Source of the DNA: a bacterium
Lineage (GTDB): Bacteria; Bacillota_I; Bacilli_A; RFN20; CAG-826
Reading direction: 5' to 3'
Assembly (NCBI GenBank): GCA_963638955.1
Contig: CAVHTL010000001.1
Coordinates: forward strand, 8,357 to 48,130
DNA: 39,774 nucleotides
Position numbers and translations under genes: made by a program. The notes under the pieces were generated by a model that was given only the letters and a program-made list of their open reading frames with translations, had not been told where the DNA came from and did no database searches. Positions 1-39,774 of this stretch are shown here, in pieces; within the stretch, counting starts at the first letter, position 1; each line of letters starts with the position of its first letter.

Positions 1-335
1 ATGCCTGCAAAGGCGTGAGCGAAGGCTTCAAGAAAGAACTTGAGCTCAATGGTACGGGTTATCGTGCCTCCATCGTGAACGGCAACGTCAAAATGTTCTT
101 GGGCTATAGCCACGACATCGTGGTCGCCCCAGTCGGCAAATACACCAAGATCGTTTGCCCAGACGAAACCCATATCACGGTTGAAGGATGCGACAAACAG
201 GAAGTCGGACAAACCGCTGCTCTCATCTATGACAGCCACCGTCCAGACGTCTACGGCCAAAAGGGCGTCCACTACAAGGGACAGCACCTTATTAAGAAGA
301 TCGGTAAGCGCGCTGCCGCTACCTCGAAGAAATAA
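1..335 (+). CDS. rplF: 50S ribosomal protein L6, C-terminal part (5' end lies beyond the left window edge)
   Basis: Frame is open from nt 3 to TAA 333-335. The translation ...GVSEGFKKELELNGTGYRASIV...QKGVHYKGQHLIKKIGK is the L6 C-terminal half. It lies directly upstream of rplR, as in spc operons. Confidence 0.9.
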   Translation, partial: ACKGVSEGFKKELELNGTGYRASIVNGNVKMFLGYSHDIVVAPVGKYTKIVCPDETHITVEGCDKQEVGQTAALIYDSHRPDVYGQKGVHYKGQHLIKKIGKRAAATSKK

Positions 336-349
336 GGAGGACATAAGCA

Positions 350-706
350 ATGATCGAAAAAGAATCACGCAATAGCGTCCGTGAGCGTAGACATGCTCGC
401 GTTCGCGCGAAGATCAAAGGCACAGCTTCTATGCCTCGCCTCGTTGTCTTCCGCAGCAACAAAAACATCGAAGCGCAGATCATCGATGACGTCAAAGGCG
501 TCACCCTTGCCTCGAGCAGCTCGAGCGCCCTTAAACTCGCCAACGGCGGCAACATCGAAGCCGCCAAAACGGTGGGGGCTGATCTAGCGAAGAAAGCTAA
601 AGCCAAGAAGATCTCGAAAGTGGTCTTCGACCGTGGCGGCTATGAATATCACGGCCGCGTCGCCGCCTTAGCGGATGCCGCTAGAGAAGGAGGGCTCCTC
701 TTCTAA
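350..706 (+). CDS. rplR: 50S ribosomal protein L18
   Basis: SD AAGGAGG at 334-340. Protein [15 protein letters not shown]...[19 protein letters not shown]...[26 protein letters not shown] is typical L18. Confidence 0.95.
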
Positions 707-719
707 GGAGTAACGAACA

Positions 720-1442
720 ATGGAAGAAAATAAAGTTACTGCATCTACCGAAGCTGCAAACAAAGATAACGGAAACGCCCCTCGTCGTACGGGCAATCCG
801 CAATACGAGCCTCACAATTCCGTCAGCGCCTCACGCCCTGGCGACCGCAAATACGGTGACCGCAAGGGCCGTCCAAGCGAGCGTCGTGGCGGACGTGGCG
901 GATTCCGCCGTCCGATTGATGATGAATATACCGATAGAGTGGTCAACATCAACCGCATCTCCCGCACCGAGCAAGGTGGAAAGCACATGCGTTTCGATGC
1001 CCTCGTCGTCGTTGGAGACGGCAAAGGCAGATACGGCTTCGCCCTCCGCAAATCCGGTGAGGTGCCCGATGCCATCAAAAAGGCGCTCACGGCTGCCAAA
1101 AAAGACATCCATCGCGTCAAGATCGTGAAGGGAACCATCGCTCACGAAGTCAAAGGCGAATTCGCCGATACCACCGTCTTCCTCAAACCAGCTCCAGCTG
1201 GCACGGGAATCGTCGCTGGCGGCGCCGTCCGCGCGATCGTCGAGCTCTGCGGCATCAAAAACGTCACGAGCAAAGTCTATGGCTCCCGCACCCCGATCAA
1301 CGTCATCCGCGCCACAAGCGCAGCCCTTCTCTCGCTCAAGGAATACGACAAAGTTATGGTTCTCCGTGGCTTAAAGACCCCAGAGGAAATCAAAGCTGCC
1401 CGTAGCCAAAAAGCGGCAACGAAGGCGGAAGGAGACAAATAA
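720..1442 (+). CDS. rpsE: 30S ribosomal protein S5 with a ~60-aa Arg/Gly-rich N-terminal extension
   Basis: The core [36 protein letters not shown]...[19 protein letters not shown]...[12 protein letters not shown] is S5. Residues 1-~70 ([18 protein letters not shown]) precede the canonical start. Confidence 0.93.
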
Positions 1443-1888
1443 TGGCTACTTCATTAAGCGATATCAAAGTGGTGGAAGGCTCGAAGTTTGAGCACTTCCG
1501 CAAAGGCCAAGGCCGCGGAACTGGCAACGGCAAGACCGCCGGCAAAGGCCAAAAAGGCCAAGGCGCCCACGCCCATACGAAGAAAAACGGCTTCGAGGGC
1601 GGACAGATGCCAATCAATCGCCGCATCCCAAAATTCGGCTTCAAGAACATTTCCCGCAAAGAATATGCGGTCGTGAATGTCTCGAAACTCAATGCCTATA
1701 ACGATGGTGATACCGTCACAATCGAATCACTCATTGAAAAAGGTATTGTCAAAAAGACGCTCTCTGGGGTTAAAATTCTAGGCAATGGCGAGCTTAGCAA
1801 AAAGCTCACTGTCATCGCTGACGCTTTCTCGGCTTCCGCAAAGGCGGCCATCGAAGCGAAAGGCGGAAAGGCTGAGGTAACGAAATAA
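1442..1888 (+). CDS. rplO: 50S ribosomal protein L15
   Basis: TAATG overlap with the rpsE stop. Protein [17 protein letters not shown]...[18 protein letters not shown] is the L15 signature. Confidence 0.93.
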
Positions 1889-3237
1889 TGAAAAAGTTCG
1901 TCTCGATCTTCAAGAACAAAGACATCGTCAATCGTATTTTCTTCACGATTATGGTGCTCTTCGTCATCCGGATCGGGGCGGCTATTCATGTCCCGGGTGT
2001 CGACCCTTCCTCAATGGAAGATATGATCAATAGCGGCTCAGCCCTTGCGATCATGGACCTACTCGGCGGAGGCGCGTTAAGCAACTTCTCCGTGTTCGCT
2101 CTCGGAGTCAGCCCGTATATTACCGCCCAGATTATCGTTGAACTTCTTTCCAAAGACGTTCTTCCGGCGCTCACCGAGCTATCGAAGCAAGGCGAGTATG
2201 GGCGTAAGAAAAAGGAACAAGCCACTCGTTATCTGACCCTTCTCCTCGGCGCTGTCCAAGGATATGGGATCATCAAGACGATGGAAAACAGTTCCTATAT
2301 CTCTATTACGCTCGAAACGAATTTCTGGACTTATGCCTACATCGTCACCGTTCTTTTAGCGGGAGCGATGCTCACGATGTGGTTAGGGGACCAAATCACC
2401 GAAAAAGGTCTAGGAAACGGAATTTCCGTCATTATCTTCGCAGGGTGCGTAAGAAGCTTGCCAACCCAAATCTCCACCGCGTGGAGCAAGTGGATTGTCG
2501 ACAACACGAGCCGCAGCTCCGGCGAAATGATCAGGGGAAGCTTCCAATTCGCTCTCTATATCATCGTCATGATTCTCATTACGGCCTTCGTGGTGTTCAT
2601 TGAGCTCTCTCGGCGCAAGATACCAGTCCAGCACGCCAATAAAGGCGGCGGACAAAGCATGGCCCGCGCTTCCTTCTTGCCAATCAAGATTAATAGCGCC
2701 GGCGTCATTCCGGTCATCTTCGCTTCGAGCCTAATGGCCGCCCCAAGCGTCATCGCGAGTTTTATCTCCTCTGACGCGGCGAATGCCGAATGGCTGAAGA
2801 TCTTCAATTACAATGAGACCTTCAGGATGCCGTGGTTCAATGACACGCACTGGAACATGGACTGGGGGCTTGTAATTTACCTAGCTCTCATCATCTTATT
2901 CACCTTCTTCTACAGTGAGATGCAAATCGATCCGGAGAAGCTCGCGGATAATTTCCAAAAATCGGGAGCTTATATCCCGGGTGTGAGACCAGGCAAAGAA
3001 ACAGAACGTTATGTCGGCAAGGTCTTAAACCGCATTACCTTCATTGGGGCTTTCGCCTTAGCGGGTATCGCGGCCTTACCGATTGTCCTAACCTTAACCG
3101 ATGTCTTCGATGGCGACACTACGCTTGCAATCGGCGGCACAGGGTTAATCATCATCGTCGGCGTGGCGCTTGAAATCAACGCCCAGATCGACGGCCTATT
3201 AGCAGGCAAAAGCTACGACGCAGTCAAGGAGATGTAA
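1888..3237 (+). CDS. secY: Preprotein translocase subunit SecY
   Basis: 449 aa, multi-TM. Motifs FALGVSPYITAQIIVELL, MWLGDQITEKGLGNGISVIIFAG and GAYIPGVRPGKET. Canonical position after rplO. Confidence 0.95.
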   Translation: MKKFVSIFKNKDIVNRIFFTIMVLFVIRIGAAIHVPGVDPSSMEDMINSGSALAIMDLLGGGALSNFSVFALGVSPYITAQIIVELLSKDVLPALTELSKQGEYGRKKKEQATRYLTLLLGAVQGYGIIKTMENSSYISITLETNFWTYAYIVTVLLAGAMLTMWLGDQITEKGLGNGISVIIFAGCVRSLPTQISTAWSKWIVDNTSRSSGEMIRGSFQFALYIIVMILITAFVVFIELSRRKIPVQHANKGGGQSMARASFLPIKINSAGVIPVIFASSLMAAPSVIASFISSDAANAEWLKIFNYNETFRMPWFNDTHWNMDWGLVIYLALIILFTFFYSEMQIDPEKLADNFQKSGAYIPGVRPGKETERYVGKVLNRITFIGAFALAGIAALPIVLTLTDVFDGDTTLAIGGTGLIIIVGVALEINAQIDGLLAGKSYDAVKEM

Positions 3238-3244
3238 TTAATCT

Positions 3245-3895
3245 ATGCTCAATATCATTCTCATGGGCCCGCCAGGAGCGGGGAAAGGCACGCACGCCAA
3301 ATGGATGGAAAGTGACTTCAATCTTCCTCACATCTCGACGGGCGACATGTTCCGCGAGGCGATGGCTTCTGGGAGTGAGCTTGGCAATACCGTCAAAGAG
3401 ATCATAAATCGCGGGGACCTCGTGAGCGATGAGCTCACCTGCGCCCTCGTGAAAGATCGTCTTTCGCGCGATGACTGCAAAAACGGTTACCTTCTTGACG
3501 GCTTCCCCCGCACCTTGGCGCAAGCGGAAGCCCTGAAGAAGATGGGCAAGGAAATCGGCCGCGAGCCGAATCTTGCCATCAATATCTCTTGTCCGGACGA
3601 GATTTTGATAAAAAGGGTTTGCACTCGGAGAGTTTGCCCGAAGTGCGGCGCTTCCTTCAACGTTATCACCATGAAACCGAAGAGTGAGGGGGTCTGTGAT
3701 TATTGCGGCTCTGCCCTTATTCAAAGGAAAGACGATAACGAAGAGTCCTTCAAAGTCCGTTTGGATAACTACTACAAGAGCACGGCTCCCCTTCTTGACT
3801 ACTATAAGAAGGAAGGCTTGCTCAAAGACTTCGATGGCACCATCGAGGCCGGACAACTCAAAGAGGAAATAAGCAAATTCCTCGCTAGCAAATGA
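3245..3895 (+). CDS. adk: Adenylate kinase (zinc-lid form)
   Basis: P-loop GPPGAGKGT, LLDGFPRT, and lid with CPKCG...CDYCG. Its stop overlaps the map start (ATGA). Confidence 0.95.
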   Translation: MLNIILMGPPGAGKGTHAKWMESDFNLPHISTGDMFREAMASGSELGNTVKEIINRGDLVSDELTCALVKDRLSRDDCKNGYLLDGFPRTLAQAEALKKMGKEIGREPNLAINISCPDEILIKRVCTRRVCPKCGASFNVITMKPKSEGVCDYCGSALIQRKDDNEESFKVRLDNYYKSTAPLLDYYKKEGLLKDFDGTIEAGQLKEEISKFLASK

Positions 3896-4653
3896 TCATC
3901 ATCAAATCACCGCGGGAAATCGCCCTCATGAGAGAGGCGGGCCACTTGCTGAGCGATGTCTTCGATGCCATTGGGCCCATGTGCGTTCCAGGCACATCAA
4001 CCCAAGAAATCAATGACAGAGCCGAAGAAGTGATGAAGCTAGGCGGCGGAGAAAGCGCGGAGAAAGGCTACTACGGCTATCCCGGCGCAATCTGCGCTTC
4101 GGTCAACGAAGTGCTGCTGCACGGCATCCCGAGCAAAAAGAAGATACTGAAAGACGGCGATATCATAAGCCTTGATATCGTGGTGCGCAAAAACGGCTAT
4201 TGCGCCGATGCGTGCCGCAGCTATCTAGTCGGTATCTGCCCAGAGCATCTAGCAAACCTCCTCAAGGTGACCGAAGAGAGTTTCTGGAACGCGGTGAGAT
4301 TAGTGAAGCCTGGAATACATCTAGGCGATGTCTCTCATGCAATCGAGACGACCGTGAAAGCCCATGGCTACAGCGTTCCACGCGAATTCACGGGACACGG
4401 AATCGGCAAGGAGATGCATGAAGACCCCTATATCCCGGATTACGGTCCGGCTGGTGTTGGGGAAATCCTGCGCGAAGGCATGACCTTAGCCATCGAGCCG
4501 ATGGTCATGGAAGGAAAGCCGCATCTAAGGACACTTGGAGATGGCTGGACGACTGTGACTAAAGACGGCAAATACAGCGCTCACTACGAAAACACGATCG
4601 TGGTGACCAAAGACGGCTATGAAGTGCTGACGATGAAGGAAGAAAGGAGATAA
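3892..4653 (+). CDS. map: Methionine aminopeptidase, type I
   Basis: 253 aa. Motifs VLLHGIP, GDIISLD, FTGHGIG, LAIEPM, YENTIVVT. Position adk-map-infA. Confidence 0.95.
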   Translation: MIIIKSPREIALMREAGHLLSDVFDAIGPMCVPGTSTQEINDRAEEVMKLGGGESAEKGYYGYPGAICASVNEVLLHGIPSKKKILKDGDIISLDIVVRKNGYCADACRSYLVGICPEHLANLLKVTEESFWNAVRLVKPGIHLGDVSHAIETTVKAHGYSVPREFTGHGIGKEMHEDPYIPDYGPAGVGEILREGMTLAIEPMVMEGKPHLRTLGDGWTTVTKDGKYSAHYENTIVVTKDGYEVLTMKEERR

Positions 4654-4656
4654 CGT

Positions 4657-4878
4657 TTGGCTAAAGAAGAGTGTTTAGAAATGGAAGCCACGGTGTTGGA
4701 GTGCTTACCTAACGCCAACTTCAAGGTGAAACTCGCCAATGGAGCGGTGGTCCAAGCCTGCGTTTCGGGCAAAATCCGGATGCATTACATCCGCATTCTC
4801 CCCGGCGATAGGGTTACCGTGCAGTTCTCGCCTTATGATTTAACACGCGGGCGCATTACGTTCCGATTCAAGAACTGA
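4657..4878 (+). CDS. infA: Translation initiation factor IF-1
   Basis: TTG start. 73 aa with the S1-like fold sequence [13 protein letters not shown]...[33 protein letters not shown]. Confidence 0.93.
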
Positions 4879-4901
4879 AACTGAACAAGGAGTAACACAT
4901 T

Positions 4902-5015
4902 ATGAAAGTGAGACCAAGCGTCAAACCGATCTGCGATAAGTGCAAGATCATCCGCCGGCACGGCGTCGTTATGTGCATCTGCCCAAATCCGAAGCATAAG
5001 CAAAGACAGGGCTAA
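4902..5015 (+). CDS. rpmJ: 50S ribosomal protein L36 (Cys/His zinc form)
   Basis: Not in the ORF track (37 aa). ATG 4902 follows SD AAGGAG. Translation is [37 protein letters not shown], ending at TAA 5013-5015. Confidence 0.9.
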
Positions 5016-5036
5016 AGGAAAGGAAACTAGCTAAAT

Positions 5037-5411
5037 ATGGCACGTATTGTCGGGGTTGATGTCCCCAATGAGAAACGCGTCGTCATCTCCCTTACCTATA
5101 TCTACGGTATCGGCGACACGACCGCGAAAAAAATCTGCGAAGCCGCTGGTGTCAATGAAGACATCCGCGTCAAAAACCTCACCGATGAGCAATTGACCGC
5201 TCTCCGCACCGAGGTTGCCAAATACAAAACGGAAGGTGATTTGCGCCGCGAAGTCGCGATGAACATCAAACGCCTCCAGGAAATCGGCTGCTACCGCGGA
5301 CTCCGCCACAAGCGCGGACTCCCAGTGCGCGGACAACGCACCAAAACCAATGCGCGTACCCGCAAAGGCAAGCGCAAGACGATCGCTAACAAGAAAGAAG
5401 CGACTAAGTAA
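5037..5411 (+). CDS. rpsM: 30S ribosomal protein S13
   Basis: [26 protein letters not shown]...[23 protein letters not shown]. Confidence 0.95.
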
Positions 5412-5432
5412 GGAAAGGAGTAGGTAAACATT

Positions 5433-5843
5433 ATGGCAGACAATAAAAAAGGTGCCAGAAAGAGCACCTCGGCCCGCAAGAAGAAAGTGAAGCGCAACTT
5501 CACTCACGGCGTCGCCCACATCCATTCCACCTTCAATAACACCATCGTCACGATTTCTGATGTCCAAGGCAATGTCATTGCTTGGAGCAGCGCCGGAGCC
5601 CTTGGCTATAAAGGCGCCAAAAAGAGCACACCGTTCGCCGCTCAACTCGCCGCCCAAACAGCTGGCAAGAGCGCCTTCGATCAAGGCTTACGCCAAATCG
5701 ACGTCGATGTGAAGGGCCCAGGCCCAGGCAGAGAGAGCGCCGTCCGCGCATTAGGCACGGTTGGTCTCCAGATTCTCTCCATCACCGATACCACCCCAAT
5801 CCCTCATAACGGTTGCCGTCCTCCAAAACGCCCAAGAGGCTAG
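5433..5843 (+). CDS. rpsK: 30S ribosomal protein S11
   Basis: [42 protein letters not shown]...[19 protein letters not shown]. Confidence 0.95.
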
Positions 5844-5906
5844 TCGAGGAGGGGTTAACCCCTTGAGCAGATACGTATCAGTCATTTATAGGAGGCACAA
5901 TTAATA

Positions 5907-6914
5907 ATGGCTAACACCAATAGCGAAATCGCCGCCGAAGAGATCCGCTTGCCGGATCCATTCCAACCATTCAGCATCAAAGTCGATGTCAATGACGAAG
6001 CCGAACATTATTCCCGCTTTGTCATTTCTCCTCTTGAGCGCGGATTCGGCCTTACCTTAGGCAATGCCCTCCGCCGCGTTCTTCTTAGCGCCCTTCCTGG
6101 CGCGACCGTCTTCGCCCTTGAAATCGAAGGCGTTCGCCATGAATTCAGCGCGATTGAAGGCGTCGAGGAAGATGTCACCGCGATTGTCTTGAATCTCAAA
6201 GACCTCGTTCTCAAAATCGATGACAACAGCGACGAGCCAAAGCGCTTGAGCGTTGACTTCAAAGGCCCTGGCGTTTTAAAGGCCAGCGACTTGGAGCTCC
6301 CTGCCATGGTGAGCGTCATCAACCCTGATTTAGAGATTGCTCACCTTAATGAGCATGGCCACATCAAAATGACGGTCTATGCTTCAAAAGGCAGAGGCTA
6401 TCTCACTGGCGAGGCTAACAAACTTGAGCACAAAATCAATCAGATTGGCGTCATTCCGACCGATAGCAACTACAGCCCAGTCGTGAAAGTCGCCTACGCC
6501 GTTGAGCCAACCCGCGTTGAGCACGACAGCAAATTCGACGAATTGATTCTCGAAGTCACCACCAACGGCTCCATCAAGCCTTATGAAGCGGTGGCAATGG
6601 CTTCCCAGCTTCTCGTCGCCCACTTCGGCGAATTCACCAAACTCGATGAAGTCGTCAAGAACTACAAACTCGTCAAAGAGGAAGTTCATAGCGAAGAGAA
6701 CAAATACCAAGACATGATGATCGAAGAACTCGATTTGTCTGTCCGCAGCAACAACTGCCTCAAGCGCGCTGGCATCAGCACAGTCTTAGAGCTCACGCAG
6801 AAGAGCGAAGACGAGATGATGAAAGTCCGCAATTTGGGCAAGAAGTCGCTGAAAGAAGTGAAGGAGAAGCTCGCTTCCATTGGGCTTCACTTCCGCGATA
6901 GCGTAGGAGAATAA
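5907..6914 (+). CDS. rpoA: DNA-directed RNA polymerase subunit alpha
   Basis: 335 aa. N-terminal domain FVISPLERGFGLTLGNALRRVLLS; C-terminal domain IEELDLSVRSNNCLKRAGI.TV.EL......EMMKVRNLGKKSL.EV. Confidence 0.95.
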   Translation: MANTNSEIAAEEIRLPDPFQPFSIKVDVNDEAEHYSRFVISPLERGFGLTLGNALRRVLLSALPGATVFALEIEGVRHEFSAIEGVEEDVTAIVLNLKDLVLKIDDNSDEPKRLSVDFKGPGVLKASDLELPAMVSVINPDLEIAHLNEHGHIKMTVYASKGRGYLTGEANKLEHKINQIGVIPTDSNYSPVVKVAYAVEPTRVEHDSKFDELILEVTTNGSIKPYEAVAMASQLLVAHFGEFTKLDEVVKNYKLVKEEVHSEENKYQDMMIEELDLSVRSNNCLKRAGISTVLELTQKSEDEMMKVRNLGKKSLKEVKEKLASIGLHFRDSVGE

Positions 6915-6916
6915 TT

Positions 6917-7318
6917 ATGGCAGCACAAGGTAGAAAGAACGTGCATGGCAAAACCGGCGTTCGCTTCAAAGCGGCTTATACCCCTTCGAAGAACAAGGCC
7001 ATGCTCAGAGACGTCGTGAGCGCGTTGATTGTCCATGGTGAGGTCAAAGTCACTAGCGGCGTTACCGCCGATCTCGTCTCTTTAGCCGATAAAATGGTCA
7101 CTCTCGCCAAGAAAGGCGATTTGGCCGCTCGTAGAGAAGCCGCTAAAGTATTGCGCAACGGCATTTGCGACGACAAAGGCGTCAATGCTCTCAGCAAGCT
7201 CTTCGCCGAAATCGGTCCGAAATACAAAGACCGCAACGGCGGCTACACCCATGTTTATAAGCTTGGGCACCGCAAAGGCGACAACGCCGAAGTCGAATTA
7301 GTCAGATTCGTAGACTAA
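6917..7318 (+). CDS. rplQ: 50S ribosomal protein L17
   Basis: Last gene of the alpha operon. Motifs RDVVSALIVHGEVKVT and YKDRNGGYTHVYKLGHRKGDNAEVELV. Confidence 0.93.
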   Translation: MAAQGRKNVHGKTGVRFKAAYTPSKNKAMLRDVVSALIVHGEVKVTSGVTADLVSLADKMVTLAKKGDLAARREAAKVLRNGICDDKGVNALSKLFAEIGPKYKDRNGGYTHVYKLGHRKGDNAEVELVRFVD

Positions 7319-7334
7319 TCGAAATCGTTCCATG

Positions 7335-7366
7335 AGCCCTCCTTCAAACGGAGGGCTTTCACGTTT
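7335..7366 (+). terminator. Rho-independent terminator after rplQ
   Basis: Stem AGCCCTCC (7335-7342) pairs with GGAGGGCT (7350-7357) around a 7-nt loop, followed by TTTCACGTTT. Confidence 0.6.
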
Positions 7367-7421
7367 GAGGCACCTATAAATGCACAGTTTGATTTTATCC
7401 TTTGAAATAAGCCCTTTTTCA

Positions 7422-7449
7422 TTGTCATTATCGATGATTATGCTACAAT
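7422..7449 (+). promoter_or_regulatory. Sigma-A-type promoter for the lemA pair
   Basis: TTGTCA (7422-7427), 16-nt spacer, TGcTACAAT (extended -10; hexamer 7444-7449). It lies 30 nt upstream of the lemA ATG. Confidence 0.45.
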
Positions 7450-7478
7450 TCAATTACTCAAACAGGAGGTAAAAAACA

Positions 7479-8060
7479 ATGGTATTTCTAAGTACTGGTG
7501 CGATAGTGGGAATCGCGATCGGCGTTGCCGTCGTTTTGATAGTCATCGCCATCATCGCCTGGTGGATTTCAACCGCGAATAGGCTTCGTCGCGAAATCGT
7601 CAAAATCGATGAGGCATCAAGTGGTATCGATGTGGCTCTCACCAAGCGCTTCGACTTATTGACGAAAACGGTCGCCACCGTCAAAGGCTACGCCAAGCAT
7701 GAGAGCGAGACTCTAAGCAAAGTCATCGAGATGCGTCGCCCATCTAGCAACGCTCCGATGAAAGAAAAGAGCCAATTCTCTGAGCAAGTCTCGAAAGCCT
7801 TCGACAGCATCAATGTCGTCGCTGAGGCTTATCCTGAACTCAAGGCCAATACCAATTTCATGGGACTTCAGAACCAAATCGCCGAAGTCGAGGAACAGCT
7901 CCAAGCTTCTAGACGCGTCTACAACAGCAACGTGAGCACCTTCAACCAGGAAATTGTGGTCTTCCCAACCAACATCGTGGCTCGCCATTATCGTTTCGAG
8001 AAGAAAGATTTCTTCGAGGCGGAAGAGGCCAAACGCCAAGACGTTAAAATCGAATTCTAA
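7479..8060 (+). CDS. lemA: LemA family membrane protein
   Basis: One N-terminal TM helix followed by NRLRREIVKIDEASSGIDVALTKRFDLL......YAKHESETL..V...R......NFMGLQNQIAEVEEQLQASRRVYN..V..FN. This layout is typical of LemA. Confidence 0.85.
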   Translation: MVFLSTGAIVGIAIGVAVVLIVIAIIAWWISTANRLRREIVKIDEASSGIDVALTKRFDLLTKTVATVKGYAKHESETLSKVIEMRRPSSNAPMKEKSQFSEQVSKAFDSINVVAEAYPELKANTNFMGLQNQIAEVEEQLQASRRVYNSNVSTFNQEIVVFPTNIVARHYRFEKKDFFEAEEAKRQDVKIEF

Positions 8061-8073
8061 TCTAGAAACAGCG

Positions 8074-8100
8074 AAGGCCTCAATTTGAGGCCTTTTCTTT
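8074..8100 (+). terminator. Rho-independent terminator/attenuator after lemA
   Basis: AAGGCCTCA (8074-8082) pairs with TGAGGCCTT (8086-8094) around a 3-nt loop, followed by TTTTCTTT. Confidence 0.6.
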
Positions 8101-8116
8101 CTTAGGAGGCATAAAA

Positions 8117-9064
8117 ATGGCAAACGAAATGGATAAACTGTACGAAGATTTCGAAAAAGTCAGGAAGAGTAAGGAAAGAAGTTTCATTGGCTTTTTGATT
8201 TTTGGCATCCTTCTATTCATCCCCGCGATCTTGCTTTTTCTTAATGTGTTCATGGTGGAGAGCGGAGAGGTGTATTACATTGGATTCTGTCTTTTTGTTT
8301 TCGCTATCATCATTCTTTCCGTGGCCTTCACCTTCAAGAGAAGTTTCACTAAATACGTCAGAAAAAACAGCGAGAAAGCAGTGTGCGATCACTTTTTTCC
8401 TGGCGCCATTCTTAGGCCTGATCAAGGGTATGATCTCAAGATTGTGATGACTCCGGGCTTTTTCACAAGCCCCGACCGTTATAAAGGCGATGAATTCATG
8501 TCTGGCACCTATAAAGGCATCAGTTTCGACAAAGCTGCCTATAACTTAGAGAAAAAGCACACGACAACCGATTCGAAGGGCAACACGACAACAACTTATG
8601 TGACTTACGCCAAAGGCACCCTTTATCGTTTTCATTTTCCTCGTTCTTTTGCCACCGTCAAAGTCATCGAAAAGCAGGGCATGATTAGTTTCGGAATGAC
8701 GAATCAAGGCCTAGAGGAGGTCGAAACGGAATTCATTCAGTTCAACCGAAAATTCAAAGTCCTCACAAACGATAAAACCACCGCATTCTATTTATTAACC
8801 CCGCAAATCCAAGAGCAAATCATGGATTTAGAGAATCGCTACAAGGGAAATTTCTATCTTTGCTATATGGGCGACACGCTTTATATCGCCGTGAATGACA
8901 ACGGCGAAACAGCCAAAGTGCCCTTCTTCAAGCCGGTGAGCGAAGAGACGATGAAACCAATCAAGGAATTCTTTGGCGCGCCCGCTGTCTTTGTTGATGC
9001 TCTTTCTCTAGACAGTAATAAATTCAAGGAGAATGCCGGAGCCTCTCCTAGCGAGACGAAATAG
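8117..9064 (+). CDS. Two-TM membrane protein, DUF3137-like (usual LemA neighbour)
   Basis: SD AGGAGG. Two N-terminal TM helices, then a soluble domain with ...YKGDEFMSGTYKGISF...YAKGTLYRFHFP...FNRKFKVLTNDKTTAFYLLTPQ. Family recognised by eye only. Confidence 0.7.
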   Translation: MANEMDKLYEDFEKVRKSKERSFIGFLIFGILLFIPAILLFLNVFMVESGEVYYIGFCLFVFAIIILSVAFTFKRSFTKYVRKNSEKAVCDHFFPGAILRPDQGYDLKIVMTPGFFTSPDRYKGDEFMSGTYKGISFDKAAYNLEKKHTTTDSKGNTTTTYVTYAKGTLYRFHFPRSFATVKVIEKQGMISFGMTNQGLEEVETEFIQFNRKFKVLTNDKTTAFYLLTPQIQEQIMDLENRYKGNFYLCYMGDTLYIAVNDNGETAKVPFFKPVSEETMKPIKEFFGAPAVFVDALSLDSNKFKENAGASPSETK

Positions 9065-9269
9065 CCTTTCTTATCAAACAAGTCCATAAAATTCGGAAGC
9101 TCGCGCGATAACTACGTCGACAAATATTGTTTCAGTGTGCTCTTCGCCTCTTACATCGAGAAAAGGAAAATCTACCTTTCACCGTTTCAGAAAACCATTC
9201 AAGAAGGAACGCTTGAAACACTATAAATAGCGGACAATCGCCTAATTTCTCGTTTTAGGCAAAACATTT

Positions 9270-9298
9270 TTGCTTTTGATTGTCTTGCTTTATATAAT
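9270..9298 (+). promoter_or_regulatory. Sigma-A-type promoter immediately upstream of the add start codon
   Basis: TTGCTT (9270-9275), 17-nt spacer, TATAAT (9293-9298). Only 7 nt separate it from ATG 9306 and there is no SD. Confidence 0.45.
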
Positions 9299-9305
9299 TG
9301 CCAAA

Positions 9306-10301
9306 ATGATTGACTTACACATCCATTTAGACGGATCGCTCTCTAGGGAAGAAGTGATCAAATTGGCTGAAATGTCAGGCCTAGACATCGAGGAAGCGAA
9401 AAGAGCTCCTTTAAGCATCGATTCTTCTTGCTCGACTCTTAACGAATATATCGAATGCTGCGTCTATCCTACGAAAGTGATGCAAACCAAAGAAACGCTA
9501 GAAGAAGCCGTCTATATGCTTTCATCTCGCTTAGCGAAAAGCGGGCTTATCTATTTTGAGATCCGCTTTGGCCCGCAACTCCACATCCATCGCGGATTGA
9601 GCCAAGATGAGGTTGTTGCCGCCTCCATAAAGGGCCTAGAGAAGGCAAAACGCGAATATGATTTCTCCGCTCAGCTCATTCTTTGCGCGATTCGGGGCGA
9701 TCAGAACGAAAAAGATAATTTCGAGACTATAGAAGTCGCGAAGAAGTACTACAAAAAAGGCGTCTGCGGAGTCGATTTGGCGGGCGCTGAAGCGATTTAT
9801 CGAACGGGGATTTTCGCTCCTGTCTTCCTCAAAGCGAAAGAATACGGCCTTCCCATCACGATTCACGCTGGAGAGGTAGGCGGTCCAGAGTCGGTATATG
9901 AGGCCATCAAAATGGGAGCAACGAGAATCGGGCACGGCGTACGGGCCGTCTTCGACAAAGGGTTATTGGATTACTGCTCTAGCCGTGATATTGCTTTCGA
10001 GCTTTGCCCGACTAGCGAAGTCGATACGCATGCGATTGCTTCTTATCTCTCTTTGCCGATTAATGAATTTTTGTCTAGAGGCATAAAGGTCAATATCAAT
10101 ACGGATGATATGACTATCTCGAGAATCACTCTTGACAAAGAATTCGAAAAACTTCAAAAAACCTTTCATTTCCCGCCTGAAATTATCGAAAAATTATTCA
10201 TGAACGCGGTCGATATGGCCTTTTTAGACGAAGAAAGCAAGGCGCTTTTGCGAGGAAAAATCAAAAAAGGTTTAAATAGCGACTCGTTTATCAAAATGTA
10301 G
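9306..10301 (+). CDS. add: Adenosine deaminase
   Basis: Start moved to ATG 9306 (MIDLHIHLDGS); the TTG 9270 in the ORF track lies inside the promoter. Motifs HxHLDG, ITIHAGE, VNINTDD. Confidence 0.88.
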   Translation: MIDLHIHLDGSLSREEVIKLAEMSGLDIEEAKRAPLSIDSSCSTLNEYIECCVYPTKVMQTKETLEEAVYMLSSRLAKSGLIYFEIRFGPQLHIHRGLSQDEVVAASIKGLEKAKREYDFSAQLILCAIRGDQNEKDNFETIEVAKKYYKKGVCGVDLAGAEAIYRTGIFAPVFLKAKEYGLPITIHAGEVGGPESVYEAIKMGATRIGHGVRAVFDKGLLDYCSSRDIAFELCPTSEVDTHAIASYLSLPINEFLSRGIKVNINTDDMTISRITLDKEFEKLQKTFHFPPEIIEKLFMNAVDMAFLDEESKALLRGKIKKGLNSDSFIKM

Positions 10302-10327
10302 CCTTTAGAAAAAACAGGAGATTATTT

Positions 10328-10840
10328 ATGGTCAAAATGACGGTTAAAGATTTCGGCACTATCACGCTTGAAATGGATTATGGTGCGGCCAAGAACACCG
10401 CTGCGAATTTCGTTGAGCTCGCCAGAAGCGGTTTTTACGACGGTTTAATTTTCCACCGCATCATCAAAGGCTTCATGATCCAAGGTGGCGGATATTACGA
10501 AGATGGCAAAGAGAAAGACCTGGATTATTCAATTCATGGGGATTTTGCAAGCAACGGCACTGAAAACAATCTAAAACATACGCGCGGAGTCATCTCGATG
10601 GCTCGCACGATGATAAATGACAGTGCATCAAGCCAGTTCTTCATCATGCATAAAGACGCTCCGCATCTTGACGGGCAATACGCCACTTTTGGCAAAGTGA
10701 TCGACGGTATGGACGTGGTGGATGCGATTGCGAAAGTGAGGGTGGAGCACCGTTATTCTTCTCCTTATTCCCCGGTTATCATAAGCAAAGTCGAAGTTAT
10801 CGACGAACCCAGTTACGAAGTAGAGAAAATCAAAGCGTAA
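10328..10840 (+). CDS. ppiB: Peptidyl-prolyl cis-trans isomerase, cyclophilin type
   Basis: SD AGGAGA. Motifs FHRIIKGFMIQGGG, GVISMAR......SQFFI and FGKVIDGMDVVD. Confidence 0.9.
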   Translation: MVKMTVKDFGTITLEMDYGAAKNTAANFVELARSGFYDGLIFHRIIKGFMIQGGGYYEDGKEKDLDYSIHGDFASNGTENNLKHTRGVISMARTMINDSASSQFFIMHKDAPHLDGQYATFGKVIDGMDVVDAIAKVRVEHRYSSPYSPVIISKVEVIDEPSYEVEKIKA

Positions 10841-10885
10841 ATCGTTTCGCTACTGCTCTTCGCGCGCGAGGCATATAATACACGC

Positions 10886-11545
10886 GTGAAAAAAGCCCTG
10901 ATTTTTGATTTGGATGGCACGTTGTTAGACACCATCACTGACATTCGCCGAGCAATCAATGACGCCTTGAAAGCTTGCAGCTTCTCCTTTTCATATTCCA
11001 AGCAAGAATGCCATTCGTTGGTGGGTGATGGGGCCGACACTCTCGTTCATCGTGCTTTAGGCGAATACGATAATGAAACCAATTTTGCGCGACTTAAAAG
11101 CGAATATATGCCGCGTTACCGCGAATATCAAGGGACTCATACGAAGGCCTTCAACGGCATTGTTCCAACGCTTAAATATTTGAAAGACAAAGGGATCATC
11201 TTGGGCGTGTGCACCAATAAGCCGGATGAGTTAGCCCATATCATCCTCTCTAATTTCTTCCCGCCTTCCTTTTTTGACGCGATATACGGGGTGAAAGAAG
11301 GCGAGGCTCCTAAGCCAGACCCTCATAATGTGCTGAAAATCATGACCAGGTTTTCTCTCGATCCATCGTCTACCGTTTTCGTGGGCGATTCCTTGCCTGA
11401 TTTATTGACGGCCAACAACGCATCTTTACCTCTCGCTCTTTGTTTGTGGGGATATGGGAATTACAAACCTGCTTTCCTCAAAGAAGCGCGTTACATTATC
11501 GAAAAACCAAAGGACTTGGCTAAATTCGCCACCGAATATGAATAG
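10886..11545 (+). CDS. HAD-superfamily hydrolase (phosphoglycolate phosphatase-like)
   Basis: GTG start. Motif I is IFDLDGTLLDT; also CTNKP and VGDSLPDL. Confidence 0.8.
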   Translation: MKKALIFDLDGTLLDTITDIRRAINDALKACSFSFSYSKQECHSLVGDGADTLVHRALGEYDNETNFARLKSEYMPRYREYQGTHTKAFNGIVPTLKYLKDKGIILGVCTNKPDELAHIILSNFFPPSFFDAIYGVKEGEAPKPDPHNVLKIMTRFSLDPSSTVFVGDSLPDLLTANNASLPLALCLWGYGNYKPAFLKEARYIIEKPKDLAKFATEYE

Positions 11546-12344
11546 AAAACTTTTCGTTTTTGACGTCGATTCGACTTTGCTGCCAAGCGGAGAGGTCTCT
11601 ATCCCTTATAGCGCCATCGCCTCAATCAATAAGCTGCTTGCCTTAGGCCATGTTGTGGCCATTGATTCAGGGAGGCCGTATGGCGGGATAAAGCCATTTC
11701 TTGACGCATTCGACCCTGGGGAAAAATACGCGATAGCCGCGAATGGCGGGGCGGTATATACCTACGAAGGGAAAGTCATATCCATGAAGACCTTGCCCAT
11801 TTCCGCCTTGTTTTATTTCAAAAACCGCTTTTTGAATAAAGGACGTGATGTTTATGCCTACGCCTTGGATAATTCCCTATATCTTTTCGGCCCAGAAGTC
11901 AGCGAATGGGCGAATTGGGAAATTAAGGAAAACGGCATGCCTTCTTACGTCGATCTAAGCAAAACGACCCTCAACGAGGAAACGAAGATCCTGAAGGTGA
12001 TGGTATGCGGTCCCAAAGAATGGATACCCCTCGTCCCTTTTAATGAGGGCGAAAGACAAAAATACAAAATCATCATCACGGGCGATGAATATCTTGAGAT
12101 TTTGCCGAAAGAAGTAAACAAAGCCGAACCGATTTATCCTTTGGCTGAATCTCTTGGCATAAAGAAAGAGGACATTTACTGTTTTGGCGATGGGGCCAAC
12201 GACATCGAAATGCTTTCAGAGTTCATCGGGATTGCAATGGGCGAAGCCACTACAGAAGCCAAAAAGGCCGCCAAATTCATCACGAAAGCTTCATACGATG
12301 ACGGCATTCAATACGCATTAGAGGAAATTCTTAAACTCATTTGA
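11538..12344 (+). CDS. Cof-type HAD-IIB phosphatase
   Basis: Start moved to ATG 11538, overlapping the upstream stop by 8 nt. Protein MNRKLFVFDVDSTLL... with C-terminal FGDGANDIEM. Confidence 0.8.
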   Translation: MNRKLFVFDVDSTLLPSGEVSIPYSAIASINKLLALGHVVAIDSGRPYGGIKPFLDAFDPGEKYAIAANGGAVYTYEGKVISMKTLPISALFYFKNRFLNKGRDVYAYALDNSLYLFGPEVSEWANWEIKENGMPSYVDLSKTTLNEETKILKVMVCGPKEWIPLVPFNEGERQKYKIIITGDEYLEILPKEVNKAEPIYPLAESLGIKKEDIYCFGDGANDIEMLSEFIGIAMGEATTEAKKAAKFITKASYDDGIQYALEEILKLI

Positions 12345-12365
12345 GAGAATAAGCGGGGATTAATT

Positions 12366-13712
12366 ATGAAAGAAGTAAAATTGTTTAATTCGTTGGGAAA
12401 CAAGGTCGAGACCTTCATTCCTCTTAAGGAAGGGGAAGTCAGCATGTATTTCTGCGGGCCGACCGTCTATAACGATCCGCACGTGGGGAATTTTCGCCCC
12501 GTCATCGTCGGAGATGTTTTAAGAAGGCTCTTTTTATCTTTGGGCTACAAAGTCACCTTCGTCAGCAATTACACCGACGTCGATGACAAAATCATCCTGC
12601 GGGCGAAAGAACTGGGCATCAGCGAGCAAACGCTGACGGAAGGGGTAATCAAGGAATATCGCCGTTTGGTGGACGAGGTCGGATCGCTTCAACCCGACAT
12701 CACCCCAAAGCCGACCGTCTATATGGATAAAATCATTTCCTATGTCGATGACTTGGTGAAAAAAGGCGCGGCCTATGCAAAAGACGGAGACGTCTATCTT
12801 CGCGTCAAAGATATCGAAGGATATGGCGAATTAAGCGGTAATAACATCGATGATCTCGAAAGTGGGGCACGAATCGACGTCAATGACAAAAAAGAAGATC
12901 CGCTCGACTTCGCTCTTTGGAAAAAGACCGACGTCGGCATCAAATGGAACTCGCCTTGGGGCGAAGGAAGGCCTGGCTGGCACACTGAGTGCTGCGTGAT
13001 GATCAATTCCATCTTCGGCGCCCAAAACGGCTACATCGATATCCATGGTGGCGGCTTCGATCTGAAATTCCCACATCACGAGAACGAAATCGCTCAAGCC
13101 AAAGCGCATAATGACAACAAATTGGCCCGTTACTGGATTCACAACGGTTTCATCAACATGAACAACGAGAAGATGAGCAAATCGCTTGGCAATGTCATTC
13201 TGATGAAAGATGTCGTGAGCCAATATGGTGGCATTCCGTTCCGTCTCATGATATTGGCGGCCCATTATAGGGCGCCAGCCTCTTTTAGCGAGGACACGAT
13301 GAAAGAAGCCACGAAGAAATACAATCAACTGCAGGCTTCTTTGAAACGCGCCGCCATCAATCTGCAATTAGCCAAAAAAGACCTTTCGAGGCTAACGCCG
13401 CTCACCGACACAAAGGTTATCGACGCCTTGTGCGACGATTTGAATACTCCTAACGCCTTGAGCGCGCTTTACGAGGAGAACAAAGCACTCAACCTCGCTC
13501 TTTCGAATAAGGAAGCAAGCGTTGATGAGCTATATAAGCATTTCCTCCTCCTTTATAGTGATTTGGGCGTTTTGGGCATACCGAATGCTTATCCTCTATT
13601 GAGTGAAGAAGACGTAAATGATTATCGCGAATACGAGGAGGCGAAGAAGATGAAAGACTTCGCCAAATCGGACGAAATTCGCTCAAGGCTCATCAAGAGA
13701 AACGTCTTTTAG
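12366..13712 (+). CDS. cysS: Cysteine--tRNA ligase
   Basis: Class I signatures CGPTVYNDPHVGN (HIGH-like) and KMSKSLGN. Also the WHTEC zinc ligand region. Confidence 0.95.
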   Translation: MKEVKLFNSLGNKVETFIPLKEGEVSMYFCGPTVYNDPHVGNFRPVIVGDVLRRLFLSLGYKVTFVSNYTDVDDKIILRAKELGISEQTLTEGVIKEYRRLVDEVGSLQPDITPKPTVYMDKIISYVDDLVKKGAAYAKDGDVYLRVKDIEGYGELSGNNIDDLESGARIDVNDKKEDPLDFALWKKTDVGIKWNSPWGEGRPGWHTECCVMINSIFGAQNGYIDIHGGGFDLKFPHHENEIAQAKAHNDNKLARYWIHNGFINMNNEKMSKSLGNVILMKDVVSQYGGIPFRLMILAAHYRAPASFSEDTMKEATKKYNQLQASLKRAAINLQLAKKDLSRLTPLTDTKVIDALCDDLNTPNALSALYEENKALNLALSNKEASVDELYKHFLLLYSDLGVLGIPNAYPLLSEEDVNDYREYEEAKKMKDFAKSDEIRSRLIKRNVF

Positions 13713-13849
13713 CGTTTACTTTGATTTGTCCATTGACAGGAAAAGACTCTATTATCTAGTTGACGCGCGCTTAATGACGGTCTTAGCAAACTCTTTCTAA
13801 AACATGAGGCAGCTTCCATTCAACCACAAGCCAAGAAAAGGAGAAAACG

Positions 13850-14569
13850 ATGAGTACCATAATTTACGGCAAGAACGCCATTTCGGCTTCCTTGTCAAAC
13901 CATAGGGTCACGACATTATTCGTCAGCACCCGATTAAAAGGAGATCGTTTCACTCTTTCGTTGCCTATCTCTGGGACGCCGGTCAAATATGTGACTGATG
14001 GCGAATTGACGCGTCTAGCCAAGACCGACCGCCACCAGGGTTTTGTGGCCTACGTGAAAGATTACGAGACTATTTCCTTAGACGAGTTGATTGAAAAGGC
14101 AAAAACGAAAGAATACCCCCTTATCGTCATGCTTGATGGCATTGAGGACCCACATAACCTCGGTGCGATCCTTCGTTCCTGCGATGCGTTCGGAGTGAGC
14201 GGGATCATCATGAAAAGCCATGGCGAAGTTCCACTTAATGGGACGGTCGCCAAAGTATCGACCGGGGCTATCGACTTTGTGCCTGTTTCCGTCGTGAGCA
14301 ATCTGTCTCAGGCTATCGCAACCCTTAAAAGCAATGGCTTTTGGGTTGTCTCAAGCGATGGCGGAAGCTCAACCCTCTACGATTCCTTGGACTATCGCTG
14401 CCCGATTTGCTTAGTGGTCGGAAGCGAAGGCTTTGGTATCAGCCGCCTGGTTCTCAAAAACAGCGACTTTGTGGTGAAGATTCCTATGGTTGGACACGTG
14501 AATAGCCTCAATGCGAGCGTGGCGACATCCGTTTTCCTTTCGATGATCGATCATAAAAGACGCATCTAA
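13850..14569 (+). CDS. rlmB: 23S rRNA (guanosine-2'-O)-methyltransferase, SpoU/TrmH family
   Basis: Motifs DPHNLGAILRSCDAFG, LVVGSEGFGIS and SLNASVA. Position matches Bacillus yacO/rlmB, between cysS and sigH. Confidence 0.85.
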   Translation: MSTIIYGKNAISASLSNHRVTTLFVSTRLKGDRFTLSLPISGTPVKYVTDGELTRLAKTDRHQGFVAYVKDYETISLDELIEKAKTKEYPLIVMLDGIEDPHNLGAILRSCDAFGVSGIIMKSHGEVPLNGTVAKVSTGAIDFVPVSVVSNLSQAIATLKSNGFWVVSSDGGSSTLYDSLDYRCPICLVVGSEGFGISRLVLKNSDFVVKIPMVGHVNSLNASVATSVFLSMIDHKRRI

Positions 14570-14600
14570 TGGTTTCTTGCTCCCCAAAAAGGAGAACAAC

Positions 14601-15218
14601 ATGCCAAATTATGAACTGGCGACGGACGAAGAGCTGCTTTATGAAGGACGCTCTGGCAATGGGCTTGCCCAAAGGACGCTCGATATGCGTTACTTCAAGC
14701 GCAACGAATCATCCATTCGCAAAGTGGCCCCGGATTTGCTGCGTTATTATTCGTTGTGCGATTTAGCCGCGGTGGCTTTCCAATGCTATATGGATTGCTT
14801 GATCCATTATAGGTTTGGCCCGTCCCCGTTCCGCTCGTTTTACCACTTGTGTCTTACTCACGAGCTATCGAAAGTTCGGAAAGATCTTTACGACCCGCGA
14901 AAATGCGTGATGTCGATGGATGAAAGCACAAGGAATGGGACTGATTTGACTTATCATGACGTTTTGGCCACTGGCGATATCTATGACAGCCCTCAAAAAT
15001 ATGTAGATTATTTTGAGGAGATATATGCGCTGAATCTTGCCCCCAAATCAATCAACGGCGAGATGCTCGTTGTTGCCAGAATGAAATTGGACGGCGTTCC
15101 TTTCCAAGAGATTGCCAAGCGCCTTTCCTTGCCGATCAGAAAAGTCTATTACCGTTATCAAGTGTTTGAAAACGAGGTAAAAAAGCTCATCGACAGGGAG
15201 AAATTATCCCGAGCTTAA
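14601..15218 (+). CDS. Divergent SigH-like (group 3/4-like) RNA polymerase sigma factor
   Basis: ATG 14601 follows SD AAAGGAGA. It occupies the sigH slot (rlmB-X-rpmG-secE-nusG). The C-terminal region-4-like HTH is MKLDGVPFQEIAKRLSLPIRKVYYRYQVFENEVKKL. The region-2-like segment is only weakly recognisable. Confidence 0.65.
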   Translation: MPNYELATDEELLYEGRSGNGLAQRTLDMRYFKRNESSIRKVAPDLLRYYSLCDLAAVAFQCYMDCLIHYRFGPSPFRSFYHLCLTHELSKVRKDLYDPRKCVMSMDESTRNGTDLTYHDVLATGDIYDSPQKYVDYFEEIYALNLAPKSINGEMLVVARMKLDGVPFQEIAKRLSLPIRKVYYRYQVFENEVKKLIDREKLSRA

Positions 15219-15439
15219 AATCGTTTAAAATAACCAAGTTTTGCTTTAGATAGCTGCTTTTTGCAAGGATAATTTCAAATCGGTTTGAGTCAAATTGCAA
15301 GGATTTTGGAAGTGTCAGCATCTGTATCTGCTTCAGTAAAATCAACATTCCAAAACTTTGTTTCAGGAAAAGAAAACCATCTCCTTTTCGATAAAAGGAA
15401 ATCTCTACCACTTTCGTATAGGAAGAATTATTATTCTTC

Positions 15440-15467
15440 TTGCAAAGTCATCTTTGCTTGATAGAAT
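15440..15467 (+). promoter_or_regulatory. Sigma-A-type promoter for rpmG-secE-nusG
   Basis: TTGCAA (15440-15445), 16-nt spacer, TGaTAGAAT (hexamer 15462-15467). It lies 25 nt upstream of the rpmG ATG. Confidence 0.45.
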
Positions 15468-15491
15468 ATGCACACTGAGTTTTAGGAAGTT

Positions 15492-15641
15492 ATGGGAAAA
15501 GGAAAGGTTTTTTTGGTTTGCAGCGTTTGCCTAGCGCGTAACTACGCTTTGCCGAAAAGAGAGAATCGCACCGAACGCCTAGAGCTCAACAAATTCTGCC
15601 CCCATTGTGGAAAACACACCCTCCACAAAGAGAGCAAATAG
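15492..15641 (+). CDS. rpmG: 50S ribosomal protein L33 (CxxC...CxxC zinc form)
   Basis: Not in the ORF track (49 aa). Translation is [49 protein letters not shown], ending at TAG 15639-15641. Confidence 0.88.
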
Positions 15642-15655
15642 GAAAGGGAGGGAAT

Positions 15656-15847
15656 ATGACTCCAGCAAAGTACATCAAAGAAGTTGTCAAAGAAGGAAAA
15701 CGCGTCCGTTGGCCAAAGCGTGAGCAATTGTGGAAATCGGTCGTGGTCGTTATCTGCATTTCTTTATTCGTGGCGCTTTTCTTAGCGCTCGAGGATCTTA
15801 CGGCTGCGAGCATCATCTCTCAGCTTAAGAGCGCGTTTGGAGGATAA
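15656..15847 (+). CDS. secE: Preprotein translocase subunit SecE
   Basis: Start moved to ATG 15656, after GGGAGG. 63 aa: ...EVVKEGKRVRWPKREQLWKSVVVVICISLFVALFLAL, with a single TM helix. Position rpmG-secE-nusG. Confidence 0.85.
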   Translation: MTPAKYIKEVVKEGKRVRWPKREQLWKSVVVVICISLFVALFLALEDLTAASIISQLKSAFGG

Positions 15848-15852
15848 GAGCA

Positions 15853-16407
15853 ATGCCAGTACAGTTAGGCGAAAAGCAGTGGTATATCGTCACCACTTAT
15901 TCGATGCATGAATCAAAAACAGCAGAGAATCTAAAAAAGCGTATTGTGTCCATGAACATGCAAGATCAGATTTTGCGCGTTTTGGTCGCTGAGCAAGAGG
16001 TTCCGGTTTTAAAAGACGGTCTTCCTACTGGGAAGATGAAAACCATCAACCTTTATCCAGGCTATATCTTCGTTGAGATGATCATGACTGATCAATCTTG
16101 GTATATCGTCCGTAATACCCCAGGAGTTACCGGTATCGCCGGCTCTAGCGGAGGCGGACAAAAGCCAACCCCTGTAACGAGAGAGGAAATCGAGCCTGTT
16201 CTTAAGCGCATGGGCATGGTCGACAGCGCGATGTATGACCGCTACAACGTCGGTGATAGAGTCAAAGTCATCCATGGTCCGCTTGAAGGAACCGAGGGCA
16301 CGATCATCTCCATCGACAAGACCACCGGAGCTTGCCGCGTCGATACGGTCTTCTTCGGAAGAAGCACTCCAGTCGATGTTGACTTCTCTGAGATTGAAAA
16401 AATCTAA
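15853..16407 (+). CDS. nusG: Transcription termination/antitermination factor NusG
   Basis: N-terminal domain KQWYIVTTYSMHESK.....YPGYIFVEM. KOW domain GDRVKVIHGPLEGTEGTIISID. Confidence 0.95.
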   Translation: MPVQLGEKQWYIVTTYSMHESKTAENLKKRIVSMNMQDQILRVLVAEQEVPVLKDGLPTGKMKTINLYPGYIFVEMIMTDQSWYIVRNTPGVTGIAGSSGGGQKPTPVTREEIEPVLKRMGMVDSAMYDRYNVGDRVKVIHGPLEGTEGTIISIDKTTGACRVDTVFFGRSTPVDVDFSEIEKI

Positions 16408-16479
16408 CGGCGATAAAGAACGCTCTACAAGCCGAGGCTAAGGATAGAACTAGCCAAGATGATTCGGGCGTAAAAAACA

Positions 16480-16528
16480 AAACCATGCTCAACGAACTTG
16501 TTCGGTTGAAGAGCATGGTTTTTCTTTG
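16480..16528 (+). terminator. Rho-independent terminator after nusG
   Basis: AACCATGCTC (16481-16490) pairs with GAGCATGGTT (16511-16520), with inner GAAC/GTTC pairing, followed by TTTTTCTTT. Confidence 0.65.
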
Positions 16529-16822
16529 TAGATATGCTCTTTGTGGCTACGTGGCGCGATAGCGTCTATTGTCTTCCGGAGGCCTTTAGACATGATTTGC
16601 TGTCATGCCCAAATCACGCCTGTTGCCTCCTTGCCGCGTTCTAGAGGAAGTTTGAAATAAGTGACGGTTTATCGAATCGTTACCCTATATAGGCTTTCCT
16701 CGATTCTCGGCGTCTACCATTCTAGATAACCTGCTTGAGCAGGGTGAATGACCTCGGCCCTATATAACTTTCTTTGCTCCGCAGATATTTGGATGAGTTT
16801 CGTGTCGTTTTACAAATCGACA

Positions 16823-17590
16823 TCATGATTCACTGCTCTTCTTACGATGGCGCTCCCAAAAGCGAATAGCCTCATCAAACCATCCTTCGCATGAGGTCCC
16901 GCTTCCAAGTCCTACGCCGTGTCCAACGTCTGGATATGTACGCAATTGACAATCGATGCTTTTTTCCTGCAGCACCGCAATTAGCATCTCGCTGTTGCTT
17001 GGGCTCACAACTCGATCTGAGGAGCCGTACCAAACGAAAGTCGGCGGCGCATCATCGCGGATATGGGATTGAACTGAGGCGCGATCAATTTCTTTCTCGC
17101 TTGGCGTTTTTCCAAGCAACGCCTCCCGACTCCCCATATGCGTTTCATCCCCCATGGTGATCACCGGATAGCTGAGAATCACGGAAGCCGGAGCCGGGGA
17201 AAGACAAAAATCCGTTAAACCAACGCTTGCCGCCAAATGTCCGCCCGCAGAAGCTCCCCAAAGGGAATAACCTGTGGGATCAATTCCGTAAGCTTCTGCG
17301 TTTTCAAGAATTTCCCGCAACGCTTTGAACGCATCATCCATAGGGGCGGGATATCTTGCCTTTTTCCCACACCGGTAGTACAGCACGAACGCTGCGTAAC
17401 CGCGTTTGTTAAGTTCGCGCGCAATAGGCGCACCCTCAACATAACTACAAACCATATGGTATCCGCCACCGGGGATCACAAGCGCGAACGGATGCTTCTT
17501 TCCGTCACGAATCAGATACTTTTTCAGTCCGTATTTGTTTGGTCTCCAAAAATCGAAAGCAGCTTGGCAAATATCACGCAGTTTCATCAT
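16823..17590 (-). CDS. Alpha/beta hydrolase (esterase/lipase-type, HGGG-like class)
   Basis: 255 aa. Oxyanion-hole region VIPGGGYHM, nucleophile elbow GASAGGH, acid region SSDRVV, and His in PDVGHGVG. Confidence 0.8.
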   Translation of the reverse strand: MMKLRDICQAAFDFWRPNKYGLKKYLIRDGKKHPFALVIPGGGYHMVCSYVEGAPIARELNKRGYAAFVLYYRCGKKARYPAPMDDAFKALREILENAEAYGIDPTGYSLWGASAGGHLAASVGLTDFCLSPAPASVILSYPVITMGDETHMGSREALLGKTPSEKEIDRASVQSHIRDDAPPTFVWYGSSDRVVSPSNSEMLIAVLQEKSIDCQLRTYPDVGHGVGLGSGTSCEGWFDEAIRFWERHRKKSSES

Positions 17591-17605
17591 TGTTTTTCTA
17601 ATCTG

Positions 17606-17633
17606 ATTCTAATCTTCGTTCGGATTTTGTCAG
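17606..17633 (-). promoter_or_regulatory. Possible own promoter of the hydrolase gene
   Basis: Read on the - strand: CTGACA (17633-17628), 16-nt spacer, TAGAAT (17611-17606). It lies ~15 nt upstream of the ATG at 17590. Confidence 0.3.
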
Positions 17634-17688
17634 TATTCTTTTTAAATTCATAAAAAGCAACATCAGATTGAGGCTCCTAAAGATATAT

Positions 17689-18726
17689 TTACTCTTCTTC
17701 CTCTATAACAAATTCTCGGAAGCGGGGGAGAGCGAAAGAGATATAGCCGTAATTTTGGCTTACGAGGACGCCTTTCTGCAAGAGTCTAGAGCGGTAGACG
17801 GAATAAAGTTTGCTGGAGAATCCAGTTTTTTTGAGGATATTGGCCGTGCTTTCCTCACCTCTTTCTTTCAGGCAAGCGATGATTTTTCTTTCTTCTGGCG
17901 TGACGCCAGACCAAATTTTGTTATAGGCGTTTATTCTTAAAGACATGTCGTATTGGTTTATAAGTTCATCATCGATCTTGCGGTGTTTGAAATATAGATA
18001 CCCGAGCAGCTGATAGCCAAAGCCATACCCGTTCGTTAGTGCAGCGAGTTTTTTGCCCGTCGCTTCATCTACTCCAAGGATCGACATGTACGATGTCTTT
18101 ATGGCCATTAGATCAAGTGGTTGAAGAAGTATCTTCGGCGCCCTATAGAGAAATGTCATAGATTTATCGTTCTGAAGCGATGAAACGTTTTCATATAATC
18201 CGCTCATCAGAAGATATATAGGATAATCTTTCCGCACAAAGCTTTGAAAATCGTGAACGAATTCTTTCACTTTCTTGTTTGTGGTTACCGCATCTAGCGT
18301 GATTAAGACCTTTTTGCCTTTGCTTTTCAAATAGTCGAGCATCTTGGACACAACTACTGAGACGCTTGTTACTGGCTCCTTGCCCTCGAGATGAAACGAA
18401 AGACCGTGGAAAGAAAAATCAAAGCTTCCGTGCAAAAACAGATGCTTTGCCTTTCCGTTTTCGTAGAGCCCCGAGGCAACCTCTTCTAGGATTTCGCGAT
18501 GCGGATTAACGTCAACGACAATCCAGTCCTTCTCTTTTTCGAAGTGTTTGTAAAGTTCGCTGAGCAAGACTGTTTTTCCAGCGCCTCTTGCTCCGAGAAT
18601 CAAGTAAGCTTGAGTCGATGGATTCATCGAAGAATAGTCGCTTGCGATGCTCGCTATTAAATCATCCCGTCTTATGATTTCGTTTGGCTCTTTACCAAAC
18701 ATTAGCGTAAATGGATTAGTAGTCAT
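17689..18726 (-). CDS. Orphan AAA+/P-loop ATPase with C-terminal winged-helix domain (archaeal-ATPase / ORC-Cdc6-like architecture)
   Basis: SD GGAGG. Walker A is LILGARGAGKT; Walker B is KKVLITLDAV. The C-terminal wHTH-like segment is ERKIIACLKERGEESTANILKKTGFSSKLYSVYRSRLLQKGVL. AT-rich relative to the core genes. Confidence 0.8.
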   Translation of the reverse strand: MTTNPFTLMFGKEPNEIIRRDDLIASIASDYSSMNPSTQAYLILGARGAGKTVLLSELYKHFEKEKDWIVVDVNPHREILEEVASGLYENGKAKHLFLHGSFDFSFHGLSFHLEGKEPVTSVSVVVSKMLDYLKSKGKKVLITLDAVTTNKKVKEFVHDFQSFVRKDYPIYLLMSGLYENVSSLQNDKSMTFLYRAPKILLQPLDLMAIKTSYMSILGVDEATGKKLAALTNGYGFGYQLLGYLYFKHRKIDDELINQYDMSLRINAYNKIWSGVTPEERKIIACLKERGEESTANILKKTGFSSKLYSVYRSRLLQKGVLVSQNYGYISFALPRFREFVIEEEE

Positions 18727-18750
18727 CGTTTTCCTCCAATTTTACAATTC

Positions 18751-18790
18751 TTGTTAGGTCTTGTTAGGTCTTGTTAGGTCTTGTTAGGAC
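18751..18790. repeat. Four head-to-tail copies of a 10-bp unit (TTGTTAGGTC x3, TTGTTAGGAC x1)
   Basis: Read directly at 18751-18790. It begins 25 nt upstream of the ATPase start codon (18726, - strand). Confidence 0.95.
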
Positions 18791-18846
18791 TTTCAAATGG
18801 ATTCTTATTATTTGTTTTGCTTGGAAAAACCAGTATTTGCCGTAAT

Positions 18847-18928
18847 TATGAAAAATAGTTCATATTTATCTTGAATTATGAACAAACATTCATATAATGA
18901 GTGTCGTAAATATGAAAGGAGATTCATA
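18847..18928 (+). promoter_or_regulatory. Three copies of the 18-bp palindrome TATGAA-N6-TTCATA (ArsR/SmtB-type operators)
   Basis: Sites at 18847-18864 (N6 AAATAG), 18877-18894 (CAAACA) and 18911-18928 (AGGAGA, which is the SD). The TGAA...TTCA core resembles the 12-2-12 ArsR/SmtB operator class. Confidence 0.6.
18871..18898 (+). promoter_or_regulatory. Sigma-A-type promoter of the arsR-family/ATPase operon
   Basis: TTGAAT (18871-18876), 16-nt spacer, TATAAT (18893-18898). Operator 2 fills the spacer and overlaps the -10. Confidence 0.55.
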
Positions 18929-18930
18929 TT

Positions 18931-19227
18931 ATGCCAAACATGCCAGATGATAAGACTTTGGACAAAATGGAATCGCTTCTCAATATAGCGAGCGATTTCA
19001 CGCGTCTTAAGATTCTATATGCGATTAGCGATAAAGAGAAAAACGTCAGCGAGATTGTACTTGAGACCGGCGCCTCCCAATCGCTTGTTTCTCATCAGCT
19101 CAACGTTTTGAAGAAAGCCAATTTGGTCTCCACTTACAAAGTCGGGACAAAGGTTTTTTACAAATTGAGTGACGAGCACGTCACTAAATTACTAGAAGTC
19201 GTGCACGAGCACGTGTTGGAGGCGTAA
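18931..19227 (+). CDS. ArsR/SmtB-family metalloregulator, Cys-free, with alpha-5-type (SmtB/CzrA-like) ligand set
   Basis: HTH is NVSEIVLETGASQSLVSHQLNVLKKANLV. The C-terminal D-E-H-x10-H-x2-E matches the SmtB D104/H106/H117/E120 spacing. No Cys anywhere in the protein. Confidence 0.85.
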   Translation: MPNMPDDKTLDKMESLLNIASDFTRLKILYAISDKEKNVSEIVLETGASQSLVSHQLNVLKKANLVSTYKVGTKVFYKLSDEHVTKLLEVVHEHVLEA

Positions 19228-19229
19228 AT

Positions 19230-21173
19230 ATGGGTTGCGCGCATTGCGAAGCCGCTCACGAAGACGGCGAATCGATATTCGGCAAGGAATTCTGGATCAA
19301 GATAGCGAGGCTCTCCTCCTCTCTTGTCTTGATGCTTTTGGGCTACTTCCTTTTCAACGAGGATAATTACGGCCTTTGGGTCAATTTCGCGATCATGGCG
19401 ACGGCTTTCCTCATCGTTGGCTACGACGTCTTTTTGGAAGCGTTCGAAGCCATTTTCAAAGAGAAAGAATTCTTCAATGAAGAGCTTTTGATGTGTATTG
19501 CCACTCTTGGCGCTTTCTCCATTCGTTTTTTCGGAAAAGAGCATAACGAATTCTTTGAGGCCGTGATGGTCATGCTCCTCTTCCAGGTCGGGGAGTTATT
19601 CGAAGACATCGCAACCGCCAGAAGCCATAAAGCCATTACGGAAGCCGTCGGTCTAAGAGCGAAAATCGCCCATAAGAAAGAAGGCGAAACGATAATCGAC
19701 GTCGATCCTAAAGATGTGTGCATCGGCGACATGCTTCTCATCAAAGTAGGGGAGATAGTGCCTTCCGATGGAATAATCGTCGATGGCGAAGGATCGCTTG
19801 ATATGTCTTCTTTGACTGGCGAATCCTTGCCAGTGAGAAAAGTCAGTGGGGAAGAAGTGCCAAGCGGAACGATTCTCAAATCGGGATCGCTTCTAGTGAG
19901 AGTTAGCAAGAGCTACGAAGATAGCACGGTCAGCAAAATCATCAAGCTCATGGAAGAAGGGGCTGAAAGCAAAGGCAAAATCACCCGCTTTGTCGATAAA
20001 TTCGCCAAAGTATATACCCCGGTTGTCGTAGCCTTGGCTTTGGTAGTCGCCATCATTCCGCCTCTATTTTTGGGGATAGGAGACCCTCTAGTCTGGGAAC
20101 AATGGATTTATACGGCGCTGAGCTTACTAGTCATCTCTTGCCCCTGCGCGATCGTGATTTCCGTACCCCTTGCCTATTTTGCCGGAATCGGCTTGGCCTC
20201 CAAAAACGGAATAATCATCAAAGGCGCTTCCGTCTTCGATTCGCTTGAGCGCCTTTCTCATGTCGTAAGCGATAAAACCGGAACTCTCACTTATGGCGTT
20301 TTCAAAGTTCAGAAAATAGTTCCGAGTAGTTGCTCTTCCAAAGAGCTAATGCATTATCTTCTCGTTGCTGAATCCCGCAGCTCCCATCCTCTTGCAAGCG
20401 CCATAAAAGGCGATGAGGATATCTCGGAAATCGCCGCAAAAATGACTTCTTATGATGAAATTGCCGGAAAAGGGGTCAAAGCGGAATATGAAGGAAACCT
20501 CTATTTGGCTGGCAATCACACTCTGCTAGAAGAGGCAGGAATCAACTTTGTTGCGGCAAGAGAAGAAGGCTCGATAATCTACGTTGCGAGAAACGGCGAA
20601 TACAAAGGATATTGCGTTTTATCCGATTCTCCCAGAAAAGAGACGCCAGAGCTCGTTGAAGGGCTTAAGAAGCGCTCCATCGGCTTGACGATGCTCACGG
20701 GCGATAAGAAAGAAAACGCCGATAGTTTCGCTTCCTCCTTAGGCATCAGCGACTATCATTACGAACTTTTGCCAAAAGACAAAACGCTCTATCTAGAGCA
20801 GGAAATCGCGAAAAAAGACGGCGCGGTCGCTTTTATCGGCGACGGCATCAACGACGCTCCGTCGATCACGATGGCGGATGTAGGAATCGCGATGGGCGGA
20901 GCAGGGAGCGATTTGGCCATCGAAACGGCAGATGTTGTCATAATGAACGATGACCCTAGCAAACTTTTGCTGGGATTAGACATCTCGAAAAAAGTAAGGG
21001 GCCACGTTCTTTTCAATATCATCTTCTCAATTTTAGTGAAAATCACGATTATGGCTCTTTCCATTGCTTTGCCTTTATTCCCGCTTCTGATCGCTGTACT
21101 TGGTGATACCGGACTCACGATGGTCCTGGTTCTTATTACCATGTGTCTCCTTTACGAAAAGCCGAAGAAATGA
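19230..21173 (+). CDS. cadA: Heavy-metal P1B-type ATPase (CadA/ZntA-like, CPC motif), lacking an HMA domain
   Basis: 647 aa. Motifs TGES, SCPCAIVIS, DKTGTLT, GDGINDAP and TM8 GDTGLT. The N-terminus is only MGCAHCEAAHED. Confidence 0.88.
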   Translation: MGCAHCEAAHEDGESIFGKEFWIKIARLSSSLVLMLLGYFLFNEDNYGLWVNFAIMATAFLIVGYDVFLEAFEAIFKEKEFFNEELLMCIATLGAFSIRFFGKEHNEFFEAVMVMLLFQVGELFEDIATARSHKAITEAVGLRAKIAHKKEGETIIDVDPKDVCIGDMLLIKVGEIVPSDGIIVDGEGSLDMSSLTGESLPVRKVSGEEVPSGTILKSGSLLVRVSKSYEDSTVSKIIKLMEEGAESKGKITRFVDKFAKVYTPVVVALALVVAIIPPLFLGIGDPLVWEQWIYTALSLLVISCPCAIVISVPLAYFAGIGLASKNGIIIKGASVFDSLERLSHVVSDKTGTLTYGVFKVQKIVPSSCSSKELMHYLLVAESRSSHPLASAIKGDEDISEIAAKMTSYDEIAGKGVKAEYEGNLYLAGNHTLLEEAGINFVAAREEGSIIYVARNGEYKGYCVLSDSPRKETPELVEGLKKRSIGLTMLTGDKKENADSFASSLGISDYHYELLPKDKTLYLEQEIAKKDGAVAFIGDGINDAPSITMADVGIAMGGAGSDLAIETADVVIMNDDPSKLLLGLDISKKVRGHVLFNIIFSILVKITIMALSIALPLFPLLIAVLGDTGLTMVLVLITMCLLYEKPKK

Positions 21174-21187
21174 GCGATATCCGAAAT

Positions 21188-21214
21188 GAAAACCCTGTTT
21201 TGCAGGGTTTTTCA
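21188..21214 (+). terminator. Rho-independent terminator after the ATPase gene
   Basis: GAAAACCCTG (21188-21197) pairs with CAGGGTTTTTC (21203-21213), ending in a T-run. Confidence 0.7.
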
Positions 21215-21557
21215 ATTATTGACGTTAAATGAAAGCTGCGTTGTTTATTCGTTTCGAGCCAAAGGAAACTTAAGTGGTCCATCACATAGTTTGCCTTTGT
21301 GCTTTCGCATTATAATTTAGTGAAATTTAGTCAATAAATGAGTTTGCTTGGTTCTTTAGGAGACCGATTGTTTTCGCCGCTATTGTTCGCTTTTTCTGCT
21401 CTCTAGGGTGGCTTTTTGGCAAAAAGTTATTGCCTAAGGGCGCATATACGCGTATGATTGCATTCGTGCGCCGACATTAGGCGTACGTGTAACGCGTGGG
21501 AGAGGAAGGCGAAATCCTCGGACCACTGCCAACAATTCTCAAAAAAGGAGGAGAACT

Positions 21558-21968
21558 ATGGCTAAGAAAATCGTCAAAGTCCTCAAGATGGAACTCCCTG
21601 GCGGAGATGCCCATCCAGGACCAAAGCTTGCTTCTGCAGGCGTCCAAATGGCCAAATTCTGCACCGAATTCAACGCGAAGACCTCGGACAGAAAAGGCGA
21701 AGTCGTGCCGGTCATCATCACGGCTTACGAAGACAAATCATATGCCTTCGAAATCAAGACCAGCCCAGTGAGCGGCTTATTGCTCAAAGCGGCAGGGATC
21801 GAAAAAGGCTCGGGCAACCCGAAGAAAATCGTCGGGCACATCTCTGATGCCGATCTCACGAAGATTGCCGAATACAAAATGCCTGACCTCAACGCCAACG
21901 ACGTTGATGCCGCGAAGAAAATCGTCGCCGGCAGCGCCCGTCAGATGGGCATTGCCATCGACAAATAA
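21558..21968 (+). CDS. rplK: 50S ribosomal protein L11
   Basis: SD AAGGAGG. Protein KMELPGGDAHPGPKLASAGVQMAKFCTEFNAKT......VPVIITAYEDKSYAFEIKTSP. Confidence 0.95.
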   Translation: MAKKIVKVLKMELPGGDAHPGPKLASAGVQMAKFCTEFNAKTSDRKGEVVPVIITAYEDKSYAFEIKTSPVSGLLLKAAGIEKGSGNPKKIVGHISDADLTKIAEYKMPDLNANDVDAAKKIVAGSARQMGIAIDK

Positions 21969-21985
21969 TGGAGGACCGCTAGAAC

Positions 21986-22675
21986 ATGAAACTTGGAAAG
22001 AAATACGTTGCGGCCTCTAAGCTTGTTGAAAAGGATCGCGTTTATTCCATTCAAGAAGCCGCAGAATTGCTCAAAAAGACTTCGACCACGAAGTTCGACA
22101 GCACCATTGACGTGAGTTTCGCCCTCAACGTCAACCCAGCGATGGCTGATCAACTCATCCGTGGCACGATCGTGCTTCCTCACGGGAACGGCAAGAGCAA
22201 GAAAGTCCTCGCCGTCACCAACATGAAACAGGAAGAAGCCAAAGCCGCAGGCGCTGAATTCGTCGGCGGAAAAGAGATGCTCGACAAAATCCAACGCGAG
22301 AACTGGTTCGGATTCGACGTCATCGTCGCTACCCCGGACATGATGGGAGAGCTTGGAAAAATGGGTCGTCTTCTCGGTCCGAAAGGCTTGATGCCAAACC
22401 CAAAGACTGGCACCGTCAGCATGGAAATCGGCCAAGCCATCACCGAGATCAAGAAAGGCAAGATTGCTTACCGCGTCGATAAAGACGGCAACCTCAACAT
22501 CTCTCTTGCTCGCGTGAGCTTCTCGAACGAAGACATCATCGATAACCTTAAAGCCGTTTGCGAGATGGTCGTCAAGAGCCGTCCAGCCTCGGTCAAAGGC
22601 ACATACGTGAAAACCGCCGTTGTCCATACCACCATGGGCCCTGGCATCAAAATCACCTTCGACGGCCGCAACTAA
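21986..22675 (+). CDS. rplA: 50S ribosomal protein L1
   Basis: 229 aa. Motifs FDSTIDVSFALNV, IRGTIVLPHGNGK, ATPDMMGELGKMGRLLGPKGLMPNPK.GTV. Confidence 0.95.
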   Translation: MKLGKKYVAASKLVEKDRVYSIQEAAELLKKTSTTKFDSTIDVSFALNVNPAMADQLIRGTIVLPHGNGKSKKVLAVTNMKQEEAKAAGAEFVGGKEMLDKIQRENWFGFDVIVATPDMMGELGKMGRLLGPKGLMPNPKTGTVSMEIGQAITEIKKGKIAYRVDKDGNLNISLARVSFSNEDIIDNLKAVCEMVVKSRPASVKGTYVKTAVVHTTMGPGIKITFDGRN

Positions 22676-22829
22676 GCCCGCCGAAAACCAAATTTGGTGA
22701 ATTGCTTCGTATACCTAAGATAGCAACGGGCAAGTGCCTTAATAATTCACGTTGCTGAGGTGACATTCACAATTTACTCGCTAGTTATAAGAAGCATCAC
22801 ATAGTCGACAAAGAAAGGAGGAACCTAGC
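22676..22829 (+). promoter_or_regulatory. Putative L10(L12)4 autoregulatory leader upstream of rplJ
   Basis: A 154-nt untranslated spacer in the position of the Bacillota L10 leader. Pairing potential seen: AGCAACG/CGTTGCT enclosing GGC-AAGT-GCC. The motif itself was not verified. Confidence 0.3.
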
Positions 22830-23351
22830 ATGAACAAGGAAGTTCTAGCCGCAAAAAAAGCCACTGTTTCCGAAATCGAGAACAGCTTGAGCAACTGCGG
22901 TTCCCTCACGATTGTCTCCTACCACGGACTCACAGTCGCTGACATCACCGAACTCCGCCATCAACTCGCCGAGAAAGGCGCCACGATGAGCGTTTACAAA
23001 AACACTCTCGTTGCCCGTGCCCTCAAGGATGAACAAAAAAGCGGCCTCGATGAGTACTTGGAGGGACCAAACGCCTTCGTCTTCTCGAAAGAGATTTCGG
23101 ATGGCCCAGCAGTTCTCCGCAAATTCGCCCGTGCCCACGAAGAGCTCGTGATCAAAGGCGGATATGTTGAAGGAAAGGCTTATGACGGAGCCGGGATGCT
23201 CGCCATCGCCAAGATGCCAAGCAGAGAAGGCTTATTGTCAATGTTCTGCCAAGTCCTAAACGCCCCGATCTCAGGGTTTGCCCGCACCATCGCCGCCGTC
23301 GCCGAGAAAAATGGCGGCGCGCCAGCAGCTAACGATGCTGCCGCCCAATAG
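22830..23351 (+). CDS. rplJ: 50S ribosomal protein L10
   Basis: SD AAAGGAGG. Protein VSYHGLTVADITELR..L...GATMSVYKNTL...A.... Confidence 0.93.
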   Translation: MNKEVLAAKKATVSEIENSLSNCGSLTIVSYHGLTVADITELRHQLAEKGATMSVYKNTLVARALKDEQKSGLDEYLEGPNAFVFSKEISDGPAVLRKFARAHEELVIKGGYVEGKAYDGAGMLAIAKMPSREGLLSMFCQVLNAPISGFARTIAAVAEKNGGAPAANDAAAQ

Positions 23352-23371
23352 CCAAATAGGAGGATAAAACC

Positions 23372-23752
23372 ATGGCTGAAAAGTTAACAACTGAACAAAT
23401 CCTCGACACCCTCAAACAGATGAGCGTCGTCGAGCTCAATGACCTCGTGAAGGCCGTCGAGACCGAATTCGGCGTCACCGCCGCCGTCGCTGTCGCCGCT
23501 GCCCCAGCCGAAGAAGAAGGACCAGCCAAGAAAGGCCCGACCGAAGTCTCCCTCTTCCTCAAAGGACTCGGAACCGCTGGCAAAGTCGCCGTCATCAAAG
23601 TCGTCCAAACCATCACTGGCCTTGGACTTATGGATGCCAAGAAACTCGTTGACAGCGCTCCAGTCGCTCTCAAAGAGAAAATCTCCCCAGCCGAAGCCGA
23701 GAGCTACAAAGCCCAACTCACCGAAGCTGGCTGCGAAGTCGAAATCAAATAA
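23372..23752 (+). CDS. rplL: 50S ribosomal protein L7/L12
   Basis: MSVVELNDLVKAVETEFGV, an Ala/Pro-rich hinge, and the C-terminal domain KVAVIKVVQTITGLGLMDAKKLVDSAP..LKE.ISPAEAE..K..L.EAG..VEIK. Confidence 0.95.
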   Translation: MAEKLTTEQILDTLKQMSVVELNDLVKAVETEFGVTAAVAVAAAPAEEEGPAKKGPTEVSLFLKGLGTAGKVAVIKVVQTITGLGLMDAKKLVDSAPVALKEKISPAEAESYKAQLTEAGCEVEIK

Positions 23753-23774
23753 GCTATCCGTCTATTTGATCTTT

Positions 23775-23812
23775 GCCCCTCCCTTGCCTCATCGCGCAGG
23801 GGAGGGGGTTTC
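23775..23812 (+). terminator. Weak hairpin (attenuator-like) between rplL and the methyltransferase/rpoB genes
   Basis: CCCCTCCC (23776-23783) pairs with GGGAGGGG (23800-23807) around a 16-nt loop, with only TTT afterwards. The rplL-rpoB spacer is a known attenuation point in other bacteria. Confidence 0.35.
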
Positions 23813-23834
23813 CCGTATATAAAGAGGTTAACGA

Positions 23835-24437
23835 ATGCCCCAGTATTTCTCCTCAATCGCACCGAAAGAAGTCAAATACTATCCCTACGAAGCTGACATC
23901 CTTGGGCGTAAATTCACTCTTTACGGCACCAGCGGAACTTTCTCCAAAGAGCATTTGGACGATGGCACGAAGTACTTGCTTGAAACCATCCTCCAAATGG
24001 ATCTTGGAACGAAGATCCTCGACATGGGGTGCGGCACAGGCCCAATCGGACTAATACTGGCCGCCTCTGACCCTACTAGGCACATTACGATGTGCGATGT
24101 CAATAGAAGGGCCCTCGATCTTGCAAGAGAAAACGCCAAAGCTCTTGGCGTCTCTTCCCAGGTTGATATCGTCGAAAGCGATGTTTACCTCTCCATTAAC
24201 TCCACCTTCTCATCAATCGTGTCCAATCCCCCGATCAGAGCTGGGAAAAAGGTGACCTACGCAATCTATGATGGCGCGGTAGCGCATTTAGACAAGAACG
24301 GTTCCCTCTACCTAGTGGTTCGCCGCCAACAGGGCGCTGAATCGGTCGAAAAGCATCTATTATCCTTATTTAATAAAGTAGAGGTGCTTCGCCGCAAAAA
24401 AGGATTCTGGATCATCAAAGCTACCAACAAGGAGTAA
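23835..24437 (+). CDS. Class I SAM-dependent methyltransferase (RsmC/YbxB-like small-domain MTase)
   Basis: SAM motif ILDMGCGTGPIG and catalytic VSNPPIRAGK. Same slot as Bacillus ybxB, between rplL and rpoB. Confidence 0.8.
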   Translation: MPQYFSSIAPKEVKYYPYEADILGRKFTLYGTSGTFSKEHLDDGTKYLLETILQMDLGTKILDMGCGTGPIGLILAASDPTRHITMCDVNRRALDLARENAKALGVSSQVDIVESDVYLSINSTFSSIVSNPPIRAGKKVTYAIYDGAVAHLDKNGSLYLVVRRQQGAESVEKHLLSLFNKVEVLRRKKGFWIIKATNKE

Positions 24438-24440
24438 AAA

Positions 24441-27400
24441 ATGACCAAAGAAAAGAAAACGGCCAATGCCAATATTGACGCGAAAGACAGCTGCGTCAAT
24501 TTCTCCAAAATCAGCGGATCGCTCCCGCTCCCATACCTCGTAGAGATTCAAACAGAATCCTTCAAATGGTTCCTTGAAAAGGGACTTGATGAAGTCATGA
24601 AAGAGGTTTTCCCTATCTATAACTACGCTGGCAATGTTTCCATTGATTACGTCTCCAGCCATTTCGAGAACCCGGAATACGGACCGCTCGACTGCAAAGA
24701 AGGCGACCTCACTTATTCAAGCAAGTTAAAGGTTTCCCTTCGTTTAAACGATCACTTAAATAACGAAATCAGGGAAGAAAACGAAGTCTTCATGGGCGAT
24801 GTACCGATGATGACGGATAACGGCACCTTTATCGTGAATGGCGCCGAGCGCGTCATCGTTAGCCAGATCGTCCGTTCGCCTGGCGCTTATTTCCAGGATA
24901 CAGTCGATCCGTCCCAGACCCATTTCTATAACGGCGAAATCATCCCGACCCGCGGCACCTGGCTCCAATTCGAGAGCGATGCCAAAGGACTTATGTGGGT
25001 GAGAATCGACCGCCAGCGCAAAATGCCCGCCACGATCCTTTTCAAGGCTTTGGGCTTCGATAGCGACAAGAAGATCGAAGAGCTTTTCGGCGACAGTGAT
25101 GCCATGAAGCTCACTTTGGCCAAAGACAGTGCCATCAAGACCGAGAACGACGCTCTTATTGACATCTTCCGCAAACTCAAACCTGGCGAACCTATCACCC
25201 AAAACGGCGTCATCGAATTCCTCGTCCAGAAATTCTTCGACGAGAAACGTTATGACCTCGGCAGGGCTGGCCGCTTTAAATATGCCCAGAAATTAGGCAT
25301 CTATAACCGTTTAATCGGCCGCGTTTTGGCTGAGGACCTCGTCGATCAAAACGGCGAAATCATCTGCAATGACGAGACGGGCGAAGCTTTTGTCTCTGGT
25401 TACAAGTTGAGCAAAAGCGATGTCGCTTATCTCCGTGAGAAGGAAGTCTTCGAGAACGGGGCGATGGAGAGAAAACTCGCCGTCAATAAACTCATCGACG
25501 ACAATTCGACGGTCAACGTCGTCAAAGTCCACGCTTTCGACAAAGCCGAGGAGAAAGTGGTCTCCATTATCGGCACCGACCTCAACTGCAGTTTGCCGCG
25601 CGCGACTGTCTCTGACATGGTCGCTTGCTTCTCCTATTTCTGCAATATCCAAGACGGAATCGGCGATACCGACGATATCGATCACCTTGGCAACCGCCGC
25701 GTCCGCTGCGTTGGCGAATTGCTTCAGACCCAATTCCGCATCGGTCTTACCAAGATGGCGAAAACCGTGCAGCAAAAGATGTCCATCAGCGATTTGACAA
25801 GCGCCAAACCACAATCGCTCATCAATATCCGCCCGCTTACTAGCTCAATCCGCGAATTCTTCGCCTCGAGCCAGCTTTCGCAATTCATGGATCAGACCAA
25901 TCCTCTCGCCGAGCTCACCAATAAGCGCCGCATTTCCGCTTTAGGCCCTGGTGGTCTAGCGAGAAAGCGCGTCTCCATGGAAGTGCGCGACGTCCATTAC
26001 ACTCATTACGGCCGTATCTGCCCAATTGAAACACCAGAAGGACAGAACATCGGTCTTATCAATAACCTCTGCACCTATGCGCGCATCAATAACTACGGTT
26101 TCATCCAGACCCCGTATCGCATCGTCATTCATGAGAATGGCCACGACTACGTCTCTGACAAAGCCGAATATTTGAGCGCAGACGATGAGAGAGGGCAATA
26201 CATCGCTGAGGCCAATATCCGCCTCGGTGATCCAGTCGAAATAACGGTCGACGGCGAGAAAATCCTCGTCAAAGAGATTCTTGAAGACGAAGTAGTTTGC
26301 CGTCATGACGAAGACAACATCCGCGTGAGCAAGAGCCGCATCTCTTATGTCGACGTTTCGCCAAAGCAAGTCGTCTCAATCGCGACCGCTTGCATTCCTT
26401 TCCTTGAAAACGACGACTCGCACCGCGCTCTCATGGGTGCGAACATGCAGCGTCAGGCCTTGCCGCTTCTCCGCCCGTCTTTGGCGCGCGTAGGAACAGG
26501 CATGGAAGGCATCATCGCCCGCGACAGCGGCTTGGCGGTGGTTGCCGCAGCGGATGGCGAAGTCACCTCCATCGATAGCAGCACGATCGAAGTGAAGGAA
26601 GAAAAGGGCAAACGCACCTACAAACTCCAGAAATTCGACCGCTCCAACCAAGGTACCTGCATCAATCAGAACCCAATCGTCAAAGTTGGCGACAAGATCA
26701 AAAAAGGCCAGGTCATCGCTGATGGCCCAGCCATGAAAAACGGCGAGCTCGCCTTAGGCCAGAACGTCCTTATCGCTTATATGACTTGGCATGGTTATAA
26801 CTATGAAGACGCCGTCATTTTGAGCGAAAGAATGGTGAAGGATGATACCTACACCTCCATCCACATCGAATCCCACGATATCGAATGCCGCGAGACCAAA
26901 CTCGGAAACGAGGAAATCACTCGCGATGTCCCTAACGTGAGCGATGAGGCCAAAACCTATCTTGACGAAAGAGGCATCATCATCCCTGGCGCCGAGGTCA
27001 AAGAAGGCGATATTTTGGTTGGGAAAACCACGCCAAAAGGGCAAACCGAGCCAACGCCGGAAGAGAAACTCCTCATGGCGATTTTCGCCGAGAAGACCAA
27101 AGACGGCAAAGATTCCTCTTTGCGTGTCCCGCACGGTGGAGCTGGCATCGTTCTCGCCGTCCGCACCTATAGCCGCAAGAACAAGGATCCGCTTCCTCCG
27201 GGAGTCATGGAGAAAGTCCGCGTCTATATCGTCCAGAAGAGAAAGATCTCCGAGGGCGACAAGATGTCAGGACGTCACGGCAACAAAGGCGTCATCTCGA
27301 AGATTCTCCCAGTCGAGGATATGCCATTCCTTCCAGATGGCACCCCGATCGACATCATGCTTTCCCCAATGGGCGTTCCTTCCCGTATGAACATCGGGCA

Positions 27401-28145
27401 GATCAGCGAAATCCATCTCGGGTTAGCCTGCCAAAAACTCAATATGCGTGTCGCTACCCCGGTCTTTGACGGGGCCAACGATAAAGAGATCAAAGCCCTC
27501 ATGGACAAGGCTGGCATCTCAGAAGACGGCAAAGCCATCCTCTACGACGGACAAACCGGCGAACGTTTCGCGGAGCGTATTTCCGTCGGCGTCATGTACA
27601 TGATTAAGCTCGTCCACATGGTCGATGACAAACTCCATGCCCGTGCGACTGGCCCGTATAGCTTAGTGACTCAGCAGCCTCTAGGCGGAAAAGCTCAAAA
27701 CGGCGGCCAGCGTTTCGGCGAAATGGAAGTCTGGGCTCTTGAAGCTTATGGCGCCGCCCACACCCTCCAAGAGATGATGACGGTGAAAAGCGACGACCGC
27801 GTCGGAAGAAGGAAAGCCTACGAAGCCATTATCAAGGGCTTGCCGCTCCCTCGCCCAGGCATGCCAGAAGCCTTCAAGGTCTTCACGAAAGAACTCAAAG
27901 GCTTATGCGTCGATGTGCATCTATACGATCACGAAGACGACTCCATCTATATGGACGATCTAGCGAAAGAAGCGCTTATCGAAGAGCGCAAAGTCAATAG
28001 CGCCATCCGCAACCTCACCTCACCGCGCGCCGAAGAGAGAAGCGAAACGATCGAAGTCGAGAACTCATCCGATAGCGACGCCCTTCTCGAAGAAGGCCTC
28101 TCCATCCATAGCGGAGCGGCGGGCGAAGGAAGCGACGAAGAATAA
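24441..28145 (+). CDS. rpoB: DNA-directed RNA polymerase subunit beta
   Basis: 1234 aa. Motifs [61 protein letters not shown]. Acidic C-terminal tail. Confidence 0.97.
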
Positions 28146-28165
28146 AGGAAAGGAGATAACTAATC

Positions 28166-32197
<4,032 letters not shown>

Positions 32198-32204
32198 AAA
32201 AAGG

Positions 32205-32258
32205 AATAGAGGCCGAAGCCTAACGCGAGTTAGGCGGAAACGGCCTCTATTTTTCTTT
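32205..32258 (+). terminator. Rho-independent terminator after rpoC
   Basis: AATAGAGGCCG (32205-32215) pairs with CGGCCTCTATT (32241-32251), with an inner GCCTAAC/GTTAGGC hairpin, followed by TTTTTCTTT. Confidence 0.7.
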
Positions 32259-32372
32259 CGACCAAATGGGCTATTTATAGCGGCGAGCAACTCGAAAAAA
32301 GCATCTTATCTTCATTGACTTTCGCCTTCTTTTCTATTTGTGTTTTGCTTAGTTATCTTTATCATATTTCCT

Positions 32373-32813
32373 ATGAAGAAATGCAACAACTGCGGGGCCA
32401 AAGTGACTGACGATTCGCTTTATTGCCCCAAGTGCGGAGAGAAAATCGAAGAGACGATATCCGTAAATGACTATACGTCTAATGACCCATATCATTCCGT
32501 GAACGAGGAAGAAGCTGTCGAGGCGGAAAGAGTGGGGGTGGAAGAAAATGATGGAAGCATAAAGAAAGACGAAGAAAGCAAAAGCGATGCTGCTTTCTCC
32601 GCTTCAAGCGGCAACGTTGACCACGTTTTCGCCATCTTATCTCTCGTTTTCGGGGCTTTAGGAGGACTGCTCTCCATCGTTTTCGGAGTGCTTACCTTAA
32701 CTTCGCCCACCGCGAGCAAAGACGACAAGAAAAAAGCCTATATCGGCTTAGGCTTATGCGCTTGCTGGTTCGTTATTATCCTTATCCTTATTTTTGTCTC
32801 TTTCCTCCAATAG
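32373..32813 (+). CDS. Zinc-ribbon domain membrane protein (hypothetical)
   Basis: Start moved to ATG 32373. MKKCNNCGAKV....LYCPKCGEKI is a CxxC...CxxC ribbon. An acidic linker follows, then two C-terminal TM helices. No SD; a TATCAT at 32360-32365 lies 7 nt upstream. Confidence 0.7.
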   Translation: MKKCNNCGAKVTDDSLYCPKCGEKIEETISVNDYTSNDPYHSVNEEEAVEAERVGVEENDGSIKKDEESKSDAAFSASSGNVDHVFAILSLVFGALGGLLSIVFGVLTLTSPTASKDDKKKAYIGLGLCACWFVIILILIFVSFLQ

Positions 32814-32988
32814 GGAACTCGTTTCCTAACTAGAGGTCTTTGTTCAAATCCCCCTATCAGGCTCTATCCTTAATATATAAGAGGAAGAATCTTTTTTGCT
32901 TCCTGAACACAAAAGAGGAATAATTCGCTCTCTTGAAGTCCACATAACCCAGCGTATCAAAAGGCGAAAACTTTCGGTAAAATCTTTG

Positions 32989-33017
32989 TTGACAGGCATT
33001 TTTCATGCGCGTAATAT
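32989..33017 (+). promoter_or_regulatory. Sigma-A-type promoter of the str operon (rpsL-rpsG-fusA-tuf)
   Basis: TTGACA (32989-32994), 17-nt spacer, TAATAT (33012-33017). It lies ~55 nt upstream of the rpsL ATG. Confidence 0.55.
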
Positions 33018-33072
33018 CTCGTTTGCGCGCGTCGAGATTCGTTTTGACGCGAAACGAATAGGAGAAAAGAAA

Positions 33073-33492
33073 ATGCCTACAATCAATCAATTGGTGAGAG
33101 CAGGCCGCCATACCGCTGCGAAAAAATCGAAAACCCCAGCGCTTGGCAGACGTTACAACAGCCTTACCAAGAAATCGACCAACCAGGCCAGTGCCCAAAA
33201 GCGCGGCGTTTGCACCCGTGTCGGCACGATGACCCCAAAGAAGCCGAACTCAGCGCTTCGTAAGTATGCCCGTGTCCGTTTGTCCAATGGATACGAAGTC
33301 ACCGCCTATATCGGCGGAGAAGGCCACAACCTTCAAGAGCACAGCACCGTCATGATCAGAGGCGGACGTGTCAAGGATCTTCCAGGCGTCCGTTATCACA
33401 TCATCCGCGGCTGCTTAGACTGCGCCGGCATCGAAGCCCGCCGTCAAGGCCGTTCCTTATACGGGACGAAGAAGCCAACCAAGAGCGAGTAA
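33073..33492 (+). CDS. rpsL: 30S ribosomal protein S12
   Basis: Start moved to ATG 33073, after [18 protein letters not shown]...[60 protein letters not shown]. Confidence 0.95.
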
Positions 33493-33507
33493 AGGAGAGA
33501 ACGAACA

Positions 33508-33978
33508 ATGTCACGTAAAGGAAAAACAGAGAAGCGCGATGTGCTTCCCGATCCAATTTATAACAGCAAGCTCGTTACCCGCTTGATCAACCGCGTAATG
33601 TATGATGGAAAGCGCGGAACCGCCCAAACCATCATCTATCATTCCTTCAAGATCATTGAAGAGAAGACGCAAAAACCGGCCATCGATGTCTTCGCCACCG
33701 CGATTAACAACATCATGCCGGAAGTTGAGCTCAAAGTCCGCCGCATCGGCGCCGCCAACTACCAAGTTCCAGTCGAAGTCTCTGCCGAAAGAAAGCAGAC
33801 TCTCGGCCTCAGATGGCTAGTCACCTATAGCCGTCTCCGCAACGAAAAAACGATGGAAGAGAAACTTGCCGCCGAAATCATCGATGCCGCGAATGGCACC
33901 GGGGCTTCCGTCAAGAAGAAAGAAGATGTCCATAAGATGGCTGAGGCCAACAAGGCCTATGCCCATTACCGTTGGTAA
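33508..33978 (+). CDS. rpsG: 30S ribosomal protein S7
   Basis: [29 protein letters not shown]........[19 protein letters not shown]...R...LGLRWL. Confidence 0.95.
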
Positions 33979-33992
33979 GAAGGAGGAAAGAC

Positions 33993-36092
33993 ATGGCTGA
34001 CGAGAATATCATCAAAGAATCCGAAACCTACGATCTTCCCCACACCCGCAACATCGGTATCATGGCTCACATCGACGCGGGCAAAACCACGACCAGTGAG
34101 CGCATCCTCTATTACACCGGCAGAACCCATAAGATCGGAGAGGTCCACGAAGGAACCGCCGTCATGGACTGGATGGAAGAGGAACAAGAACGCGGCATCA
34201 CCATCACTTCCTCAGCGACCACTTGCTTCTGGAAGGGTCACCGCATCAACATCATCGACACCCCAGGGCACGTCGACTTCACCGTTGAAGTTGAACGTTC
34301 TCTCCGCGTCCTCGATGGCGCCGTCACTGTCTTAGACAGCAAAAACGGCGTTGAGCCGCAGACAGAAACCGTCTGGCGTCAAGCCGACAAATACGGCGTT
34401 CCGAGAATCGTCTTCTGCAACAAGATGGACGCCATCGGCGCTGACTTCGAGATGTGCCTTGACACCCTCAAAGAGAGACTCGGCGTCGACTATGCCGCCG
34501 CCCAATACCCAATCGGCCGCGAATCCGGTTTCACCGGCGAGATCGATTTGGTGAGAATGGTGGCTTGGTATTACACTGGCAACAAAGACGATGCCCCAAC
34601 CGAGAAACCGATCCCTGACGAGCTCAAGGAAAAAGCCAATTTCTACCATCAACAGCTTCTCGAGAAACTTGCCGCCCATGACGATGACCTCATGATGAAG
34701 GTCTTAGACGGGCAAGAGCCGAGCGTTGAGGAAATCAAAGCCGTCATGAGAAAAGCGACGATCACCGGCAAATTCTTCCCGGTCTTCTGCGGAACCGCCT
34801 TCAAAAACAAAGGCGTCCAGCTGCTTCTCGATGCCGTCATCGATTATCTCCCATCGCCTCTCGATATCCCAGGCGAAAAGGGCGAGCTCAAAGGAACTGA
34901 CTACGTGTGCAAAGTCACTGACGATGCTCCGTTTGTTGGCTTAGCCTTCAAAATCGCGACCGATCCATTCGTTGGCCGTCTAGCTTATGTGCGCGTCTAT
35001 CAAGGCGAGCTCAAGAGCGGAAGCTATGTCTACAATTCATCCCGTGGACAGCAAGAGCGTATCGCGCGTTTAGTCCTTATGCATTCCAACCGCCGTCAAG
35101 AAGTCAGCGTCTTGCACGCTGGTGAAATCGGCGCGGTCATCGGGCTTAAGAACACCACGACCGGCGACACTCTCACCGATCCTTCCGAGCCAGTCGTGCT
35201 CGAGAAGATGGAATTCCCAGAGCCAGTTTTGGAAGAAGCGGTCGAACCAAAGACCAAAGCCGACATCGAAAAGATGGCGGTGGCGCTCCAAAAACTCGCC
35301 GAAGAGGATCCAACCTTCCGCGTCCACACCAATAACGAAACCGGCCAAACCATCATTGGCGGCGTCGGTGAGCTTCAGCTTGACGTTCTCGTTGAGCGCA
35401 TGAGACGCGAATTCAATGTCGACGTCAATGTCGGCGCTCCGCAAGTCAACTACCGCGAAACCATCACGAAGACTGGTGAAGCCGAAGGTAGATACATCAA
35501 GCAGTCCGGAGGTCACGGTCAATATGGTGATGTCTGGCTCCGCTTCGAACCAAACCCTGGCAAAGGATTCGAGTTCGTCGATGCGATCGTCGGCGGTGCG
35601 GTTCCGAAGGAATTCATCAAACCGACTCAGCAAGGCCTTGTCGATGCCCTCAATAGAGGTCTCATCGCCGGCTTCCCTGCGATTGACATCAAAGCGACTT
35701 TGTTCGACGGCAGCTACCACGAAGTCGATAGCTCCGAAGCGGCTTACAAGATCGCCGCATCCATGGCGCTTAAAGAAGCCGCCAACAAGTGCGGACCGGT
35801 CATCCTTGAGCCGATCATGAAAGTCGACGTCACCGTCCCAGAACAATACTATGGCGATGTCATCGGCGATATCAGCCGTAGACGCGGCACCCTTACGAAC
35901 GAAACCGTTCGCGGAAACGCCAAAGTCGTCAGCTGCGAAGTCCCGCTTGCCGAGATGTTTGGCTACGTCACAGACCTCCGCTCCTTAACGCAGGGCAGAG
36001 GCAACTTCACGATGACTTTCGACCATTATGGACAATGCCCACGCTTCGTCCAGGACGAAATCGTCAAAAAAAGCGCGATGAGCAATAGATAA
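33993..36092 (+). CDS. fusA: Elongation factor G
   Basis: Start moved to ATG 33993, after GAAGGAGGA. Motifs [34 protein letters not shown]. Confidence 0.96.
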
Positions 36093-36143
36093 ATTCATTG
36101 AACGCAGTAAAGGAAAAACACTCTTCCCTTACTACGTAAATGA

Positions 36144-36172
36144 TTGTCAAACTCGAATCGTTGCCCTATTAT
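36144..36172 (+). promoter_or_regulatory. Internal promoter for tuf in the fusA-tuf spacer
   Basis: TTGTCA (36144-36149), 17-nt spacer, TATTAT (36167-36172). It lies 46 nt upstream of the tuf ATG. Confidence 0.45.
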
Positions 36173-36217
36173 TATCTAGCGTCAAAGTAGAAAACCATTT
36201 TTGGAGGAAAAAACACA

Positions 36218-37435
36218 ATGGCAAAAGAAAAATTCAACCGTGATCGTGTCCACCTCAACGTTGGCACCATCGGTCACGTCGACCACGGCAAGACCACTCT
36301 TACCGCTGCGATTACCCACGTCTTATCCATGGTTGGCAAAGCCACCGGCGGAAAAGACGGCAACGCCGTCGATATGGCTTATTCCCAAATCGACAGCAGC
36401 CCAGAAGAGAAAGCCCGTGGTATCACGATCAACACCGCTCACGAAGAGTATGAGACCGCGAAGCGCCACTATGCGCACGTCGACTGCCCAGGGCACGCTG
36501 ACTATGTCAAGAACATGATCACTGGCGCCGCCCAAATGGACGCCGCGATCCTTGTCGTCTCTGCCGCTGACGGCGTTATGCCTCAGACCCGTGAGCACGT
36601 CCTTCTTGCCCGTCAAGTCGGCGTTCCTTACATCATCGTCTATCTCAACAAATGCGACATGGTCGACGATCCAGAACTCATCGACATCGTCGAAATGGAC
36701 GTCCGTGACCTTCTCAGCAAATACGGATTCCCTGGCGATGACACCCCAATCGTCCGTGGCAGCGCCAAAAAAGCAGGCGAGGCCAAAGACCTCAACGATG
36801 AGAGCACCAAGTCTGTCCTTGAGCTTCTAAACGCTCTTGACACCTACGTCCCAGATCCAGTCCGTGACGACGACAAACCATTCCTTCTTCCTATCGAAGA
36901 CGTCCTCACGATCTCTGGCCGTGGCACTGTTGTCACTGGTAGAGTCGAGCGTGGTGTCGCTCACCTCAACGACGAAGCCGAAATCGTCGGTATCCGTCCA
37001 ACTCAGAAGACCGTCATCACTGGTCTAGAGATGTTCCGCAAGACCCTCGACTTCGCCGAGGGCGGAGATAACGTCGGCGTCTTGCTCCGTGGCATCACCC
37101 ACGACCAAGTCGAGCGTGGACAAGTCCTTGCCAAACCTGGCTCGATCGTCCCACACGACAAATTCACCGCTGCCGTCTACATTCTTACGAAAGACGAAGG
37201 TGGTCGTCATACCGCTTTCTTGAACGGCTATCGCCCACAATTCTTCTTCCGTACCACCGATATCACTGGCTCCATCACTCTTCCTGCCGGAACCGATATG
37301 GTCATGCCTGGCGATAACGTTACCTTCACCGTTGAGCTCATCCACGCGATCGCTCTTGAAAAGGGAACCAAGTTCTCCATCCGTGAAGGCGGAAAGACCG
37401 TCGGCGCTGGCACTGTCGCTGAGATCCTTCACTAA
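36218..37435 (+). CDS. tuf: Elongation factor Tu
   Basis: 405 aa. Motifs [46 protein letters not shown]. Confidence 0.97.
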
Positions 37436-37450
37436 TTAGACGTGAATCCT

Positions 37451-37480
37451 AAAGCACCTCGAAAGGGGTGCTTTTCTCTT
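37451..37480 (+). terminator. Rho-independent terminator after tuf
   Basis: AAAGCACCTC (37451-37460) pairs with GGGGTGCTTT (37465-37474) around a GAAA loop, followed by TTTTCTCTTT. Confidence 0.7.
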
Positions 37481-37612
37481 TGCCTAATGAATGAGAGTTG
37501 CTGACTAGCTGCCGTAATATGGCTTAACGCAGTGATTTCAGCCCTTTTTCAAACCGTAGCTCGATAATACCTCCGCTTCATTCATCCTTGCCTACGCTCC
37601 TCGGTCCAACAA

Positions 37613-37852
37613 GTGGGGTTCGCTACACATGCAACGGCTGAGACGAAAGGGATCGCAGATGATGAAAACCCCATGGAGCCGATCGACGAGCCCCATCGTT
37701 ATCTTGCAGGATTCATCGGCGCGCATTGCGGTTTCTCAAGCGAGGAACTTCAAGAATGGCTCAATCCTTTTTGTTTCTACTGGGACAACTGCGGAGGCGC
37801 GTTTGAAAAGGCTCAGTCGTTCATCGGATTGGCGACTGAAAAGCGCGATTGA
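37613..37852 (+). CDS. Hypothetical small protein or gene remnant
   Basis: 79-aa ORF with a GTG start, no SD and no recognisable motif. A second 84-aa ORF overlaps it in another frame. Coding status uncertain. Confidence 0.25.
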   Translation: MGFATHATAETKGIADDENPMEPIDEPHRYLAGFIGAHCGFSSEELQEWLNPFCFYWDNCGGAFEKAQSFIGLATEKRD

Positions 37853-37978
37853 GTGCGTTATCGTGACTGAAAGAATCCTGTAAATATCGATAAAGGATGG
37901 CTTTTATCCCTCACGTACACTAGAGAGTTTAAAATTTAAATTCGACAATAAAGAATGGCGATAGCAGCTTCAGCTCAG

Positions 37979-38007
37979 TTAACAAACTATCGTTGCAATG
38001 ATATAAT
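37979..38007 (+). promoter_or_regulatory. Sigma-A-type promoter of the DUF3990-like/HTH gene pair
   Basis: TTAACA (37979-37984), 17-nt spacer, TGaTATAAT (extended -10; hexamer 38002-38007). It lies 37 nt upstream of ATG 38044. SD AAAGGAGG is at 38027-38034. Confidence 0.5.
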
Positions 38008-38043
38008 TGTAATGCAAATTAAAAACAAAGGAGGTTTCTACAT

Positions 38044-38742
38044 ATGTCTATCGTTAAATTGCTTCACGGCACCGATCATATCGTAAAAACGCCTAATTAT
38101 TCCCTTGGAAAACCGCATAATGATTACGGACGGGGGTTTTACTGCACCGAAGTTCTTGAAATGGCAAGAGAGTGGGCGTGTAAGGAAAATAAGGATGGTT
38201 TCGTAAACGAATATAATTTCTCCTGTGACGGATTAAACGTGCTAAATCTCCTTGATGGAAAACATAGTGTATTGAATTGGATTGCGTTATTGCTTAAAAA
38301 TCGCATATTTACGTTGCAAGATGAAATTGCAGTTGACGCGAGAAATTACATAATCAAACATTGTTTGGTGGATTTGACCGGTTACGATGTCGTCATAGGT
38401 TATCGTGCAGACGATTCTTATTTTTCATATGCTCAATCGTTTGTCAGCAACGCTTTGCCGCTTGGAAGTCTTAATCAAGCATTAAAACTCGGTAAACTCG
38501 GTGCACAAACCGTGCTTATCTCAGAACGAGCCTTTAAACAAATAGAATTTATTAATGCCGATCCTGTAGATAAAGAAGTATATTATCCTAAATTTTTGTC
38601 AAGAGATACAATAGCAAGAACTACTTATCAAAAAGAAATCAAAAAAAGTAGCTCTTATCGCGACGACATTTTTGTTATGGATATTTTAAGAGAGGAAATG
38701 AAAAATGACGATCCGCGCATACAACGAATTATACTTGAATGA
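38044..38742 (+). CDS. DUF3990-like protein (function unknown; putative toxin/effector of a two-gene module)
   Basis: 232 aa. LLHGT (res 6-10), GRGFYCTE (29-36), AREWA and IGYRADDSYF are motifs I associate with DUF3990. Strong SD. AT-rich. Confidence 0.7.
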   Translation: MSIVKLLHGTDHIVKTPNYSLGKPHNDYGRGFYCTEVLEMAREWACKENKDGFVNEYNFSCDGLNVLNLLDGKHSVLNWIALLLKNRIFTLQDEIAVDARNYIIKHCLVDLTGYDVVIGYRADDSYFSYAQSFVSNALPLGSLNQALKLGKLGAQTVLISERAFKQIEFINADPVDKEVYYPKFLSRDTIARTTYQKEIKKSSSYRDDIFVMDILREEMKNDDPRIQRIILE

Positions 38743-39358
38743 CGCTATAAAAAACTTGGCTAACGCTTTCAATTATGCGATAAATGTGTGCAAACTCGAA
38801 CCCGATTGGTTTGCTAAACTTTTTGTGTTGTCCGATGTATCTACACAATTCGAACGCGGAAACCCGGCTTTCATTTCTGGTAAATCGGGCGAAGAACTTG
38901 TAAGAGATATTCTAAGCGAGGTTGACCCGGGAGAGGAATTACCCGCTCCTTTGTTTTCGGAAGAACGAACTCCTGAATATTGGGCAGGGTGGGCTTTGGC
39001 ACAATATCAATGGGCTTCGGCTAAACGCTTTAAGGATATTTTTGAGCGTATTCCGTTGAGCACAATTATTGCTATGTATCCTACCTTTCACGAAATGGAT
39101 ATAAGCCGTTTCAACGAATCGATGGACAGGCGTTACAACGAGTTCGTTACAGAAACGAAACTTCATAAAATTCGCAAAAGCAGACAAATTTCACAGACAG
39201 AACTCGCAAAACTTTCGGGAGTTAATCTGCGCTCTATTCAACTTTACGAACAACGCGTAAACGATATAGACAAAGCGCAAGCTCAGACACTGTATAAATT
39301 ATCCCGTGTGCTTGGTTGTAACGTTGAAGATTTGCTTGAAAAGCCCGCAACGTTTTAA
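38705..39358 (+). CDS. Partner protein with uncharacterised N-terminal ~150 aa and C-terminal XRE-family HTH (putative antitoxin/repressor)
   Basis: ATG 38705 lies 38 nt inside the upstream ORF; an in-frame TTG at 38735 is an alternative start. The C-terminus KIRKSRQISQTELAKLSGVNLRSIQLYEQRVNDIDKAQAQTLYKLSRVLGCNVEDLL is a canonical HTH_XRE. Confidence 0.75.
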   Translation: MTIRAYNELYLNDAIKNLANAFNYAINVCKLEPDWFAKLFVLSDVSTQFERGNPAFISGKSGEELVRDILSEVDPGEELPAPLFSEERTPEYWAGWALAQYQWASAKRFKDIFERIPLSTIIAMYPTFHEMDISRFNESMDRRYNEFVTETKLHKIRKSRQISQTELAKLSGVNLRSIQLYEQRVNDIDKAQAQTLYKLSRVLGCNVEDLLEKPATF

Positions 39359-39383
39359 TTAAATACTTTTCGGTTTTATTTTC

Positions 39384-39630
39384 GGTGCCATATACACCGT
39401 CAAGCTGTTCTCGATCATCAGGACCGCGATCATCAACGGCCTGGGTCCGTACCGCTACCTCAAATACATTTTGGAGAACATAAAAAGCAAACCCGTCGAC
39501 GACTTGCTGCCTTACTCCAGAGCCATGGAAAAATTGCTTTGAATCCTGCCTTTTCCTCCATTTGGGGAATGGCCCTGCCGTCTGTATAGATGGCTTTTTT
39601 CCTACGGGGGTGTTAAATAACGACGTTTAC
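39384..39630 (+). mobile_element. 3'-terminal remnant of an IS66-family element (transposase C-terminal ~52 codons plus right inverted repeat)
   Basis: The frame ending at TGA 39540-39542 reads GAIYTVKLFSIIRTAIINGLGPYRYLKYILENIKSKPVDDLLPYS, like IS66 TnpC C-termini (..NGLNPY.YL...L..LLPW). The element end at 39630 reads 5'-GTAAACGTCG... on the complement, matching the GTAA start of IS66 IRs. There is no upstream transposase body. Confidence 0.6.
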
Positions 39631-39674
39631 ATTTCTAAATTGCTGATTTAAGGGAAAGGTAAGGCACATATCCA

Positions 39675-39713
39675 AATAAAAAAGGCTTGATAACTTATAG
39701 TAAGTATCAAACC
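39675..39713 (-). terminator. Rho-independent terminator for a - strand gene lying right of the window
   Basis: On the - strand, GGTTTGATACTTA/TAAGTTATCAAGCC forms a 14-bp arm with 2 mismatches, followed by TTTTTTATTT. Confidence 0.45.
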
Positions 39714-39774
39714 ATTGCTTTCTAAATGTGTGTAAAAAGTTCAAATGATACAAATGATTAAAAATACCATAGGT

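What the first reader, a model, noticed from the sequence alone, without database searches (positions are those of the whole stretch)
38044..39358. Overlapping DUF3990-like + XRE-HTH gene pair: candidate uncharacterised toxin-antitoxin / defence-type module
Seen in sequence: two same-strand ORFs (232 and 217 aa) overlap by 38 nt. ATG 38705 lies inside ORF1, whose stop is at 38740-38742. They share one good promoter and a strong SD. The segment is far more AT-rich than the adjacent tuf gene; a hand count of one 60-nt line each gives 22/60 G+C at 38041 versus 35/60 at 36241. ORF1 carries LLHGT, GRGFYCTE, AREWA and GYRADDSYF, which I recognise as the signature of DUF3990, a family with no assigned function. 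ORF2 ends in a canonical XRE HTH, preceded by ~150 aa that I cannot assign. Established knowledge: overlapping two-gene cassettes with an XRE-HTH member are the standard layout of type II toxin-antitoxin and abortive-infection modules. To my recollection, DUF3990 genes are normally accompanied by a small helical partner (DUF3791). Inference: ORF1 is an effector or toxin. ORF2 is its neutraliser and autorepressor, here fused to a DNA-binding domain. The cassette arrived by horizontal transfer next to an IS remnant.
Basis: partly seen in the sequence, partly recalled or inferred. Interest (0 to 1): 0.75.

Follow-up and report, generated by a model that had tools for sequence, protein, structure and literature searches.

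The report
ADP-ribosyltransferase-like toxin–antitoxin cassette
Next to the tuf gene sits a 1.4-kb imported two-gene cassette, a DUF3990 protein with an ADP-ribosyltransferase-like fold plus an overlapping DNA-binding partner; it looks like a self-repressing toxin–antitoxin or candidate phage-defence module, is found in hundreds of gut-bacterial species, and has never been tested.

Summary
The two ORFs (38044-38742 and 38705-39358) overlap by 38 nt. They have one strong promoter and good Shine-Dalgarno sites. Cassette G+C is 38.6% against 55% for tuf, and an IS66 fragment follows.

ORF1 is a clear DUF3990 protein (Pfam E 2e-40). Its AlphaFold model matches only ADP-ribosyltransferase (ART) folds such as PARPs, the ParT toxin and phage PolyVal ARTs. 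The His and Tyr motifs and an acidic residue are conserved across the family.

ORF2 has a ~145-aa all-helical N-domain and a C-terminal XRE helix-turn-helix. No Pfam family covers the N-domain, and it is not detectably DUF3791.

In 78 of 80 related genome loci, from several phyla, the same partner follows ORF1; the overlap is 35 or 38 nt in 72 of them. All 77 distinct upstream regions carry 16-bp palindromes across the promoter, and their sequence covaries with the HTH domain.

Genomic contexts vary widely: housekeeping genes, prophage, restriction-like genes. Only the 1.4-kb unit is shared between loci.

PADLOC lists the family as an untested candidate, PDC-M42. I read it as an autoregulated ART-toxin/antitoxin-type module. 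Toxicity, target and any defence role remain untested.

The parts
37931..39387 (+). Widest extent of DNA shared with related loci, i.e. the mobile cassette of promoter plus two genes. Most relatives share only 37979/37984 to 39345/39363.
   Evidence: blastn of window 36000-39774 against all fetched loci. Homology starts 60-110 nt before the ORF1 ATG and ends at, or up to 30 nt after, the ORF2 stop. G+C is 38.6% against 55% for tuf.
37979..38007 (+). Sigma-70-type promoter TTAACA-17-TATAAT with a TG extension.
   Evidence: 11 of 12 matches, and the only + strand site in 37400-39774. TTGACA and TATAAT-like hexamers lie at the same position in most related loci.
37988..38003 (.). Predicted operator: the 16-bp palindrome TATCGTTGCAATGATA, lying in the promoter spacer and overlapping the -10 hexamer.
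   Evidence: Equivalent palindromes occur in all 77 distinct upstream regions, and 63 of 77 have two or more, against 13% of shuffles. The half-site class covaries with HTH identity.
38030..38034 (+). Shine-Dalgarno GGAGG for ORF1, 9 nt before the ATG.
   Evidence: Sequence.
38044..38742 (+). ORF1, 232 aa. The DUF3990 / ADP-ribosyltransferase-fold core covers aa 1-~175. A subfamily-specific helical C-terminal extension covers aa ~176-232. This is the predicted toxin or effector.
   Evidence: Pfam PF13151, E 2e-40. PADLOC PDC-M42A, E 1e-40. AF2 model pLDDT 80.6, pTM 0.78. Foldseek hits are ART folds only. H8, Y33, W44, D/E115 and D124 are conserved.
38690..38696 (+). Internal Shine-Dalgarno GAGAGGA for ORF2, embedded in the 3' end of ORF1. 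It implies translational coupling.
   Evidence: Sequence. A GAGGAG or AGGGAGG motif lies at the same place in related loci, and the overlap is 35 or 38 nt in 72 of 78.
38705..39139 (+). ORF2 N-terminal domain, aa 1-~145, all-helical. No Pfam family covers it; it matches PADLOC PDC-M42B. This is the predicted toxin-binding or sensing part.
   Evidence: PADLOC, E 3.7e-7, aa 3-133. No Pfam hit at E<=10. 1254 cluster representatives at E<=1e-3. AF2 pLDDT 89. No PDB fold match beyond the HTH.
39152..39343 (+). ORF2 C-terminal XRE/Cro-type helix-turn-helix, aa ~150-213. This is the predicted operator-binding part.
   Evidence: HTH_3 and HTH_26, E 9e-8. Foldseek hits to 434 Cro, P22 c2, SinR, HipB and CapH with TMt 0.6-0.9.
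39387..39542 (+). Truncated 3' end (last ~51 codons plus stop) of an IS66-family transposase gene. It directly abuts the cassette.
   Evidence: PF13817 DDE_Tnp_IS66_C, E 1.6e-8.
37451..37474 (+). Intrinsic terminator of tuf. It marks the end of the native str-operon transcript upstream of the cassette.
   Evidence: a 10-bp stem followed by a T run.

Best explanation
This is a horizontally acquired, self-contained 1.4-kb operon of the toxin-antitoxin type.

ORF1 is an enzyme with an ADP-ribosyltransferase (ART) fold of the His-Tyr-acidic (PARP / diphtheria-toxin-like) kind. It most likely uses NAD+ to modify, or to consume, an essential cell component, and it is therefore harmful when free.

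ORF2 is made from the same transcript by translational coupling; its start and Shine-Dalgarno site lie inside the end of ORF1. It has two jobs.

- Its C-terminal XRE helix-turn-helix binds the 16-bp palindrome that overlaps the -10 of the single promoter and represses the operon.
- Its ~145-aa helical N-domain holds ORF1 inactive, probably by direct binding, possibly to ORF1's subfamily-specific C-terminal extension.

Loss or inactivation of ORF2 would free the enzyme. That could happen through loss of the element or, if the module is a defence system, through a phage cue.

Shown here: the ART-like fold and the conserved motifs; the strict pairing and conserved overlap; the promoter and the covarying operators; the mobility and foreign composition.

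Inferred: toxicity, neutralisation by binding, the substrate, and the biological role (addiction versus abortive infection).
For: Fold and family.
- DUF3990 hit at E 2e-40. DUF3990 is listed in the Pfam ART clan (PMC7955679).
- The AF2 model (pLDDT 80.6, pTM 0.78) matches only ART domains. In the PDB these are PARP4, PARP1, tankyrase, the ParT toxin bound to ParS, and diphtheria toxin (prob up to 1.0, best E 2e-3). In BFVD they are PolyVal ARTs and PARP domains, and the best hit has E 2.8e-8 and TM 0.54-0.61.
- H8-G9, G29-x-G31-F-Y33-x-T35 and W44 (11 residues after Y33) are invariant from the 232-aa subfamily to canonical 160-aa DUF3990. D124 is also invariant. An acidic residue (D/E115) sits just before strand 116-120.

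Toxin precedent. DUF3990 is the C-terminal tip of T6SS Rhs proteins that have a downstream immunity gene (PMC4524185, PMC10763514).

Pairing.
- 78 of 80 genome loci have the ORF2-like gene immediately downstream (ORF1 46-94% identical; Clostridia, Bacilli, Negativicutes, Coriobacteriia, Spirochaetes, one Bacteroidaceae). The same holds for 15 of 15 full-length viral-contig loci.
- The overlap is 35 or 38 nt in 72 of 78 loci, with an internal Shine-Dalgarno site.
- Divergence of ORF1 and ORF2 is correlated (rho 0.80).

Autoregulation.
- The palindrome at 37988-38003 lies in the promoter.
- Palindromes are present in all 77 distinct upstream regions.
- At equal ORF1 divergence, TATC-N8-GATA loci have HTH domains 50-65% identical to the window's, while AATAC-N4-GTATT loci have 36-46%. 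The ranges do not overlap; p = 4e-6.
- In 26 of 150 family representatives the N-domain is fused to a MerR-type domain instead of an XRE HTH, which marks the DNA-binding part as an exchangeable module.

Decay pattern.
- L033 has a nonsense-mutated ORF1 with an intact ORF2.
- L111 and L112 have a frameshifted ORF1.
- No locus has an intact ORF1 with a broken ORF2.

Mobility. Contexts differ completely between loci: tuf, yihA, malic enzyme with HipA, a methylase with KAP NTPase, a PLD/helicase restriction-like gene, and a site between phage portal and terminase genes.

PADLOC. The PDC-M42A and PDC-M42B models match.
Against: - No experiment on any DUF3990 protein was found in the searchable literature.
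- Structural similarity to solved ARTs is weak (TM about 0.3, E no better than 2e-3), and no sequence-level link to any PDB chain exists.
- The residue at the position that looks like PARP's 'NEY' glutamate (E56) is not conserved. The catalytic acid therefore has to be D/E115 or D124, and I could not confirm that by superposition.
- The aspartate in place of glutamate and the extra conserved residues (W79, R87, Q155) could mean a different chemistry.
- No complex model could be run, so the ORF1-ORF2 contact is pure inference.
- The toxin-first gene order, with no separate antitoxin promoter predicted, leaves open how antitoxin excess would be achieved.
- The decay pattern rests on very few cases.
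- The shuffle control for palindromes is weak in AT-rich DNA: half of the shuffles have at least one.
Confidence: 0.6

Rival explanations
1. The parts are the same, but the role is abortive-infection phage defence rather than plain addiction. The ORF2 N-domain would be a sensor that a phage product or infection signal removes or inactivates, releasing the ART enzyme to stop the infected cell or to modify phage nucleic acid. This overlaps with the best explanation and differs only in trigger and purpose.
For: - The PADLOC candidate models PDC-M42A and PDC-M42B match. Those candidates were selected because they are embedded in BREX, DISARM or type I RM loci (bioRxiv 10.1101/2024.01.29.577857).
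- Some relatives sit beside defence-like genes: MTaX1 with a DNA methylase and a KAP NTPase, a PLD/helicase restriction-like gene with RmuC, and Schlafen-like and AAA_21 genes.
- Some copies lie inside prophage packaging modules.
- Known ART defence toxins exist, such as DarTG (my own knowledge).
Against: - The PDC systems are explicitly untested.
- Many copies, including this one, lie among housekeeping genes with no defence neighbours.
- I did not measure defence-island enrichment.
- Only 19 hits were found in 2.9 million viral contigs, and ORF1 has no PHROG family.
Confidence: 0.3
2. ORF1 is not a toxin but an accessory NAD+-dependent modifying enzyme, for example one that inactivates a small molecule or repairs or modifies RNA. 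ORF2 would be its ligand-responsive transcription regulator, with the N-domain as the ligand sensor.
For: - ART-clan members include non-toxic enzymes, such as Arr-type antibiotic ADP-ribosyltransferases and Tpt1 (my own knowledge).
- An XRE- or MerR-fused sensor domain next to an enzyme gene is a common regulator layout, and the N-domain carries conserved Gly-rich and aromatic motifs that could bind a ligand.
- Toxicity is untested.
Against: - The invariant translational coupling and 35/38-nt overlap point to a fixed protein ratio rather than simple regulation.
- The N-domain was seen only with DUF3990. Even the one 'standalone' N-domain protein checked has a decayed DUF3990 upstream.
- DUF3990 is used as an Rhs toxin tip.
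- The toxin gene is the one found inactivated.
- No transporter or pathway genes travel with the pair.
Confidence: 0.12
3. ORF2 neutralises ORF1 enzymatically, as DarG does for DarT, by removing the modification through its N-domain rather than by binding the toxin.
For: The N-domain has near-invariant polar and Gly-rich positions (G52, G59, G62, E64, Q102) that could form an active site or a nucleotide pocket. DarTG is a precedent for ART toxins (my own knowledge).
Against: - The N-domain is a small all-helical domain with no similarity to macrodomains, ARH or NADAR hydrolases in Pfam or PDB searches.
- The strict coupling and the co-divergence with ORF1 (rho 0.80) fit a protein-protein interface better.
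Confidence: 0.08

Closest known systems
PADLOC phage-defence candidate PDC-M42, and the related DUF3990 candidates PDC-M10 and PDC-M13 (Payne et al., bioRxiv 10.1101/2024.01.29.577857)
   Same: ORF1 matches PDC-M42A almost end to end (E 1e-40, aa 1-204 to profile positions 1-205 of 215). The ORF2 N-domain matches PDC-M42B (E 3.7e-7). Both are DUF3990-plus-helical-partner cassettes of unknown function.
   Different: - PDC-M42 is defined as a three-family cassette, FAM_00403>>FAM_03189>>FAM_00360. Here there are two genes, the B-like domain is fused to an XRE HTH, and no conserved third gene follows.
- PDC-M42 is untested, so it supplies a label and not a mechanism.
Canonical DUF3990 with DUF3791 cassettes (for example B. 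uniformis pBUN1, C. tetani plasmids, Segatella copri)
   Same: They share the enzyme family, with conserved H-G, G-x-G-F-Y-x-T, W, R, D/E and D positions. They also have tightly overlapping small helical partner genes.
   Different: - The canonical enzyme is ~160 aa and lacks the 94-113 insert and the 176-232 extension.
- Its partners are DUF3791 upstream plus a ~75-aa ORF downstream; in Bacteroides the two are fused into one 147-aa protein. Neither has an HTH.
- The ORF2 N-domain shows no detectable similarity to them: hhalign probability 0.3%, and 0 of 150 members hit PF12668.
ParT-ParS / RES-Xre toxin-antitoxin systems (ParT ADP-ribosylates Prs; PDB 6d0h, 6d0i)
   Same: An ART-clan toxin is paired with an XRE-HTH antitoxin in a two-gene operon. 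ParT is among the best structural matches of the ORF1 model.
   Different: - ORF1 has no RES-domain hit; only DUF3990 matches.
- ORF1 has a His-Tyr motif, whereas RES is named for Arg-Glu-Ser (my own knowledge).
- The NCBIfam RES/Xre antitoxin model scores far below its cut-off: 20 bits against 90.
- The gene order differs, to my recollection, and so does the antitoxin's second domain.
MqsR-MqsA (type II TA)
   Same: - The layout is the same: the toxin gene comes first.
- The antitoxin has an N-terminal domain (toxin-binding in MqsA, predicted here) and a C-terminal XRE HTH.
- The antitoxin binds (predicted here) a palindrome in its own promoter (my own knowledge for MqsA).
- The MqsA family model is the top NCBIfam hit of ORF2's HTH (E 8.7e-6).
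   Different: - That score is far below the cut-off: 25.6 bits against 61.8.
- The match does not extend into the N-domain (aa 137-198 only), and I did not look for MqsA's zinc-binding CxxC motifs there.
- The toxin is an ART-fold enzyme, not an RNase.
DarT-DarG
   Same: A His-Tyr-Glu-clade ART toxin in a two-gene, toxin-first cassette, with roles in both TA behaviour and phage defence (my own knowledge).
   Different: ORF1 gave no DarT Pfam hit and ORF2 has no macrodomain. Here the partner carries a DNA-binding domain.

Membership tests
Pfam DUF3990 (PF13151) | Score above the family's gathering threshold over the full-length profile. | tested here: met
   138.3 bits against a 32.2 cut-off, E 2.1e-40, profile positions 2-152 of 152.
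ADP-ribosyltransferase superfamily (Pfam ART clan, His-Tyr-Glu clade) | The ART split beta-sheet fold. | tested here: met
   - The clan listing of DUF3990 comes from PMC7955679.
- All top Foldseek matches of the AF2 model are ART domains: PARP4, PARP1, tankyrase, ParT and diphtheria toxin in the PDB; PolyVal ARTs and PARP domains in BFVD.
- The scores are modest: PDB E 2e-3 and TM ~0.3; BFVD best E 2.8e-8 and TM 0.54-0.61.
ADP-ribosyltransferase superfamily (Pfam ART clan, His-Tyr-Glu clade) | Motif I, His on strand 1 (H-G-S/T), and motif II, Tyr on strand 2 (G-x-G-x-Y), followed by an aromatic residue about 11 positions later. | tested here: met
   H8-G9-T/S, G29-x-G31-F32-Y33-x-T35 and W44 are invariant in 32 diverse sequences, including canonical DUF3990. 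Strands 3-10 and 32-35 are present in the model. The comparison with PARP1 H862, Y896 and Y907 rests on my own knowledge.
ADP-ribosyltransferase superfamily (Pfam ART clan, His-Tyr-Glu clade) | Motif III, a catalytic Glu (or Asp/Gln) at the start of the fifth core strand. | tested here: inconclusive
   - E56, in a PARP-like 'NEY', is not conserved (35% Lys).
- D/E115 directly precedes strand 116-120 and is acidic in all 32 sequences; D124 is invariant.
- Structural equivalence to the catalytic Glu could not be checked because no coordinates or superposition were available.
ADP-ribosyltransferase superfamily (Pfam ART clan, His-Tyr-Glu clade) | NAD+ binding and ADP-ribose transfer or NAD+ hydrolysis. 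| not testable with these tools
   This needs biochemistry.
Type II toxin-antitoxin module | Two small co-directional genes in one operon, with the pairing conserved across genomes. | tested here: met
   78 of 80 genome loci and 15 of 15 full-length viral loci keep the pair. The overlap is 35 or 38 nt in 72 of 78. There is a single promoter.
Type II toxin-antitoxin module | The antitoxin has a DNA-binding domain and represses its own promoter through a palindromic operator. | tested here: met
   This is in-silico evidence only. There is an XRE HTH. The palindrome lies inside the promoter. It is conserved in all 77 upstream regions and covaries with HTH identity. Binding itself was not tested.
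Type II toxin-antitoxin module | The toxin arrests growth, and the antitoxin protein neutralises it by direct binding. | not testable with these tools
   Only indirect support exists: use of the domain as an Rhs toxin tip, inactivated ORF1 with intact ORF2 in L033, and co-divergence at rho 0.80.
PADLOC PDC-M42 (untested defence candidate) | Proteins matching the A and B models. | tested here: met
   PDC-M42A at E 1.1e-40 and PDC-M42B at E 3.7e-7.
PADLOC PDC-M42 (untested defence candidate) | A third family in the cassette (FAM_00403>>FAM_03189>>FAM_00360). | tested here: not met
   The three-family definition comes from the paper's supplement. In the window an IS66 fragment follows ORF2. In relatives the downstream gene differs from locus to locus and is often on the other strand. 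No third PDC-M42 model appeared among ORF2's hits.
DUF3990-DUF3791 pair | The partner protein belongs to DUF3791 (PF12668). | tested here: not met
   - The ORF2 N-domain alone gave no Pfam hit at E<=10.
- 0 of 150 family representatives hit PF12668 at E<=0.1.
- hhalign of the N-domain profile against a DUF3791 profile gave probability 0.3%.
- blastp found nothing.
RES-Xre (ParST / MbcTA) | A RES-domain toxin and an Xre antitoxin of the ParS family. | tested here: not met
   ORF1 gave no RES hit. NF049845 scored 20.3 bits against a cut-off of 90.
DarTG | A DarT-domain toxin and a macrodomain antitoxin. | tested here: not met
   DUF3990 was ORF1's only Pfam hit and HTH families were ORF2's only hits, so there is no DarT domain or macrodomain.

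The most novel reading that the evidence does not exclude
The 232-aa DUF3990 enzyme and its HTH-fused partner would be a new, very widespread family of ADP-ribosylating abortive-infection systems in gut anaerobes. The so-far undescribed ~145-aa helical N-domain of ORF2 would be a new kind of antitoxin/sensor module, and the enzyme would have a His-Tyr-Asp active site and a target different from those of DarT, ParT and CmdT.
Probability: 0.25. Interest if true: 0.7.

Novelty: new variant of a known kind. Interest (0 to 1): 0.5.

Why it matters
DUF3990 is a large ART-clan family with no experimental function.

- More than 7,800 clusters at 90% identity resemble ORF1.
- At least 596 of about 185,000 species-representative genomes carry a relative.
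- The partner's N-domain family has about 1,250 clusters at 50% identity and no Pfam model.

This work gives a concrete model that can be tested directly:
- candidate catalytic residues H8, Y33, D115 and D124;
- a defined operator, TATCGTTGCAATGATA;
- a defined 1.4-kb functional unit;
- natural specificity classes of operator and HTH.

If toxicity and ADP-ribosylation were shown, a further ART toxin family would join DarT, ParT/RES and CmdT. It would be one that is common in human gut Clostridia. PADLOC's PDC-M42-type candidates would also move from guilt-by-association to mechanism.

For this genome, it shows a foreign cassette and an IS66 scar lodged directly after tuf, at the end of the str operon.

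Tried and rejected
1. ORF2 N-domain as DUF3791. I tried a single-sequence Pfam scan at E<=10, a scan of 150 family members, profile-profile hhalign against 88 DUF3791 proteins and blastp. All were negative. Resemblances I saw by eye fitted two different registers equally well, so I discarded them.
2. ORF1's C-terminal extension as a fused DUF3791 or small partner, or as related to the ORF2 N-domain. hhalign probability was 0.5-0.6%. Rejected.
3. E56 in 'NEY' as the catalytic glutamate. Rejected because the position is variable.
4. Sequence-level link to any solved structure. Profiles A1 and A4 against the PDB gave nothing for ORF1.
5. A PDB fold for the ORF2 N-domain.
6. Standalone N-domain proteins as evidence that the domain works without DUF3990. 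The one case I examined (L111/L112) is a decayed module with a frameshifted DUF3990 upstream.
7. A phage origin. There are only 19 viral-contig loci, 5 unannotated 'Bacteriophage sp.' records and no PHROG family, so the cassette is not mainly phage-borne.
8. A tRNA or structured RNA at the insertion site. None was found.
9. Identifying the source organism. The exact proteins are on one unnamed 50,951-nt NCBI contig, and the look-up of that contig failed.
10. Literature on DUF3990, DUF3791, PF13151 and PDC-M42. I found only domain mentions and no functional study.
Full report
1. The observation

The two ORFs are as described. ORF1 is 38044-38742 (232 aa) and ORF2 is 38705-39358 (217 aa). Both are on the + strand and overlap by 38 nt. 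The four quoted motifs are present in ORF1.

The only + strand promoter-like site between 37400 and 39774 is TTAACA-17-TATAAT at 37979-38007. It matches 11 of 12 positions and has a TG extension. GGAGG lies 9 nt before the ORF1 ATG, and GAGAGGA lies inside ORF1, 8 nt before the ORF2 ATG.

The cassette is 38.6% G+C, against 55.2% for tuf and 54.2% for fusA.

The window is otherwise a housekeeping stretch: cysS, a SpoU methylase, nusG, rplK, a 1234-aa and a 1343-aa ORF that I take by size and position (not scanned) to be rpoB and rpoC, rpsL, a 156-aa ORF (presumed rpsG), fusA and tuf. tuf has its own terminator at 37451-37474. Directly after the ORF2 stop lie the last ~51 codons of an IS66-family transposase (39387-39542; PF13817, E 1.6e-8).

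2. ORF1

ORF1 is a full-length DUF3990 protein (PF13151, E 2.1e-40). Pfam places DUF3990 in the ADP-ribosyltransferase (ART) clan (PMC7955679).

No solved structure is related at the sequence level, even when a broad family profile is used.

An AlphaFold2 model built on 46 homologues has pLDDT 80.6 and pTM 0.78. The core (aa 1-190) is confident, and the C-terminal ~40 residues are poorly defined.

Foldseek against the PDB returns essentially only ART domains: PARP4, PARP1/2, tankyrases, the ParT toxin in complex with ParS, and diphtheria toxin. Probabilities reach 1.0, but the scores are modest (best E 2e-3, TM ~0.3). Against predicted viral structures it again returns ARTs, namely PolyVal ARTs and PARP catalytic domains. 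The best hit is an unnamed 202-aa viral protein at E 2.8e-8 and TM 0.54-0.61.

I aligned the 232-aa subfamily with canonical ~160-aa DUF3990 proteins from Bacteroides, Clostridium tetani and Segatella plasmids. The invariant positions are H8, G9, P17, D27, G29, G31, Y33, T35, A41, W44, Y57, W79, R87, G119, A122, D124, L152 and Q155.
- H8-G-T/S on strand 1, and G-x-G-F-Y33 on strand 2 followed 11 residues later by an aromatic residue (W44), reproduce the first two motifs of PARP and diphtheria-toxin-type ARTs. The comparison with PARP1 H862, Y896 and Y907 comes from my own knowledge.
- The glutamate in the PARP-like 'NEY' (E56) is not conserved.
- An acidic residue (D/E115) immediately precedes strand 116-120 in every sequence, and D124 is invariant. 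One of these is probably the third catalytic residue, but I could not verify this by superposition.

Compared with the canonical proteins, this subfamily has an insert (aa ~94-113) and a conserved, Arg/Asp-rich helical C-terminal extension (aa ~176-232).

3. ORF2

The C-terminus (aa ~150-213) is a standard Cro/XRE helix-turn-helix. Pfam gives HTH_3 and HTH_26 at E 9e-8, and Foldseek matches 434 Cro, P22 c2, SinR, HipB and CapH. No NCBIfam antitoxin model reaches its cut-off; the best, MqsA-family, scores 25.6 bits against 61.8.

The first ~145 residues are all-helical and confidently modelled (pLDDT ~90). They match no Pfam family, even at E<=10, and no PDB fold.

An exhaustive HMMER search with the N-domain found 1254 cluster representatives at E<=1e-3. 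Of the best 150, 93 carry an XRE HTH, 26 carry a MerR-type domain instead, some have an extra C-terminal region, and none hits DUF3791.

Profile-profile comparison with 88 DUF3791 proteins gave probability 0.3%.

The N-domain does match PADLOC's PDC-M42B model (E 3.7e-7), just as ORF1 matches PDC-M42A (E 1e-40).

4. Conservation of the pair

ORF1 has more than 7,800 relatives at 90%-identity clustering, and ORF2 has about 1,550. Nearly all of the listed ones have the same lengths as the window's proteins.

A scan of one genome per species found at least 596 loci, and I examined the best 80. They carry ORF1 at 46-94% identity and come from Clostridia, Bacilli, Negativicutes, Coriobacteriia, Spirochaetes and one Bacteroidaceae MAG.
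- In 78 of 80 loci an ORF2-like gene (N-domain plus HTH) follows immediately. In three of these (L001, L015, L042) it runs off the contig end. The two exceptions are a contig whose ORF1 is broken with no ORF2 detected (L038) and L033, where ORF2 is intact but ORF1 has a premature stop.
- The overlap is 35 nt in 39 loci, 38 nt in 33, and 20-23 nt in 6. A GAGGAG or AGGGAGG Shine-Dalgarno site is always embedded in the end of ORF1.
- Divergence of ORF1 and ORF2 from the window's proteins is correlated, with Spearman 0.80 for the N-domain and 0.75 for the HTH.
- All 15 full-length hits on viral contigs also carry ORF2.
- One apparently standalone N-domain protein (L111/L112) turned out to lie downstream of a frameshifted DUF3990.
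- I saw no intact ORF1 with a disrupted ORF2.

5. The unit that moves

Nucleotide similarity between the window and related loci is confined to about 37931/37984-39345/39387. That is the promoter region plus the two genes.

The surroundings differ completely between loci:
- yihA and thrB in a Collinsella replicon;
- a malic enzyme gene, an esterase and a hipBA pair;
- an MTaX1 gene, a DNA methylase and a KAP NTPase;
- a PLD/helicase restriction-like gene and RmuC;
- a phage-type sigma factor and a giant surface protein;
- a site between phage portal and terminase genes, on the opposite strand.

Together with the G+C drop and the abutting IS66 scar, this supports horizontal acquisition. No recombinase travels with the cassette, and how it moves is unexplained.

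6. Regulation

In the window a 16-bp palindrome, TATCGTTGCAATGATA (37988-38003), sits in the promoter spacer and overlaps the -10 hexamer.

The 100 nt upstream of ORF1 in all 77 distinct related loci contain at least one 16-nt palindrome with 6-nt arms and at most one mismatch. Two or more are present in 63 of 77, against 13% of shuffled sequences. One usually lies between the -35 and -10 hexamers and one between the -10 and the Shine-Dalgarno site.

Two half-site classes exist, TATC-N8-GATA and AATAC-N4-GTATT. Among loci whose ORF1 is equally distant from the window's (<52% identity), those with the window's TATC class have HTH domains 50-65% identical to the window's. AATAC-class loci have 36-46%. 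The ranges do not overlap, and Mann-Whitney p = 4e-6, although relatedness inflates this figure.

This is the pattern expected if the ORF2 HTH binds these sites and represses its own operon.

7. Mechanism proposed

The best-supported reading is a toxin-first, translationally coupled, autorepressed toxin-antitoxin-type operon.
- ORF1 is an ART-fold enzyme.
- ORF2 represses the promoter through its HTH and neutralises ORF1 through its N-domain.
- The co-occurrence of ORF1's C-terminal extension with this particular partner suggests that the extension is part of the interface. This is inference.

Support for ORF1 being harmful is indirect:
- DUF3990 forms the variable C-terminal toxin tip of T6SS Rhs proteins that have a downstream immunity gene (PMC4524185, PMC10763514);
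- ART-clan toxins with Xre or other antitoxins are known, and ParT is among the structural matches;
- the gene found inactivated is ORF1.

I put 0.6 on this overall reading. For the components I put about 0.85 on the ART fold, about 0.8 on autorepression through the palindrome, and about 0.5 on neutralisation by direct binding.

Whether the role is addiction/selfish maintenance or abortive-infection defence is open. The PADLOC PDC label rests only on guilt-by-embedding in BREX, DISARM or type I RM loci and is explicitly untested.

8. Comparison with known systems

It works like ART toxin-antitoxin pairs (ParST/RES-Xre, DarTG), and in layout it resembles MqsRA. It fails the membership tests for all three: there is no RES or DarT domain, no macrodomain, and no ParS or MqsA score above cut-off.

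It is a member of Pfam DUF3990.

It is a two-gene, HTH-fused variant of PADLOC candidate PDC-M42, which is defined as three families.

It differs from the canonical DUF3990 cassette. There DUF3791 lies upstream and a ~75-aa ORF lies downstream of a ~160-aa enzyme. In Bacteroides these two partners are fused into a 147-aa protein.

9. Verdict

It is one member of a large, conserved, mobile and experimentally untouched family that has already been flagged computationally, so it is not a categorically new thing.

Its value is as a well-defined target. It offers a probable new ART toxin family with candidate catalytic residues, an undescribed antitoxin domain, and a predicted operator with natural specificity classes.

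Interest is 0.5. Novelty: new variant of a known kind.

Noticed in passing
window 16823-21173: Three non-ribosomal genes sit between nusG (15853-16407) and rplK (21558-21968), which are usually adjacent. They are an alpha/beta-hydrolase esterase (- strand), an AAA ATPase (- strand) and a P-type ATPase (+ strand). This may be a second insertion into the conserved operon region.
   Followed up: partly
window 32000-33250: An AT-richer stretch (G+C 0.44-0.46 against ~0.55 on either side) lies between the 1343-aa ORF I presume to be rpoC and rpsL. It holds a 157-aa ORF (32340-32813) with an N-terminal zinc-ribbon domain.
   Followed up: partly
window 37475-37930: This segment between the tuf terminator and the cassette is not shared with other cassette loci. 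Its 79-aa ORF (37613-37852) has no Pfam hit. Whether it is native, part of the IS66 element or another scar is unresolved.
   Followed up: partly
L120-L123 (for example L122:6001-7312): A 73%-identical copy of the cassette is inserted, on the opposite strand, between phage portal and terminase large-subunit genes. In L120 and L121 the terminase product is only 234 aa and hits the nuclease domain alone.
   Followed up: no
L111:3351-4441 and L112: This is a decayed copy. The DUF3990 gene is split into 70-aa and 88-aa ORFs, and the partner has lost its HTH (146 aa). It lies among Schlafen-like (SLFN_AlbA_2) and AAA_21 genes.
   Followed up: yes
L033:5953-7315: ORF1 has a premature stop at 6132 while the overlapping ORF2 (216 aa) is intact. 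The near-identical locus L031 has both genes intact.
   Followed up: partly
ORF2 N-domain family (P0241-P0390): The same N-domain is fused to MerR-type domains in 26 of 150 representatives. In ~360-aa versions it is fused to an XRE HTH plus an extra ~150-aa C-terminal region with no Pfam hit.
   Followed up: partly
L081:3561-4483, L082:3771-4712, L083:3783-4701: Canonical DUF3990 genes have two small helical partners: DUF3791 upstream and a ~75-aa ORF downstream. In B. uniformis pBUN1 both are fused into one 147-aa upstream protein (blastp E 5e-10 to 2e-15). That is about the same size as the ORF2 N-domain, but without detectable similarity to it.
   Followed up: yes
L013:8446-8829: A second, weak ORF2 N-domain-like match (22% identity, aa 3-133) lies ~1.1 kb downstream of the cassette in this Coprobacillus MAG. 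It may be a second, divergent module.
   Followed up: no
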